Source: an uncultured Nitrososphaerota archaeon (lineage in GTDB: Archaea; Thermoproteota; Nitrososphaeria; Nitrososphaerales; CADDZS01). From it: a stretch of DNA of 64,000 bases. Both the position numbers and the translations under genes were made by a program. Shown piece after piece: positions 1-64,000 of this stretch (its first letter is position 1; each line of letters starts with the position of its first letter). Location: positions 1,280,001 to 1,344,000 of the forward strand of contig CAWCYI010000006.1 in assembly GCA_963799845.1 (NCBI GenBank). The letters run 5' to 3'. The notes under the pieces were generated by a model. The model made no database searches. It was given only the letters and a program-made list of their open reading frames with translations, and was not told the DNA's origin.

Positions 1-380
1 ATCGCTTGTGCGTCGATCCCCATTGCCAAGAACTTCATGGAAGAGCCATATCTGGACTCCCGGGTTATTTGAAGAAGAACATCGATTCAAAGACAGAGTG
101 GCATAGACAGACTTCTATTCATGTCGCTCACATTAAAGACGAAAGGGAACTTGCCTATAATCTCATTCGATATATGTTGGGCTGGGCAGGATACTTCAAA
201 TCACTCGTTCGCATCTGAAATATACAATGTATTTCGTTGGTAGAATAGAAGTTCAGGAAATTGATGTGGTACCGGATTAATACAAACCAAGATAATAAAA
301 CAAGAATTACATTACACTTCGCCAAAATTGCTTTTATACAATCACCGAGAGAAAGTTGTTCCCACTTGTCAGGGCAGATA

Positions 381-2804
381 GTGTTCGAGAAAGAAAAAGA
401 TGAATCTTTCATTGGGTCTTATGTTCGTAGAGTAGAAGATCTAACCTTGATCACTGGTCAGGGCAGATATGTTGACGACATTCGATTGCCTGGCTGCCTA
501 TTCGTTGCAATTGTTAGAAGCACATATCCACATGCAAGAATTATTTCGATTGATTCATCCAAGGCACTTGAAAGCTCTGGGGTCGTTGGGGTATTTACTG
601 GAGAGGATGTAAGGAAGGAAACAAATCCTGTTTATGACATAGAACCGATTCCCTTTCTCAAGTCCGCCGACGTTTATCCGTTGGCCGTTGGAAAAGTTCG
701 CTATGTTGGTGAACCCGTGGCAGCAGTAGTCGCTACCAGCTTAGATAAAGCTAAGGATGCCGTCGAGGAAGTTTCAGTCGAGTACGAACCCCTTTCGGTA
801 GTGATCGATGCCGAGGCTGCCCTAAACTCCAAAGCAGCTCTTGTATACGAAGACTGGGGAAACAACCTCATGCTCCACTATAGATTCTCCGCTGGTAATA
901 TTGAAGAGGCATTTGACAAAGCCGACGTGGTGATAGACGAAAGGATCTCAATTCACAGGCATTCACCGATGCCAATTGAGACGAATTGTTACCTCGCAAA
1001 CTATGACTCTACAGGGCTCACTCTTTGGGCGACGACCCAACAGCCACATGTATTGAGAACGGTCATAGCAGAGACCTTGGGCCTGCCAGAAGGCAAAGTC
1101 AGAGTAATCCAGCCTGACGTAGGTGGCGGATTTGGTGAAAAATGCCCGACGCATCATGAAGAAATTCTCGTCTGTTATCTCTCTGAGCTTTTGAGACGGC
1201 CGATTAGGTACTCCGAAGATAGGAAAGAACACCTAACCGCATCACATCAAGCTAGAGAGCAAGTTCATTATGTTCGAGTCGCGGCTAACAAAGATGGAGA
1301 GATATTAGCAGTAAAGGACAGGATCGTTGGGAACATGGGAACATACTTCCCAAATCCCGGTCCAACCTCGTTCATGACGACCGCGAGATTCATTCCCGGT
1401 TGCTACAAAATCAGAAATTACGCCGTCGAAGTGCTTGGGGCTGCCACAAATAAACCGGCGTATGGATCCTACAGGGGATTCGGCAAGGACTCTGCAAATT
1501 TCGTGATAGAGAGAATAATCGAGATTCTTTCGGAAAAAATAGGAATGGATTCAGTGCAACTTCGCTTGAAGAATCTTATTCGCAATGAAGATTTTCCATT
1601 TAGATCTGTCACGGGAGCCCTCTATGACAAAGTCGACTATTCAAAGAACTTGGAAAAAGCACTGACAATGTCAAATTATGATTCTCTGAGAATGAGGCAG
1701 GCAGAAAGCAAGTCTTCCGAGAACAAGCGAATCGGAATCGGTCTCGCCGTCGTGATTGAACCTTCTTCCCCACACCACCCGGGTACATTAGCGATGGGGT
1801 TTGAAGGCTCGCGAGTAAGGTTAGAACCTTCAGGAAAAGTCAGCGTGTATACAGGTATCACATCTTCAGGAACAGGTACTAGAACTTCTTTCACTCAAAT
1901 TGCAGCTGATGAACTATCCGTCAAAATTGAGGATGTGACGGTTGTCCAAGGAGATACTTCGGAGACTCCGTACGGTTACGGAATGTGGGGATCAAGGTCA
2001 ATAGTCGCAGGGGGAAATTCCGTATTGCTTTCGTGCAGAAAGCTCCGAAATAGAATTCTTTCACTGGCTGCATATTCACTTAATGAGGAAGAGAGGAATC
2101 TGGGCATTTCGGACGGTGTTATATCAAGCGCTCGTAACAGAGAACTTCATATATCATTTAGCGAAATAGCAGCGGCGTTTTACCGGGCAACAAGACCGAT
2201 TCCGTCAGATCTCCTAGAAGATGGGCTTGAAGTAACCTCGTATTATCTGCCGCCCGCAGTAGAAAGTTTGCCGAACAAGGATGGAGTAAGGAACGTATAC
2301 TCCGCTTATGGAAATTCAGTATGTATTTGCGTTGTTGAGACAGACTTTGAAACTGGCGTCATCAAGATAATAGATTACTTTACAGTTGTCGACGAAGGCC
2401 GGATCATAAATCCAGTGATCCTCGAAGGACAGGTCCATGGTGGTGCAGTGCAAGCTATAGGAGGAACGATTTTCGAAGAGAACGCCTATGACAATGAAGG
2501 CCAGCCTCTCGCCACAACATTTATGGATTATTTGATTCCCAGCGCTTGCGAATCTCCCAATATTATCGTATCACTTCAGGAAACCAGATCGCCCGCTACG
2601 CTGCTTGGGGCAAAGGGAGCAGGCGAAGGGCCGGTGGAAGGAGCTTACGCGGCGGTAACCAACGCGGTCGAGGATTCACTTAGGCCGTTCGGAGTACGAA
2701 TTCGCGAGCTTCCGCTTAAGCCAGAAAACATCTGGCGTCTACTGCGCGCTTGTGATCGTTTCGCGAAGCCAGATTCCAAATTAAGGACAGTAGTCGGCAA
2801 CTAA
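381..2804 (+). CDS. Xanthine dehydrogenase/CoxL-family molybdopterin-binding large subunit (Mo hydroxylase, not form I CO dehydrogenase)
   Basis: ORF 261..2804, likely start GTG 381. Motifs RVEDLTLITGQGRYVDD, VGGGFGEK, SYRGFG, GQVHGG and GAKGAGE (catalytic Glu). Lacks the AYxCSFR motif of form I CODH. Confidence 0.92.
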   Translation: MFEKEKDESFIGSYVRRVEDLTLITGQGRYVDDIRLPGCLFVAIVRSTYPHARIISIDSSKALESSGVVGVFTGEDVRKETNPVYDIEPIPFLKSADVYPLAVGKVRYVGEPVAAVVATSLDKAKDAVEEVSVEYEPLSVVIDAEAALNSKAALVYEDWGNNLMLHYRFSAGNIEEAFDKADVVIDERISIHRHSPMPIETNCYLANYDSTGLTLWATTQQPHVLRTVIAETLGLPEGKVRVIQPDVGGGFGEKCPTHHEEILVCYLSELLRRPIRYSEDRKEHLTASHQAREQVHYVRVAANKDGEILAVKDRIVGNMGTYFPNPGPTSFMTTARFIPGCYKIRNYAVEVLGAATNKPAYGSYRGFGKDSANFVIERIIEILSEKIGMDSVQLRLKNLIRNEDFPFRSVTGALYDKVDYSKNLEKALTMSNYDSLRMRQAESKSSENKRIGIGLAVVIEPSSPHHPGTLAMGFEGSRVRLEPSGKVSVYTGITSSGTGTRTSFTQIAADELSVKIEDVTVVQGDTSETPYGYGMWGSRSIVAGGNSVLLSCRKLRNRILSLAAYSLNEEERNLGISDGVISSARNRELHISFSEIAAAFYRATRPIPSDLLEDGLEVTSYYLPPAVESLPNKDGVRNVYSAYGNSVCICVVETDFETGVIKIIDYFTVVDEGRIINPVILEGQVHGGAVQAIGGTIFEENAYDNEGQPLATTFMDYLIPSACESPNIIVSLQETRSPATLLGAKGAGEGPVEGAYAAVTNAVEDSLRPFGVRIRELPLKPENIWRLLRACDRFAKPDSKLRTVVGN

Positions 2805-2884
2805 ACCGTTTTCGCTATTTCTAGCAATATGAATATCAACAAAAAGAAAGAATCGATAGAAGGAGCAAAATTCCAGATCTCCTT

Positions 2885-4279
2885 CTATGCGCGCTTTGAG
2901 ATTACGGTGCTCTCGAAGATGTCAAGACCTTTGTCTATTAGGGATTGACTGATCGTAAGTGGTCCCATGAATCTAAAGACATTTCCGTAATGGCCGCAGG
3001 TATGCATCAAAAGCCCTCTGTGGCATAATTCTAGACGTGCTTGCTTTGCGAAATCAGTTGCTGGTGATTTGCTCCTGAGGTCATCAACAACTTCTATTCC
3101 GATCATGAAGCCCGAACCCCTGACTTCTCCTATGTTGCGAGCTTGGCTAGCATCTTCTCGCAACCGATTCATCATCTGTCTTCCCAAGCTCATCGCTCTC
3201 TGTGGAAGCTCGCACTTTTGCAGAATATTCAGAACTGCGGTGCCAGCAGCGAGGCCAAGCACATTGCCCCTGTAGGTCCCAAGGTGAAATCCCGCGGGTA
3301 ATTTTTCGTCGTATTCAGATCTGTAGGCAATCATAGATACAGGTATTCCGCCACCTATGGTCTTTGAAATTAGAATTATGTCAGGAGTTGTGTCCGTAAG
3401 CTCGCACCCCCACATTTTTCCAGATCGACCCAACCCACATTGTATTTCATCGGCGATCAAGGGAACATCGTATTTCGTTGCAATCTCTCTCAAGCCCGGA
3501 AGGAAATTCTTGGGAGGGACGATGTACCCACCCTCTCCCTGAATAGGCTCAACTAATATCCCAGCGAGGCTGTTCAAGCCCGAATGTTGATCTCTAATCG
3601 AGTGCTCCAGGTAATCTAAAATGAATTGGGCGTACTCTTCTGGACCCTTATCTACGATAGGTCTATAGCTGTATGGATAGGGAAATCTGTGTACGCCATA
3701 ATCTGGAACTGCGGCGTAATCCTTGTAGTGACCCGTTGAGGTCATACTTACTATGCCCTGCGCAACTCCATGATAGGCTCCCTCAAAGCAAACAATAGTT
3801 CTCTTGCCGGTCAACCATCTTGCCATGCTGATCGCAGCTTCTGCAGCATCACCTCCGGAAACCGTGAACAGCACCTTCGAGTGATACTTCAAGTCGCCCG
3901 GCAAAACGCCACTTAGGGCCTCCAAGAAATCGATACGAGTTTGAGTCGGCAATTCCAAACTATGCCATATCTTGTCCTCCTGCGCCCTAACTGCCTTCGT
4001 TATCTCTGGATTTCGATGACCGAGATTAAGAACCGAGACTCCAGAAACCCAATCGATGTAACAATTCCCGTCGACATCTTTGACTGTAGAACCCTTGCCA
4101 GTGTCGACGGCTATGGGCCAGTAATTTGGATAGACGACGGCTCTTGTTTCATACCTCCTCTGGGAATCGAGGAGCGCCTTTGACTTTGGCCCAGGAGGAG
4201 CGACCACTATTTTTGGGGCATCGAAATTTTCGTATTCCAACTCTGAATCGGCGATTTGCATTGTTTTCAGACCCTTCAT
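2885..4279 (-). CDS. Class III PLP aminotransferase (4-aminobutyrate/beta-alanine aminotransferase-like)
   Basis: Motifs EPIQGEGG, LIADEIQCGLGRSG, SKTIGGG (PLP Lys) and GTYRGN. Confidence 0.9.
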   Translation of the reverse strand: MKGLKTMQIADSELEYENFDAPKIVVAPPGPKSKALLDSQRRYETRAVVYPNYWPIAVDTGKGSTVKDVDGNCYIDWVSGVSVLNLGHRNPEITKAVRAQEDKIWHSLELPTQTRIDFLEALSGVLPGDLKYHSKVLFTVSGGDAAEAAISMARWLTGKRTIVCFEGAYHGVAQGIVSMTSTGHYKDYAAVPDYGVHRFPYPYSYRPIVDKGPEEYAQFILDYLEHSIRDQHSGLNSLAGILVEPIQGEGGYIVPPKNFLPGLREIATKYDVPLIADEIQCGLGRSGKMWGCELTDTTPDIILISKTIGGGIPVSMIAYRSEYDEKLPAGFHLGTYRGNVLGLAAGTAVLNILQKCELPQRAMSLGRQMMNRLREDASQARNIGEVRGSGFMIGIEVVDDLRSKSPATDFAKQARLELCHRGLLMHTCGHYGNVFRFMGPLTISQSLIDKGLDIFESTVISKRA

Positions 4280-4282
4280 TTA

Positions 4283-5722
4283 TCAATCGGCGAGGTTAAT
4301 ACTTGTTACTTTTGGCTCCGTCATCTCCAGCATACTATCTCGCACGCCTTCGCGACCAAATCCTGAGTTCTTGACTCCTCCAAACGGAAGTGCATCCCAC
4401 CGCAATCGGGTAGAGTCATTTATCATGACCGCACCAGCTCTTATCTCTCGCGACATCTGAATCGCTTTCTTTGTGTCTCCCGTAAAGATAGCGCTTTGCA
4501 ATCCATACGGCGAGCTGTTTGCAATCTTAATCGCTTCATCCACTGAATCAAACACAGTTATTGGAGCAACTGGCGCAAATACTTCTTCGGTTAGAACCAT
4601 TGCGTCTTTTGGCACGTCCGCTAGGACTGTCGGAGTGAAGAAATAACCTTTGTCAAAGGCTCTTTTGCCTCCATACAAGAGATTTGCTCCTTTCTGTATT
4701 GCATCGCGCGTAACACTTTCTGCGAATTCGACACTTTCCTCGTTTATGACTGGACCAATATCTGTAGCCTCATCCATTGGATCGCCTAATTTGAGTTGTT
4801 TTGTGTTCTCGACAAACATTTGAGAAAACTTCGAAACGATGGACGAATGAACGAGAAGACGTTTAGTCGAGTTACAGTTTTGTCCTGCATAGTCAAACCT
4901 GCCCCTCACTACAGTCTTCACGACTTTAGAAAGATCCGCGTCGGACATCACTATTGCAGCATCCGAACCTCCCAATTCCATGATAGTCCGCTTCGCTTTC
5001 GCGGCCGCTCTTGATGCTATCTTCAGTCCCACGCTTGTCGATCCGGTAAAAGTAATCAGTCCAATCGAAGAATGATCTGTTAGATAGTCACCTATCTCCC
5101 GACTATAACCGGTAACCACTGACACGCTTCCGTCTGGTGCTCCTGCTTTCTTCATGAGCTCTCCGAGCTTGATTGCAGATAACGGTGCGGATTGACTAGG
5201 CTTCACAATCACAGCATTCCCAGTGACAAATGCTGGACCAACCTTATGCGCAAATGAATTAGAAGGAAAATTAAATGGAGTAATAGCAAGTATGAGTCCT
5301 ATGGGTTCCCTCGTAGTCATCACCATCCTGTCTTCGTTTCCCAGAGGGTATTCGTAAGCGTCTACCCTGTGCACTCTACCTTCTAAGATGTTTTTGCTTT
5401 CTTCGGCACAGAAAGTGATTACGTGAATAGCTCGCAAGACTTCTACACGTGAATCCTTTATGGGCTTCCCTGTTTCCATTGCTAATGTTCTCGCAAGATC
5501 TTCCTGGTTCTGCAGCATAAGTTCTGCTGTCTTCTTTAGGACTGATGCTCTCTTGGCGAGTGTTGTCTTTCTCAGCTGAGCGGACCCAACGACAGCCGCC
5601 TCAATAACCGATCCTAATGAATCCGTGGTCATACGTGGAACTGTAGCAAATGAAGTCCCTGTTGCCGGATTCACAACTGGGATGTTCGTCTTTGGGTCAG
5701 ATACTTGTTGAGAAGTTTGCAT
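4283..5722 (-). CDS. NAD(P)-dependent aldehyde dehydrogenase (semialdehyde dehydrogenase-like)
   Basis: Motifs ITPFNFP, FTGSTSVG, MELGGSD, GQNC (catalytic Cys), EEVFAPV and PFGGVKNSGFGREG. Confidence 0.93.
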   Translation of the reverse strand: MQTSQQVSDPKTNIPVVNPATGTSFATVPRMTTDSLGSVIEAAVVGSAQLRKTTLAKRASVLKKTAELMLQNQEDLARTLAMETGKPIKDSRVEVLRAIHVITFCAEESKNILEGRVHRVDAYEYPLGNEDRMVMTTREPIGLILAITPFNFPSNSFAHKVGPAFVTGNAVIVKPSQSAPLSAIKLGELMKKAGAPDGSVSVVTGYSREIGDYLTDHSSIGLITFTGSTSVGLKIASRAAAKAKRTIMELGGSDAAIVMSDADLSKVVKTVVRGRFDYAGQNCNSTKRLLVHSSIVSKFSQMFVENTKQLKLGDPMDEATDIGPVINEESVEFAESVTRDAIQKGANLLYGGKRAFDKGYFFTPTVLADVPKDAMVLTEEVFAPVAPITVFDSVDEAIKIANSSPYGLQSAIFTGDTKKAIQMSREIRAGAVMINDSTRLRWDALPFGGVKNSGFGREGVRDSMLEMTEPKVTSINLAD

Positions 5723-5880
5723 CTTATCATCTGTCCAACTGATAAGCTGCTAGAAATACATTATCAGACAGAAATTACTGAACGCAGTGGTTCAGCGTGG
5801 CTTTCTCACGTGTCTAAAAAGTGACCGTATGTCGTTCGCGATGATATCGTCAACGAATTTGTGATGCAAAAATAAGAGAC

Positions 5881-6690
5881 TTACACGTCCCAACCGCCAT
5901 CAACGACAATATCGTGCCCACTGATCTGGCGCCCCCCGTCCGAGACGAGAAACAGAGCAGCGCGAGCTATGTCTTCAGCTAGTGTGAATCTTCCAAGAGC
6001 CATTTCCGAAACATACTTATCGTAAACGTCTTGCTCTGAACAATTCCATGCTTTTGCCTTTTTAGCAATGATGTTCGACATCCTCTTTCCCTCGACGACG
6101 CCGGGGCAGATTGCATTTACATTAATGTTGTATTTGCCAACTTCTAGGGCGAGAGTCCGCGTCATTCCTCTGACAGCCCACTTCGACGAGGAATAGGCAG
6201 CTCGATTAACGTAACCCCTGAGGCCAGATGTCCCTGCTATATTGACAATTTTTCCATGTTTTTGCTTAATCATGATTGGCACGATTGCTTTGCAGACAAG
6301 AAATGTTCCTTTAACGTTCGAACCAATTACGTAATCCCAATCCTCTTCACTTATTTCGTGCAGTGGGGTCTCAACTGGTCCTGTCACGCCTGCTGCATTT
6401 ACGAGAATGTCGATTGCACTGTACTTGGAGAGAACATTGTTGACCGATTCTTGTATCGACTTCTGGTTTGTAACGTCCGCGAATGTGGTAATGGCATTTG
6501 CCCCGGTCTCCCTGAGTTTTGCTTGGACTTCCCGCATCTTTGCTTCGTTTCTAGCAGCAATAGCCACATTGGCCCCGCACTGACCAAAGGCGTCGCAAAT
6601 CGCAGCTCCAATGTCAGAATCCGCGCCTGTGACATAAGCCGTTTGTCCTTTCAGGCTCACTTGACCATATTTCGTGGTCTGCTCGAGCAT
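5881..6690 (-). CDS. Short-chain dehydrogenase/reductase (SDR)
   Basis: TGADSDIG Rossmann variant, LVNAAG, YSSSK catalytic motif, NAICPG, VDGG C-terminus. Confidence 0.92.
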   Translation of the reverse strand: MLEQTTKYGQVSLKGQTAYVTGADSDIGAAICDAFGQCGANVAIAARNEAKMREVQAKLRETGANAITTFADVTNQKSIQESVNNVLSKYSAIDILVNAAGVTGPVETPLHEISEEDWDYVIGSNVKGTFLVCKAIVPIMIKQKHGKIVNIAGTSGLRGYVNRAAYSSSKWAVRGMTRTLALEVGKYNINVNAICPGVVEGKRMSNIIAKKAKAWNCSEQDVYDKYVSEMALGRFTLAEDIARAALFLVSDGGRQISGHDIVVDGGWDV

Positions 6691-6721
6691 TGCTTCTTCA
6701 CTTCAATTTGAAAGAGTAGTT

Positions 6722-7618
6722 CTAATTAATCCCCAGGATTTTTGCTGGATTCTCGCTTAGCATTCTGACCAAATCCTTGTCATTCAAGTCTTCGTCCAGC
6801 AAGGAAGCACAAAGCATTCTTAAACCCTCAGGATGAGGCGGACCAGAATATTGCCCCAAGTCCGATGATAAGATGAGCTTGTCACTTCCAATCGACTTGA
6901 TCCATCCAGCCAGCTCCTTCGGAGTCTGCTCATAGAAGATTGGAGAAACACACGAGACTGCAACGTATTCGAGATATGCGCCCTTATCGATGTAAAATTT
7001 CTGCTTCTCGAGTGGGAGCTTGCAAAGTGCCCAATTCGCATGAGTCACGATCATGCGCTTTACTCCCTTCTTCACTGCCGCGTCTAGCAACTTATCGATC
7101 TCGGGTTGGCTAAGATGACCCGTTGCAAGACACACATCATTTTCCGCAATTATCTCCAGAGTCTGCAAGGCTTCTGGCAAAAGCTCGCCGGAGTCATCCA
7201 AGACAGTGACCCCGTTGCCTTTTAGCTGCTTTTTAGGCCTGCCCAGCTGGGGATAGTCTGAGATTCCAAAATATTCAGCGTGATGCTTCGAGTGGTTGCT
7301 AGGCATCCAAATTACTTTGGCACCATAGTGAATAGCTGACTGCACCACATATGGGTTTATGCCGCCGACCGATCGGTTTAGTACAACCCCTCCAAATACA
7401 GCCAAGTCGGGATAGTTTTTCTTAACATAGTAAGCTCTTCCACATGTCATCATATCATGATCTTTCAGCACAAAGCCTCGCATTCCGTATTCCTTTGCAT
7501 ATTTTGCAAGCTCCATATCATCAATTGGTCTCCGAAAGAGAGCGGGAGCTGTATGGGCGTGCATATCAATTCCATTTTGCAAAACTTCGTAATCTTTTCG
7601 CATGCCATCCGCACCCAT
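6722..7618 (-). CDS. DUF6282-like amidohydrolase-superfamily TIM-barrel protein
   Basis: IDMHAHTAP (HxH), LKDH, GGVVLNRSVGGINP, TGHL, VTH, SSDLGQ and ENPAKILG. Confidence 0.75.
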   Translation of the reverse strand: MGADGMRKDYEVLQNGIDMHAHTAPALFRRPIDDMELAKYAKEYGMRGFVLKDHDMMTCGRAYYVKKNYPDLAVFGGVVLNRSVGGINPYVVQSAIHYGAKVIWMPSNHSKHHAEYFGISDYPQLGRPKKQLKGNGVTVLDDSGELLPEALQTLEIIAENDVCLATGHLSQPEIDKLLDAAVKKGVKRMIVTHANWALCKLPLEKQKFYIDKGAYLEYVAVSCVSPIFYEQTPKELAGWIKSIGSDKLILSSDLGQYSGPPHPEGLRMLCASLLDEDLNDKDLVRMLSENPAKILGIN

Positions 7619-7741
7619 CAGACCACATTAATAAGCAAAATGAATCTTGTGAGTGGTAGCCTGACTCATTACTCCAGTACAATTGAATCAAATTGCGCCA
7701 CACATATAAATCAAAATACAAGAATGCAAGACAGCGGAACA

Positions 7742-8617
7742 ATGTCCGGTCCGAACAATGGCTTGCTCAAGGAAAGGCTCGACGAGGTTGTTGAGCTAGG
7801 CCTTTCACAAGCTCAGGCTTACGTTTACATTGTGTTGCTTTCTCTTGGGCCATCGGTTGCTAGGACCATTTCCCGTGTATCGAGATTAGGCAGAGAAGAT
7901 ACCTACAGAGCGCTCAGGTTCCTCAAATCACTCGGAATGGTAGAAGTCATAATGGACAAGCCGTACACATTTGCGGCTGTCGAGCCCAACGTCGCTGTGA
8001 GGATCTTGACTTCGCAACTAGATAACAAATTTGCGGTATTGCGAGATAAAGCTGTGAAGGTAGGGGAGTGGCTCGAAGGTCTTGACAGAGTGAAAACCAC
8101 GAATGATGTTCCGCCTGATAAAATGGTATTCAGGCTCGAAGGTGGTTCACAGATTTTCGAAAGAATGTCAAAGCTTATTCTGAGTTGCAGATTCGAGCTT
8201 GTGAGAATCACATCTTCAACGGGGATATCACAGAATTACGTTTTAGGAGTTTTCGAGCAGGAGAAACAAATCGCAGAGAACGGTGTCAAGATAAGGGCAA
8301 TAACTGAAGAAAAGTCTAGCAATCGCGACATCTTAACAGAATATTCACAGTTTGTTGACTTGAGATTCTTGGAGGGTTTGAGATCATCACTAAAATTTAT
8401 TATAGGCGATGATTCTCAAATGATCTTCTTTACGACAAATCCTACGCAAAATGTTAGAGACTTAGGCGCTGTTTGGACAAACAACAAACCATTGATTGAA
8501 GGCTTTAAGAAACAATTCGAAGTATGTTGGGCTTCCGCGCGGCCAGCCGCTGAGGTCTTGACCAGCGTTGAATCTCAAAGTGTGAGTGGCAAGACGCCAC
8601 ATCTTTCTGGGATATAA
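7742..8617 (+). CDS. trmB: TrmB-family archaeal transcriptional regulator
   Basis: N-terminal wHTH LGLSQAQAYVYIVLL...REDTYRALRFLKSLGMVE and a C-terminal PLD-like effector domain. TATA-like CATATAAA at about 7703. ORF-track start 7457 overlaps the opposite gene. Confidence 0.82.
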   Translation: MSGPNNGLLKERLDEVVELGLSQAQAYVYIVLLSLGPSVARTISRVSRLGREDTYRALRFLKSLGMVEVIMDKPYTFAAVEPNVAVRILTSQLDNKFAVLRDKAVKVGEWLEGLDRVKTTNDVPPDKMVFRLEGGSQIFERMSKLILSCRFELVRITSSTGISQNYVLGVFEQEKQIAENGVKIRAITEEKSSNRDILTEYSQFVDLRFLEGLRSSLKFIIGDDSQMIFFTTNPTQNVRDLGAVWTNNKPLIEGFKKQFEVCWASARPAAEVLTSVESQSVSGKTPHLSGI

Positions 8618-8645
8618 ACTGCTTATCTTTCCTATCGGATGCAGA

Positions 8646-9560
8646 ATGAGTAGGAATATTCAGACCCTAATCAGAACACTGGGATCACTAAATTATCTTG
8701 ATTCGAGACTGATTCGTCCCTCTGAACTTCAGCTCAGAAAATCCCAAGGAAATCTCGACGACTTGGTCGAGTCGATAAAGCAGAATGGATTACTTCAACC
8801 AATAGTTGTCCGCCCTAAAAGCGAGTACTTCGAAGTTGTAGCAGGAAACAGACGATTCGCCGCGTGTAGGAGCTTACGAATAACCAAAATTCTCTGCATG
8901 ATTAAGGAACTGTCAGATAAGGAGGCGTATGAGGTATCACTCGTTGAAAATGTCCAACGCGAAACCCTTGATCCGATCGAGGAAGCTATGGCGTTTGAGA
9001 ATTACGTTAAGAAATTTGGATATGGAAGCACGACCGAGCTCAGCAAGCAAATTGGCAAGAGCGAGGAGTATGTATCGCATAGAATCCTCCTTCTTTCATT
9101 ACCTAATGATGTGCTCAAGAATGTAAGTAGTCGACAACTCAGTCCAACAGTCGCAGAGGAGCTGATTTGGTTGAAAGATCCTATGAGGCAAACTGATCTT
9201 GGAAAAGAACTTGCGCAATTCAAACTTTCTGCGAAGAAGGTCCGGCAGGTCGTGAAGCTGGTTAGGAAGAACATCGAAGTTTCGCAAGCGATCACCGAGG
9301 TGTCAGATTCAACTCCAGACTTTGGCAAGCAGAGCCACGAAATAGAACGAAAGAGTGATGATGTCAAAATTATCAGCGAAGCAACGCTGGTCTTCAAGAG
9401 TACTCTCATTCATCTGGATTCGTTGATAGACCGCATATCTGATGAAAGCCGCCTTAAGAAAAACTTAATCGGGAAGAGATACCTAGTACATCAGATATTG
9501 GATGAACTTATCAGAATGAGGAATGACAAGATAAAGATAACTGACACGGCGAATTTCTGA
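8646..9560 (+). CDS. parB: ParB/RepB/Spo0J-family CTPase-fold DNA-binding protein (orphan, no ParA nearby)
   Basis: LVESIKQNGLLQPIVVRP, VAGNRRFAA (GxRR), ENVQRETLDPIEEA and HTH TTELSKQIGKSEEYVSHRI. TATAAA at about 8614 supports ATG 8646. Confidence 0.88.
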   Translation: MSRNIQTLIRTLGSLNYLDSRLIRPSELQLRKSQGNLDDLVESIKQNGLLQPIVVRPKSEYFEVVAGNRRFAACRSLRITKILCMIKELSDKEAYEVSLVENVQRETLDPIEEAMAFENYVKKFGYGSTTELSKQIGKSEEYVSHRILLLSLPNDVLKNVSSRQLSPTVAEELIWLKDPMRQTDLGKELAQFKLSAKKVRQVVKLVRKNIEVSQAITEVSDSTPDFGKQSHEIERKSDDVKIISEATLVFKSTLIHLDSLIDRISDESRLKKNLIGKRYLVHQILDELIRMRNDKIKITDTANF

Positions 9561-9619
9561 TAAAGTTCAATACGCTATCTAATTAGTATTTTTTTCTTGG
9601 GATTCAGGAAGTACGAAAA

Positions 9620-11049
9620 ATGCCGGTGGACCTAGTGATCAAGAACTGTGTTGTAGTTAACTCTTGGGGGAGTCTCAATGGAGGAGTCGCGATAGAAGAT
9701 GACAAGATAGTAGCGGTAGGATCTGAATCTAGCCTACCAAAGGGTGAAAAGACGATCAATGCGAACGGCCGACCTTTGCTTCCAGGAATCATCGACCCAC
9801 ACGTGCACCTGAATCAAGGTCCGGAAATGCCAGACCTAGACGCTGCGGAGAAACGCGCCTTTAAAACTGAAACAGAGTCAGCCGCCTTTGGAGGCGTTAC
9901 TACCGTTATGACATTCCTTTACAAGACACAGCCCTTGCTAAAGATCTTTGAGGAGACCAAGGCTGAGTGCGAGAAAAAGCTATGGTCAATGTCGTCTTCA
10001 ACGGCACTGTCCTAATAGATCAGCACATTGTGGAGATGGAGGAGGTCGCAAAGAAGACTGGGATCACTGGCTGGAAGTATCTCATGCCGTATAGGCAAAG
10101 CGAAGCTGCTTCTTTGGGGCTAAAGGATTCTTCGGGTGTGGACGATTATTCGCTTTATCTCGGCATGAAAGAGATCAGCAAACTCGGCTTTCCGGCGATC
10201 GCAATGATTCACACAGAAAACGTCGAAATCTTCTGGAGGCTCAGCAAGGAGCTAAAGGCAGAAGGTCGCTACGACATTGACGCTTGGTGGGAGGCTCGCC
10301 CCAAATTTGCTGAAGAGGAATACATGCACAGGGCAGTCTATTTCTCAGAACTCACTGGCTCCAGAATCTATATTGTGCACCTGAGTATCGGCAGCGGTGT
10401 AAAGATTATCAAAGAGGCACGAGTGCGAGGCGTAAAAGCCCATGTTGAGACCTGTCCTCACTATCTTACGCACACCAAGGAGGAGGTGAAGGGGATGGGT
10501 AAGCTTGCAAAACTTAACCCGCCGTTGAGGGACAAAGAGGATCAGGATCTACTGTGGGACGGAATATTCTCAAGGGAAATAGACTCGATGGGGACAGACC
10601 ATTGCGCCCTAACAAAAGAACTGAAGGATAGGACAGGCGACATCTGGAGTTGCGTTCCAGGCTTTCCCGGAGTCGCAACAATGCTTCCAGTAATGCTACA
10701 CGCGGGGGTGAATCAACGAAAGCTTCCGCTCGAGACGGTAGCGCACGTTTGTTCCTACAAGACCGCACAAGTGTTTGGTCTCTATCCAAGAAAGGGAGCA
10801 ATTCAAGTCGGCGCTGATGCGGATTTGACGCTCGTTGATCTTAAGAAAGAAGTCAAAGTCACGCCCGAGCTTCTTCGAAGTGTATCGGATTATACCCTGT
10901 ACGATGGATGGACTTTCAAGGGTTGGCCAGTATTGACTGTCGTCAACGGCAAGGTCGTCATGGACGACCTACAGATAGTTGGTAAGCCTGGAACAGGAAA
11001 ATATGTTCCCAGAAAATTGGGCGAGCCACCAAAAATCGTCGGAAAATAA
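9620..11049 (+). CDS. Cyclic amidohydrolase (dihydropyrimidinase/allantoinase family), split by one frameshift at about 9978
   Basis: ORFs 9620..10015 and 9967..11049 join. Motifs PGIIDPHVH, GGVTT, carboxylated-Lys site GWKY, IHTEN, VHLS, ETCPHYL, NPPLR and TDHC. The frameshift is in an A-run abutting AGCT. Confidence 0.88.
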
Positions 11050-11063
11050 TCGAACCAAAGATC

Positions 11064-11960
11064 TCAGGCGCGTCTTACTAACGAGTCGTATAACTCGGGC
11101 CGTCTGTCTCGGAATACGAAAAGGGAGCGGCGCTGGTTCTCTACTTGAGAGAGGTCCAGTGAGGCGGAGATTACCTGATTCTGGCGATACTCTGGAGCTT
11201 GGGCAAGAATATTACCAGCAGGGTCAGCTATGCAGCTTAACCCGTAATATCGAGCTTCTTCGTTCCCTACTTTCTCAGTTCCCGCCTTGTTGCAGGCGAC
11301 AGCGAAAACGCAATTTTGAGCTGCGCTCGAGCGTAATAACGGAACAAACATCTTGTTGACATAGCCTGAGGACGCGTTCGGATTGAATACAATTTCAGCC
11401 CCGCCCAACGCAAGAACTCTCCAAGCCTCAGTGAACCATCTCTCATAGCATATCAAAATTCCAACTTTCGCGTGAGCCGTCTGGAATATTGGATGACCGG
11501 GTCCAGCAGAGAAAAACAGTTTCTCGTTGTTGTATCCACTGTCCCAGGAATATTGAGAAACGTAATTCTTCCTGGCTGTTCTCACCTTGGCACCGGTTGG
11601 CAGGGCTCCGTCGACAACCTCGCCACTCGAAGAAATCACTGCGACTGAGTTGTAATATTGACCCTTTAGCTCGCCTCTTTCATAAAATGGCAGGATTATG
11701 TTTGTCCCGTATTCTTTCGCTGCTTTCTCAAATCGCTGGATGGTCGGACCGTCAATTGATTCCGCCCAATCGAAGAATTTCTTGTTACGCACCCCGATCG
11801 CGAAGAAGAGAGTCGTGCAGAGCTCCGGGAATAGCGCATAATCAACGCTCGTCTTGCTGCATGCATTTCGAAGAAGGCCTAGACATTTCATGATGTTCTT
11901 CTCCTTTTCTTCAAATAACGGACCAACCTGAAAGGCGCTTGCAGTGATTTCCTTCTTCAA
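11064..11960 (-). CDS. Nitrilase-family C-N hydrolase (beta-ureidopropionase/N-carbamoylase-like)
   Basis: Catalytic triad E (FPEL), K (ARKN), C (ICYER); GAEIVFNP. Confidence 0.88.
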   Translation of the reverse strand: MKKEITASAFQVGPLFEEKEKNIMKCLGLLRNACSKTSVDYALFPELCTTLFFAIGVRNKKFFDWAESIDGPTIQRFEKAAKEYGTNIILPFYERGELKGQYYNSVAVISSSGEVVDGALPTGAKVRTARKNYVSQYSWDSGYNNEKLFFSAGPGHPIFQTAHAKVGILICYERWFTEAWRVLALGGAEIVFNPNASSGYVNKMFVPLLRSSAAQNCVFAVACNKAGTEKVGNEEARYYGLSCIADPAGNILAQAPEYRQNQVISASLDLSQVENQRRSLFVFRDRRPELYDSLVRRA

Positions 11961-13027
11961 TTCGAATGTTTGCCACTTTTCCTTTTCGCAGTAGTGCTTG
12001 ATTTCTTCTTCTGTGTGACCTGCTCGAAGTTTCGCAAGCCAGAGCTATGCGCTTCGTCGATCTCGCTGTAAGACTTTGGGCTATACTTAAGCCAAAGATT
12101 CGGCGGGTAGATTGTTGAATCGTACATCGACCTGAATAGTTCGGTTCTAATCTCTGCAAGGAAGTTCCATGGCGGCATTGATCTTTTCTTCCGCAATCTG
12201 TCAATGTCTATAGTAGCTGAGATTATGGTTTCGTTTGCAGAACTCGCTTCCGCGATAATTACTCCGTTATAGTCTACTATCATCGAGCTTCCCACCGAAT
12301 AGGAGACAGGGTGCGAACTATCCTTCATCCATGCTGCATTGGGTGCGACAAGATAACACAAATTCTCTTGTGCCCTCGCACGATTGATTACCGACCACCA
12401 GTCATTTGGAGGCGACATCCATGGCTCCATAGCAACTGAAGGCATGAGAAAGATTTCGGCTCCCTTTAAGGCGAAAGCCCTTGGGATTTCCGGAAAGTGT
12501 CGATCATAAGAGATGAAGCAGGCCAGGTTCCCAATTTCAGTCTTAAGAACTGGAAATATCTCTTCTTTGTAATCGGACAAAATATCATGGGGGCTTGTCG
12601 CAAGTGTAAGGTTCATGTTCGTTGTGCTTATCTTTCGGTATCTTAGGGCAACCTTTCCTCTCGGGTCGATAATGAAACCCGTGCTAAAAAACCTGGATGG
12701 ATAGTTGTCGTCGATCTCAAGCGCGTGCCCGCAAATATACAACCTGTTCTTCGTTGCAACTTCTGCAAGCCTGTCTGTCTCCTCGCCGGGAATCTTCACG
12801 CATATCTTGAAAAAATCAGCCTTGTTCTTGTAGTGCGATCCTTGCAAGAACCACTCCGGGAAGGTGACTATCTTGATTGGGTACGAGAGCGTAAAAAAGC
12901 GAAAAGTGGAAAGGTGCTCTAAAAGCTCGAGCGAACGAGAAAGATTTGCCTTTATGGGAGAAGGGTGTGTCTCCGTGGAAAACGCCACGTTCGGCTGTAC
13001 GCAAAATGCCTGATATGGTTCGACCAA
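11957..13027 (-). CDS. Nitrilase-family C-N hydrolase with Ser at the nucleophile position
   Basis: FPEW, YRKIS, ISYDRHFPE (Cys replaced by Ser) and RARAQEN. Overlaps the downstream nitrilase by 4 nt. Confidence 0.82.
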   Translation of the reverse strand: MVEPYQAFCVQPNVAFSTETHPSPIKANLSRSLELLEHLSTFRFFTLSYPIKIVTFPEWFLQGSHYKNKADFFKICVKIPGEETDRLAEVATKNRLYICGHALEIDDNYPSRFFSTGFIIDPRGKVALRYRKISTTNMNLTLATSPHDILSDYKEEIFPVLKTEIGNLACFISYDRHFPEIPRAFALKGAEIFLMPSVAMEPWMSPPNDWWSVINRARAQENLCYLVAPNAAWMKDSSHPVSYSVGSSMIVDYNGVIIAEASSANETIISATIDIDRLRKKRSMPPWNFLAEIRTELFRSMYDSTIYPPNLWLKYSPKSYSEIDEAHSSGLRNFEQVTQKKKSSTTAKRKSGKHSN

Positions 13028-13119
13028 ATTGCCTGGGCACGCAAACCAGATTTTCGATCGGAGTCTCTATAACAATTTTGTGTCTAGCAATCCAAGACCT
13101 TTGACCTCATTGAACGGGA

Positions 13120-15481
13120 TTAGGCTGCGCCCTTCAGTCCTCTCAAAATCTTCTCTGGCACGAGTGGATAGTCTTTGATCCTCACTTTGACTGCATCGTT
13201 TATCGCGTTCGCAACAGCTGGACCTGTGACGATCAACGTGACCTCGCCAACCCCTTTGGCCCCATAGGGTCCGTCTGCACGATTTGATTCGACGATGATA
13301 GATTCTATTGTCGGGACTTCCTTTGCAGTTATCAGCTTATAGTTCAGGAAGTCGGAGTTGATCGGTTTTCCGTTATCAAAAACGAGCTCCTCGTAGACCG
13401 AGCCACTCAGTCCCATTGCAGTTCCCCCCTCTATCTGACTAATTACCCCTTGCGGATTGATAGCTCTCCCAACATCACAGGCATTGATGAAGTGGAGGAG
13501 TTTCAGCTGTCCCGTTTCGATATTGACTGCGACAACTGCGGCCTGAGCCGAAAATGAATAGAATGCACTAACTCTTTCCCCGAGCGCTTGCCCAGTTTCC
13601 TTGTCGGTTCCCTGCGCCCGCGTATACCAGGTAGCCTTACCCAGAATTTCTCCGCCGACGGGAAGGAAATATCCTACTTGGTTTAGCACCTCAAAGCAAT
13701 CTGTAATGGTGATGTACTTGTCCGGTGAGCCATTCTCAAAAATCCTCCCCTCCTTCGTTTCAAGCTTTATGGCAGATGTGCCAAGTTTCTTTGCTGCAAT
13801 TTCAAATAATTGACGCTTCGCGTCTTGACAGGCCAGACGTACGGCATTTCCTACATTGTAGGTTGATCTGCTCGAAATAACTCCATGGTCGTACGGCGTT
13901 ATCGCAGTATCGCAGCCAACGATCTTGATCTTATCCAATGGCATCTTGAACTCTTCACTTGCGACCTGGGCAAATGTGGTGAAAGAGCCTTGACCTATCT
14001 CAACGGTACTCGTCCGCACCTCGATTGTCTGGTCGTGATGGACCTTGACCAAAGCCGCTGAAACGCTTGGTGCCAGACTGTACTTGTTCCCGATCGCAAT
14101 ACCCTTGCCCATTCGCCAAGGTCCGTCTACGGTTTGCTCGAGCTTGTACTTAGAAAGAGAATTTCTTACTGCCGACAGGCACTCTTTTGCTCCAACAGAT
14201 TGCATCACTTCCCCCATTGCATTTTTTTCACCCTCGTCGAGGAGATTTTTCATCCTGAAATCAAACTTGTCCATTCCGATTTTTTCGGCGTCGACGTCCA
14301 TCTGCTGCTCTATCGCCGCTTGAACCTCGGCAGATCCGAATCCCCGAAAAGCGCCCCCCACCGGCAGATTGGTGTAGACGCAATAGCCGTCGGCTAGGAA
14401 GTTTTCGAACCTGTACGTGCATGCGGCGCCAAAAGACGCGTTTCTGGTGACAGCATAACTATCCTCTGTATATGCCCCCGTATTCAAAATATATCTCACA
14501 TAACGTGCCTTAATGGTCCCGTCTTTCGTAATTCCATCTTTAACGTAAACAATGAAAGGCTGTCTGACAACCGTGTTCGTAAATTCTTCTTCTCGCGTCA
14601 TTGTGATCTTTACGGGCCGCTTCGACTTTTTGGCGAGAACTACAGCGAATGGTTCAAGCTTCATCTGCGTTTTCCCCCCGAACCCGCCCCCCACTGGCGG
14701 GATGATTATTCTTATCTTCGAGGGAGGTATGTCAAGAGCGAAACTCATCTGAGTAAGCAAAAGGTAAGGCTGCTGGGCTGATGTCCAGATTGTAACATTT
14801 CCATCCGGCATTACTTCAGCTATGCAAGTGTGGACTTCGAGCGGTGCCTGCTGAATCATTTGCACCTTGTACGTATTCTCCAGGACATAGTCGGAGTCTC
14901 TTGAATCCAGAATCAACTTCTCCCTTCTTTATCCTCATGTGAGAAGCCACATTCGGCAGGTCCGGTTCATCCTTGCTGTATACCAAGGTCTTCTTGTAGG
15001 TACTCAACTCTGGATGAATAGCGACACGAGGATTGCGACCCATTGATTCCTCTGGGTTAAATATTGCGGGAAACTCCTCGTACTCTACATCAATTAGGTC
15101 AATTGCTTCCTCCGCGATATCCTCAGTATCCGCCGCGACAGCTGCTACCGGTTCTCCGATGTAACGAACTCGGTCCCTAGGGATGATCGCTTCGTCGTTT
15201 AGTCCGTATCCAAATTTCCTATCAGGAATATCCGCGCTCGTCATGATCGCGCGCACACCCTCGAGCTTCTCGGCTTTGCTCGTGTCAATTTTCAGAATCT
15301 TACCGTGGGCTACGGTACTCCTTTTGATTTTGGCGTACAGCATTTTCGGCAATTCCATGTCAAAAGTGTACTTTGTTTCTCCTCTGACTTTGTAGATTGA
15401 ATCTATCCGTGGCAGGGACTTGCCAACAGCATAGGTTTCTTCGGCCTTTTCAAATACTGAGACCGTTTCGAGGTTGCTCAA
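13120..15481 (-). CDS. Xanthine dehydrogenase-family Mo large subunit, split by one frameshift at about 14897
   Basis: ORFs 14816..15481 and 13120..14916 join. Motifs VGKSLPRID, VGGGFGGK, AFRGFG, QIEGG and GAKGVGE. Confidence 0.9.
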
Positions 15482-15521
15482 AACTTATCGAACACTATCC
15501 TACCCAACAGCGCGAATTTAA

Positions 15522-16133
15522 TTATTTTCGCTCGATGACTTCTATCTTTAATCTCTTTGCTTCGAACGCGTTGTATGCACTCAGTTCATCGGGACATGCG
15601 CTTACCGCGACGAGGCTGTCCATCTTTGCTTCCATTTCCACATAGTCACCCTGTTTCACTGGCGATTCCAAAAATTCGTAGGTACCGTCCTCGTGGAGTT
15701 TCGCGTTCATGAATAGGTTGACTACTTCTGGTACGTCAAAATCTGAAAGGCCGTATTCCTTTATGCAACCCGCAAGTATGTCCTGGCAATTCTTGTGGTA
15801 ACCATGGACTCCTTTGTTCATTTCATAACTGAAACGATTACACCGCCCGGGAGACAACCAGAACACTCCATCAAGTTGTGTGAGTACTTTGAACATCACG
15901 TTGCCAGCGGGAAGCTTGGTGTATAGATATTCCGCTTTGGTGAAACTGTGATTCAGGTGTCTGCTCAACCACGCAGAGAGAGACTCACGCATGTCGTGGG
16001 GGTTGAACGCAATCAAATCTGCTGCCTGGGGACCATCAATTGCGATCAATCTGAGAATCTGTCCTTTATTTACTCTGAAGGATTTTCCTTCGCATTTTGG
16101 AATGATTATCTCTTTCACGACTTGTTGCGACAT
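15522..16133 (-). CDS. DUF1989 (urea-carboxylase-associated/YcgI-like) Zn-binding protein
   Basis: GKSFRVNKGQILRLI...GPQAADL; three Cys (GRCN, KNCQD, SACPD); NLFMN; GDYVEMEAKMD. Likely start ATG 16133. Confidence 0.82.
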   Translation of the reverse strand: MSQQVVKEIIIPKCEGKSFRVNKGQILRLIAIDGPQAADLIAFNPHDMRESLSAWLSRHLNHSFTKAEYLYTKLPAGNVMFKVLTQLDGVFWLSPGRCNRFSYEMNKGVHGYHKNCQDILAGCIKEYGLSDFDVPEVVNLFMNAKLHEDGTYEFLESPVKQGDYVEMEAKMDSLVAVSACPDELSAYNAFEAKRLKIEVIERK

Positions 16134-16600
16134 ATCAAAACATTTCCAATCCATAAAGCCCTTAAACGCATCGTGGAGCAAAACCGAGATTGACCCTTGA
16201 TTCGTTAACATTAATTGACGTCTAAAATCATGTTGAGATTTCGGTAATGGATTTTGTTTCTGCACCTTACAAAGTCAATATGATGCAAAACCGACTAGCC
16301 GAAATCATGAATCTGGTTGATGGCATAACTTTTGCGAAGCTCAAAGAAGGATATGATGCTCGGAGACTTTTACGCTTGAGCGCTTAGTCATACTCAAAAT
16401 CTACATCTAACAAAGAAACAGATCTTAATCGATTTTCTGTACTCGGCGCAATTTTTTTTCGTGAGATCCCTACCGAGCCCTTTAGGGCTGCTGTGAATGT
16501 GATCAAAATGTTGTCGCCCGAGCTTCTAAGCTGCTGCAGCTAACTGTCATCGTGCAGCCGTGGAATGCTAATAAATAGTGCAAACCGTTTCTATCCGAAC

Positions 16601-17962
16601 ATGCCCTTTGAGGATTTGAGGGAATTTCTAGATTTCCTCGATAAGGAGAAAGAGCTGGTCAGAGTTAACGATCCGGTCGATGCAAAATACGAAATATCGG
16701 CCTTCATAAGAAAGACTTGCAACACAGGGGGCCCTGCTATTTACTTTGAAAATGTTAGAGGGTATGATTATCCAGTTGTGGGTGGCATATTCTCAAAACG
16801 GAAGCGCGTCCTTGATGCGCTCGATGCAAACGAGCAAAATGTTATCGAAAAATTCGTTCAAGGTCTCACGAATCCGATAAAGCCGGAGATCGTAAGGTCT
16901 GGGGTATGTAAGGAAGAAATCTTTGTTGGGGAAAAAGTCGACCTTCTCAAATTACCAATACCGACGTATAGTGAGCTGGACGGTGGCCCTTTCGTTACGC
17001 TAGGCGCCGTAATAACCAAAGATCTGGAGACTCGAGTGAGAAACATTGGAATCTATAGGTGCCAGCTGAAAGGAAAGAGCAAGCTCTCAATCATGGCGCA
17101 GCATTCGCAGCATGCAATGGTGCATTATGCAAAAGCGGAATCGAGAAACCAGGCACTAGAAGTTGCAATAGCTATCGGACTTGATCCAGCAATAGTTCTC
17201 GCTGCTGGAGCAAAACTCCCTTACAATGTTGATGAATTCGATGTGGCCGGTGGGCTCCGTCAAACAGCTCTGAGGCTTGTAAAGTGCGAAACAGTGGACC
17301 TTGAGGTTCCAGCTTCTTCAGAGATCGTGATTGAGGGAAGAATACTCCCACATGTCAGGGAGGATGAGGGACCTTTTGGAGAATTCTCCGGTTACTATGC
17401 AGGAGGAGTCCTAAAAATGCCAATAATTGAAGTCTCTGCCCTTACGCAACGTGCGAACGCAATTTACCAAGCAGCAAATACGGGTGTCCCTATAACTGAG
17501 AACCATGTCATAAAAGAGATACCCTGGGAAGCAGCGACATTTTCTGATATAAGAAAGAAATATCCCGAAGTTAGGGCACTTCACTACCACCCGGCCGGAT
17601 GCGCTCAATTCTTGCTTTTTGTCTCCGTGAAGCAGAGGTACAAGGGACTCGCAAGAAACATAATCACGAGCCTGCTCGGGAATCCACTACCTCCTAAGAT
17701 TGTCGTAGTCGTTGATGAGGATATAGATGTATTCGATCTCAATCAGGTAGTCTGGGCAATTACCACGAGATCGCAGCCGGACGAGGACTTGATCGTGTTG
17801 AGCGGGATGGCTGCCGGGCAGCTGGATCCTTCAACGAAAGAGAATGAAATTTCTTCAGTAATGGGAATTGACGCTACACGACCTTTTGGAAAGAGCTTTC
17901 CAGAAGTTGTCAGCGTACCCGGAGTAGACAAAGTACCGGACTTCCAAAAGTACATTCGCTAG
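16601..17962 (+). CDS. ubiD: UbiD-family prFMN-dependent (de)carboxylase
   Basis: MPFEDLREFL, NIGIYRCQ, EIVIEG, EGPFGEFSGYY, VVVDEDID, LDPS and IDATRP. Confidence 0.93.
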   Translation: MPFEDLREFLDFLDKEKELVRVNDPVDAKYEISAFIRKTCNTGGPAIYFENVRGYDYPVVGGIFSKRKRVLDALDANEQNVIEKFVQGLTNPIKPEIVRSGVCKEEIFVGEKVDLLKLPIPTYSELDGGPFVTLGAVITKDLETRVRNIGIYRCQLKGKSKLSIMAQHSQHAMVHYAKAESRNQALEVAIAIGLDPAIVLAAGAKLPYNVDEFDVAGGLRQTALRLVKCETVDLEVPASSEIVIEGRILPHVREDEGPFGEFSGYYAGGVLKMPIIEVSALTQRANAIYQAANTGVPITENHVIKEIPWEAATFSDIRKKYPEVRALHYHPAGCAQFLLFVSVKQRYKGLARNIITSLLGNPLPPKIVVVVDEDIDVFDLNQVVWAITTRSQPDEDLIVLSGMAAGQLDPSTKENEISSVMGIDATRPFGKSFPEVVSVPGVDKVPDFQKYIR

Positions 17963-18130
17963 CACCATCCATCATTAAATGCAAAGAACCGCATTTCTTC
18001 GGTAACAAAAGTTGGTGTTTTTTCCCCCGGAAGAGGCTTTATCCCCCTATTGACTGTCAAATTTCCCAATCTTTCATAGTTGTCCCCTACGACGAAATGA
18101 CTAATAACGTCAGATGCATCATTCGGTAGC

Positions 18131-19516
18131 ATGCCGAAGGATCTACGAACATTTCTGCAGCAAATTCACGAAAACAATCCTGATGAGTATGTGGAGATCG
18201 AAAAGACAGTTGATCCACTTTTTGAACTCACGCAAGTGCTCCAAAAGTTTCAAAGTTTGGGAAGAAATCCCGCAGTCGTCTTCAATCACGTCGAAGGATC
18301 AAGACATAGGGTCGTGTCCAATGTCAATGCGAGCCTTCGCAAGTTGGCCGCTGCTTTTGATTCTGACGAACAGAACATGATGCAGGAGTACATAAAGCGT
18401 GAAGCGAATCTCATCCCCCCGATAGAGGTGGTGCGCGGGCTAGTTCAGGAGATTGTAATGACAGATGAGGCCGTTGATCTTGGTCTGTTACCGATTGTGA
18501 AAAATTGTGTAGGTGATAGTGGGCCATTTGTAAACGCTGGTGCAACAATCTCCAAAGATCCTGAATTAGGTCACTTTAATTCTGGAATATATCGAATGCA
18601 GGTCCATGATAAAACCCATCTTGGATTTTGCATTGAACCTCACAATAAAGTGTCGCACATATTCAACAAATACGAATCGAAGGGGGAGCCAATGGAAATT
18701 GCCTGCGTCTTAGGGCATCATCCTGCTTGTATAATTGCCTCACAATCAAAGCTTCCCTTCGGGACCGATACCTATGCAATCATGGGGGCATTGTTGAAAG
18801 AGCCGATCCGATTGGTAAAGGCAAAAACGGTCAACCTGATGGTACCCGCTGATGCTGAAATAGTGATCGAGGGAAAAATTCTACCCAAGGTTCGAAAAGA
18901 TGAGGGGCCTTATGGAGAGTACACTTGGACGTACGGGCCCGCAAAGCATAGCCCTGTTTTTGAGGTGACGGGCATCACCATGAGGAGAGATGCAATATAC
19001 CAACACGTCTTTGCAGCGAGACGCGATCACAATTACACGGCTCTTCTTCCCAGAATGGCTATTATTTACAACAAAGTGAAAGCTGCGATTCCCTCTCTTC
19101 GCGCAGTGCACATGCCTATAGGAGGATTGTGTCGTTTTGTCGCTTATATTTCGATTAAGAAGGAGTTCGAGGGGGCTGGAAAGAATGCGGCTCTTGTCGC
19201 CCTTGGTTCAGACCCTTTCATAAAGCAGGTCGTTGTCGTTGACGACGATATCAATATTTTCGATGAAACAGATGTTCTGTGGGCAATTGCAACTCGAACA
19301 CAGCCTGATCGCGCTATATTCATGATACCCGAAGCAGCTGGATCATGGCTGGACCCATCATCCTACACTATTGTTAGCAGGGCTGAAAGAGGACTGCTCA
19401 ATACGAAATGGGCAATCGACGCCACCAAGCCGCTCGCGATTCCTTTTCAGGAGAGAGCGGAGGTTGCGCCAGGCTGGGAGAAGATTGATCTCGACGCTTA
19501 TGTGAAAAGTCGCTAG
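18131..19516 (+). CDS. ubiD: UbiD-family (de)carboxylase, second paralog
   Basis: DLRTFL, NSGIYRMQ, EGPYGEYT, VVVDDDI, WAIATR, LDPS and IDATKP. Confidence 0.92.
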   Translation: MPKDLRTFLQQIHENNPDEYVEIEKTVDPLFELTQVLQKFQSLGRNPAVVFNHVEGSRHRVVSNVNASLRKLAAAFDSDEQNMMQEYIKREANLIPPIEVVRGLVQEIVMTDEAVDLGLLPIVKNCVGDSGPFVNAGATISKDPELGHFNSGIYRMQVHDKTHLGFCIEPHNKVSHIFNKYESKGEPMEIACVLGHHPACIIASQSKLPFGTDTYAIMGALLKEPIRLVKAKTVNLMVPADAEIVIEGKILPKVRKDEGPYGEYTWTYGPAKHSPVFEVTGITMRRDAIYQHVFAARRDHNYTALLPRMAIIYNKVKAAIPSLRAVHMPIGGLCRFVAYISIKKEFEGAGKNAALVALGSDPFIKQVVVVDDDINIFDETDVLWAIATRTQPDRAIFMIPEAAGSWLDPSSYTIVSRAERGLLNTKWAIDATKPLAIPFQERAEVAPGWEKIDLDAYVKSR

Positions 19517-19526
19517 CTACAGGGTT

Positions 19527-19958
19527 TCAAATCTTCGAAGAAATGCAATTCGCAAACCGACTCACAAAACCGTCTAGCTGATTCTTGATCACTTGGTTCA
19601 CGATCCATTGGAATGGTCCTTTCGCATCCAAATTCGCGACAAACTTGACCTGGGTTGAATTCTGAGCCTTCTCGCTTAAATCAAGACGAAACTCGCCGTT
19701 AATGTCACCATCGACACTTTCTATCTTTATCGCAAGCTGGTTTGGCTCCGTTCTCTGGATTATCTTTGCCTTTGCATCGATTCTTCGCGCAATGACTCCC
19801 ACAGAGATCTTTACTTTCCAACGCGACTCGACGTCGCTTATTACAGTCACCTGTTCACAACCAGGAACGCAGGCCCCAAGAACATTGGGATCATTCAGCG
19901 CTTTCCAAACACTTGAAAGAGATCCTTTAACCTCAAAATCCCGAGAAATTTGTGGCAT
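19527..19958 (-). CDS. coxG: CoxG/SRPBCC-family protein
   Basis: VWKALNDPNVLGACVPGCE signature; last gene of the coxL-M-S-G run. Confidence 0.85.
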   Translation of the reverse strand: MPQISRDFEVKGSLSSVWKALNDPNVLGACVPGCEQVTVISDVESRWKVKISVGVIARRIDAKAKIIQRTEPNQLAIKIESVDGDINGEFRLDLSEKAQNSTQVKFVANLDAKGPFQWIVNQVIKNQLDGFVSRFANCISSKI

Positions 19959-20000
19959 AGTAACTTATCACATTGATGTTCAATGATCTAAATCAACTAA

Positions 20001-20478
20001 TTACCTCTTTTTGTTCGTTCGATAAATAACTTCTCTTATAGCATCGAGATACGGAATGTATCCGGTACATCTGCAAAGAACGCCGCAAAGGCCGTCCCGG
20101 ATTTCCTCTTCAGTTGGAGAACTATCGCTAGAATTTTCAATCAGAGCTTTTGAAGCTGAATAGCATGGCAGGAGTGCAATATCCACACTGCGGAGCGCTG
20201 TTCCTCAGAAAAGATTCTTGGAGCTCGTTGTACTTGCCTTGTTTTTGCAGGCCTTCAACTGTCATTACCGATTTTCCTTCTGCCTTCCAGAAGGGAGTCA
20301 TGCACGAGTATACACACTTCCCCTCCAACATGATCGTGCACATTCCGCAGCCACCAGAATCGCAACCTCTCTTGACCCCTGTCAAGTCAAGCTGGTTTCT
20401 GAGGACTTCTGCGAGGGAATCACCCGCTCCAGCATCGAGCAAACGTTCTTCATCGTTCACTCTAACTGATATTTTCAT
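20001..20478 (-). CDS. coxS: 2x[2Fe-2S] small subunit (CoxS/CutS), split by one frameshift at about 20158
   Basis: GCDSGGCGMC, YSC, QCGYCTP, then LCRCTGY in the shifted frame. Confidence 0.9.
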
Positions 20479-20481
20479 TCT

Positions 20482-21393
20482 CTAACTCGCCGATTCCCTA
20501 CTCTGGGATCTCTCTAACGCGTACAGAAGCGCATCTCTCACCAAAACCGGTATCACCTTCTTCTTATACGCTGACGAAGCGTGTACAGAGGGAGTAGGTT
20601 CGAGCTCTAACGTAGCGACTTGCGCTGCTTGGACTATCGTTTCCTCGGAAGCATTTTGTCCCGCTAGAAATTCTTCCGCCCGTTTCGCCCTAATAGGTGT
20701 GCCCGCTACAGCACCGAGCGCGATTCTCGCTTCCATAATCGATTTCTTCTCGTTGTCCAGCATAAGTTTGGCGGCGACGTTCACCACGGCAAAGTCGACC
20801 GATGTTCTCCCAAGCTTCACAAAAGCGGCACCGCAATTTGGATAATCGCGAACTTGAATCTCTACGAGAAGATCTTCAGGACTGAGTGCAGTAATGAAAT
20901 AATCGATGAAGAAATCATCGATCGCAAGTTGACGTTCTCCATTATCGTTTGCGACTATCAACTTTGCATCCAACGCAAGAAGAGTCACAGGCATGTCGTA
21001 AAACGGGATACCACTGCACAGGGATCCACCAATTGTTCCCATGTTTCGGATCTGGGGTGGGGTAATTTTCTTTGCTGTTTCCCGCAATGCTAACCAAGGA
21101 TTTCTTGTTGTGAAATCTGACTTTGCTATACTGCTGAATGACACGGAAGCCCCTACTCTCAACAAGCTGTTTTCAAATATAATTCGATCGAGACTTAACC
21201 TACTAACATCAACCAGTTTGTCAACGTCGGCGAGCGCACCTTGTTTCGATAATTCATAAAGCGTTGTGTTGCCTGCTACAACTCTAGCACTGGGCCCATA
21301 TTCTCGGAGAATCTTCACGGCTTCAGAAATTGATGTTGGTTTCAGGACAATGGACGGATTATACGCGGGCATTTTTTCACGCTCGATGATCAA
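20482..21393 (-). CDS. coxM: FAD-binding medium subunit (CoxM/CutM)
   Basis: VAGNTTL, QIRNMGTIGGSL and ARIALGAV. Confidence 0.9.
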   Translation of the reverse strand: MIIEREKMPAYNPSIVLKPTSISEAVKILREYGPSARVVAGNTTLYELSKQGALADVDKLVDVSRLSLDRIIFENSLLRVGASVSFSSIAKSDFTTRNPWLALRETAKKITPPQIRNMGTIGGSLCSGIPFYDMPVTLLALDAKLIVANDNGERQLAIDDFFIDYFITALSPEDLLVEIQVRDYPNCGAAFVKLGRTSVDFAVVNVAAKLMLDNEKKSIMEARIALGAVAGTPIRAKRAEEFLAGQNASEETIVQAAQVATLELEPTPSVHASSAYKKKVIPVLVRDALLYALERSQSRESAS

Positions 21394-23733
21394 TGGCCGC
21401 GAGGATTCTTTCCGGAGTCATTGGAAGATCGTTAACCCAGACGCCCACGGCATCATGAATTGCATTTCGAGTAGCAGCCGCCGTCGGGAGGATTGAAGGC
21501 TCACCTACACTCTTCGCCCCGTATGGCCCGTCTTTGTAGGGAGTCTCTATGATTATTGGCTCGACTATGGGGGCGTCAACTGCCGTCAAAATCTTGTAAT
21601 CGGCGAGATTGGTATTCGAGATTCTTTGGTTTTCTATAACCATTTCCTCGCTCAGAGCTGCACTGAGTCCCATCATCACCGAACCAATTATCTGATTTCT
21701 GACGATCCCGGGGTTGATCGCCTTTCCAGCATCATGGGCAGCAACAATTCGATGCACGCGAACTACGCCAGTTTCAACGTTCACCGACAATTCAACCGCT
21801 TGGGCTACACTCACATAATAAGGAGAGACGCGCCCGCCAATCGCGTGTCCCGTTTCGGGATCCATCTCTGCTTCTTTTTTGAAGACAGATCCGTATCCGA
21901 TTAGTTCGCCACCTTCGGAGACCATACCAAATCTCCCGTAACCAAGCTTGGACCCCCTTGTAAATAGCTCGGAGATTGAGATAGACTCTTTCGGATCTCG
22001 TTTGGAGTAAATTCTTCCAGATTTTACCTCGATACTTTCTGGCGGAATTTTCAAACGCGTTGATGCAGCTTCAGCTATTCTCCTCTTCGCGTCATAACAG
22101 GCGAGCATCAAGGCTTTTCCGATGTTTACGAGCTGTCTGCTGGCAGAAGCGCCTTCGGAAAATCCGCTTGAGGCAGAATCAGATCCGTACACGAGAGGTA
22201 GAAGAATGATATCATTGCTCGATACTCCGAACTCGTTCGCAGCGATTTGAATTAGGCTTGTGTATATTCCCTGTCCATTTTCCACAGCATCTCAGCTGCA
22301 CTTCTATTTTCCCAGTGTCTCTCACACGGACCATAGCCTGATGAGGACCGCCCGCTGCCCACTTGGCGGCAAGTGCAACTCCCTTCCCTTTTCTCCACGG
22401 CCCAGTTTCCCGAACTCTCTTGCTGTACTCAATTGCGCTCGCAACTTCGAGTAGGCATCTCTCGTGGCTGATACTTTCCATTGTTTCTCCAATCGCATTC
22501 CTCTCTCCTTCGTGGATTACGTTGCGCAACCTGAATTCAACGGGATCGATTCCTAAAACAAAGGCATTGTACTCCATTTGGCATTCGATGGCCCAAACCA
22601 TCTGCAAACCCATCGGAGACCTCTTAGGAGTTCCCGGCACAAGATTCGTGTAAACGCGGTAAGAGTCAATACTCAAGTTAGGAATATTGTAAACATCGAT
22701 AGACTGCGAGCAGACCCTTTCTTAACAACCCATTACCTAGAGTCCCAAAAGCGCCTCCGTTGTAGATCGCTCTTATCTCCCGTGCTATTATCTTTCCTTC
22801 ATTCGTTACCCCATCCTTGATTCTAATGATTGAAGGGTGCCTGACACCTGTTGCGTTCATCGATTCTTCTCTCGATAGGTTTAGCTTAACAGGCCGGTGC
22901 GATTTCATAGCAAGCTTAGCGCAGATCGCTGCAATGTGCGACTCTTCTTTGCTTCCGAACCAGCCCCCCAAGAGCTGCACTTTGACTCGCACACGATAAG
23001 GATCTATTCCAAGACACCCCGCGACCTCGATCTGAGTCTTGTGAGCTCCGTGACTGGTGCACCAGATAGTCACTCCACCGTCCGCATCCTCGCTCGCAAG
23101 AAAAGAAAGCGGTTCTAGTTGGAAGTGAGATTCCATCTGAGTAGTGTATCTCTTCTCAATGACTTTGTCGGCTTTCGCGAAGGCCTGTCTGGTGTCACCC
23201 TGTCTAATTTTCAAATACCGACCCACGTTCGGGCGACTGTTATTTACACTCGGATGAGTGATTATCGTTGGAGGATTGTCAGACATCGCTATTTCCGGAT
23301 CAGACATCGAGGGAAGCTCTTCGTACTCGATGTCAATTGCATTGGATGCAGTTTCGGCGAGCTCATTAGTCTCCGCCGCTACAGCTGCGATGGCCTGATT
23401 TGCGTAAAGTGCCTCTTTGAATGCCAGCGGAGGAGTGTCCTCGTTGATTGGCGAGGGAAAGTCGTCCGGAGTTACTATTGCCCTAACACCAGGCAGCTCG
23501 GTCGCTCTAGAGACGTTGATATTTACGATCCTAGCGTGAGGATAGGGACATCTCTTTATTTTGGCAAAAAGCATTTTGTGCATTTTCATGTCGTGAGTGT
23601 ACACAAGCTTCCCTGTTACCTTCATTGCGAGATCGACTCGAGGCGCTGAGATTCCAATAAGTTTCTCTCGATCCTCGACGAGGAGTATGTTTTCTTGAGA
23701 ATGCATTTGATTTTTAGGCAGATTTCCGTCCAA
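21377..23733 (-). CDS. Xanthine dehydrogenase-family Mo large subunit (divergent), split by frameshifts at about 22703 and 22293
   Basis: ORFs 22678..23733, 22212..22676 and 21377..22285 join. Motifs KVTGKLVY, LGGWFGSK, ENGQG, QIIGS and GAKSVGE. Confidence 0.88.
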
Positions 23734-23819
23734 TAAGAACTTTCTTCAGAGCAACGAAAAAATTAGTTCAGATTCACGATTTATTGAATAATCACATTTC
23801 CCGGCTATTCCTTTGGGAT

Positions 23820-23960
23820 AACTGTCAGAGGCTTTTCTCGCATTACGACATAGGTTGTAGTCTTACCGCAACCAAAGGGTCAAAACAAACAAATGACTTC
23901 CTTGCCCACCACAAATGAAACATCATTTACAGCAGCTGACTTTGAACCCTTAACACATCT
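23820..23960 (-). pseudogene. Degenerate N-terminal fragment of an ABC-transporter ATPase
   Basis: The minus strand reads ...AAVNDVSFVVGKEVICLF*PFGCGKTTT..., a Walker A region with an in-frame TGA. No rest of the gene follows. Confidence 0.6.
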
Positions 23961-24140
23961 CTGGTGGGGTGTCTTGCATTAATGACGGGGGTTAAAGACG
24001 AGATTTACTTTTGTCCCTCTTTCAAGATAATCAATTAACTGCTAGACTCTGATTTTGATTTTCTATGATATTACATTTCATGGGGTCCCTTCTCGGCCTA
24101 AATCTTTGGGGATTTTTTCCGATAAATCCAGGCCAATATG

Positions 24141-24263
24141 CTACATTTCGTTCGGCAGACTTCCGAAGCAATCGTAGCAATACACATGATCCTTGATTCT
24201 GACTAAGTTCGAAGTCGTAAGTTGACTTCCACAGATTTCGCAGGTGAAGCTCTCCGAATCCAT
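24141..24263 (-). CDS. 40-aa Cys4 zinc-finger microprotein (below the ORF-track cutoff)
   Basis: ATG..TAG encodes MDSESFTCEICGSQLTTSNLVRIKDHVYCYDCFGSLPNEM, with a CxxC-x17-CxxC pattern. Confidence 0.6.
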   Translation of the reverse strand: MDSESFTCEICGSQLTTSNLVRIKDHVYCYDCFGSLPNEM

Positions 24264-24329
24264 TTCTGTCGAATCTCTTCTCACTTGTTTATGAGGTAGA
24301 TCCTCGAGATTTGTTATCTTGGAGTTTCT

Positions 24330-25802
24330 TCATCTTACGTTAAGATGATTCAAAGGCGATTCAAGAATCGCATTTCTTCCGGCGATCCTCCCGGACGCAA
24401 GAGCTTCCGAGACGTTTCCATCGCTCTGGTAGATAATTCCCCAAATTGATCCTAGCTCACCTGCCGAGTAAAGCCGCTTGATTGGCTCTCCAAATGAGTC
24501 CAAAACTTGCCCCTTGTCGTTCCGTTTCGGGCCTCCCTGAGTGTTCAATAAAGAAGGCCAGAGCTCTATTGCGTAAAAAGGCGGATTATTCAGAGGCATG
24601 AGATCTGGTTTCCTTCTTCCAAATTCCTTGTCGTAGCCTAATTTGCAAGACTCATTGTAGACGTGTAATGTTCGCGACAAAAGTTCGGGGTTCAGACCGA
24701 TCTTATTTCCGAGATCAGCAAAATCGTATCCTTCGATAATCCAGCCCTTTTCCAACTCTTTCTTGTTGTCCACACTCCATTCTCCATAAAGCGACCACTC
24801 AGGGCATAATGTCTTCGATGATAAATTTGTATTGTCAAAAATCAAGTAACATGGAATCCTCGGATAATCTAGTGCTACAGGATCGAAATATGTAACTGAA
24901 AGGCACATGAGATGAGCTTCTATCTCTCCTTCGTTCACGAATCGCTTTCCATACTTATCCACGAAAACGAACGAAGACTTCGATAGTCCTAATGGAAAAG
25001 CATGGTCATATTCTGGTTTCTTAACGGCTGGATATCCCGCGACGCAATTCATGTGCCATAACGCGGCTCCTAGTTTGGCCGCCATCTTTATTCCATCTCC
25101 AGTGTTGGTGCGAGCACCAATCGCATAATATATCCCGCCAGGTAGGTACTCAGCCTTCAAATCTTCTGAATACTCAAACCCACCGCTTGCCAGAATTATT
25201 CCTCGCCTCGCTGCAAATCGAGCGATGGCGCCCTCGTCTTCAGCCTGGACACCGATGACTTCCCCAGAATTATTCGTTAGAAGCTGTGTCGCCCTAACTT
25301 TGAACAAGACTTTGATACCATTTTTTTTGACGTTTTCGTCCAATAGTCTGAAGAGATTTTGGCCACCACGATCGTGTCCCTTTACGCTGTAGATTCTAAT
25401 CGATTTAGCCCCTGGTAGTTTCGGATAACCGGGACCGGGCGGAAACTTCGGGTAACCCGGTGTCCCCGCAAATTCCGCGATTTCGCCCCCCAAGCTTTTG
25501 AGCCAATCGTTGTTCTTCGTGTTTTCAAGAGCAAAAGCTCTGATGAGATCTCTATCATCTTTAGATATGCGAGGCCCTTCCAGTTTTCTTATTGCTTCAA
25601 TGTAGTCGACCGTTGCCTCACAATCGTCTGAGCAAAAATATGCGTATGAAAGCCTAGTATTGCCTCCCGCAGCTTCTGCCTTCTCAAGGACGAGGACTTC
25701 AGCACCCCGACTAGAAGCCTCGATAGCTGCACTTGCCCCAGCTCCGCCATAACCTACAATGATCACATCCGCAATCAAATCCCAGCTTCCATTCTCGCCC
25801 AT
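24330..25802 (-). CDS. FAD-dependent oxidoreductase, fumarate reductase/3-ketosteroid dehydrogenase flavoprotein family
   Basis: DVIIVGYGGAG, LEKAEAAGGNT, ILASGGFE, NTGDG, GKRFVNE, TQGGP and LYSAGE. Confidence 0.88.
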   Translation of the reverse strand: MGENGSWDLIADVIIVGYGGAGASAAIEASSRGAEVLVLEKAEAAGGNTRLSYAYFCSDDCEATVDYIEAIRKLEGPRISKDDRDLIRAFALENTKNNDWLKSLGGEIAEFAGTPGYPKFPPGPGYPKLPGAKSIRIYSVKGHDRGGQNLFRLLDENVKKNGIKVLFKVRATQLLTNNSGEVIGVQAEDEGAIARFAARRGIILASGGFEYSEDLKAEYLPGGIYYAIGARTNTGDGIKMAAKLGAALWHMNCVAGYPAVKKPEYDHAFPLGLSKSSFVFVDKYGKRFVNEGEIEAHLMCLSVTYFDPVALDYPRIPCYLIFDNTNLSSKTLCPEWSLYGEWSVDNKKELEKGWIIEGYDFADLGNKIGLNPELLSRTLHVYNESCKLGYDKEFGRRKPDLMPLNNPPFYAIELWPSLLNTQGGPKRNDKGQVLDSFGEPIKRLYSAGELGSIWGIIYQSDGNVSEALASGRIAGRNAILESPLNHLNVR

Positions 25803-25942
25803 TAGATTACGGATCTTTTCCTCGATAATGCCAAGCTTTTGAAGTTACCGAAAATACGGTGCTAGGTTACGTGATTCTTTTCTTGCTATCCCTAGTAACT
25901 TCAAAGATCTTTAATAATAATTGAAACAGTTTCTCGCAGGCC

Positions 25943-26566
25943 GTGAAAAAACAAGAGATACCAATCGAAGGTCTATACGGGAAGCGTTTTTTTCCTCCGA
26001 CGCCCGTTTGCATAGTTTCCGCGGTGAATGAGAAAGGCTGGGCGAATATCGCACCGGTATCTCAGCTGCTTTATTTGAGCTATCATGGCAGCGGAATCCC
26101 GAAAGCTCTGATTATCGGATTATCTTCGTATCACGACGGGAAGCGAAAGGTCATGAGAATTTACCAGAACATACTTGAGACAAGGCAGTTTGTGGTCAAC
26201 ATTCCTCCCAGCAGTTTGGCAGAAACTATGAACAAACTAACAAAGGCATATCGAGACGGGTTCGATAAGTTCAAGGCCTTTTCGCTCACGTCAATTCCAT
26301 CTCTCAGGGTAAAGCCGCCGTCCGTGAAAGAATGCACAATACATCTCGAATGCGAGATGATTGCTCAGGAGTACTTAGGTTTCCAACATGACATCATCTT
26401 GGGCAATGTTGTCGCAACAAGAGCTGATGAGAACCTTTTGAAATGTAAGGATGAGGACCGAGTAACCCTCATGAATCCGGTGTACTGGTATGGAGTGTCT
26501 CCAGCCTATGGGAAGTATTACACAATCGGATCCGCTGTCGGAAATAGAGTCTTAGATAACGAATGA
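25943..26566 (+). CDS. Flavin reductase-like FMN-binding split-barrel protein
   Basis: PTPVCIVSAV...NIAP, NILETRQFVVNI, SLRVKPPSVKEC..HLEC and HDIILG. Confidence 0.82.
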   Translation: MKKQEIPIEGLYGKRFFPPTPVCIVSAVNEKGWANIAPVSQLLYLSYHGSGIPKALIIGLSSYHDGKRKVMRIYQNILETRQFVVNIPPSSLAETMNKLTKAYRDGFDKFKAFSLTSIPSLRVKPPSVKECTIHLECEMIAQEYLGFQHDIILGNVVATRADENLLKCKDEDRVTLMNPVYWYGVSPAYGKYYTIGSAVGNRVLDNE

Positions 26567-26724
26567 ATAACAGATTTGACTTTCCAAATGTGGAAGATGG
26601 GGCCCAAGAATCATGACAGGCCCTGCGGAATAACTCTTCTTAGGGCATATCGACAGTACTTTTTCCCGTTTTTCCTGGTGAAAGTCATGCACTACAATCG
26701 TACTTGATATCGGGTGCTGATTGG

Positions 26725-28149
26725 ATGGAACACAAGTGGACTGTTGTAGTGATTGCATCAATGGGCACATTGATGGCGGGGATCGACGGAAGAATTATCG
26801 TTATTGGGATTCCCACAATAGCCAATCAGCTGCATGCGGAAGCTGATCAGGTGATTTGGATCAGTCAAGCGTATCTGCTTGCGAGCACTGTCGGCCTCCT
26901 ATTCAGCTGGTCGGCTCTCGGATATCTATGGAAAGGTCAGGCTCTACGTTATTGGATTTCTCTTATTCACAATCGGGTCTGCTATTTGCTCATTGTCCCA
27001 GAATTTTTCAGAGTTAATCATGTTCAGAGTCGCGCAAGGGATCGGAGCAGCCGTTCTCATGACTAATAGTTCGGCGATAGTTACCGATGCAGCTCCGAAA
27101 GGAGAGCTTGGAAAGATGCTGGGCATCAGTCAAACCTCTTGGCGAGTAGGATCGATTGCCGGGTTGACACTTTCGGGAATTATTCTTTCGATAACGAGCT
27201 GGCGAGGACTGTTCTATGTGAACATACCAATTGGAATCATTGGTACCATCTGGTCTTATTACAGACTTCGAGACACGTCAGTCAAAGATTCTTCAAAGAA
27301 GATTGACTGGTCTGGCTTATGTTGCTTCTGCGTCTCCCTTACGACGATACTGCTCTCATTGACATACTTCAGCTGACGGCCCCTCGGGCTACCTCGGAGG
27401 GATTGGTCTACTGTTCGCGGGCATCCTTTTGTTGGGGATCTTTCTGAGGATAGAAACGAGAACTCCTCAGCCGTTAATTGACTTGACATTGTTTAAGAAC
27501 CGAGTATTTGCGACCGGTAACATCGCGCAGCTGCTGAACGCTCTAGTGTGGGGAGCGATTATTCTTCTGATGGCATTTTATCTCCAGATAGGTTTGGGGT
27601 ACGGGAGCTCTAGAGGCAGGTTTGGCGATAGCCCCCCTCGAAATTACTTATGTAGTGGTATCAGTTGTTTGTGGAAGGCTCTCCGACAGATACGGCTCGG
27701 TAATCCTTTCAACAGCCGGTTTGATAACAATAACTTGCGGCCTGCTCATTTTGTCGCTGTTCAATGGAGAAACAAGCTACTTGCAGATAGCAGTAGGCTT
27801 GTCAATTCTCGGAGTAGGAAATGGCATGTTTACCTCGCCAAATTCGAGTGCGATAATGGGATCAGTTCCAGCCGACAGAAGGGGTATTGCGTCCGCTTTC
27901 TGGAATATGATGTTTCAAATAGGATTGACTGCAAGCTATGGACTGGCTGTCCTAATGATTGCATCAGTCGTACCATACAATGCATTCTCGACCCTCCTTC
28001 AGGGTTCTATTGCGAGCTCAGTTGCATCCATTGCAAGAAACGAATTCTTTAATGGCTTCAGACTGGTGACGCTAATATTTGTCGCAATTGATTTGGCTGC
28101 GATAGGGATTGTCTTTGCAGGCTCTCGCGCACGGATTATTCGTTATTGA
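26725..28149 (+). CDS. MFS transporter (DHA2/EmrB-like), split by frameshifts at about 26904, 27375 and 27605
   Basis: Four hydrophobic ORF pieces join into one frame. Motifs GRLSDIYGK, FRVAQGIGAA, FYVNIPIG and GRLSDRYG. All three shifts are at AGCT. Confidence 0.85.
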
Positions 28150-29005
28150 GAATCCTCTCCTCTCCGGAATAGAGATTGAACCTGTCATTACGCAGAAATC
28201 CGACAAGGGTCAAACCATACTCTCTCGCCAAATCTACAGCTAGGCTACTTGGTGCACCGACCGACGCTATCGCGGGGATTCCAGCGAGGACCGCCTTCTG
28301 GACGAGTTCGAAGCTCGCTCTGCCACTCAATAGGAGAATAGTATTCGAGGCAGGAAGTTTGCCAGAGAAAAATGCCGCCCCTACGAGTTTATCAAGCGCG
28401 TTGTGCCGTCCTACATCCTCCCTCAACAAAACCAAATTACCATCTTGATCGAAGAGGGCTGATGCATGGAGTCCGCCAGTACGGGCGAAAACTCCTTGGG
28501 ACTTTCGAACAATATCAGGGAGTTGCCGGAGCATTTTTGTTGAAACAAAAATATCGCCGACAGGCCGTGTCTCGCAAACCGCTTTGACTAGCTCTAGAGA
28601 ACCTTTGCCGCATATTCCGCAACTAGAAGAAGTGTACACGTTCCTGCTAAGTTTCTGGTGGTCGAACAATGTGTCATCTGAAAGGAATACACTGACTATG
28701 TTGAATTGCTGCTCAACTCCTGGGTCTTTGCAATAAGATATCTGAAGAATCTGATTCTTGTCTTTGACAACGCCCTCGGAGAATAGAAAACCTGCTGATA
28801 ATTCGAAATCGTTGCCCGGGGTTCGCATAGTTACCGCGATTGAAAATGAAACCCAACTTCCTCCGCCATCCCGGTCTCTCCGCAGAACCCTTATCTCTAA
28901 AGGTTCTTCAGTCGCCAACTCATCTGTCTTAGATGTTATGTGATTGTTAGAAAACTCTTTCAAGTTAGTGCTGACGGTGCTTGCTGGTCTGGGTGATGTT
29001 TCCAT
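28136..29005 (-). CDS. fdhD: FdhD/FdsC molybdenum-cofactor sulfurtransferase
   Basis: EEPLEI, TMRTPGND, SSSCGICG, TGGLHASA, EDVGRHNALDK, SGRASFE and APSSLA. Confidence 0.95.
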   Translation of the reverse strand: METSPRPASTVSTNLKEFSNNHITSKTDELATEEPLEIRVLRRDRDGGGSWVSFSIAVTMRTPGNDFELSAGFLFSEGVVKDKNQILQISYCKDPGVEQQFNIVSVFLSDDTLFDHQKLSRNVYTSSSCGICGKGSLELVKAVCETRPVGDIFVSTKMLRQLPDIVRKSQGVFARTGGLHASALFDQDGNLVLLREDVGRHNALDKLVGAAFFSGKLPASNTILLLSGRASFELVQKAVLAGIPAIASVGAPSSLAVDLAREYGLTLVGFLRNDRFNLYSGEERILNNE

Positions 29006-29258
29006 TCAGGTTTCAGCTAAACCCTCAGATGTATTTTTGCTTGATATTGATATTCTCCCTCCCCCATTATGCAAGGTTTTTTCAGCAACCCTTTGATAGA
29101 TTGATAAAGATATTATTCCGTGCATTTCTCTTATGAACGCCGGCAAGACTTGATGCATGATCGGTTAGGATTATTGCTCCCCGCTTTCTGAAAATCAGCT
29201 CGATAACGGGAAATCGTGCTAGATATGTTTAATATGAATTGGCTGGACGTGAGAATTT

Positions 29259-30137
29259 ATGGCGAGATTTCGGCCGGACGAATATGTTTCTCCCGCGACT
29301 TCTGAAGAAGCCGTTTCACTGCTAAGGACTCAGGGATCGAAAGCGCGAATCCTGGCCGGCGGTACGACATTTTATGAATTGGCAAAAAGGGGCATGATGC
29401 CTGAAGTCCAGCAGATATTAGATCTAAGCAAATTACACCTTGACTATGCCAAGAAAAATGATGATTCTATTTCAATCGGAGCCATGCTCACTCTGACTGA
29501 TTTGATGAAATCAGAAGTGGTGAACGACCGAGGATACGAAGCGATTGTAGATTTCTTAACGAGATTTGCTCCGATCCAAATAAGAAACCTGGCGACGGCC
29601 GGAGGAGAGATCTGCGCGGGCGTACCATTTTTGGATTTACCCACGATCACGTTAGCGATGGAGGCAAAGTTCAAGATCGTCGGATCGTCAGGATCTCGCG
29701 TCGTGGCGGCAGAGAAATTCTACCTCGACTACTTTCTAGTCGACTTGAAGCGCGGCGAATATCTCGCTGAGATCAACATTCCAAAGCCGAAACCGAAAAC
29801 GGGATCAGCATTTGTTAATATAAAGAGGACAGCGACTGATCTTTCACTTGTTAATGCGGCAGTGAGGCTACAGTTAAGTAACGACGGTAAAATCGAAGAA
29901 GCATCCGTAGGGCTGGGGGGAATGGGTAATATCCCGATAAAGGCAAATGCAATTGAGCGTTCTCTTCGAGATAAGAAACTTGAACAGCTGGATCTAAATC
30001 AGGTTCGAAAATCAATCGACGATCTTAGCCCAACTAGCTCCGTTCACGCATCTCCGTGGTACAAGAAAGAGATTTGCAAAGTTATCGTGAAAGAAGCGGT
30101 CGTCCTTGCTGGCAAGCGTGCAACTATGGTTGGTTAG
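29259..30137 (+). CDS. coxM: FAD-binding medium subunit (CoxM/CutM)
   Basis: LAGGTT and QIRNLATAGG; paralog of 20482..21393. Confidence 0.9.
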   Translation: MARFRPDEYVSPATSEEAVSLLRTQGSKARILAGGTTFYELAKRGMMPEVQQILDLSKLHLDYAKKNDDSISIGAMLTLTDLMKSEVVNDRGYEAIVDFLTRFAPIQIRNLATAGGEICAGVPFLDLPTITLAMEAKFKIVGSSGSRVVAAEKFYLDYFLVDLKRGEYLAEINIPKPKPKTGSAFVNIKRTATDLSLVNAAVRLQLSNDGKIEEASVGLGGMGNIPIKANAIERSLRDKKLEQLDLNQVRKSIDDLSPTSSVHASPWYKKEICKVIVKEAVVLAGKRATMVG

Positions 30138-30142
30138 GAATC

Positions 30143-30627
30143 ATGAATACGAAGACAGTCACTTTTAGAGTTAACGGAATGGAGCAAAAGATCGCAGTGG
30201 GCCCTATGATCTCTTAAACAAAGTTTTGAGAGATTACCTAGGATTGACCGGAACAAAGCGAGGATGTGACTATGGAGGATGCGGATCCTGTACTGTGTTG
30301 CTTGATGGGCGCGCAGTGTACTCTTGCATGGTACCCGCCGGCCGACTAGATGGGAAAACTGTCGAGACAATCGAAGGACTCACTGATACCAACGTTCTTC
30401 ACCCCATCCAAGAATCGTTCATGAAAAATTCGGCGCTTCAATGTGGTTTCAGCACTCCCGGCACGATAATGTCTGCCTTAGGGTTACTAAGAGAGAACCC
30501 TAAGCCAACTGAGGATCAAATCAAACAGGCAATTTCTGGGAATCTCTGTAGATGTACTGGATATGTTTCGATAATCAAAGCAATTTCCGACGCAGCTAAA
30601 TCAATAAAGACCACTTCATCGCGTTAG
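30143..30627 (+). CDS. coxS: 2x[2Fe-2S] small subunit (CoxS/CutS), homopolymer frameshift at about 30203
   Basis: MNTKTVTFRVNG from ATG 30143 joins LRDYLGLTGTKRGCDYGGCGSC. QCGFSTPG has Ser at one expected Cys; GNLCRCTGY. Confidence 0.88.
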
Positions 30628-30654
30628 CGTCATTTTTCACTTTCACCCAAAAAC

Positions 30655-31059
30655 ATGTGGTCCCAATTGGGAAGGCTTATGGTTTTAATGAAACTATTTA
30701 CTAGGTTTTCATCTGGAAACCAGGAAGCCCTTTCAAATCTAGACGAGGAAGACACCACTTATCAGTTCAATTTGAAGGGTGAGAAACCGTTTTACATAGT
30801 CGCCAACACAAAGGGCATGAGACTTCATGAGGGAATCCATCCCGCACCAGATGCGGCTTTCTTTGCCGACAAGGAAATTTTCTACAAGATATTTTCAGGT
30901 CAGTTGTCCCAGGATGAGGCTTTTCTAAACAGAAAGCTCGAAGTCAAGGGAGCCATGATGGCGTCAGCCAAATTTAGGCGAGTATCGAATATGATGCTCG
31001 AATCTCACAAGACATCTCTGAAATTTCTGCGCTTCTTTGTGCGAATAATACCGTTATAG
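30655..31059 (+). CDS. SCP2 sterol-carrier-like domain protein
   Basis: TYQFNL..., PDAAFFAD...IFSGQLSQDEAFLNRKLEVKG matches the SCP2 pattern. Confidence 0.72.
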   Translation: MWSQLGRLMVLMKLFTRFSSGNQEALSNLDEEDTTYQFNLKGEKPFYIVANTKGMRLHEGIHPAPDAAFFADKEIFYKIFSGQLSQDEAFLNRKLEVKGAMMASAKFRRVSNMMLESHKTSLKFLRFFVRIIPL

Positions 31060-31182
31060 TTCGGTTTGATTTGGCATCCATCAATAGTTCATCTTGTGGA
31101 GAGATAGTCGTCAACAACTAACTCGAACGATCCATTATCACGATTACATTAGATGAAACGTACTCGAGTCCCTCATGGACTT

Positions 31183-31410
31183 CTACTCGGGCGGTATCTC
31201 TTTGAAAACTAGGGACACATCTAAGTTGTCACGCTTCATGTGGTAGTACTTCGATCCCAAGTATTCTAGAGCACCAGCTATCCAACCGCCCACAGCGAAA
31301 GAGTAGCTCAACGCGTTCCCACCCCATATTCCTGAATTACCGACGATTTCGTATAAAACGAACCCGAATATAGTTATGTTTAGTAAACCAGCGACCAGTG
31401 ACCACTGACA
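31183..31410 (-). pseudogene. 3' remnant of an archaeal APC-family amino acid permease
   Basis: Startless frame SLVAGLLNITIFGFVLYEIV...KRDNLDVSLVFKEIPPE*. The KEIPPE* end is typical of archaeal APC permeases. An in-frame stop lies upstream at about 31426. Confidence 0.62.
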
Positions 31411-31905
31411 AAATTCAGAACTAATTTAATTCAAGCTTCTAACCGCTGGTCGTGGATATGATTGGAGGCCAAGGCACGGTATTCTGCTTGGCAGAGTTGT
31501 TGGCATTCTTATCGTTGAAAGGATAAATGATCACATTGGTAGCTCGGACTGGATTCACTACCTTCTGGGTGTGAAATTGACAACGCCTGCGGGAGTCTGA
31601 CTGGAGAAAAAAGATACGATCCGATGATGAGCAAAATTCCGAACAGGATTACGTATTCGGATATCTTCAAAGCTGTTAATTTGCTGACAAAACATAGCGG
31701 TTGCTGAGCTTTCACAATTTTCAGCTGAAGTGAAGCAGGCTACTGATTGACTCGAAGATGAAACAAAACAAAAAGTTATTCGGTTTCGAAACCGCGTGTT
31801 ATTCCGAACCGATGAAGGTGTTTCGTATCCTATTCAGCTTGAGCAGCTTGTATCGACTGTTGCTAGCTGACTCCGGGCCAAAATTACAGCGACTTTCTTG
31901 ACTGC

Positions 31906-33160
31906 TTACGGCCAGACGCCCAGAGTCTTTATTGCATCGGCCACTCGTCCAATAGAAAGAGCGAGTGCGCCTTCTCTCATTCCAACGCCGTACTTTTCTG
32001 AAGTCTTGTGTACATTTTGGAAAGCGGAGACCATCTTCTGCTCGAGCTTTTCATTAACAACCTTCTCCGTCCAGTGTTCTCTCGTTAGATTTTGGACCCA
32101 TTCAAAATAGCTGACGACGACGCCTCCAGAGTTTGCCAAGATATCTGGCACGATGAAAACATTGTTTCTTGAAAGAATCTTGTCGGCACCAGGAGTGGTC
32201 GGACCGTTGGCTGCTTCGCACACTATTTTCGCTTTCACTTTGGATGCATTTTTCTCTGTTATTGCGTTTTCGAGAGCTGCAGGAATCAGAATGTCTAAAT
32301 CCATTTCCAATAACTCTTCATTCGTTATTTCTTGCGTCCCTTGTAAACCCACTACCGAACCCGTTTTGTCTTTGTGAGATTGAACTTTGTCGGGATCAAG
32401 AGCCGTAGTAGATTTGATTCCTCCACGGGAATCACTGACCGCCAATACTCTCACGCCCAATTCGTTGAGAAATACAGCGGCCCATGATCCTGCGTTTCCG
32501 TATCCTTGAATCGCAGCAGTCGCGCCCTTCAAGTTGATCATCTTAACCTTGGCCGCTTCGCGAGTGCAGATAACGCAGCCGCGCGCTGTTGAATTGTTTC
32601 TTCCTTCTGACCCTCCTAAAGAAATTGGCTTTCCAGTGACAACTTCAGGAACCTGGTATCCTTTCATCTGGCTGTAAGTATCGAGTATCCAAGCCATTAT
32701 CTGCGAGTCGGTGTAAACATCGGGAGCGGGAACATCTTTGTGGGGACCTATGAACTCCGATATTGCAGACGCATATCTGCGCGTCAGCCTCTCCTTTTCG
32801 CCAGGGGACATGTTTTTGGGATCGCAGATTACTCCTCCTTTTGCGCCTCAGTAAGGAATATCGACAACAGCGCATTTCCAGGTCATCCATGTCGCGAGTG
32901 CCTTAACTTCGTCAAGAGTAACATTTGGATGATACCTAATTCCTCCTTTGAATGGTCCCCTCGCGTCCATATACTGGACGCGATAACCTTGAAAATTCTT
33001 GACCTTACCGTCGTCCATCTTGACTGGCAAAGAGACGGAGAGGATTCTCTTAGGCTGTGAAAGAACCTCAACAACATCAGAATCCAGATTGATCAGCTTG
33101 GCAGTATCACTTCAGCTGTCTCATCGCGTTCCCGTACGGATTTAGTTCAGTGCTTGACAA
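31906..33160 (-). pseudogene. gdhA: Glu/Leu/Phe/Val dehydrogenase (glutamate dehydrogenase), interrupted by a frameshift (about 33113) and an in-frame TGA (32848-32850)
   Basis: GPFKGGIRYHP, MTWKCA, PY*GAKGG, DVPAPD, VTGKP, GYGNAG, EAANGP and PDILANSGGV. May be intact if both lesions are read errors. Confidence 0.85.
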
Positions 33161-33862
33161 TAATTCTCGATCTCGCTCTCAGCTAAAATTCAGATACTTA
33201 ATGAAAGATGTACAATACGTTAAGCTAGGTTATTTAACCAGGACTATATTCAGCTCAGTTGGCAATATCGAGAGCTTTATTAATCATCCTATGAAAGTGA
33301 CGCTCAGATATTTTGTCTAAGAATTGACTTTCGTCTGAAACTTTGAGATGTTTGTCGCCCATTTTCACCTCTATTGGATCTAAGTACCTGAGCCTTTGCG
33401 TTCACGGGCTTTGAATCAACAATGATGAAATTTTTTATGAATTCACTTGTGACGAATCCTTTAGTTCTACCGAATGGATCTCCCTCGATAAAATTCAGTA
33501 GATGCGCGAATCTGCTTCTTGGGAATGGTTTGGTGATGTTGCTTATGGCAGACATGAGCCTGATGTTAGATCGCAGGTGTGGGTGGTATCCGGTCGAATT
33601 CGAGCAGCTCGGGCACGTGGTAAATTGCATCGGGTCGATCTCGATAGATCCCCCTTGCAACTTTAACCTTCATCAACGGCTGAGTTTTATCCTTGATTTC
33701 GAGAAGCCCGCCGTAAACGCCGTTGAAGTACTCCATTCGACTCATGTTATTTGCTGTATTTGGTGTTTCAGGGGTTTTGGTGAAGTCGAACTCAATTATC
33801 TCGTATTCGCCCACCTTGTTTCGTCCCTGAACCTTCTGCCCCGGCTTGTTTCCAAGCCTGCC

Positions 33863-34200
33863 CTAAGGCTCGTTAACTGCTCTGATTGTTGATTCGCTGA
33901 GAGCAACCTCGTTCATTTCACAAATTCCCTTTATCGGACGGAGATACCCTCTTACTGTATCATCTTCCTTTTTTCCTGCATCGACACGAGCCTGCTCTTT
34001 CACAAACCAATTCTTAATGGTCTCATACACCCATTGGGGATCTTTCTTAGCCTTGGCGATGAATTCTTTCGCTTGGATTCGAAGGATCCTCTTCTTCGCC
34101 TGCTGAATATTTCTCTTATTCTCCTGATAGTTGCCATCAATGGACTCGGATATTTCCACATGTGTGATTATTTGAGTCCGACCATAAAAGACCCTGAAAA
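33863..34200 (-). pseudogene. N-terminal remnant of a thaumarchaeal-type tyrosine integrase
   Basis: QAKEFIAKAKKDPQWVYETI...ARVDAGK...TVRGYLRPIKGICEMNEV resembles the N-terminal core-binding domain of archaeal integrases (from recall). No catalytic domain follows. It abuts a tRNA 3'-end fragment. Confidence 0.6.
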
Positions 34201-34202
34201 GA

Positions 34203-34223
34203 GGGCCGCCGGTGGGATTTGCA
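34203..34223 (-). mobile_element. att-like core: 3' end of a tRNA (T-loop, 3' T-stem, 3' acceptor strand)
   Basis: The minus strand reads TGCAAAT CCCAC CGGCGGC CC. The 5' T-stem partner (GTGGG) and the rest of the tRNA are absent. Discriminator C suggests tRNA-His (inference). Confidence 0.62.
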
Positions 34224-34270
34224 CTCGATAACAGGGTTTTTCACAACAAACTAGAACAAATCGACAGATT

Positions 34271-34622
34271 TCACCACTTGAAGAAATATCCTCTTCTTCT
34301 GAGCTCGGAATCCAGTTCCTCTTTTCTCGATCGAACAAGCCGCGCAGCGTCGAGCATACTCAGCTTCTGACCAGTTCCTCAATTCCTCCGGAGTCAAGAC
34401 ACGGTTACACAGCGGATTTTCCGAGCTATCATCAAGAAACTCATCCATCTTTCGCCCTTCCTTCATACCAGACCGTGTCTTGACAAACTCTGCTAGCGCA
34501 ATACGAAATACACTCGTAATATCGCGCCCTTCGTTCTTTGCTATACTTAGCGCGGCATCAAGCACAGGTTTGTCTTGCGCTCGCATGTTTACGGGAATTG
34601 TCCATCGCGGCTGTGGCGCCAT
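34271..34622 (-). CDS. Ribbon-helix-helix (CopG-like) DNA-binding protein, frameshift at about 34361
   Basis: TIPVNMRAQDKPVLDAALSIAKNEGRDITSVFRIALAEFV has an RHH pattern. Removing one base at AGCT gives the C-terminus ...LVRSRKEELDSELRRRGYFFKW*. Confidence 0.6.
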
Positions 34623-34708
34623 TTGAACCAAGCACCGTCTCAAACTGGAAGCGATGAATGCGTGCATGTATGCACTGCTGCCGTACCCCTATACCCTGCT
34701 TAGGCGCG

Positions 34709-35245
34709 TCAATTGTTTTTTCCTTCCTCTTCTATCAGGATTGCATCTTCATGAATTGTATACCTCGGGCTCCAATTATTCCCCTCCATCGCTGACCTGA
34801 TTAGTCCCTTCTGCGTTATTCTCCAAATGCCGAGCGGCTTATCTTCACTGACAGCGTAGATTTCCCCCTTCAAAACAAGATTTTTCTTTGCAAACTTGAT
34901 TATGCTGTCAACAATTGTCTTTTTTGATTTCGGATAGCGAGCCCGGCGATCGTCGTCATCGAGCTCGCTGAACCATTTCGAGCTCCTCACCTCTTGTAAG
35001 ACCTGCCTGGTACTCACACCATTGACTGGTGCATTCGATAAGACGCTCAATATTGGGATCTCGCAAGTGCTGGCGGTCTGAGCTTTTGATCTCACCCGAG
35101 TGGTTGTCTTTGCTCTCTTGGCCCGGCTACCTTTCATCGTTTGATTCTCATCTGACTTTGTCTTTTCTATTGGCTGAAGTTCCTTCAAACCTTTTTCAAG
35201 ACATGCGACAGAACTACAGGCTTCCATAAGGGTTGTCGTCTGCAA
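34709..35245 (-). CDS. Stand-alone Mrr N-terminal-like winged-helix protein
   Basis: IPILSVL...STRQVLQEV...DDDRRARYPKSK...IIKFAKKNLVLKGEI...GIWRITQKG follows the Mrr_N pattern. No nuclease domain. Confidence 0.65.
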   Translation of the reverse strand: MQTTTLMEACSSVACLEKGLKELQPIEKTKSDENQTMKGSRAKRAKTTTRVRSKAQTASTCEIPILSVLSNAPVNGVSTRQVLQEVRSSKWFSELDDDDRRARYPKSKKTIVDSIIKFAKKNLVLKGEIYAVSEDKPLGIWRITQKGLIRSAMEGNNWSPRYTIHEDAILIEEEGKNN

Positions 35246-35480
35246 AAACAGACTAGAAGTCTGCGATGTGTCTTGTCGGGCAGATCATCCAGAGCAATAT
35301 TTAGGCTCATCCTGTCATCTCTTACCGCCCATTTGCGGATCAAGTCCTTAGCAGCTTATGCTAAGCATACCTCGTGAGATTCCTATGACTCGAGTACTCT
35401 GCTTTTTCTCAACTTTATAATCAAGTCAATGAAAAAAGAATAAATTACTCTTCGAGTCGGTTCGACGCGCCGATGCATCT

Positions 35481-35696
35481 TTGAGAAAATATCTTTTCAC
35501 AAGTCTAGAGAGAAGGTTGGTGCGTTCCTATCTGAAGAATGGGCGTAGGGACAAGCACTTCAGCGTGTTATTGAGCCTCATCCGCAGAAATCAAAATACT
35601 CTTACAGAGGATTTCAATCTCTTGATAAAAGTTTCAAACAAAGCTGGTCCAGTAAATGGAAAAATGAAGAAGTCTCATTCTCGAAAGAAAGGATAA
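35481..35696 (+). CDS. Small basic hypothetical protein
   Basis: 71-aa ORF MRKYLFTSLERRLVRSYL..., with an AT-rich TTTATAA upstream, inside the mobile-element relic. Confidence 0.45.
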   Translation: MRKYLFTSLERRLVRSYLKNGRRDKHFSVLLSLIRRNQNTLTEDFNLLIKVSNKAGPVNGKMKKSHSRKKG

Positions 35697-35882
35697 CTGC
35701 AATGAATAGAAAATGAATGGTCAGAAATGAAACTGAGAAAATAATCATTCACAGAATTTTTCTGATTAAGAGGAGCATCAAAGTTGTCCTTTGATGATGT
35801 CAACGTAGCTCAGTAGAATCTTAGGTAAATTTCGAAAAGATGCCGGCAATCCATAAATTGGACGAGGTTTAATCCCAATTCA

Positions 35883-36826
35883 ATGTCACTCACTTTTGAA
35901 GGAGCAGAACACTGCTGGATGGATGGCCAGATCATTGATAACAAGAATGCAGTTTGCTCCGTCTTGAGCCCCACCCATCTTGGGATTTTTGAAGGGATAA
36001 GGGCCTACGCGCAGGGAGACATCATGAGTCAGAGTGGGAACATTGCGATATTCAGATGGAACGATCACGTCAAAAGATTATGGCGATCCGCTTCCGTTTC
36101 TTCCATAGAGATTCCAATGAGCAAAGAGCAGTTGCTTGATTATGTCAGAGATACCGTCCGATCAAACAATCTCAAAGGGAACTCGTACATCCAGCCCCGA
36201 ATTTGACCAAAGTATACAAAGTCGGCGGCATGTCAGAAAAGGACGTCCATGTTGTAATCCATGTGATGCCCATGAATACTCTATTGGATAATGGGAATTC
36301 CACATTCATGGACAAGCGCAGCCTACTTGTTTCATCTTGGAGAAGGATTGCCTCGGATGCGCTTCCACCGCAGAATAAGACTTTGGGGAATTACGCAAAC
36401 TCTCGTCTGGGGGAGAACGAAGCAAATCGACTTGGTTACTATGGTTGTCTTTTCTTGGACAACCGAGGATTTGTTTCAGAGGCGGGGTCTACATGCGTGA
36501 TGATGGTCAAGGACGGAGTTCTTTTCACTCCACCCGTCACTGCCTCTATTCTCGATAGCGTAACACGAGATTCTTTGATCACCCTTGCTAGGGAGGATCT
36601 CGGTATTAGGGTAGAAGAGAGAGACATTACTAGAGTCGAGCTTTACGGAATGGATGAGGTATTCCTTTGCGGAACGGGCGGTGAGATTCGCCCTGTTAGT
36701 AGCATAGACGACATACCGCTTGGCTCGGAGTACCCTGGCACAATTACCAAGAAAATTGCTACTCATTACGCGCAGGCCGTAACAGGGAATTTAGAGCATA
36801 GGTCAAACTGGCTCACACCACTGTAG
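35883..36826 (+). CDS. ilvE: Class IV (branched-chain-type) aminotransferase, homopolymer frameshift at about 36202
   Basis: WMDGQI, GIFEGIRAY, FRWNDHVKRL, KTLGNY (PLP Lys), ILDSVTR and DEVFLCGT. Confidence 0.85.
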
Positions 36827-36922
36827 TATTAGATGGCGATCCTCCTGCGAAAAATTGTAGTGTATCACGACTCTTCCATGGAGTACCTCCCGCAGTCATG
36901 CGAGCGGGAGAAAATTAGTCGC

Positions 36923-38068
36923 CTATTTAGACATAGTACTATGGCTTTGAGGTGATTCCATGACGGGTCTCTTCTGCTTTTGAAGCAATCTTACAGGATT
37001 TTCAACTAATGAGGAAATCGTCTCCTTGCTTGGTTCATCGTAGTTTGAGCAATGCATATGGACTACCTTCCAGCCTTGATTGGTTCGCTGGAAGATACAA
37101 GTCGACCTGTTTGATCTTTTATGATGATTTGCGGGAAAGTCGACATCGAATAACATTACAAAAGTGGCGTAAGCTACGTCTCCGTGAACGTGTACTTCGA
37201 GATCCTTCAAGCTTCGATTCTTCTTGAAAGAGGTTTGCTTTTCAAAATAACTTCGGGATTGTAATTCATCCCGACCAAGAGAGGGGAATATTGGTTCATC
37301 TGAATAACAGCTGAATTCTTTGCTGTGCAGCGATGTAGAGAAAGAATGGAAGTCCCTATTGTTGAGTCCTTCGATCAGGGTGAAGACAAGTTCACGAATT
37401 TCTTCCCGTTTAGTCGATCTTGTTCTCTTTTTTGTATTTCTTTTCCCATCGGAGCTCGGATACAGTCTCTGTAATTCTCTAACCCCCATTCCAGAGCTAA
37501 CGACTAATTTGGCGGTGTTCCATCTATCCTCGGCATCTTCAATCCTATTCAGAATTCTAGCATGATTTTCGGTGAGAAGTGACAAAACTCTCAATTGTTC
37601 GTCTCTTGGAGCAACTGAGTCAGAGAACAAATGAAGCATAGCGACGTGTTGTGACACAAACGCACGGGATCTACCGATGAGATCGCCTAATTGATCATAA
37701 CTGCTTCCAGTGGTTTTGTGCAACTTGTCCAAGATTAGTGCTTTTTCGTAATCCGTGAATCCTTTCCTGTCGACATTTTCTGAAAACGCCATCATTAACG
37801 CTTCAGAATCTGAAGCTTCTACAATGTTCGCATTTATCGACTTCCATCCCAATTTTTTGGCGGCTGATAATCTTCGGTATCCAAATATTAACTCAAATTC
37901 GAACGAAGTCGACTTGGAAGGCCTCACGAGGATGGGCGCAAGCTGTCCAAGCTTTGACAAGGATGTGTATAGATCGTCTGCTTCCGATTCGCTTTCAACT
38001 CGACTTTCTAAGAATGGACGTATAGATTCGACAGGAACCTCTAACATTACTTGTTTTTTGCGAGTCAA
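36923..38068 (-). CDS. ParB CTPase-fold and HTH protein fused to a C-terminal SnoaL/NTF2-like domain
   Basis: LGQLAPILVRP, FGYRRLSAA, ENVDRKGFTDYEKA and HTH YDQLGDLIGRSRAFVSQH. C-terminal EIRELV...LNNRD...DLEVHVHGDVAYATF...RSTCIFQRTNQGWKVVHMHCS is a SnoaL_3/DUF4440-like pattern. Alternative start ATG 38047. Confidence 0.85.
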   Translation of the reverse strand: MTRKKQVMLEVPVESIRPFLESRVESESEADDLYTSLSKLGQLAPILVRPSKSTSFEFELIFGYRRLSAAKKLGWKSINANIVEASDSEALMMAFSENVDRKGFTDYEKALILDKLHKTTGSSYDQLGDLIGRSRAFVSQHVAMLHLFSDSVAPRDEQLRVLSLLTENHARILNRIEDAEDRWNTAKLVVSSGMGVRELQRLYPSSDGKRNTKKRTRSTKREEIRELVFTLIEGLNNRDFHSFSTSLHSKEFSCYSDEPIFPSLGRDELQSRSYFEKQTSFKKNRSLKDLEVHVHGDVAYATFVMLFDVDFPANHHKRSNRSTCIFQRTNQGWKVVHMHCSNYDEPSKETISSLVENPVRLLQKQKRPVMESPQSHSTMSK

Positions 38069-38087
38069 TGCTTTTATTTATGTTGAT

Positions 38088-38105
38088 TGTTCACGCGCGT
38101 GAACA
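38088..38105. promoter_or_regulatory. Perfect 18-bp palindrome TGTTCACGCGCGTGAACA (parS-like operator)
   Basis: Read directly from the sequence. It lies in the divergent promoter, 20 nt upstream of the ParB-SnoaL ORF and next to its TATA-like A/T tract (38072-38081). Confidence 0.7.
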
Positions 38106-38265
38106 TGTATACTCTAATGGAATGTTCTCAAGTGTAAGATTAGATCTGATAACATGCTAAAGATTGACAATTATTTTCATCTTTATTTTATAACACAATC
38201 GATAGGAGCATTTTGCAATTCTTATCTAAATTCGTTTCCGTTTCGTGACTAGGGAGTTCATCCGT

Positions 38266-39393
38266 ATGAAGATCAAAGAGGTTGAGGCAGTTGGAGTAGA
38301 ATGCAAGCTGGAGGGATTTATGCATCCTACTCGCAGATATCTATTGGCAAAAATTACCACTGACGACGGTCTTGTCGGATGGGGTCAATGTGGAACAACA
38401 GGAGCTCCAGAAGTAGCTCTAATGTTGCTTAACCGGCTCAGACCTTTACTAATCGGAGAAGATCCCTTCGACAGGCCGAAAATCTGGGAGAGTTGGCTAA
38501 ATTCTCCGCTTGCTACTCTATCAGAAGGACACAAGGGTGCAGAATCATTTGCAATTAGCGGCGTCGATATTGCTCTTTGGGATATACTAGGAAAGGCTTG
38601 CAACAAGCCCATTCACAAACTTATTGGCGGATTCCGTGATAAAATTCGGTTGTACGCAAGTCATGGTGATCCGGATAATTTTCAACTTTATCTCGACTAT
38701 GGATTCACAGGATTCAAAATTGGCATATCTCATCCTGGCATATTTCCAGGAAAAGTTGGAACTGCCGCTGAACTAGATGTCACGCTAAAGCAGCTAAGGG
38801 ACATAATTGGTTATAAGAATGATCTGATGGTAGACGCTTGGCAGGGATTCTCACTATCCGAGGCAATTCGAGTTGCAAAGGTCCTTGAAAAATACGAAAT
38901 TACATGGTTTGAGGAGCCTATCTTGTCTTATGATTTCGATGGTCTAGCAATCATTTCTCGAAGTACGACAGTTCCAATAGCTGCTGGGGAGCACCAATAC
39001 ATGAACAGAGAAGCTGCTGACCTGATTTTAAAGAGCGGGATTCAGCTAGTCCAGTGCGATCCTGTCAGCTGCGGTGGAATCTCAGAATCGTACAAGATTG
39101 CTTCTATAGCTCAATCAAGGGGAGTAAAATACCAGCCTCATTGCACTGAAACCCCTCTGAATTTTGCAGCTGTAATGCAAGTCATGGCTTCTACGCCTAA
39201 TTCGTTTCTCGCGGAGTGGCAGGTAGGTCATGGAATGGGAGTCAAGTATGGAGAAGAGCTTCCTCTCCGATGGGAATTAATCAAACAACCATTTTCGGTT
39301 CGAAATGGGTGGGTAGACGTTCCCAAAGGACCTGGTCTAGGAATTGAGATTGACGAAAAGGCACTAAGAAAATTTGAATGGAAGATTTTCTAG
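38266..39393 (+). CDS. Mandelate racemase/muconate-lactonizing (enolase superfamily) enzyme
   Basis: AISGVDIALWDILGKA, FKIG, metal ligands LMVDA/WFEEP/AAGE, PHC and PKGPGLGIE. Confidence 0.9.
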   Translation: MKIKEVEAVGVECKLEGFMHPTRRYLLAKITTDDGLVGWGQCGTTGAPEVALMLLNRLRPLLIGEDPFDRPKIWESWLNSPLATLSEGHKGAESFAISGVDIALWDILGKACNKPIHKLIGGFRDKIRLYASHGDPDNFQLYLDYGFTGFKIGISHPGIFPGKVGTAAELDVTLKQLRDIIGYKNDLMVDAWQGFSLSEAIRVAKVLEKYEITWFEEPILSYDFDGLAIISRSTTVPIAAGEHQYMNREAADLILKSGIQLVQCDPVSCGGISESYKIASIAQSRGVKYQPHCTETPLNFAAVMQVMASTPNSFLAEWQVGHGMGVKYGEELPLRWELIKQPFSVRNGWVDVPKGPGLGIEIDEKALRKFEWKIF

Positions 39394-39546
39394 GCAATCT
39401 GTTTATGAAGTATAAAGAAGAATCAAACTAATGATCTCAATTACATTTCTGAGTTTATTCACTTTTTTTGGAGGCAAGGTCGATCCAGAATAGACCTCGC
39501 TCCGAATTTTTTGTAAACCAAAAGTTTTCCGTGAGGGTTAGAGAAG

Positions 39547-41010
39547 TTGAAAACAAATTTCAAGTTCCGAATGTATGAGAAGCTTCAGAAGGAATATCCC
39601 GAGATAATTTCCGAAGCAAAGAGGGTGCCGGAGGAAATTGGAATGCCAGATTCTTTGAAAGGTAAGATAGGGCTTACTGGAGCAATTTCAGGCATGCCTC
39701 GTGTCCTCGGCAAGGATGTTAGAGATGCGATAGAAGTTGCGCATCGGCAACCCATGCCGTTAAGCGGTCTCGTCGACCAAATCCGGGAGTTGGTTAAGGG
39801 TTTTTACGGAGATGAATATGACGCAGTCCCGGCGAATACCTGCGAATCGGCACTCTGTCTATCTTTTGATGTACTTGCTGCTCCGCCAATGCAAGGCAGG
39901 GGAGATAACTATCGAACTAGATACGTTACACTTTACGAGAAGCATCTCTTCCATCAGGGAGCTTACGGGAGACCATTCCCTCCCAAATACAAGGATGTTT
40001 TTTCGGACGCGGGAGTAACTTCAGGAGAATTTTCTTCCGCAGGAAAGAGACTAAACAATCTCGATACAGTGGTTGTTCCGCTGATCGGAGCAAGATATGA
40101 TGTACATGGGATAAAGTATTGCCCCACTATGTTATTAGAAAATGTTGACGCTAAAGCCTCCGCAGAAAAGATCGCAGAAGTGGCAGATAGAAATTCAGCT
40201 TTCGTTTCCGCATTTTCTACTCTTACGATGGATACGCCGGGTTACGGACGGAGAGAGAAAGACAGCGCGGGCGCCTCGATCCTCGAGAAGATGATAAGCA
40301 AAGTCGCCCAAAGGTATGATGTTCCTTACATTACTGATAATGCAACTGGACTGCCCTTCATTGGTAACGATTTGAGAAAGACCGATTGTGACCTGATGCT
40401 ATACAGTATGGACAAGGACGCTCTGAGTCCGACGAGCGGATTGATCATCGGAAAAGAGGAGTATATGGTGCCTCTTCGTAAGGCAATGGGTTTCCACAGT
40501 AATCGTTACGGGACAATCTCTGCGTATGGTAAAGCCGCATATTCTTCATTCGATCCTGGGAAGACCGGCCTCGTGGGGCAAATTGCAGCCCTGAAGGCTC
40601 TCAGAGACAAGCGTTCGCTAATAATTAGGTGGACCGATAAAGTGTACGAGATAACTATGGAAGAATTTGCCAAGATTAATCCCAAACTTGGAAAGGGAAT
40701 CGAGGTTACAAAATCTTACAATTTTGGCGGAGTCGAAGTTAACTATGCAAAAACTTGGATAGACGGAGAAATTGGGATACCAATGTTCAGCAGCGAAGAC
40801 ATCTTCGCTGGCGTAGATCCTTTATTCAACGGGTTTTTGGAGATGGGAATAGGACCGACACCTGTTTCGAGCGGAAATTTTGTCGTAATGCCCGGGTTTG
40901 GAACCCTTGACGACACGTATGGTCTATTGGAGGAAAATATGAGATACGCCTTAAAAGCTATGGTTAAGATGCTTGAAATTATCAGCAAGCATGCGGGCAC
41001 GTTGGACTAG
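39547..41010 (+). CDS. Uncharacterised fold-type I PLP-dependent protein (SelA-like)
   Basis: YITDNA (PLP Asp) and YSMDK-x4-PTSGLIIGK resemble the SelA-family PLP-Lys motif. Confidence 0.6.
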   Translation: MKTNFKFRMYEKLQKEYPEIISEAKRVPEEIGMPDSLKGKIGLTGAISGMPRVLGKDVRDAIEVAHRQPMPLSGLVDQIRELVKGFYGDEYDAVPANTCESALCLSFDVLAAPPMQGRGDNYRTRYVTLYEKHLFHQGAYGRPFPPKYKDVFSDAGVTSGEFSSAGKRLNNLDTVVVPLIGARYDVHGIKYCPTMLLENVDAKASAEKIAEVADRNSAFVSAFSTLTMDTPGYGRREKDSAGASILEKMISKVAQRYDVPYITDNATGLPFIGNDLRKTDCDLMLYSMDKDALSPTSGLIIGKEEYMVPLRKAMGFHSNRYGTISAYGKAAYSSFDPGKTGLVGQIAALKALRDKRSLIIRWTDKVYEITMEEFAKINPKLGKGIEVTKSYNFGGVEVNYAKTWIDGEIGIPMFSSEDIFAGVDPLFNGFLEMGIGPTPVSSGNFVVMPGFGTLDDTYGLLEENMRYALKAMVKMLEIISKHAGTLD

Positions 41011-41090
41011 GTAAATCAACTTCGAATAGATGAAAGATTAGCGAATATATGATATCGAACGTAAAGTCATTTTCATTCTCTCTTCTAACC

Positions 41091-42299
41091 TTAATGCATT
41101 TCATCATAAGGAGATCGTGTCAATCTTTCATAGCCATTATCTGTAACTAGAAGAGTATCACTTAGAAACACACCTCCGACTTCCGAAGCGTGGAACCCCA
41201 CTTGAACGGCGAGAACCATCCCTTTTTGTAATGGAGTCGTATCCTTCTCTATTATCTGAGGTCTTTCGTTTATTTCTACACCGATACCGTGGCCAAACCC
41301 GTAATCAATCTTTAAGGATCCAGCTTTCAAGTCGCGACAGATTTCAGTTGTGTCCCTTGCAAGGGAGGAAGCTGTAATCCCGGGCTTTACCTTTTCCAAC
41401 ATTCTAGAATAGATTTTGATTGCGGTCTTGTTTAGATTTGATTGCTTTTCATTTGCCTCTCCGACTACTAGCGTCCTTCCGATCTGTGACCAATATTTCC
41501 AATTTTCGAACGCCATCAGAAGCAGTACGGGATCACCTTTTTTCAAGACCCGACCGGGCATTCCTAAAGATCTCTGAGCATCGGGGCCGCTTGCAATCAA
41601 GGATCTGAAATTATGAGCTCCTATTGTTCTAGTGGCAGCGTCTATATCGGAAAGAACATCCGACTCCGTCTTTCCTTCTTGGATTGAACTTTTGAATGTT
41701 TGAAATGCCGCATCAGAAATTTGACTTGCTTTCTTGATTAGGTGCACTTCCGCTTCGCTTTTTACCATCCTCTGATTCTCAATAATGTCTGTCGCATCTT
41801 CGAAAGAGACATTAGGAAGTTCACGCTTGAGGGTTACGTAAGAGCCTGCGTCCATCCAGCCCGCACCTACAAGACCTACTTTTCCAGAAGTCAGGTTCAA
41901 GCCGTCCAACACTCTCCTAACATTTGGACCCAAGTCATATGTACCCATCACTCGGAATTCCAAAGATCTGACGTCCCTGATCCAGGTCGAAGCTCGAACC
42001 TCCCATCCAAAGTCTCGAGGAATCCAACAACCAAGTAATGTTGGATCTCCTTCTCGAGGGATTATGAGTCCAATCGACCTGTTGTAGCAAACGTTAGCGT
42101 TTGCAAGATAAAGCACATTGCCGTTCTTCCACGACCCATCAGCTCTGCCGAATACAAGTAGCGCATCGATTCCTCTTCGACCCATTTCCTTCTTCGATCG
42201 TGAAACGCGATCCCTGAATTCCTCGATGGGCATTTCAAGAGCGTTCCATCCCCACGGTCCGGTTGAATAGCCGCCAAACAGCGGGCGTAGTGAAAGCAT
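41091..42299 (-). CDS. M24 (creatinase/Xaa-Pro peptidase fold) protein lacking most metal ligands
   Basis: Creatinase_N-like start, RMVKSEAEV, IGRT, GHGIG, ERP and LLVTDNGYERLT. Confidence 0.82.
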   Translation of the reverse strand: MLSLRPLFGGYSTGPWGWNALEMPIEEFRDRVSRSKKEMGRRGIDALLVFGRADGSWKNGNVLYLANANVCYNRSIGLIIPREGDPTLLGCWIPRDFGWEVRASTWIRDVRSLEFRVMGTYDLGPNVRRVLDGLNLTSGKVGLVGAGWMDAGSYVTLKRELPNVSFEDATDIIENQRMVKSEAEVHLIKKASQISDAAFQTFKSSIQEGKTESDVLSDIDAATRTIGAHNFRSLIASGPDAQRSLGMPGRVLKKGDPVLLLMAFENWKYWSQIGRTLVVGEANEKQSNLNKTAIKIYSRMLEKVKPGITASSLARDTTEICRDLKAGSLKIDYGFGHGIGVEINERPQIIEKDTTPLQKGMVLAVQVGFHASEVGGVFLSDTLLVTDNGYERLTRSPYDEMH

Positions 42300-42304
42300 T
42301 CAAA

Positions 42305-43453
42305 TCACTCCCTAACTTCTCGTTCCGTCGAATACAGTTTGTAGGGCATCTTGGTTAGGCGTTCGTAACCATTCTCCGTTACGAGAAATGGTTCGCCTAG
42401 AGCCAAATAACCTGTGTCTGGAAAATAGTTATTCGGATGAAGTGTGAAAACCATACCCTCTGCCAATGTCGTCTTATTGCCGACTAATATTTCCATTCCC
42501 CCTACATCTCCATGCCCTCGCACACGCGAATTTGGGGGGCGAAGGTTCTCCCAAAACCCAGCTGAGGCCAATACGTCCTCCTGGGCAATCGCTAGAGCCT
42601 CAACCGGGAGTCCAGGCTTTATCATTGCCACAGCTTTTTCAAAGGCTTTTGTCAATAAATCAAATCTCGTTCTAACGATCTCTGATGCCTTGCCTACTAC
42701 CACGGTTCGACATATTTCTACAAACAAGCCATCGTAAAGGGGATTCGGCTCCATTACGATGATGTCCCCTTCTTTGATGGTTCTGCCCGTAGGAGAGGTC
42801 ATGGAGGTTGGGCGTGCACCAGAACCAATCAAAGTAGCAGCGTCATCTGCACCCATGCGTCGCATCGCGACCTGGGTCGCAGCCTGGAGTTCTAAATCTG
42901 TCACATTCGGTCTAATTGCATCCAATAGAGCTTGAAATCCAGCCTCAGCAATCTCAGCAGCTTTTAGGTAGCGCTCCATTTCCATTTTGCTCTTTGGAAA
43001 AAGAACATCTCTTGCAATATCAGTGCAGGGCTCGATCTTGGTATTTGGCAGCACCTTATGCCGATCTTCAAAGGAGTCGGCATACAGAAATTCTTCGCCC
43101 GTCATTCCTATTTTTTGTTCTAGAAGGCCATCCCGTCGCAAGATTTCCTTGCAATCTTCCCAAAGCTTGGTCGTCACTCTCACATCCTTTATCCACGATT
43201 TCTCTTTCGCTCTGTCTAAATCCCATGCTTCAGAAATTAATAGAACGGGGGCACCGCTTTTCGGAAGTATGACCATTGAATAATTTCCAAGCATGTCATA
43301 ATTCGAAATCCAGTAGACAGTATCAAAGTTGGTGTTACTCCAAATATGACCAGTTAGAGGGTAGGAATAAATTAACAAGACATCGAGCTTTCTCTTGTCC
43401 ATCAGACTAGTGATCTTAGATCTCCGCCATTCGAACTCGTTCAAATTATTCAT
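42305..43453 (-). CDS. M24-fold protein with atypical ligand set
   Basis: KSKMEME, MEPNPLYDGLFVEICRT, RGHG, FTLHPN and LVTENGYERLT. Confidence 0.82.
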   Translation of the reverse strand: MNNLNEFEWRRSKITSLMDKRKLDVLLIYSYPLTGHIWSNTNFDTVYWISNYDMLGNYSMVILPKSGAPVLLISEAWDLDRAKEKSWIKDVRVTTKLWEDCKEILRRDGLLEQKIGMTGEEFLYADSFEDRHKVLPNTKIEPCTDIARDVLFPKSKMEMERYLKAAEIAEAGFQALLDAIRPNVTDLELQAATQVAMRRMGADDAATLIGSGARPTSMTSPTGRTIKEGDIIVMEPNPLYDGLFVEICRTVVVGKASEIVRTRFDLLTKAFEKAVAMIKPGLPVEALAIAQEDVLASAGFWENLRPPNSRVRGHGDVGGMEILVGNKTTLAEGMVFTLHPNNYFPDTGYLALGEPFLVTENGYERLTKMPYKLYSTEREVRE

Positions 43454-43574
43454 TCAGAGCCCGTAACGACGCGCGTTCCTTCAGTTCTTAAATAATTCTC
43501 GAAAAAAGTAACAGGGCAATAATATTTACTTAAAATCGGCGGTGGCAGAGGAAATTCTCGTTACTTGGGTCAGT

Positions 43575-44069
43575 TCAAGTTTTTCCTAACCTCTTCTTTA
43601 ATAGTGGCATAATTCCTCCAGCTTCAAGAACATTGAGCATCACTGATGAGAGAGGCTTACTTTCCGATTGTTGACCGCTACTTAGGTTCTTGATAGTCCC
43701 CGTTGCAGGATCGATCTCGCCCTGATCTCCGTCATTGAAAAGTTTAGCAACTTCGGGGCAAATCACGATAGGTAGTCCTATCGCAATGCAGTTTCTAAAA
43801 AATATCCGTCCGGTGGACTCGGCAAGGATTCCACTAATCCCAAGCGCCTTAATGTTCTCAGGAGCAATTTCTCTGCTCGATCCGCATCCAAAATTTCTTC
43901 CCGCGACGATTAGATCGCCCGGTCTAACATTTTCAGGAAACTCAGGTCGAACTGATTTTAAGCAATACTTTTTGAATTCATTCGTAGGGAGTCCAACATA
44001 TATCCCAGGTGCCATCGCGTCAGTATCGATATTGTCTCCGAATTTCCATACTCTGCCACTAATTTGCAC
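43575..44069 (-). CDS. leuD: Isopropylmalate isomerase/maleate hydratase-family small subunit
   Basis: KFGDNIDTD, NFGCGSSRE and RIFFRNC. Confidence 0.92.
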   Translation of the reverse strand: MQISGRVWKFGDNIDTDAMAPGIYVGLPTNEFKKYCLKSVRPEFPENVRPGDLIVAGRNFGCGSSREIAPENIKALGISGILAESTGRIFFRNCIAIGLPIVICPEVAKLFNDGDQGEIDPATGTIKNLSSGQQSESKPLSSVMLNVLEAGGIMPLLKKRLGKT

Positions 44070-45336
44070 GAAGGTACTCCCTCGGATCTGTGATTCTCCC
44101 TCTTATTGATGAAGCAGCAACGGTTGCAGGAGAAGCAAGGTATACTTCAGCCTCAGGACTTCCCATCCTGCCCTTGAAGTTCCTGTTTGAAGACGAGATG
44201 CATTTTTCTCCGGGTGCCAATACACCGTTGCAGCCACCCATGCACGGACCGCAAGATGAGTTGGTGACTACTGCACCGCTTTCGACAAAGATTTTGAGAA
44301 GCCCTTCGTCCATAGCTTTTAGATAAACATCCCATGAAGCGGGCGTAACGATCAAGCGAGTGCTTGAAGAGACTTTGTGGCCTTTCAATACTCTGGCAGC
44401 CGCCTCCAGATCCTCGTATCTTGCATTTGCACACGAACCAATGAAGGCTTGATCTACTGGGGTTCCTTGCAGCTCAGAAACGGGTTTTGAGTTGGCCAGT
44501 GAATGGGGCGCAGCTACGTACGGCTCCAAGTCGGAGACATCAACCGAGAACTTCGAATCGTAAGTTGCATCCTTGTCACTCTTCACGGGCTCAAATCGAT
44601 GGGTGGTTCTAGTGCTCAAATAATCTAGTATTTTGTCGTCAACCTCGAAGAGCCCAAATTTTGCACCTAACTCGATTGACATATTGCTCATAACCATTCT
44701 ACTCGCGAGTGTCATCTCGCCGACGCAAGGACCTCCCCATTCTATTGACTTGTATTGCGCCAACTCTATTCCATACCTCCCCGCGATGTACAAAATCAGG
44801 TCTTTAGAATAGACCGAATCTGGAAACTTTCCGGTGATATGAATCTTCACTGTACTAGGTACGGTAAACCACAACTCGCCAGTGGAGAGCACGTACGCCA
44901 TTTCCGAGTTTCCAATTCCCGCACCCGCAGCATTTAGAGCGCCATAGGTACAAGTGTGCGAGTCCGCTCCCAGAATCAAGCTTCCAGGAAGGACGTGACC
45001 CTTTTCCGTCAAAACTTGATGACAAATGCCAGCGTTAATATCGTAAAAGTGCCTGATTCCGTATCTTTCTGCCAATTTCCGCAGTATAGCGTGATAGTTT
45101 GCGGTAGTAACAGTGGGTGCAGCGGACCAATGGTCCAAAACCACGACGACTTTTTCAGGATCCCAGACTGATGGCAGGCCTTCGGGTAGTCCCTCTTTGA
45201 TAAGGGTTTGATGCATCATTGCAAAACCTTCGTGAATCATGACCAGGTCCACTTTGGCGGTCAAATGATCCCCTGGAGAAACATGTTTTTCTCCCGAAGC
45301 CCGCGCGAGAATTTTCTCGGCAATCGTCATGCTCAT
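44059..45336 (-). CDS. leuC: Isopropylmalate isomerase/homoaconitase-family large subunit
   Basis: MTIAEKIL, DH, GICHQ, DSHT, [4Fe-4S] ligands IGSC and CGPCMG, NRNFKGRMG. Confidence 0.93.
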   Translation of the reverse strand: MSMTIAEKILARASGEKHVSPGDHLTAKVDLVMIHEGFAMMHQTLIKEGLPEGLPSVWDPEKVVVVLDHWSAAPTVTTANYHAILRKLAERYGIRHFYDINAGICHQVLTEKGHVLPGSLILGADSHTCTYGALNAAGAGIGNSEMAYVLSTGELWFTVPSTVKIHITGKFPDSVYSKDLILYIAGRYGIELAQYKSIEWGGPCVGEMTLASRMVMSNMSIELGAKFGLFEVDDKILDYLSTRTTHRFEPVKSDKDATYDSKFSVDVSDLEPYVAAPHSLANSKPVSELQGTPVDQAFIGSCANARYEDLEAAARVLKGHKVSSSTRLIVTPASWDVYLKAMDEGLLKIFVESGAVVTNSSCGPCMGGCNGVLAPGEKCISSSNRNFKGRMGSPEAEVYLASPATVAASSIRGRITDPREYLRAN

Positions 45337-45371
45337 GAAGATATCATGGTCCCCGAAAAAATTCGATAATC

Positions 45372-46499
45372 CTACACAACTAGTTCTGGAAATTTAATCT
45401 TTTGGGCGATCGCATCTCCGAACTCCTTCGTACTCGATGTTCCTCCCAGATCATAGGTCCTGATTTTCCCTTCTTTTAGGACCGCGGCAAGCGAATCCTC
45501 GATGAGACGCCCTCCTGAGGACAATTTTTCATCGCTGTATTTTTCTCCCATCCAATCCAACATCATAGAAGAAGAGAGTATCATTGAACAGGGATCGGCT
45601 ACATTTTTGCCGGCGTATTTTGGAGCAGATCCGTGAATGGCTTCAAAATAGGCATAGTTGTCCCCGATATTGGCGGCTCCTGCTAGTCCCAGGGAACCCT
45701 GAATCGCGCCGGCGAGATCTGTGATAATATCGCCGAAGACATTGGTCGTGACACAAACGTTGAAGAACTCTGGTTTTCGGATGACCCACTGCGTCCATGC
45801 GTCAATGTAAGCGTAGTCTTTCTCGATGTCAGGATATTTAGGCGCTATCTCATCGTAGATGTCTCTGAATAATCGGCAACCCAAGAGCACGTTGCTCTTG
45901 TCTATGCAGGTGACTCTTTTCTTGCCGTCAGAAGGAGCACCACGCTTTCTGCGCGTTGCCAACTTGAAAGCGTGATCAATTACTCTTTCAGAGCCTTTTC
46001 TCGTGATGACCCTGACGTCAACACTCATTTCCGTGTTACCGCCTCGAGTTATCGACCCCCTAATCGGCAGATATAGATCCTCTGTATTTTCTCTTACAAT
46101 AACAAAATCAATGTCTCCGACTTTTCTACCCACCAAGGGTGAGCTGACACCTTCGTATAATTTGCACGGCCTGATATTTGCGTATGTGTCCAGGTCGAAT
46201 CTTAAACCTAGAACTACTTCACCAATAGCTTCTCTGCCGTCGGGCAGGTTTGCTCCTGGCCAGCCCATCGGACCCTTTAGAATCGCGTTTGCATGCTTAC
46301 ATGTGTTAAGTGAACCTTCAGGCCACGAGGTTTTCTTTCCAGAATCTAGAAAATATTTTCCGCCGCTGGGTATCTTTATGAATTCAAAATTCAACCCCTC
46401 AATTTCTTCCACGGCTTTTAGGACTTTTACTGCCTCGGGTATGGTATCCCAGGCTATCCCGTCTCCTTCCAATATGGCTATTTCATACGTTCTTACCAA
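45372..46499 (-). CDS. Beta-decarboxylating dehydrogenase (isopropylmalate/tartrate/D-malate dehydrogenase family)
   Basis: GDGI, LRFDLDTYANIRP, VRENTEDLY, DKSNV, NVFGDIITD and EAIHGSAP. Confidence 0.9.
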   Translation of the reverse strand: MVRTYEIAILEGDGIAWDTIPEAVKVLKAVEEIEGLNFEFIKIPSGGKYFLDSGKKTSWPEGSLNTCKHANAILKGPMGWPGANLPDGREAIGEVVLGLRFDLDTYANIRPCKLYEGVSSPLVGRKVGDIDFVIVRENTEDLYLPIRGSITRGGNTEMSVDVRVITRKGSERVIDHAFKLATRRKRGAPSDGKKRVTCIDKSNVLLGCRLFRDIYDEIAPKYPDIEKDYAYIDAWTQWVIRKPEFFNVCVTTNVFGDIITDLAGAIQGSLGLAGAANIGDNYAYFEAIHGSAPKYAGKNVADPCSMILSSSMMLDWMGEKYSDEKLSSGGRLIEDSLAAVLKEGKIRTYDLGGTSSTKEFGDAIAQKIKFPELVV

Positions 46500-46637
46500 A
46501 GGGGTATTCAGACGAGTGGATCATTCTGTGGGATTTATGAATAACTGGACATGAACTAGTTTCTCAAAAATTTTCAATCAATAAAACTGATCTTATTCAA
46601 TAACGATATATCGGCAGAGTCGGCGGCCTAGCAATCT

Positions 46638-47993
46638 ATGTCAAGCCAAACGGAAACCGTGGCCTCATTTGTTGCCAGCCTTGATTACAAAAATATTCCA
46701 ACGAATATCGTGAATAATCTAAAGGCATCCATACTGGACACCCTTGGCAGTGGTATTTACGGATCCACGCTATCCTGGGTTAGATCTTTTTCAGATCTGG
46801 TCATGAATTGGAAAGGAAATGGTGAGGCAAGCGTCTGGGGGCGAGGTAGGAAATTACCTTCAATGAATGCTGCTTTCATAAACGGAACAATGGCCCATGC
46901 ATTCGAGCTAGACGATGCTCATAGAAATAGTGTAACTCATCCAGGCACAGTCGTTATTCCGGCCGTTCTCGCTATGGCAGAGTTGAAGGGAAATGTCGAT
47001 GGAAAAACATTCCTTACGGCGGTAACAGCCGGTTACGAAGTTATGTGCAGGGTAGGAATAGCTTTGGGTGTTTCTCACAGGCTTCGAGGATTTCATCCAA
47101 CTGGGACTTGTGGCGTATTCGGAAGCGCTTCTGGAGCCGCGAAAATCCTAGGATTAGACGAAGAAAGAACAATTTGTGCTTTATCGATAGCCGGCACGGA
47201 GGCATCTGGTCTATACAACCCTTCACTGGTAAAGAGATTGAATGCTGGAAGGGCGGCACAGACAGGAATCATGGCGGCACTGCTGGCTCAGTCGGGTCTT
47301 AGTGGCACGAAAGATGTCTTGGAAGCACCGCACGGAGGATTTTGCAGGGGTTTTTCTGACAACCCCGACATCGGGAGGCTGGTAACCGATTTAGGAAAGT
47401 CATTCGAGGCAGGCAACGTGTCACTGAAACCATATTCGTGTGATGCAGGAAATTGTAGAACTATAGACGCGGTAAAAAAGGCGATCGAGGGGCACGAAAT
47501 CGCTCCAGAATCAATAGAAAAAATTGTAGTCAAAACAAGCACTCAAAACAAAGAATTCAGCTATGGCTTCAAAGTAGACAGCGTTTCTTCGGCAATGATG
47601 AGTCTGCCTTATTGCGTTGCAGTTTTTCTCATTGAGAAGAATGCCTTTCTTGACCAATTCACTGAGAAGAAAATCCGCGATTCGAATATACTTAGTCTCT
47701 CTAAGAGGGTAGAGGTAATGGCGGATCCGGAAATTGACCGTCAAATGATGTCAGACCCAACTCGCCCAGTGAACGTTCATGTCGAAATTAAGTTGACTGA
47801 TGGAAAAAGTTTCAGCAGTAGTGTAATGCATTCCAAGGGAAGCCCGATGAACCCGATGTCCCCTCGAGAAATCAGAGACAAATTTACGAAACTGGCATCG
47901 TACGTCCTCGACAAAAACAAGATAGAGTTCATTATTTCGACTGTAGAAGACCTCGAAGAACTTAGTTGTGTTGACCAAATCGTTCCAGAATGA
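46638..47993 (+). CDS. MmgE/PrpD-family protein
   Basis: AAFINGTMAHAFELDDAH, HPG, GYEV, GFHPTG, KPYSC and KGSPMNPM. Confidence 0.9.
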   Translation: MSSQTETVASFVASLDYKNIPTNIVNNLKASILDTLGSGIYGSTLSWVRSFSDLVMNWKGNGEASVWGRGRKLPSMNAAFINGTMAHAFELDDAHRNSVTHPGTVVIPAVLAMAELKGNVDGKTFLTAVTAGYEVMCRVGIALGVSHRLRGFHPTGTCGVFGSASGAAKILGLDEERTICALSIAGTEASGLYNPSLVKRLNAGRAAQTGIMAALLAQSGLSGTKDVLEAPHGGFCRGFSDNPDIGRLVTDLGKSFEAGNVSLKPYSCDAGNCRTIDAVKKAIEGHEIAPESIEKIVVKTSTQNKEFSYGFKVDSVSSAMMSLPYCVAVFLIEKNAFLDQFTEKKIRDSNILSLSKRVEVMADPEIDRQMMSDPTRPVNVHVEIKLTDGKSFSSSVMHSKGSPMNPMSPREIRDKFTKLASYVLDKNKIEFIISTVEDLEELSCVDQIVPE

Positions 47994-48028
47994 CTTTATT
48001 TTTTCAAACTGGGGAAGTGGATCGTTTT

Positions 48029-49410
48029 TCAGTTTTTTTCGATAATCAGTTCAGTAATATCAGTGATTCTTTCAATAGATTCAAGATGATTTATCAATTT
48101 CAAAATCTCTTCGCTTTGCATACCGGTAGTGTTTTCTTGAAACTTTGATGTCAGTTCATTCGTACTTAGCGGATTGTTGGGACCCCCGATAGCCTGATCC
48201 ACCCTCGAGCTTACTGAATTCCCGTCTCGAAAGGTTATTGATACCTCAGCTGGAGAATATGGGATTCCATCCATTTGTCGATCCGCTTCAACATGAATCG
48301 TTTTTGCCAGTTCAAGTACTGGCCTTCTTCGGATTGCAGAATCAGAAAAACTCTGAATCGACATATTGCCATCGATCAAGATTGTCGAGATGCAGAAGTA
48401 AAGACTCTGTTGGGCTTCAAGGGGTGTCAATGGATTCATTCTCTGCTCCTCTGGATCGGCTACGTCCTTGAAAGTTAGACTCGGAACATGAACGGACATA
48501 GTCTCCACCATATCAGGTTCGAAATCGTATTTCCTACGTAGCTCGAGGACCGCATCGATTGAGGCATGACACCCCCGACAACATGGATATTTTTTGAAAA
48601 TAGTGTCCAGAATGGCGTAACTTTCAGCCAGCCCGTTAGTTATTATCGTGTCGTCATAATGATCGGAAAAGCTCGTAAAAATCCATCGCGACCCTCGAAA
48701 ATAGTTCTCGGTCCAGAAAGACCCCTCGCTGCTAGTTGAGCTGAAGAGATACCATCATGAGCAGCTTTTCCCGGATGTAGTCGTTTGACTGGGGACCCAT
48801 CAGCTAAGAATTCTTGAATCCCTGATGCATGACTTCCGGCTAGCCCCAGAGCATCAGCAATTTGTTCACTATCAAGACCCATAATCACAGACGCTGCAGC
48901 AGCAGCGCCAAATGGACCACATGTAGATGTAGGGTGGAAGCCACGAAAGACGTGACTACGATAAGGCTGGGGATTAACCGCCCGCGAGACACGGATCATC
49001 ACTTCATAACCAGCTACGATTGCAACAATCAAATCTCTGCCATTTGCTTGCGAGGCTTCCGCGGTGGCAATAGCGGATGGAACAATTACAGCTCCAGGAT
49101 GAAGCATTGATCTTTCGGCGTCATCATATTCCCAAGCGTGAGCAAAAGAACCATTCGCATAGGCGGCATTTTGTGGCAAAGTTTTGAAATCATTCTTATA
49201 AATAGAAGATTGCTCGGTACCGCCTAACGATCTAACATAATCTGCGATGATTTTACTCCAAGGGGCCTCTGCTCCCGCGATTGCCACGCCTATAGTGTCC
49301 ATTAAACAAAGTTTGGCTTGTTTTATTATCGGAGCTGGCAGTTTATCGTACTGGAGATCGGTAACAAATTCAGCGAGTTTCATTGAAGAGGATTTCATCG
49401 CTTGGCTCAC
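48029..49410 (-). CDS. MmgE/PrpD-family protein, frameshift at about 48668
   Basis: ORF 48643..49410 joins a downstream frame (FKKYPCC...GGPNNPLS). Motifs AHAWEYDD, HPG and GFHPT. Confidence 0.88.
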
Positions 49411-49544
49411 TTGGCTAGGCTCAAAAAATTAAGTCATATTCCTTAAGGGTCCCGGTGCCGCATAACAAAATCCAGAATCGGCAAGGCGGAATCAAAGAGG
49501 ACTTTCTTTTCGATTGTGCCCCGTGGATGAACCAACTGGGCTCT

Positions 49545-50042
49545 TCAAATAATATTTTTTTCCTGCAAACGTGAAATAAGTAGTGGAACTATGCCACCTT
49601 GATCCAACATTCGAACTAGATCAGGGGGAAGCGGCTTTGTGGATAGAGTTTTTCCAGTAGTCAGGTTCCTAATTTTACCAGTAGATATTTCAGCTTCTAT
49701 TGTGTCACCTTCATTGAATATTGAAGTCACACCCTTGCAAGGTACAGCGGGCAACCCAATTGCCATGCAGTTTCTGAAATAAATTCTGGCGATTGAATCT
49801 GCGAAAATTGCCCTAATGCCAAGCTCCTTAAGAAAGCTGCAGGCCTGCTCTCTCTGAGAACCACAGCCAAAGTTGGTGCCCGCAACTATTACATCGTTCT
49901 CCCTGACTTCTTGATAGAAATTTGGCCTTATAGCACCGAATAATGCTTTCTTGAGGTCTTTATCGGCCGTCTCAATGGGTGCAATAACGGTCGTGTCGAT
50001 ATTGTCACCGAACTTCAGAACTCTGCCCACTATTGTGCCCAA
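49545..50042 (-). CDS. leuD: LeuD-family small subunit (second copy)
   Basis: KFGDNIDT, NFGCGSQRE and ARIYFRN. Confidence 0.9.
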   Translation of the reverse strand: MGTIVGRVLKFGDNIDTTVIAPIETADKDLKKALFGAIRPNFYQEVRENDVIVAGTNFGCGSQREQACSFLKELGIRAIFADSIARIYFRNCMAIGLPAVPCKGVTSIFNEGDTIEAEISTGKIRNLTTGKTLSTKPLPPDLVRMLDQGGIVPLLISRLQEKNII

Positions 50043-51309
50043 TTACACCACATCCCTTGGATCCGTTATGACACCACGTAATGCAGAGGCAGCAACAGTT
50101 GCAGGTGAGGCTAGGTATATCTTAGCATCATAGCTACCCATTCTTCCCTTGAAATTTCTTGGTGTTGCAGCAATGCATACTTCTCCTTTAGCCAACGCGC
50201 CCGCGCTCCCTATGCATACCCCGCACCCAGGATTAGTGATAATAGCTCCAGATTTCGCAAGTTTGTAGATCAAGCCCGCGGCGAGAGCTTTCTCATAAAC
50301 TTCCGCTGATGCAGAACCGACGATGAATCTTGTTCCAGGATGTACTCTCTTTCCTTCTACTATTTGCGCAGCAATTTCCAAATCTTCAAAGCGACCGTTG
50401 GTGCAAGATCCGATTACGGCCTGATCTATAGGTACCCCTTTTATTTCAGAAATTGGTTTTACATTACCGACGGTATCTGGACAAGCTACCTGCGGTTCGA
50501 TTCCCGAAACGTCTATATCGTATTCCTCTTCGAATACTGCGCCAGAATCTGAACGCACAGGGGTAATAGGTTTTTGAACTCTTGATCTCAGAAAATCATT
50601 GGTCTTTTCATCCGCCTCGAAGAGTCCGAATTTGGCTCCAAGCTCGACAGACATATTGCTCATCGTCATTCTACTGTCAATACTCAGGCTTGTAGCAAGG
50701 GGTCCGTCCCATTCGATTGATTTGTATTGCGCCACCTCGGTACCAAATGAACCAGCAATGTGAAGCATGATATCCTTAGCGTAAACAAATGGGGAAAGCG
50801 TTCCGTTGAGCATGAACCTTATAGTTTCGGGTACTCTGAACCAAAGTTCTCCTGTTCCGAGGACGTATGCCATCTCGGTGGCTCCTATTCCCGTCCCCGC
50901 TGCGTTGAAAGCGCCATAGGTGGTAGAATGAGAATCTTTGCCAACTATCAATTGTCCAGGGGTTACATGGCCTTTCTCAGGAAGGACTTGATGGGAGATT
51001 CCTGCATCAATATCGTAAAAGTAGGTTAATCCATATTTCTTGGCTAGTTCTCGATTATTGCGATACCTTTCAGCTGCGGCTACGGAAATGGTGGGACTAC
51101 GATGATCGAGTACCACTATCACTTTGTCTTTATCCCATACGCTTGTTAGTCCCTGCTTATACCCCGCGCTGACCAGAACGTCGCTGGGCTCGTTCAAAAC
51201 CTCTGGGACCATTGCCAGATCTATCTTCAGCTGTTACGATGTCGCCAGCTTCTGCAGTCTCTTTACCCGAGCATCGCGCGAGGATTTTTTCGGCAATCGT
51301 CATTTCCAT
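50043..51309 (-). CDS. leuC: LeuC-family large subunit (second copy), frameshift at about 51228
   Basis: MEMTIAEKILAR from 51309 joins ORF 50043..51212. Motifs IGSCTN, CGVCIG and RNFKGRMG. Confidence 0.9.
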
Positions 51310-51744
51310 TTCAACAGCACCCAAATTTGCTAATAGCGTCCGACAATAATATAAGAATTCCTCGATTTTGTGGGCCTTTTACGGTAGATCCGGATAGCTA
51401 CCAAGAGCATTTCAACTATCCACCTCTAATGCTGAAAAAACTTCAGTTGATCTCGTTTAGGTTAGTTGTCAGACAAGACTTGGCTGAACAATCCGCATTG
51501 AAAAATCAGCACCCCGAATGATTAATTGAAATTTTCGAATACAACAAACATGAATGTGACGCATTGGACGACTGTGTCTCCATTGATAGGCGAAGGGAGC
51601 CTCTTCATTCGATTCAGAAAAATTCGAGTTTGGGCTCCTAGTCGTCTTAAGCCAGTAAGCTTTTCTTCAAGAGAGCCTAATAGGTTCACGTGTTAGATCG
51701 TTCGTCTTGTTCGTTTTCGAAGTGTAATCACCAGAGGATCTTCT

Positions 51745-53184
51745 ATGAGCATTAAAGATCTTAGAGATTTCATAAGAAAAGTCGATGAACTGGGAGAGCT
51801 CAGGTCCATAAATGGCGCCGACGTTATCTCCGAAGTGGGACCAATATCTTCCTTAGCTAGGATGATTGAGGGTTGTCCCGCAGTTTTGTTTGACGAAATA
51901 ATTGGGTATCCCAAGGGACACCGAGTCTTTGCGAACAACGTAAACTCTCCTAAAAGAACTGCGTTAGCGCTAGGAATAGATCCCCTTCTCTCAGACATGG
52001 GTATCTTGAGGGCTTGGAGAGAAAAGAAGAAGAATTCGAGAGAAATACCTCCTAAGTTTGTGACTGCCGCACCGTTTCTCGAGAATGTTCTTAGTTTAGG
52101 GCAAATTGATATTCTGAGATTCCCCGTCCCCAAGTGGCACGAACAGGATGGAGGCCGCTACATTGGTACAGGAGGCGTTTGTGTTCTAAGAGATCCAGAA
52201 AAAGACTGGATAAATGTTGGTATATACCGAATTCAAGTTCATGATAAAGCTACGCTTGGTCTACACTTTGATCACACAAAGCGGCATGGATACATGATCG
52301 CGCAGAAATATTGGGAAGGCGGAAAGAATTGTCCGGTTGCGGTTGCCTTTGGTGAAGATCCCGCTCTTTTCATGGCCGCCGCAGAAAAGTCTCCCTGGGG
52401 CTCATCTGAGTACTCATTAGCGGGACTGATGAAAGGTTCAAACTTCGAGGTATTTGAAAGCGATCTAACAGGTCTACCTTTACCTGCCAATTCCGAATTT
52501 GTGATCGAGGGCGAGATGCCGCCTCCTTCGAGTGATTCACGATTAGAAGGGCCATTTGGCGAGCTTACTGGTTACTATTCAAGCAGCGCTCGTGTTGCTC
52601 CCATAATCAAAGTAAAGAGGATAATGCATAGAAATGATCCAATTCTTTCAGGGAATCCGCCCCTACGTCCTCCGTATCACACAACAGGTATCCCAATAAA
52701 CGCAGGATACATCTGGGACGATATTGAGGAGGCTGGGATTCAAGCTTCTGGGGTTTGGCAACCAAGCAGAGGATTAACAGTTATTTCTCTGAAACAAATT
52801 GCAAGAGGTGAAGCTGAAAAGGCTGGCGAGATTGCATCCAAAAGTAGAGGAGCCTTTTTGGACAGAGTGATTGTGATCGTTGACGAAGATATAGATCCCA
52901 CCAGTCTCCAGGATCTGGCTTGGGCTTTGAGTACAAGATGTGAAGCATCCACAGGAATTAAGATCCTAACGGGTCTACCGTGCAGTACTCTAGACCCACT
53001 AATTTCTCCTGATAGAGTTGCGAAAGGCGACTTCTTTCATTCTAAAGCTATCATAAACGCGTGCAAACCATTCGAGTGGAAAGATAATTTTCCCGAACCT
53101 GTAAGGCTCGATGATAAAACTCGCAAGAGGATTTCTGACAAGTGGTTACGCGATCTGATGTCGAAGAATAAGCCTAACAACTGA
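51745..53184 (+). CDS. ubiD: UbiD-family (de)carboxylase, third paralog
   Basis: DLRDFI, DGGRYIGT, NVGIYRIQ, EGPFGELTGYY, VDEDIDP and INACKPF. Confidence 0.92.
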   Translation: MSIKDLRDFIRKVDELGELRSINGADVISEVGPISSLARMIEGCPAVLFDEIIGYPKGHRVFANNVNSPKRTALALGIDPLLSDMGILRAWREKKKNSREIPPKFVTAAPFLENVLSLGQIDILRFPVPKWHEQDGGRYIGTGGVCVLRDPEKDWINVGIYRIQVHDKATLGLHFDHTKRHGYMIAQKYWEGGKNCPVAVAFGEDPALFMAAAEKSPWGSSEYSLAGLMKGSNFEVFESDLTGLPLPANSEFVIEGEMPPPSSDSRLEGPFGELTGYYSSSARVAPIIKVKRIMHRNDPILSGNPPLRPPYHTTGIPINAGYIWDDIEEAGIQASGVWQPSRGLTVISLKQIARGEAEKAGEIASKSRGAFLDRVIVIVDEDIDPTSLQDLAWALSTRCEASTGIKILTGLPCSTLDPLISPDRVAKGDFFHSKAIINACKPFEWKDNFPEPVRLDDKTRKRISDKWLRDLMSKNKPNN

Positions 53185-53218
53185 GCTTATCTGAATCAGT
53201 CTTAAATATTCAATTTCA

Positions 53219-53827
53219 ATGTCGAATGTTCCAGTGATTGTTTTGGATCCGAGAAAGACCGCGTTGCTTGTTGTTGATATGCAGAAGGGCATTTTGAGCA
53301 AGACCGGTAGCGCGCATCTAATGCAGACTCAGAAAATAATCCCCGGGCTCAGGAAAATCATAGACCTTTGTCGGAAACAAGGAGTTATGATCATCTTCAG
53401 CAGACACAGCAACGAGTTTGCGAATCAGGTCTATAGGGAACTGAGACCTTACTTCTTCAATCAAGACGGCTCACCAATGGTTTCTAAGAAAAGTGAATTC
53501 TTTCAAGTTATAGATGATTTAGGTGCCAACACTGATGATATTTTTATTGACAAAGACCGGTCCAGTCCATTTTACCAAACTCATCTAGAGACGATTCTTA
53601 GAACTCGCAAGATTGAGAACGTAGTGATCGCGGGCGTCGCGACGAACGTGTGTTGCGAGGCTGCCGCACGAGATGCGTACTACCGGGATTTCAGAGTTTA
53701 CATGATAGAAGATTGTTGCACGGCTCTCAGCGAAGAATTTCACAACGTTTCTATAAAGACTATTAGGGAATACTTTGGCTTTATCATATCATCAACAGAG
53801 TTCTCTGAGTCAATTAGTAACATCTAA
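53219..53827 (+). CDS. Isochorismatase-family cysteine hydrolase (maleamate amidohydrolase/ureidomalonase-like)
   Basis: ALLVVDMQ (Asp), DKDRSSPF (Lys) and GVATNVCC (Cys). Confidence 0.9.
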   Translation: MSNVPVIVLDPRKTALLVVDMQKGILSKTGSAHLMQTQKIIPGLRKIIDLCRKQGVMIIFSRHSNEFANQVYRELRPYFFNQDGSPMVSKKSEFFQVIDDLGANTDDIFIDKDRSSPFYQTHLETILRTRKIENVVIAGVATNVCCEAAARDAYYRDFRVYMIEDCCTALSEEFHNVSIKTIREYFGFIISSTEFSESISNI

Positions 53828-53932
53828 TCCTAAATGACTTTCCATTTTTTACCAAATATTTTTGGGAGCTGGGCTCTCGCTATTGCATGATATTCCGCGC
53901 AATAATAATCTTGATTTTTGGTATTAACTTGA

Positions 53933-54955
53933 TTAGGTTAGGATTGGTGATCTCGGATCCCCGATCGAATTCTCTAGAGTCTCCCAAAAAAAGCAGGCAG
54001 CGAGATGGTCAACGCCTTCCAATTGGGGCTCGGATTCACGGCACTTTTCTCTAGCATACGGACATCTAGTATTGAATCGACATCCTTTTGGAGGATTTGA
54101 TGCTGAAGGAATTTCCCCCTTAAGTGTCACGGGTACCCGAGTCTTCATCAAATCGTAGTCGGGTACTGGGATCGAAGAAATTAAGACTCTAGTATATGGA
54201 TGACGGGGATGACTAAAGATTTCTGCAGCAGGACCAATTTCCATTATCTTCCCAAGATAAATCACTGCAACTAAATGACTGATGTGCTGTACGACCCCCA
54301 AATCATGAGACACGAAGAGATATGTTAGATTCATTTCATCTCTTAGTTTTATCAGCAAATTGATTATTTTTGCTTGGACCGACACATCAAGCGCCGAGAC
54401 AGCCTCATCGGCTACGATGAAATCTGGAGAAAGAGACAAAGCTCGAGCGAGTGCTATTCGTTGTCTTTGACCCCCACTGAACTGGTGTGGATATTTGTTG
54501 GAGTCTGAGCTACTCAAACCAACTTTCTCTAAAAGACGATAAACCATTTCCTTTCTGTACGCCTTGTCTCCCACGTTATAGACATCAAGTGGTTCTGAAA
54601 TTATTCCCTGAGCATTCATTCTAGGATCTAGAGAAGAATAGGGATCTTGAAAGACAACGCCAATTCTCCTTCGGATTCCAGAAGACATGAGGTTACCTCT
54701 GTTCATTCGGGTTATATCAACTCCGTCGAAGAGTACACTGCCAGCGGTTGGATCAGAGAGTTTGAGGATCAAACTAGCAATAGTAGTCTTTCCCGAACCA
54801 CTTTCTCCCACGAGGCTCAGAGTTTTTCCTTTTGGAATTGAAAAGTTAACCCCATCAACGGCTTTCACACTTCCCGCGTTCCGTTTGAAGATGACGCCTT
54901 TTGTAATAGGAAAATACTTTTTGAGCTCTTTCACTTCAACAAGTGGTTGATCCAT
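53933..54955 (-). CDS. dppF: Dipeptide/oligopeptide ABC transporter ATPase
   Basis: GESGSGKT, FSGGQRQR, DEAVSALD and C-terminal GCRFNTRCP. Confidence 0.92.
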   Translation of the reverse strand: MDQPLVEVKELKKYFPITKGVIFKRNAGSVKAVDGVNFSIPKGKTLSLVGESGSGKTTIASLILKLSDPTAGSVLFDGVDITRMNRGNLMSSGIRRRIGVVFQDPYSSLDPRMNAQGIISEPLDVYNVGDKAYRKEMVYRLLEKVGLSSSDSNKYPHQFSGGQRQRIALARALSLSPDFIVADEAVSALDVSVQAKIINLLIKLRDEMNLTYLFVSHDLGVVQHISHLVAVIYLGKIMEIGPAAEIFSHPRHPYTRVLISSIPVPDYDLMKTRVPVTLKGEIPSASNPPKGCRFNTRCPYAREKCRESEPQLEGVDHLAACFFWETLENSIGDPRSPILT

Positions 54956-55965
54956 TATGTTTTACCCCAAACTTCTTCCTGATACATAAGACAGCTAACA
55001 AAATGATCTGGTTCGACTTCGAGAAGATCCGGCTCAACCTTGGAACAGATCTCTTTCGCATGCGTGCACCTAGGGTGAAAGCGACAACCCGAAGGCGGGG
55101 AGACAAGGTCGGGCACTTCACCGCTTATTTGCCCTAATTCGGATCTACTATCCTCTCCTAGCTTTGGGACTGAATTCAAGAGGGCCTGGGCGTACGGGTG
55201 CAGGGGAGAAGAGAAAAGATCAGCAGTGAGACATTTTTCAACAATCTTGCCCGCATACATCACATTAACTCGATCGCACAGCCATGCGACTATTCCAAGA
55301 TTATGGGTGATGAACAGAACAGCAGTGCCTTTTGTGTCGCGCACAGTTCTAATCAGCTCTAAGATCTGAGCTTGAATGGTTACGTCCAAATTTGTGGTTG
55401 GTTCGTCAGCAATCAATAGGATTGGAGATGTACAAATTGCAAGGGCTATCATGATTCTTTGACGCATGCCTCCACTAAGCTCGAAAGGATATTGATCCAT
55501 CCTGAGTTCGGGATCGGGGATACCAACCGCAGAAAGTAGTTCGATACCCTTTTGTTTTGCCTCCTTCTTGCTCAACTTATCATGAGCCAAGATCGTCTCT
55601 GTTAATTGTTTCCCAACCTTGATAATCGGGTTAAGGGAAGACAATGGGTCTTGAAATATCATACCCACCTTGCTCCCTCTAGATTTCCGCATTTGTTTCT
55701 CCGTTAGCTGAACGAGATCTATGGCCTCGAGAAATATCTTTCCACTTACTATTTTTGCTGGAGGATTTGGAATGAGCTTAAGAATTGAAAGACAGGTAAC
55801 TGATTTTCCGCATCCTGACTCTCCAACTAGTCCGGCTATTTCCCCTTTGGCAATATCAATTGACACTCCATCTACAGCCTTCACAACTCCCCTGGATGTG
55901 AAAAAGTATGTTTTTAGATCTTGAATCGACAAAACGTTCAGTGAGTCTGAGCTTACATCGATCAC
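54955..55965 (-). CDS. dppD: Dipeptide/oligopeptide ABC transporter ATPase
   Basis: GESGCGKS, LSGGMRQR, DEPTT and GCRFHPRC. Confidence 0.92.
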   Translation of the reverse strand: MIDVSSDSLNVLSIQDLKTYFFTSRGVVKAVDGVSIDIAKGEIAGLVGESGCGKSVTCLSILKLIPNPPAKIVSGKIFLEAIDLVQLTEKQMRKSRGSKVGMIFQDPLSSLNPIIKVGKQLTETILAHDKLSKKEAKQKGIELLSAVGIPDPELRMDQYPFELSGGMRQRIMIALAICTSPILLIADEPTTNLDVTIQAQILELIRTVRDTKGTAVLFITHNLGIVAWLCDRVNVMYAGKIVEKCLTADLFSSPLHPYAQALLNSVPKLGEDSRSELGQISGEVPDLVSPPSGCRFHPRCTHAKEICSKVEPDLLEVEPDHFVSCLMYQEEVWGKT

Positions 55966-55980
55966 TAATCTGTCACAATC

Positions 55981-56832
55981 TCATAATCGCATTCTTGGGT
56001 CAAGCGCGTCCCTCAAACCATCTCCGATGACATTGAAAGCCAAAACTGTCGTTGTTATGGCCAGCCCGGGAAACAAGGCGGACCATGGAGAAAATAGAAA
56101 ATAATCTCTGCCAGTCGCTATCATGTTCCCCCAACTGGGAAAAGGTGCTTGGACACCCAAACCCAAAAAGCTTAATCCTGCTTCTGCAAGTATCGCCCAT
56201 CCAAATCCCAAACTAATCAGGATGATCATAGGTCCCAACGAATTTGGTATCAAGTGGCGAAACAGAATTCTTCTATCGTTAGATCCTATTGCTTTTGCTG
56301 CCTTGACGAAATCGCTAGTTCTAAGGGAGAGGCATTGGCTTCTTACCACCCTCGCAAAATTCGGCCAGTTGACTATTGATAGTGCGATCATCAAGTTCAC
56401 TATGCCATTTCCAAATGCTGCTATAATTGCAATTGCGAGTACAAGCCCCGGGAAAGCAAGAAAAACGTCTGCTACGCGCATTATAGCTGCATCGATTTTT
56501 CCACCATAGTACCCAGCTACTGAGCCAGAAAGTATTCCTACAAAAGATGAGATTGATACGACTATTATTCCAACTTCAAAAGAGATTTTTGCTCCATACA
56601 TTAGTCGGGTTAATGTATCTCGACCCAAGCTATCTGTGCCCATCGGATGGGCAATTGAGGGCCCAGCAAGCGCTGAAGTAGATGGTTGTATAGGATTGTA
56701 AGCGGAAATGTAAGGAGCTGCAAGCGCGATCACTATCAAAAAAACCAAATAACCGAGGGCTACCGAGGCGCCTCGATTGCCCTTTAGGAAAAACCAAATT
56801 GCGTCGATTTTGGTTCCCCCAATTGATTTCAA
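55981..56832 (-). CDS. dppC: Dipeptide ABC transporter permease
   Basis: HPMGTDSLGRD, EAA-like FVKAAKAIG and GDGLRDALDPR. Confidence 0.92.
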   Translation of the reverse strand: MKSIGGTKIDAIWFFLKGNRGASVALGYLVFLIVIALAAPYISAYNPIQPSTSALAGPSIAHPMGTDSLGRDTLTRLMYGAKISFEVGIIVVSISSFVGILSGSVAGYYGGKIDAAIMRVADVFLAFPGLVLAIAIIAAFGNGIVNLMIALSIVNWPNFARVVRSQCLSLRTSDFVKAAKAIGSNDRRILFRHLIPNSLGPMIILISLGFGWAILAEAGLSFLGLGVQAPFPSWGNMIATGRDYFLFSPWSALFPGLAITTTVLAFNVIGDGLRDALDPRMRL

Positions 56833-56852
56833 AAGTCGATCTCCTGACTTTG

Positions 56853-57776
56853 TTATGCGTACTGTATGCGAGGATCAATGTAAGAGTAAGCGATGTCAAC
56901 AATCAACGTAACTAGAACGAAGAGCAGAGTCGTAATCAGGATGGTCCCCGTCACGAGGGGATAGTCCAGATTGCTAATAGCCTGATATGTCAAGTACCCT
57001 ATTCCTGGCCATGCGAACACCACCTCGACAAGGTATGCGCCTCCCATGAGGTAACCGAAATATAGCCCGATAAGAGTGAAGATCGGAATGACCGCATTTC
57101 TCAGAGCATGAAATATGACGACGGTTCTTTCATTCAACCCCCTTGCCCTGGCTGATACAATGTAATCTTGTCTTATCACTTCTAACAATGAAGATCTAGT
57201 AAGCCGCGCAATGGAACCTGCTATTGATAGTCCCAAAGTTAGAGCGGGTAGTATAACCTGCCCAGGAGTTCCATAACCCGCGACTGGGACAAGTCTAAGA
57301 TAATAAGCAAAGATCAGAATCAATATGAGTCCGAGCCAATAGTTGGGCATCGACGCCGCAAACAAAGAAGCGATCATAGAAATTCGATCAAAAATCGAAT
57401 TCTGTTTAAGCGCAGCTACGATTCCTGCAACCAATCCGATTGGGATAGCAATCAATAACCCCGCAACAGTTAATATAATTGTTCTTGGGAGCGCTTGACT
57501 GACAAGTGAGAGTACAGATCTTCCAGTAGAAATGCTATTGCCTAAATTTCCGTGAATTAACCTCCATAAGAACAATCCGAATTGAACGGGAAGTGGCTGG
57601 TCAAGACCGAGCTCGTGTTCGTAAGCGGCTATGTCAGCGGTTGTGCCTCCTGTTCTTCCCATCATGACCCTAACAGGGTCACCGGGGGTAAGTTTTAGAA
57701 TAAAAAAAGTTAGAAGGGCGACACCTATTACGACCGGTATCGCTTGAAGTATTCTGCCAACTACATATTTTAGCAA
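56853..57776 (-). CDS. dppB: Dipeptide ABC transporter permease
   Basis: PGDPV, GLDQPL, ARARGL, HALRNA and IDPRI. Confidence 0.92.
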   Translation of the reverse strand: MLKYVVGRILQAIPVVIGVALLTFFILKLTPGDPVRVMMGRTGGTTADIAAYEHELGLDQPLPVQFGLFLWRLIHGNLGNSISTGRSVLSLVSQALPRTIILTVAGLLIAIPIGLVAGIVAALKQNSIFDRISMIASLFAASMPNYWLGLILILIFAYYLRLVPVAGYGTPGQVILPALTLGLSIAGSIARLTRSSLLEVIRQDYIVSARARGLNERTVVIFHALRNAVIPIFTLIGLYFGYLMGGAYLVEVVFAWPGIGYLTYQAISNLDYPLVTGTILITTLLFVLVTLIVDIAYSYIDPRIQYA

Positions 57777-57807
57777 GTCCGGAGCTTAGTCCGAAGTTTT
57801 TCGAATC

Positions 57808-59605
57808 TCAGCTCGGTGTATTGAGCCAGACCTTCGCACCTATCTGCGGGATCCAGATAGCTCCACCTTCGTACCAACTGCTCGGGTGGACGTTATACCC
57901 CACAAGCATTGGTGTGGAGGCATATATGAAGGGTATCCAATAGAGCGGGGCATCTACTGAGATGTTCTGGGCAATCTGTGTTAACTGAGCAACATATGGT
58001 GCGGCAGCGGTGGAGTTACTTTCAGCAATCTCGGCTGCGAGCTGTGCCAGCTGTGAATTGTTGATGTAATTTAGATCCCACGTCTCTCCTGGTGTATAAT
58101 AATCTCTAAACCTTGTATTTGATTCGCTAAACTGGTTTAGAAGGAGATCCCAATGAGTTCCGCCTGGTCCGCCGTATGCCGTATTAATGTAAGATGGAAA
58201 GTTCAATGAAATCAAGTTGGTGTTAATTCCAGCAGCAGCAAGATCGGCCTGCACCGTCTCTGCGACTATCTGATTATTTCCGAGATCAACATAGACAAAT
58301 GGAAGCATTTGGCCGGCGTAATTCGATTTCGCCAGAAACTGCTTTGCCAGGGTAACATTTCCATTGACTGGATAGACCGAGTTCAGGGACGCATTGAACC
58401 AGGGCCAAGCAGGGTTGATGAGCGTCTCAGATATTGTTCCAAAACCCGCGGAAGCACTGATAATAACCTGGGTACGATTAATTGCATAGTTTACGGCATC
58501 TCGCAAGTACTGATTTAACATCGCTCCGCTACCAAAAGTTGTATTTTCATTTCAGCTGCACCATGTAAAGATCATCAGAGGCCTCGACCTTTACTGGAAA
58601 TCCAGCGCTTAGTACGCTAGGTACATCTGATGGCAACGTTACATCAATGAGTTGATACTCCCCTGTCTCGAGACCTAAAACTCTCGCTGACTCGTCCGGA
58701 ACTATTGATACAACGATTTTACTGATGTATGGTTTGCCGCCCCAGTAATTCGGGTTGGCAACGAGGATTTCTTGGTCATTGGGTATCCACGATGTCAGCA
58801 TATATGGCCCTGTCCCGACTGGATGCTGACCGTAGCTAGATCCGTATTTCGCTACAGCTGTAGGTGAAACGGGAGCGCATTCATCTGCAATTAATTGAAG
58901 AAAGTACCCAATCGGTTTAGAAAGGACAATCTGTATTTGGTACGCACTCAACACATTGATTGCGGATACATAGACAAAATCTCCTGCGATATTACTTCCC
59001 GCCGCGCTCTGGTTCGCGCACTGTTCAAAAGTTAGTTGCACTGCGGTCGCATTAAATGGAGTCCCATCTTGAAAAGTGGCGTTTTGAACTAGATTAAACG
59101 TGTATACAGTACCGTTAGGGCTCACCGTCCAGGATTGCGCAAGTTCCGGTTGGATAGTCCCACCAAATCCTTCAACAGTCAGAGTATTATAAATGGCCTT
59201 GTACATGAAGGCCGTCCACTGATCGGATCCCCCGAAAAATCTTGGGTCGAGACCGAAACTTCCGGCTCCTTCTTCATCCATCCCAACGTTGAGCGTACCA
59301 CCCTGAACAACACCAGAAACGTTACCCGTTAGAGTAACAGTCGACGTAGCTGTCGATCCGGATGTAAGTAGTGAGGTGAGAGTTGAAACTGCTGTCGAGA
59401 CAGAAGTTGAAACGGCAGTTGACGTTGAAACAGCAGTAGACACAGAAGTGGATACAGATCCCGATGCGGTGCTCGTGCTTACTACGGTCGTCGTCTTGGC
59501 ACCACCTTCATATACTAAAACTCCAGCCGCCGCAGCGATAATAATTACAATAATCACTACAGCCACACTAATCATTCTTGCGATAGCGCTAGAACCGCGT
59601 TTCAT
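57808..59605 (-). CDS. dppA: Family 5 ABC solute-binding protein with N-terminal membrane anchor and Ser/Thr linker, frameshift at about 58553
   Basis: ORFs 58547..59605 and 57808..58521 join. Motifs PELAQSW, FQDGTPFNA, PVGTGPY, ANPNYWG and LRDAVNYAINR. Confidence 0.88.
59375..59495 (-). repeat. Low-complexity Ser/Thr/Val linker repeats (VSTS/VSTA)
   Basis: TTTVVSTSTASGSVSTSVSTAVSTSTAVSTSVSTAVST within the solute-binding protein. Confidence 0.7.
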
Positions 59606-59915
59606 ATGCTGGCTCGAAGACTCAAGTACATACTTAAAGATTATCCCAAAAATTGCTCAGCCACAATCTTCGGGGCCAGGTCTGTTAGGTAGAAATTGAC
59701 GTTCCAAACAGAAATAATGCCTAATATCTTTTGATTTCTCTTCCAGTTAATCATATTTTTTTGCGAGATGTTTTGAATTCAGGGAATTAGCGCGGTAGTC
59801 CGTTCCATCTGATTGAGCGATATGTGATCTAATTCGATACAGACTCATTTCCCTGCGAAAACAATAATTCCAGCCTACAAAAAAGCTGGTACGCGGTCCT
59901 TGTTCGACGCAAGTT

Positions 59916-59934
59916 TGTTCACGCGCGTGACACA
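59916..59934. promoter_or_regulatory. Second copy of the parS-like palindrome: TGTTCACGCGCGTGACACA
   Basis: First 15 nt are identical to 38088-38102. It lies in the divergent intergenic region between dppA and the LLM oxidoreductase. Confidence 0.6.
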
Positions 59935-60173
59935 TAAACGATGTCACGAATCAAGCTCCACTTTACAGTTTGGTTCCAGTCTTCTAAGGGCTTACTAGTT
60001 CTCTCCTGAAATATTTTTGCTCTTCATGAAAGCTATGGGTGGGAGTTCTCGGCAATCCTTAGTATTAATGAAGAATTGGTTTCATTCTTTCATAACCAAT
60101 AATAAGATACTATGGAGCATATTTAGAGCAACAAAACCTTATAGTTGTTTACTGTCGCGAGATTACGAATCCT

Positions 60174-61235
60174 TTGAATAGCGTTCTATCGAAAGTATCG
60201 CTTTCTATTGGAGGACTGCCTATAGAAGATGATATCGAGATCTGCAAACTTGCAGAATCTTTAGGTTTCAAAGGCTATTGGCTCCATGAGGTTACTGGTA
60301 GAGATGCCTTTACACACATTGCAGTTCTTTCACAACAAACGGTACGTATTAGACTCGGTACAAGTATAGTCGGAATATTTGGTAGGAGTCCACTCGTTAC
60401 TGCAATGAGCTCTTTCTCACTAAACGAAATAAGCAAAGGAAGATTCGTCCTTGGTCTGGGAACGCAAGCGGAAAATTACGTGGTTGGATGGCACGGAGCA
60501 AAGTTTAGGCGCCCGACTATCAGTATGATAGAATACGTCACACTTGTCAAAAGCATTCTGTCAGGAGAGAGGGTTTCCTACGACGGAAAAATATTTCGAA
60601 TGCAAAATTTCAAATTTCAAGCAAAACCAAGCTATGACACAAAGATACTAGTTGCTGCGATCGGACCCAGAATGATTGAGGTTGCTGGCAGAGTCGCCGA
60701 TGGAGTCATTGGAAATTTCTGGTCGGAGGATTATGTGCGGAAGACCGTGATTCCAAACTTGAAGATTGGTGCGCAAGCGTCTGGGAGAAAACTGGAGGAC
60801 CTGCAAATAATTAGCGGCCACGCGTGTTTTCCTACAGACGGATCCTCGGCTCAAGTTGGAACAACTAAACCAGTCGTTGTCACTTTTGCTCTCGTACCTT
60901 ATTATCGAAAGATATTTTCCGATAGTAATTTCGACGATGAATACTCGAAGATTAACAAGGCCATGGCAAAAGGAGACGTGAAGGGCGCTCTGGACGCTGT
61001 AACTGATGAGATGACCAAGGCGCTAACCATAGTTGGGGATCGATCAGAATTCAATAGAAGAATCCAAGGATTGCTCGCAGCGGGAGTCAATGAGGTGAAA
61101 CTCCACCCTGTGACTAGCTATAGTTTTCATCCACTTTATCCTGGCAGCTTGCCCGATAATATTTCAGAATTTAACGGGCCTCAATTGTATTCGCTTTATG
61201 AAACCAGTAAAAAAGTCATTGATGTCTTGTCATGA
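60174..61235 (+). CDS. Luciferase-like (LLM) flavin/F420-dependent oxidoreductase
   Basis: AESLGFKGYWLHE, IRLGTSI, SKGRFVLGLGT and AAIGPRMIEVAGRVADG. Confidence 0.88.
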   Translation: MNSVLSKVSLSIGGLPIEDDIEICKLAESLGFKGYWLHEVTGRDAFTHIAVLSQQTVRIRLGTSIVGIFGRSPLVTAMSSFSLNEISKGRFVLGLGTQAENYVVGWHGAKFRRPTISMIEYVTLVKSILSGERVSYDGKIFRMQNFKFQAKPSYDTKILVAAIGPRMIEVAGRVADGVIGNFWSEDYVRKTVIPNLKIGAQASGRKLEDLQIISGHACFPTDGSSAQVGTTKPVVVTFALVPYYRKIFSDSNFDDEYSKINKAMAKGDVKGALDAVTDEMTKALTIVGDRSEFNRRIQGLLAAGVNEVKLHPVTSYSFHPLYPGSLPDNISEFNGPQLYSLYETSKKVIDVLS

Positions 61236-61292
61236 GCCTTCTGTCTCCAAAACAGCTCCCTGTTTGACGTACGTTCAATACTCCCCAAATAG

Positions 61293-62187
61293 ATGCCAAA
61301 ATTGTTAAGAAATAATCGGCGATACTTCGCAAATTTCTTCATTTGGGATCGCGCTCCTAATCCTTCAAACTTTGTCATCTTGCAGAGGATTTCAAGACTA
61401 GGATTCGATGGTGTTGAAATTCTTTCTCCTGAAACTCTTCGAGAAACCCAATCTTACATCCAAGCTTTGAAATCAACATCGAAATCATCAAGAAAAAGAG
61501 AGCCACTTGATACAATTATTATCGGAGCGAGTAATTTTGAGGCCGATCCGAGCTCAAGCGCCCTAAACGTACAGCGACGAGCGATAGATCACCTAAAGAA
61601 ATGCGTCGATTTCTCCGCAAAAGTTGAGGGGGACCTAATTGCCGGCCCCGTTCAATCTCCCGTGGGAGAGAATGTGTTCATGACTCACGAAGAAAGAAAG
61701 AGGAGGACGATTAGGGCAGCGGAGACTCTCAAGGTGGTCACTGGTTATGCCAAAGATAGGGGGGTAAAAATCGCATTCGAACCTTTGTGTCGGTACGATC
61801 AGCTCCTTCATAAATACTGTAAACCAAGCGCTCATTCTTTGTGATCTGGTGTCCGAAGAGAACTTTGGCTTGCTCTTGGACACTTTTCACATGAACGTCG
61901 AGGAGGATTCGACCTATTCCGCGATAGTTTCAGCAAAAGGCAAGATTCTTCACGTACACGCCTCGGAAAACAATCGTGGCATCCCAGGAAATGGTCAGAT
62001 AAATTGGTTGCGAATCAAGGAAGCCCTATCGAATACTAGCTATAACGGTGCAATTGGCATCGAGTCCTTCACGCCCCTAGTCAAGACATTCGCTACCCAA
62101 AATCATTCTTGGCGCAGGCTCGCTCGATCACAAGACAAGATCGCGTCAGATGGCTTGAAGTTTCTGAAAAATGAACTCGATTTGTGA
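61293..62187 (+). CDS. Sugar phosphate isomerase/ketose 3-epimerase family TIM barrel, frameshift at about 61800
   Basis: GFDGVEI, FEPLCRY, LDTFHMN, HVHASENNRG and IESF. Confidence 0.85.
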
Positions 62188-62194
62188 TTTTTGG

Positions 62195-63737
62195 TCAAGC
62201 AATTCCCGAAAGTGCCATTAGGGCGGCGTTTCTGCCTGGAAGACCTGTCACTCCTCCACCCGGATGAGTAGTAGGTCCGAACATGTAAAGTCCCTTAATT
62301 GGAGTCTTGTACTGAGACCACCCCGGGAACGGACGTAAAGCAAGGGATTGATCTAGTGAAACACTTCCACCCGCGGGATCGCCGTTAACAAGATTTGGAT
62401 TCAGAGATTCTATATCCTGCGGCGAGAGTATTACTTCTTTCAAAATAATTTGTTTAGCCTTCGGCGAGTACTCGCACAATCTATCTATGCAGGAACCGGC
62501 AAATCGTTCCTTTTCCTCGACGGTCCAAATTCTACCGTCAAGAAATACCGGCGCTCTTACGAAGTTCCATAGCGTATGTTTTCCGGGAGGCGCCCTCGAT
62601 GGGTCGTAACAGGAGGTGTTGTTTATTGTCATGAATGGTCTTTTGGGCAGACTTACCGTTTACGCATTCGTTGTAAGCTTGCGAGATCTCATCCAACGAT
62701 TCGCCAATCTGAATGACGCCGGATTTTTTAACGTCGTCAGATGCAAAGTCCAACCATTCATTTAGGGCGGCGTGAATCATGACCTCAGTCACTCTCGAAT
62801 ATCTGAAGCGTTTCACTTTTTTCCGAAAATCGTCTCCGATTGCAGATTCAGGAACGAGATTCAAGAATAAGGATTTTGGCTCAACGCCGGCAAGTATACC
62901 TTTTCTTGCGTGAAAAACTCGTCCGTTAGTTGTCTTGACCGATATAGCTTCTCCGTCATTCACCTCAATTGACTGCACTCCATCTCCCAATATGACAGAT
63001 CCTCCGTGACTAAAATAGTACTTCTGCAATGAATTAACGAGGGTCTTTATCCCTCCGATCGGTACTGCAACTCCTCTTTTCTGCAAAAGCCCTGTGAAGA
63101 AGAAGACCGTGAAAGCGCTACGTGCAGCTTCGGGGGAAAGTGGAGCATGGTTAGCGCCCAAGAGGGCTAGAAACGCCTTGACCTCTTCTGACTCGAAGTT
63201 TTCCTCCAGCCAGTCTCTCGCGGACATGTAGGAAAATTGAAGAAAGTCGAGGCCTGTGTCTGATTCCTCCAAAGCAGACATTTGGGAAGAAAAAGGGAGT
63301 GGGGGCGCCTGCATAGAACCAAAATATATTTCTTCGGATTCTTGATAGAAATCAAATATCTCCTTGAATTTTTTGGGGTCTTTTTCAGAAAGATGGGAAA
63401 TGGATTTTAGTGTCAAATTCAAGTCCTTGTAAATCGACATCGAGCTTCCGTGGACAAATGGGGTCGACGCTACTGGATTTGGCTCAATTTCTCGATACCC
63501 GTACTTTTCAAGCTCTAATTCGGATTGGACAGGACTGGCCTTCCAGAAGTTAATCGAAGTTGCCAGCACATCGTGCTTGAATCCTGGCAAGGTAAGTTCC
63601 TCTGTAAAGGCTGCACCACCCAGATAGCTTTTCTTTTCAATTAGTAAACAGGAGCAGCCCTGTTTTGAAACATAGGAAGCGGCAGAGAGACCATTCGTGC
63701 CCCCGCCGATCACTATGAAATCATACGTTGACATCAA
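62195..63737 (-). CDS. Phytoene dehydrogenase-like NAD(P)/FAD oxidoreductase, frameshift at about 62651
   Basis: IGGGTNGL, GGAAFTEELTLPGFKHD, DPSRAPPGKHTLW and THPGGGVTGLPGRNAA. Confidence 0.88.
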
Positions 63738-64000
63738 TAATTCAGGTAATCAAAAAGCATTCAGTCATAAAAAGTGATATGGATTCCATTACATTTCTTT
63801 CGCCGCGAAAGAACATGAGTTATTATGAAGAGTAAGTTATCACAATCTCTAGAGAGGTAAGAGAATCCTCAGATTAGAAGCAATCAATCTTGCGAATTCT
63901 ATTCGAACTTGTAGATTCAGTTCGTTTCATCAGAGAGCGACGTTAAGGTATTATGGCTTCAAGCTTGAGATGGAGAGAATTCCAGTAATGCGCAAATGAT

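What the first reader, a model, noticed from the sequence alone, without database searches (positions are those of the whole stretch)
36923..38105. ParB-CTPase/SnoaL fusion with its own parS-like palindrome: candidate ligand-sensing sliding-clamp regulator
Seen: a ParB N-domain with intact GxRR and ENxxR motifs plus an HTH, fused to a C-terminal SnoaL/NTF2-like domain. There is no ParA in the window. A perfect 18-bp palindrome, TGTTCACGCGCGTGAACA (38088-38105), abuts the gene's TATA-like tract and sits divergent from catabolic genes. Known: bacterial parS is TGTTTCACGTGAAACA; ParB-fold CTPases such as KorB and VirB act as loading-site-dependent, long-range transcription regulators; NTF2-like folds bind small hydrophobic ligands. 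Inference: this may be an archaeal one-component regulator that loads at the palindrome, spreads along DNA and senses a pathway metabolite, rather than a segregation protein. I know of no characterised system with this architecture.
Basis: partly seen in the sequence, partly recalled or inferred. Interest (0 to 1): 0.82.

Follow-up and report, generated by a model that had tools for sequence, protein, structure and literature searches.

The report
Archaeal orphan ParB with NTF2 dimeriser
A soil archaeon encodes a DNA-binding protein of the ParB (chromosome-partition) type whose usual tail has been swapped for an NTF2-like domain, and it sits beside its own palindromic binding site inside a cluster of catabolic genes, so it looks like a local gene regulator rather than a segregation protein.

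Summary
Window 36923-38047(-) encodes a 374-aa protein with ParB_N, HTH_ParB and a SnoaL_3/CaMKII-hub-like domain. The perfect 18-bp palindrome at 38088-38105 lies 40 nt upstream of its ATG.

It belongs to a Nitrososphaerales family: 42 of 107 listed protein clusters carry all three domains, and one genome has up to 6 copies. Nucleotide-pocket motifs (GQLxPI, GxRR, ENxxR) are conserved in 41 sequences.

Perfect palindromes of one architecture (5-N4-5, mostly TTCAC-N4-GTGAA) lie beside the gene in 23 of 33 loci, upstream or just downstream. The recognition helix differs between the operator classes.

No ParA, ParA-binding motif or ParB_C domain was found. Neighbours are catabolic and transport genes.

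The only near-copy of the site in the 4.6-Mb genome is 21.8 kb away (59916-59934), before an Opp-type transporter operon.

The ligand-sensor idea lacks support. The conserved C-domain residues fall on a predicted homodimer interface (score 0.70, best control 0.00), so the NTF2 domain most likely replaces ParB's dimerisation domain.

Nucleotide binding, sliding and regulation are untested. Verdict: a real, undescribed variant of orphan ParB-type regulators. Interest 0.6.

The parts
36923..38047 (-). Gene for the ParB_N + HTH_ParB + NTF2-like protein (374 aa plus stop, ATG at 38047; an in-frame TTG at 38068 would add 7 residues)
37772..37999 (-). ParB N-terminal (ParB-CTPase fold) domain, residues 17-92 of the 374-aa product. 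Box I GQLAPI is at 37931-37948, Box II GYRR at 37871-37882 and Box III ENVDR at 37766-37780.
   Evidence: Pfam; invariant and near-invariant columns; alignment to Caulobacter ParB 6t1f; motif names from passages of 10.1101/2025.10.10.680097
37463..37747 (-). ParB-type helix-turn-helix DNA-binding domain, residues 101-195. The recognition helix S-R-A-F-V-S-Q-H-V-A-M-L is at 37634-37669.
   Evidence: Pfam; conservation; helix-versus-operator comparison
37400..37462 (-). Variable, low-confidence linker between the DNA-binding and C-terminal domains, residues about 196-216
   Evidence: pLDDT 47 for residues 201-210; mean pairwise identity 0.14; length varies among homologues
37046..37399 (-). SnoaL_3 / CaMKII-association-domain-like NTF2 fold, residues 217-334; predicted homodimerisation domain
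   Evidence: Pfam; Foldseek CaMKII hub 7ury E 3.1e-8 and 2f86 TM 0.82; dimer prediction; interface conservation
38071..38081 (-). TATA-like tract (ATAAATAAAAG in gene orientation), centred about 29 nt upstream of the ATG
   Evidence: Read. Its role as a promoter element is inferred from general archaeal promoter layout (recalled).
38088..38105 (.). Site 1: perfect 18-bp palindrome TGTTCACGCGCGTGAACA (core TTCAC-GCGC-GTGAA); proposed cognate binding site
   Evidence: family conservation
59916..59934 (.). Site 2: near-copy TGTTCACGCGCGTGACACA. It shares 16 consecutive bases with site 1 including one flanking T, and the core matches 13 of 14. It lies in the divergent intergenic region between the Opp-type ABC operon and a luciferase-like monooxygenase gene.
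   Evidence: sequence confirmed by a 2080-nt short-read contig with 0 differences
38245..59605 (.). Gene island between the two sites, the candidate regulated genes. It holds MR_MLE enolase-superfamily, an unknown 487-aa ORF, 2x creatinase/M24, 2x aconitase-type large+small subunits, Iso_dh, 2x MmgE/PrpD, UbiD, isochorismatase and an Opp/Dpp-type ABC transporter.
   Evidence: Regulation by this protein is inferred, not shown.

Best explanation
The gene encodes an orphan ParB-type DNA-binding protein. Orphan means it has no ParA partner.

The N-terminal nucleotide-switch fold and the ParB helix-turn-helix are kept. The usual ParB C-terminal dimerisation domain has been replaced by an NTF2-like domain resembling the CaMKII hub. 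That domain holds two chains together through its beta-sheet face.

The dimer recognises the palindrome TTCAC-N4-GTGAA. The half-site resembles bacterial parS, but the arms are 4 bp further apart. Site 1 sits where the BRE would precede the gene's own TATA-like tract, so the protein probably controls its own promoter.

Together with site 2, 21.8 kb away in front of the Opp-type transporter and monooxygenase genes, it probably acts as the local transcription regulator of the catabolic island between them.

The strict conservation of Box I, II and III suggests that a nucleotide, probably CTP, gates its DNA binding as in KorB, VirB and BisD.

Shown here: the architecture, the family, the sites beside the gene, the difference in helix between operator classes, and the absence of ParA. 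Predicted: the dimer through the NTF2 domain. Inferred: binding to the site, regulation and nucleotide gating.
For: Architecture and fold:
- Pfam and NCBIfam domains.
- AF2 model, mean pLDDT 85.6.
- Foldseek places the N-terminal 200 residues on Caulobacter ParB 6t1f (4.3e-13), Noc, Myxococcus ParB-CTPgS and KorB 8qa8 (4.8e-9). It places the C-domain on CaMKII hubs (7ury 3.1e-8, TM to target 0.79; 2f86 0.82).
- A PDB profile search gives 6t1f 3.2e-30 and KorB 4.2e-15.

Family:
- 42 of 107 listed clusters carry ParB_N+HTH_ParB+SnoaL_3.
- In 41 aligned sequences G56, R59, E90, N91, R94 are invariant and G34, Q35, P38, I39, R58 are at least 90% conserved.

Sites:
- A perfect TTCAC-N4-GTGAA lies within 150 nt of the gene in 10 of 33 loci: window, L010, L011, L016-L020, L044, L052. 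One more, L014, has it 5.7 kb away.
- Other perfect palindromes of the same 5-N4-5 build lie beside the gene in L024, L025, L026, L029, L047, L053, L054, L056, L057 and L064.
- Counting also the near-gene palindromes of other build in L012, L014 and L030, 23 of 33 loci have a perfect palindrome beside the gene.
- Palindromes with arms of at least 8 nt number 14 in 10.9 kb of near-gene zones against 13 in 213.6 kb elsewhere, 1.28 versus 0.061 per kb.
- All 8 perfect TTCAC sites in L010-L030 are intergenic.

Helix and operator:
- The 9 TTCAC loci have [FY][VM][SA]QH[VI]AM.
- L024 and L029 (TATGC), L026 (TTCGC) and L025 (GACAC) have x-V-x-N-[YH].
- L052 (SQH) and L057 (CNY) fit the same split.

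Context:
- Among 62 ORFs within two genes of 20 homologues, the commonest families are SBP_bac_5 (4) and Aminotran_3, AFOR_N, SDR, AA_permease and ADH (3 each), then Bac_luciferase and Peptidase_M24 (2 each).
- A deviant Walker A or ParA-like hit appears only in the 4 bacterial control loci L031-L034. None appears in the archaeal loci or the window.
- The ParA-binding motif is present in 0 of 41.
- No ParB_C domain is in the genome, while the control search hit 7 bacteria.

Dimer:
- Complex prediction of residues 203-342 in two copies scored 0.70, best of 3 controls 0.00.
- That mark was reached by 20 of 30 proteins solved as pairs of one chain and by 1 of 23 solved as single chains.
- The runs agree in at least 88% of contacts, and partner pLDDT is at least 76.
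- Interface strand residues have mean entropy 1.36 bits (n=16) against 2.35 (n=36) for the other strand residues.

Second site:
- The 14-mer core with up to 1 mismatch occurs only at the two window sites in the whole genome.
Against: - No binding, transcription or nucleotide data exist. No RNA run was available.
- The helix/operator difference separates two clades, so it may reflect only one or two evolutionary events.
- In L016 and L017 the site lies between convergent genes. In the distant subfamily it is mostly just downstream of the gene. A plain promoter operator does not explain that.
- 10 of 33 loci show no near-gene palindrome by my criteria. Two of them (L021, L027) lack upstream sequence.
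- Three homologues on long contigs have only one site within +-40 kb, so the two-site bracket is peculiar to this window.
- Site 2 is 311 and 240 nt from the flanking start codons, not obviously at a promoter.
- NTF2 and CaMKII-hub oligomers are solved, so the dimer score may reflect likeness to known structures rather than this protein's behaviour.
- Box II reads GYRR here (GNRR or GHRR in relatives), not GERR.
- The published survey reports that motifs do not predict nucleotide specificity.
Confidence: 0.55

Rival explanations
1. The protein is a CTP-gated sliding clamp that loads at the palindrome(s) and spreads over neighbouring DNA. Its NTF2 domain senses a pathway metabolite and couples it to clamp behaviour.
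For: - Box I, II and III are conserved.
- A flexible, variable linker joins the DNA-binding domain to a dimerising C-domain, as a clamp needs.
- Sites need not be at promoters: L016 and L017 have them between convergent genes, and the distant subfamily has them downstream.
- Two sites bracket a 21.8-kb catabolic island.
- The NTF2 domain is the least conserved domain apart from the linker, with mean identity 0.32 against 0.50 and 0.56. Paralogues sit in different metabolic clusters. That is what diversifying ligand specificity would look like.
- KorB and BisD show that ParB-type clamps can regulate at a distance (abstracts of PMC11790492 and PMC12409273 seen).
Against: - The invariant C-domain residues map to the predicted dimer interface, not to the inner face of the sheet.
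- Inner-face strand positions are small hydrophobics (A292, A/V294, M/L296, I/L317, F/L319) with no conserved polar residue.
- No second site lies within +-40 kb in three other genomes.
- Nothing here tests CTP binding, sliding or a ligand.
Confidence: 0.2
2. A ParB-parS module for DNA organisation rather than transcription. It would act as a centromere-like or SMC-loading/boundary element working without ParA, or as a remnant of a plasmid or integrated-element partition system.
For: - The gene plus an adjacent cis site on either side is the classical parB-parS layout.
- TIGR00180 scores above its cut-off.
- ParB-like genes occur on thaumarchaeal integrative-conjugative elements (passages of PMC6563490).
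Against: - No ParA is near any of the 33 loci, although the same scan finds it in the 4 bacterial control loci.
- There is no ParA-binding motif in 0 of 41.
- One genome carries up to 6 paralogues with different sites.
- The genome shows no site array: 6 perfect-arm sites against 4.4 expected.
- Neighbours are metabolic genes, with no integrase or replication genes among the 25 commonest families.
- The window has no tRNA gene and flat composition.
- The published survey concludes that archaeal HTH-ParBs are unlikely to act in segregation.
Confidence: 0.1
3. A plain dimeric HTH repressor in which the ParB N-domain no longer cycles a nucleotide and only helps protein-protein contacts.
For: - One site per gene, usually at the gene's own promoter.
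- Box II E is replaced (GYRR, GNRR, GHRR) and the N-terminal NPxxxR stretch is degraded in this subfamily.
- CTP-independent ParB-like proteins exist (abstract of PMC12260392 seen).
Against: G56, R59, E90, N91 and R94 are invariant, and Box I is near-invariant, across sequences that are only 34-46% identical overall. That argues for selection on the pocket.
Confidence: 0.12

Closest known systems
KorB (plasmid RK2), VirB and BisD: ParB-CTPase-fold transcription regulators
   Same: - They share the ParB N-domain plus ParB-type HTH. KorB 8qa8 matches at E 4.2e-15 by profile and 4.8e-9 by fold.
- They use a palindromic loading or operator site near the regulated genes.
- They act in gene regulation rather than only in segregation (abstracts).
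   Different: - This protein is archaeal and chromosomal, and it sits in catabolic clusters rather than on plasmids or ICEs.
- Its C-terminal domain is an NTF2/CaMKII-hub fold.
- No KorA-like partner gene lies next to it.
- No ParA/IncC partner is present.
- CTP dependence is untested.
Chromosomal ParB/Spo0J with parS
   Same: - The domain order is N-domain then HTH, with Box I, II and III.
- The best solved relative is Caulobacter ParB (6t1f, 3.2e-30).
- The half-site TGTTCAC resembles the consensus printed in PMC7022226 (passages).
   Different: - It has no ParB_C domain, no ParA and no ParA-binding motif.
- The arms are spaced 4 bp further apart.
- There are one or two sites, not an origin-proximal array.
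- Paralogues are multi-copy.
Noc (nucleoid occlusion protein)
   Same: It is an orphan ParB paralogue with its own palindrome. The fold matches 7ol9 and 7nfu at about 5e-13.
   Different: - TIGR04285 scores 89.1 bits against a cut-off of 315.
- No N-terminal extension is present: the ParB N-domain starts within the first 20 residues. That Noc carries a membrane-targeting helix there is my recall.
- It is archaeal.
CaMKII association (hub) domain and SnoaL_3/DUF4440 NTF2-like proteins
   Same: - The C-domain matches Pfam CaMKII_AD (7.8e-11) and SnoaL_3 (5.4e-11).
- TM to target is 0.76-0.82 against hub structures.
- Self-association is predicted.
   Different: - The domain is fused to a DNA-binding ParB module.
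- Only a dimer was tested, so higher oligomers are unknown.
- No enzymatic or ligand role is indicated.

Membership tests
ParB/Spo0J partition proteins (canonical ParABS) | ParB N-terminal CTPase fold with Box I/II/III | tested here: met
   Pfam ParB_N 45.5 bits against 26.3. GQLAPI, GYRR and ENVDR are present; their columns are invariant or at least 90% conserved in 41 sequences. Aligned to 6t1f.
ParB/Spo0J partition proteins (canonical ParABS) | ParB-type HTH DNA-binding domain | tested here: met
   HTH_ParB E 3.7e-9; TIGR00180 98.8 bits against 58.45
ParB/Spo0J partition proteins (canonical ParABS) | C-terminal ParB dimerisation domain (PF23552) | tested here: not met
   No ParB_C hit in the protein or anywhere in the genome at E<=0.01, while the control search hit 7 bacteria. 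An NTF2-like domain stands in its place.
ParB/Spo0J partition proteins (canonical ParABS) | ParA partner and N-terminal ParA-binding motif | tested here: not met
   - Motif [LIFVM]G[KR]G[LIFVM] in 0 of 41.
- No ParA-like ORF in the window or in the archaeal loci, although it is found in all 4 bacterial control loci.
- No AAA_31 match in the genome.
- The only CbiA hit is >1.18 Mb away.
- The genome is 86.68% complete.
ParB/Spo0J partition proteins (canonical ParABS) | parS sites clustered near the replication origin | tested here: inconclusive
   Only two related sites exist, both in this window. Perfect-arm sites number 6 against 4.4 expected. The origin was not located.
ParB-CTPase transcription regulators (KorB/VirB/BisD type) | ParB N-domain plus HTH with a specific site near regulated genes | tested here: met
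   Sites lie beside the gene in 23 of 33 loci. Neighbours are metabolic genes.
ParB-CTPase transcription regulators (KorB/VirB/BisD type) | CTP binding, clamp closure and sliding from the loading site | not testable with these tools
   Only motif conservation is available. The published survey states that motifs and AlphaFold3 do not predict nucleotide specificity (section 9 read).
ParB-CTPase transcription regulators (KorB/VirB/BisD type) | Effect on transcription of target promoters | not testable with these tools
   No RNA holder was listed for this DNA.
Noc | Score above the NCBIfam TIGR04285 cut-off | tested here: not met
   89.1 bits against a cut-off of 315
NTF2-like superfamily (SnoaL_3 / CaMKII_AD) | Alpha+beta cone fold and family profile match | tested here: met
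   SnoaL_3 43.3 bits against 22 and CaMKII_AD 42.7 bits against 22.1. Foldseek TM to target 0.76-0.82.
NTF2-like superfamily (SnoaL_3 / CaMKII_AD) | Self-association | tested here: inconclusive
   Prediction only: score 0.70 against best control 0.00. Likeness to solved oligomers may drive it.
NTF2-like superfamily (SnoaL_3 / CaMKII_AD) | Small-molecule pocket in use | not testable with these tools
   No conserved polar inner-face residue.

The most novel reading that the evidence does not exclude
This would be the first archaeal family of nucleotide-gated ParB clamps used as one-component metabolic regulators. The NTF2 domain both closes the ring and reads a pathway metabolite. The clamp loads at a 4-bp-expanded parS-like site and slides, here from two sites that bracket a 21.8-kb catabolic island. 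Paralogues with re-tuned recognition helices and sites each control a different gene cluster.
Probability: 0.12. Interest if true: 0.85.

Novelty: new variant of a known kind. Interest (0 to 1): 0.6.

Why it matters
ParB-fold nucleotide switches that regulate genes are so far known from bacterial plasmids, virulence plasmids and ICEs (KorB, VirB, BisD). The 2025 survey of the fold notes archaeal HTH-ParBs without ParA but leaves their function open.

This family offers a defined, testable archaeal case with four useful properties:
- Each protein comes with a cognate site next to its gene.
- Natural specificity variants exist (SQH helix with TTCAC; SN[YH] helix with TATGC, TTCGC or GACAC).
- A different dimerisation module sits in place of the ParB C-domain.
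- The context is metabolic.

It could show how the clamp architecture tolerates a swapped closing domain and a changed half-site spacing. It could also show whether archaea use nucleotide-gated clamps for transcription control.

Tried and rejected
- I looked for a degraded second regulator gene next to site 2. tblastn of the protein against 59500-60300 gave only noise (best E 2.1). DNA similarity between the two intergenic regions is limited to the 16-21 nt of the site. I therefore dropped the idea that site 2 is a relic of a gene duplication.
- I tested a genome-wide regulon or array. TTCAC-N4-GTGAA with perfect arms occurs 6 times against 4.4 expected, and the GCGC-spacer core with up to 1 mismatch occurs only at the two window sites. 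There is no array.
- I tested the two-site bracket as a family feature. There is no second copy within +-40 kb in G013:C2, G072:C64 or G072:C116. It is not general.
- I looked for mobile-element context. The window has no tRNA gene and flat GC content. No integrase appears among the 25 commonest neighbour families. Only 25 of the 68 matched families were shown, so single occurrences could be hidden.
- No RNA holder was listed for this DNA, so expression and transcript ends could not be examined.
- The AmoA search of the genome found nothing, but the control search hit nothing either, so it says nothing.
- No perfect palindrome with arms of at least 7 nt lies around the in-window paralogue at 7200-9800.
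- Literature searches: ParB+SnoaL gave 3 unrelated papers. ParB+NTF2 gave 12, none relevant by title or abstract. ParB/DUF4440/ketosteroid isomerase-like/CaMKII association gave 1 unrelated paper. The main texts of 10.1101/2025.10.10.680097 and PMC12704722 hold no 'SnoaL', 'NTF2', 'PF13474', 'DUF4440' or 'Nitroso'.
The survey's supplementary domain tables may list this fusion and I could not see them.
- Not run: the structure search of the C-domain alone, a full-length dimer prediction and the search of protein representatives.
Full report
THE OBSERVATION

The minus-strand ORF 36923..38068 encodes ParB_N, HTH_ParB and a SnoaL_3/CaMKII_AD-like domain, each above Pfam's cut-off. NCBIfam's domain-level ParB model TIGR00180 is also passed, at 98.8 bits against 58.45. 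The Noc, RepB and PRTRC ParB equivalogs are far below their cut-offs.

The product on record starts at the ATG at 38047 and is 374 aa (P0001). I number residues from there.

The palindrome TGTTCACGCGCGTGAACA is exactly at 38088-38105. It lies 40 nt upstream of the ATG. A TATA-like ATAAATAAAAG (38071-38081) lies in between. A divergent MR_MLE gene starts at 38245. It is the only perfect copy in the 4.6-Mb genome.

THE PROTEIN

An AlphaFold2 model built on 41 homologues has mean pLDDT 85.6. There is one low-confidence stretch, residues 202-209, between the DNA-binding part and the C-domain.

Foldseek puts residues 1-200 on these structures:
- Caulobacter ParB bound to parS (6t1f, 4.3e-13)
- Noc
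- Myxococcus ParB with CTPgS/CDP
- B. subtilis ParB-CDP
- KorB (8qa8, 4.8e-9)

It puts the C-domain on CaMKII hub domains: 7ury at 3.1e-8 with TM to target 0.79, and 2f86 with TM 0.82.

A profile search of PDB sequences agrees. It gives 6t1f 3.2e-30, KorB 4.2e-15, and the NTF2-like proteins 3bb9 and 3f7s at about 1e-7. The printed alignment pairs the pocket motifs as follows:
- GVLQPILVR of Caulobacter ParB with GQLSPILVR of the family
- GERRWRAA with GNRRLAAA (GYRRLSAA in this protein)
- ENVQR with ENVDR

In the nomenclature of the 2025 survey these are Box I (C motif), Box II and Box III (P motifs) (section 9 read).

THE FAMILY

Of 107 clusters with E<=1e-3, 42 carry all three precomputed Pfam domains. 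They are 34-46% identical to the query, and two of them are named by a source as Thaumarchaeota.

I aligned 41 of these 42 and left out P0027. The conservation is as follows:
- Invariant in the pocket: G56, R59, E90, N91, R94.
- At least 90% conserved: G34, Q35, P38, I39, R58.
- Nearly fixed: the recognition helix (S127, V131, Q133, H134, A136, M137, L138).
- Invariant in the C-domain: only R314, W326, H330, H332, S334.

Mean pairwise identity is 0.50 for ParB_N, 0.56 for the HTH, 0.14 for the linker and 0.32 for the NTF2 domain.

In a sample of 151 genomes of the order, 16 have a match at E<=1e-20. Without the window's own genome the split is: its own family 10 of 12, a second family 4 of 4, a third 1 of 24, and no other family. 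One genome has up to 6 copies. These tallies include one unpublished genome, G102. The named public loci are Nitrososphaerales or Nitrososphaeria MAGs.

THE CIS SITE

I examined 33 distinct loci: the window, L010-L030, and 11 new loci after removing duplicates.

A perfect TTCAC-N4-GTGAA lies within 150 nt of the gene in 10 loci: the window, L010, L011, L016-L020, L044 and L052. In L014 it lies 5.7 kb away. All 8 such sites in L010-L030 are intergenic.

The more distant subfamily carries other perfect palindromes of the same build:
- TATGC-N4-GCATA in L024, L029, L047, L054 and L064
- TTCGC-GCGC-GCGAA in L026
- GACAC-CCAG-GTGTC in L025
- TCTGC-CCGG-GCAGA in L056
- TTTGC-CCGG-GCAAA in L057
- a 26-bp palindrome in L053

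Counting also the near-gene palindromes of other build in L012, L014 and L030, 23 of 33 loci have a perfect palindrome beside the gene.

Perfect palindromes with arms of at least 8 nt are 21-fold denser within 150 nt of the gene ends than elsewhere in the same loci. There are 14 in 10.9 kb against 13 in 213.6 kb.

The recognition helix differs between the classes. All 9 TTCAC loci, and L052, read ..V-[SA]-Q-H... The TATGC, TTCGC, GACAC and TTTGC loci read ..V-x-N-[YH].. or C-N-Y. The two helix types are two clades, so this amounts to few independent events. It is still what a cognate protein-site pair predicts.

L018, L019 and L020, and likewise L016 and L017, look orthologous and are not independent.

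The site's position varies:
- In the window it is just upstream of the TATA-like tract.
- In L019 and L020 a TATA-like TTATTTAAG precedes it.
- In L016 and L017 it lies between convergent genes. In L052 it overlaps the stop codon and precedes the next gene.
- In the distant subfamily it is mostly just downstream.

The bacterial parS consensus printed in PMC7022226 (passages) has abutting arms ending in ..TTNCAC. Here the arms TTCAC and GTGAA are separated by 4 bp. The resemblance is therefore in the half-site, not in the whole site. The same table lists a Burkholderia chromosome-II parS whose half-site (..TATGC) resembles the second class, again without the spacer.

A SECOND SITE IN THIS GENOME

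TGTTCACGCGCGTGACACA at 59916-59934 shares 16 consecutive bases with site 1, flanking T included. By my arithmetic, an exact 16-mer is expected about 0.002 times in 4.6 Mb.

With up to 1 mismatch, the 14-nt core occurs nowhere else in the genome. A 2080-nt short-read contig covers the site without any difference.

Site 2 lies in the divergent region between the Opp/Dpp-type ABC operon (SBP_bac_5 gene start at 59605) and a luciferase-like monooxygenase gene (60174).

Between the two sites lie these genes:
- MR_MLE
- an unknown 487-aa ORF
- two creatinase/M24 genes
- two aconitase-type subunit pairs
- Iso_dh
- two MmgE/PrpD genes
- UbiD
- isochorismatase
- the ABC transporter

SBP_bac_5, Bac_luciferase and Peptidase_M24/Creatinase_N also recur next to homologues elsewhere.

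NO PARTITION PARTNER

- No AAA_31 match exists in the genome.
- The one CbiA match is >1.18 Mb away and begins like a DUF59-Mrp protein (that label is my recall).
- A deviant Walker A or tblastn scan finds ParA-like ORFs next to the 4 bacterial ParB control loci (L031-L034). It finds none in the window or the archaeal loci.
- The ParA-binding motif used by the survey is present in 0 of 41.
- No ParB_C domain exists in the genome.
- The genome is 86.68% complete, so absence is 'not found'.

WHAT THE NTF2 DOMAIN DOES

Two copies of residues 203-342 gave a predicted homodimer with score 0.70, best of 3 controls 0.00. That mark was reached by 20 of 30 proteins solved as pairs of one chain and by 1 of 23 solved as single chains. 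The runs agree in at least 88% of contacts, and partner pLDDT is at least 76. Solved NTF2 and CaMKII-hub oligomers may help this score.

The interface uses one face of the sheet. It contains R314, T316, I318, H330, H332, W333, S334, Y293, G289 and F248. That covers four of the five invariant C-domain residues.

Interface strand residues have mean entropy 1.36 bits (n=16), against 2.35 bits (n=36) for the other strand residues. The opposite face carries variable small hydrophobics.

I therefore read the domain first as the replacement for the missing ParB dimerisation domain. A ParB-type clamp, or any palindrome-binding dimer, needs such a domain. A ligand pocket is neither shown nor excluded.

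MECHANISM

Most likely a dimer, held by the NTF2 domain and tethered by a flexible linker, binds the palindrome through two ParB-type HTH domains. It then controls its own promoter and, through site 2 and perhaps by spreading, the catabolic island. The conserved pocket suggests nucleotide gating.

Site recognition is supported by comparative evidence. Dimerisation rests on a prediction. Regulation and nucleotide use are inferred.

COMPARISON AND NOVELTY

The protein works most like KorB, VirB and BisD (abstracts). It fails two defining features of canonical ParABS: the ParB_C domain and the ParA partner.

The 2025 survey of the fold names CBS, ASCH, MT-A70 and HTH fusions in archaea. It notes that archaeal HTH-ParBs rarely have ParA (preprint sections 7 and 9 read plus passages). 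A term search of the published version found none of SnoaL, NTF2, PF13474, Thermoproteota, Nitroso or DUF4440 in its main text.

My other searches found no description. I rate the finding a new variant of a known kind.

Noticed in passing
window 7457-8617(+) with 8586-9560(+); L004 2210-3067(-) with 1228-2112(-); L005 561-1352(+) with 1456-2361(+): Three other ParB_N+HTH_ParB paralogues of this genome (294-324 aa, no recognised C-domain) are each directly preceded, on the same strand, by a TrmB-family HTH gene. This is a recurring TrmB+ParB two-gene module. In layout only it recalls KorA/KorB and the TFIIB-ParB pairs reported on thaumarchaeal ICEs (passages of PMC6563490).
   Followed up: partly
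window 51228, 58553, 61800: Short-read contigs of public soil metagenome runs lack one base at each of these places. The split SBP_bac_5 (57808-58521 / 58547-59605) and AP_endonuc_2 (61293-61844 / 61849-62187) ORFs are therefore probably single-base insertion errors of this assembly, not pseudogenes.
   Followed up: partly
window 35883-36206 / 36203-36826; 48029-48511 / 48643-49410; 31906-32811; 62195-62632 / 62538-63737: There are further split or truncated ORFs: class IV aminotransferase, MmgE/PrpD, a Glu/Leu/Phe/Val dehydrogenase lacking most of its N-domain, and an FAD oxidoreductase. Whether they are assembly errors or real breaks was not resolved.
   Followed up: no
window 39547-41010(+): A 487-aa ORF next to the MR_MLE gene has no Pfam match at E<=0.001.
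   Followed up: no
window 33863-35696: A stretch of small ORFs without Pfam matches, plus one Mrr_N-domain protein (34709-35245), separates the metabolic genes on either side. No tRNA gene or GC shift marks it.
   Followed up: partly
L016 7005-7026; L017 2136-2149; L052 1452-1465: In these homologues the TTCACCCGGGTGAA site is at the 3' end of the regulator gene. In L016 it extends to a 22-bp palindrome. In L016 and L017 it lies between convergent genes, and in L052 it overlaps the stop codon.
   Followed up: partly
G063:C59 9331-10389 and 16352-17377; G080 (6 matches): Paralogues can sit 6 kb apart on one contig, and one genome has six copies. This points to lineage-specific expansion.
   Followed up: no
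G000:C6:422522-422962 (L008): A stand-alone 192-aa ORF matches only the NTF2-like C-domain of the protein (residues 214-350, E 3.9e-4). It may be a relative of the fused domain.
   Followed up: no
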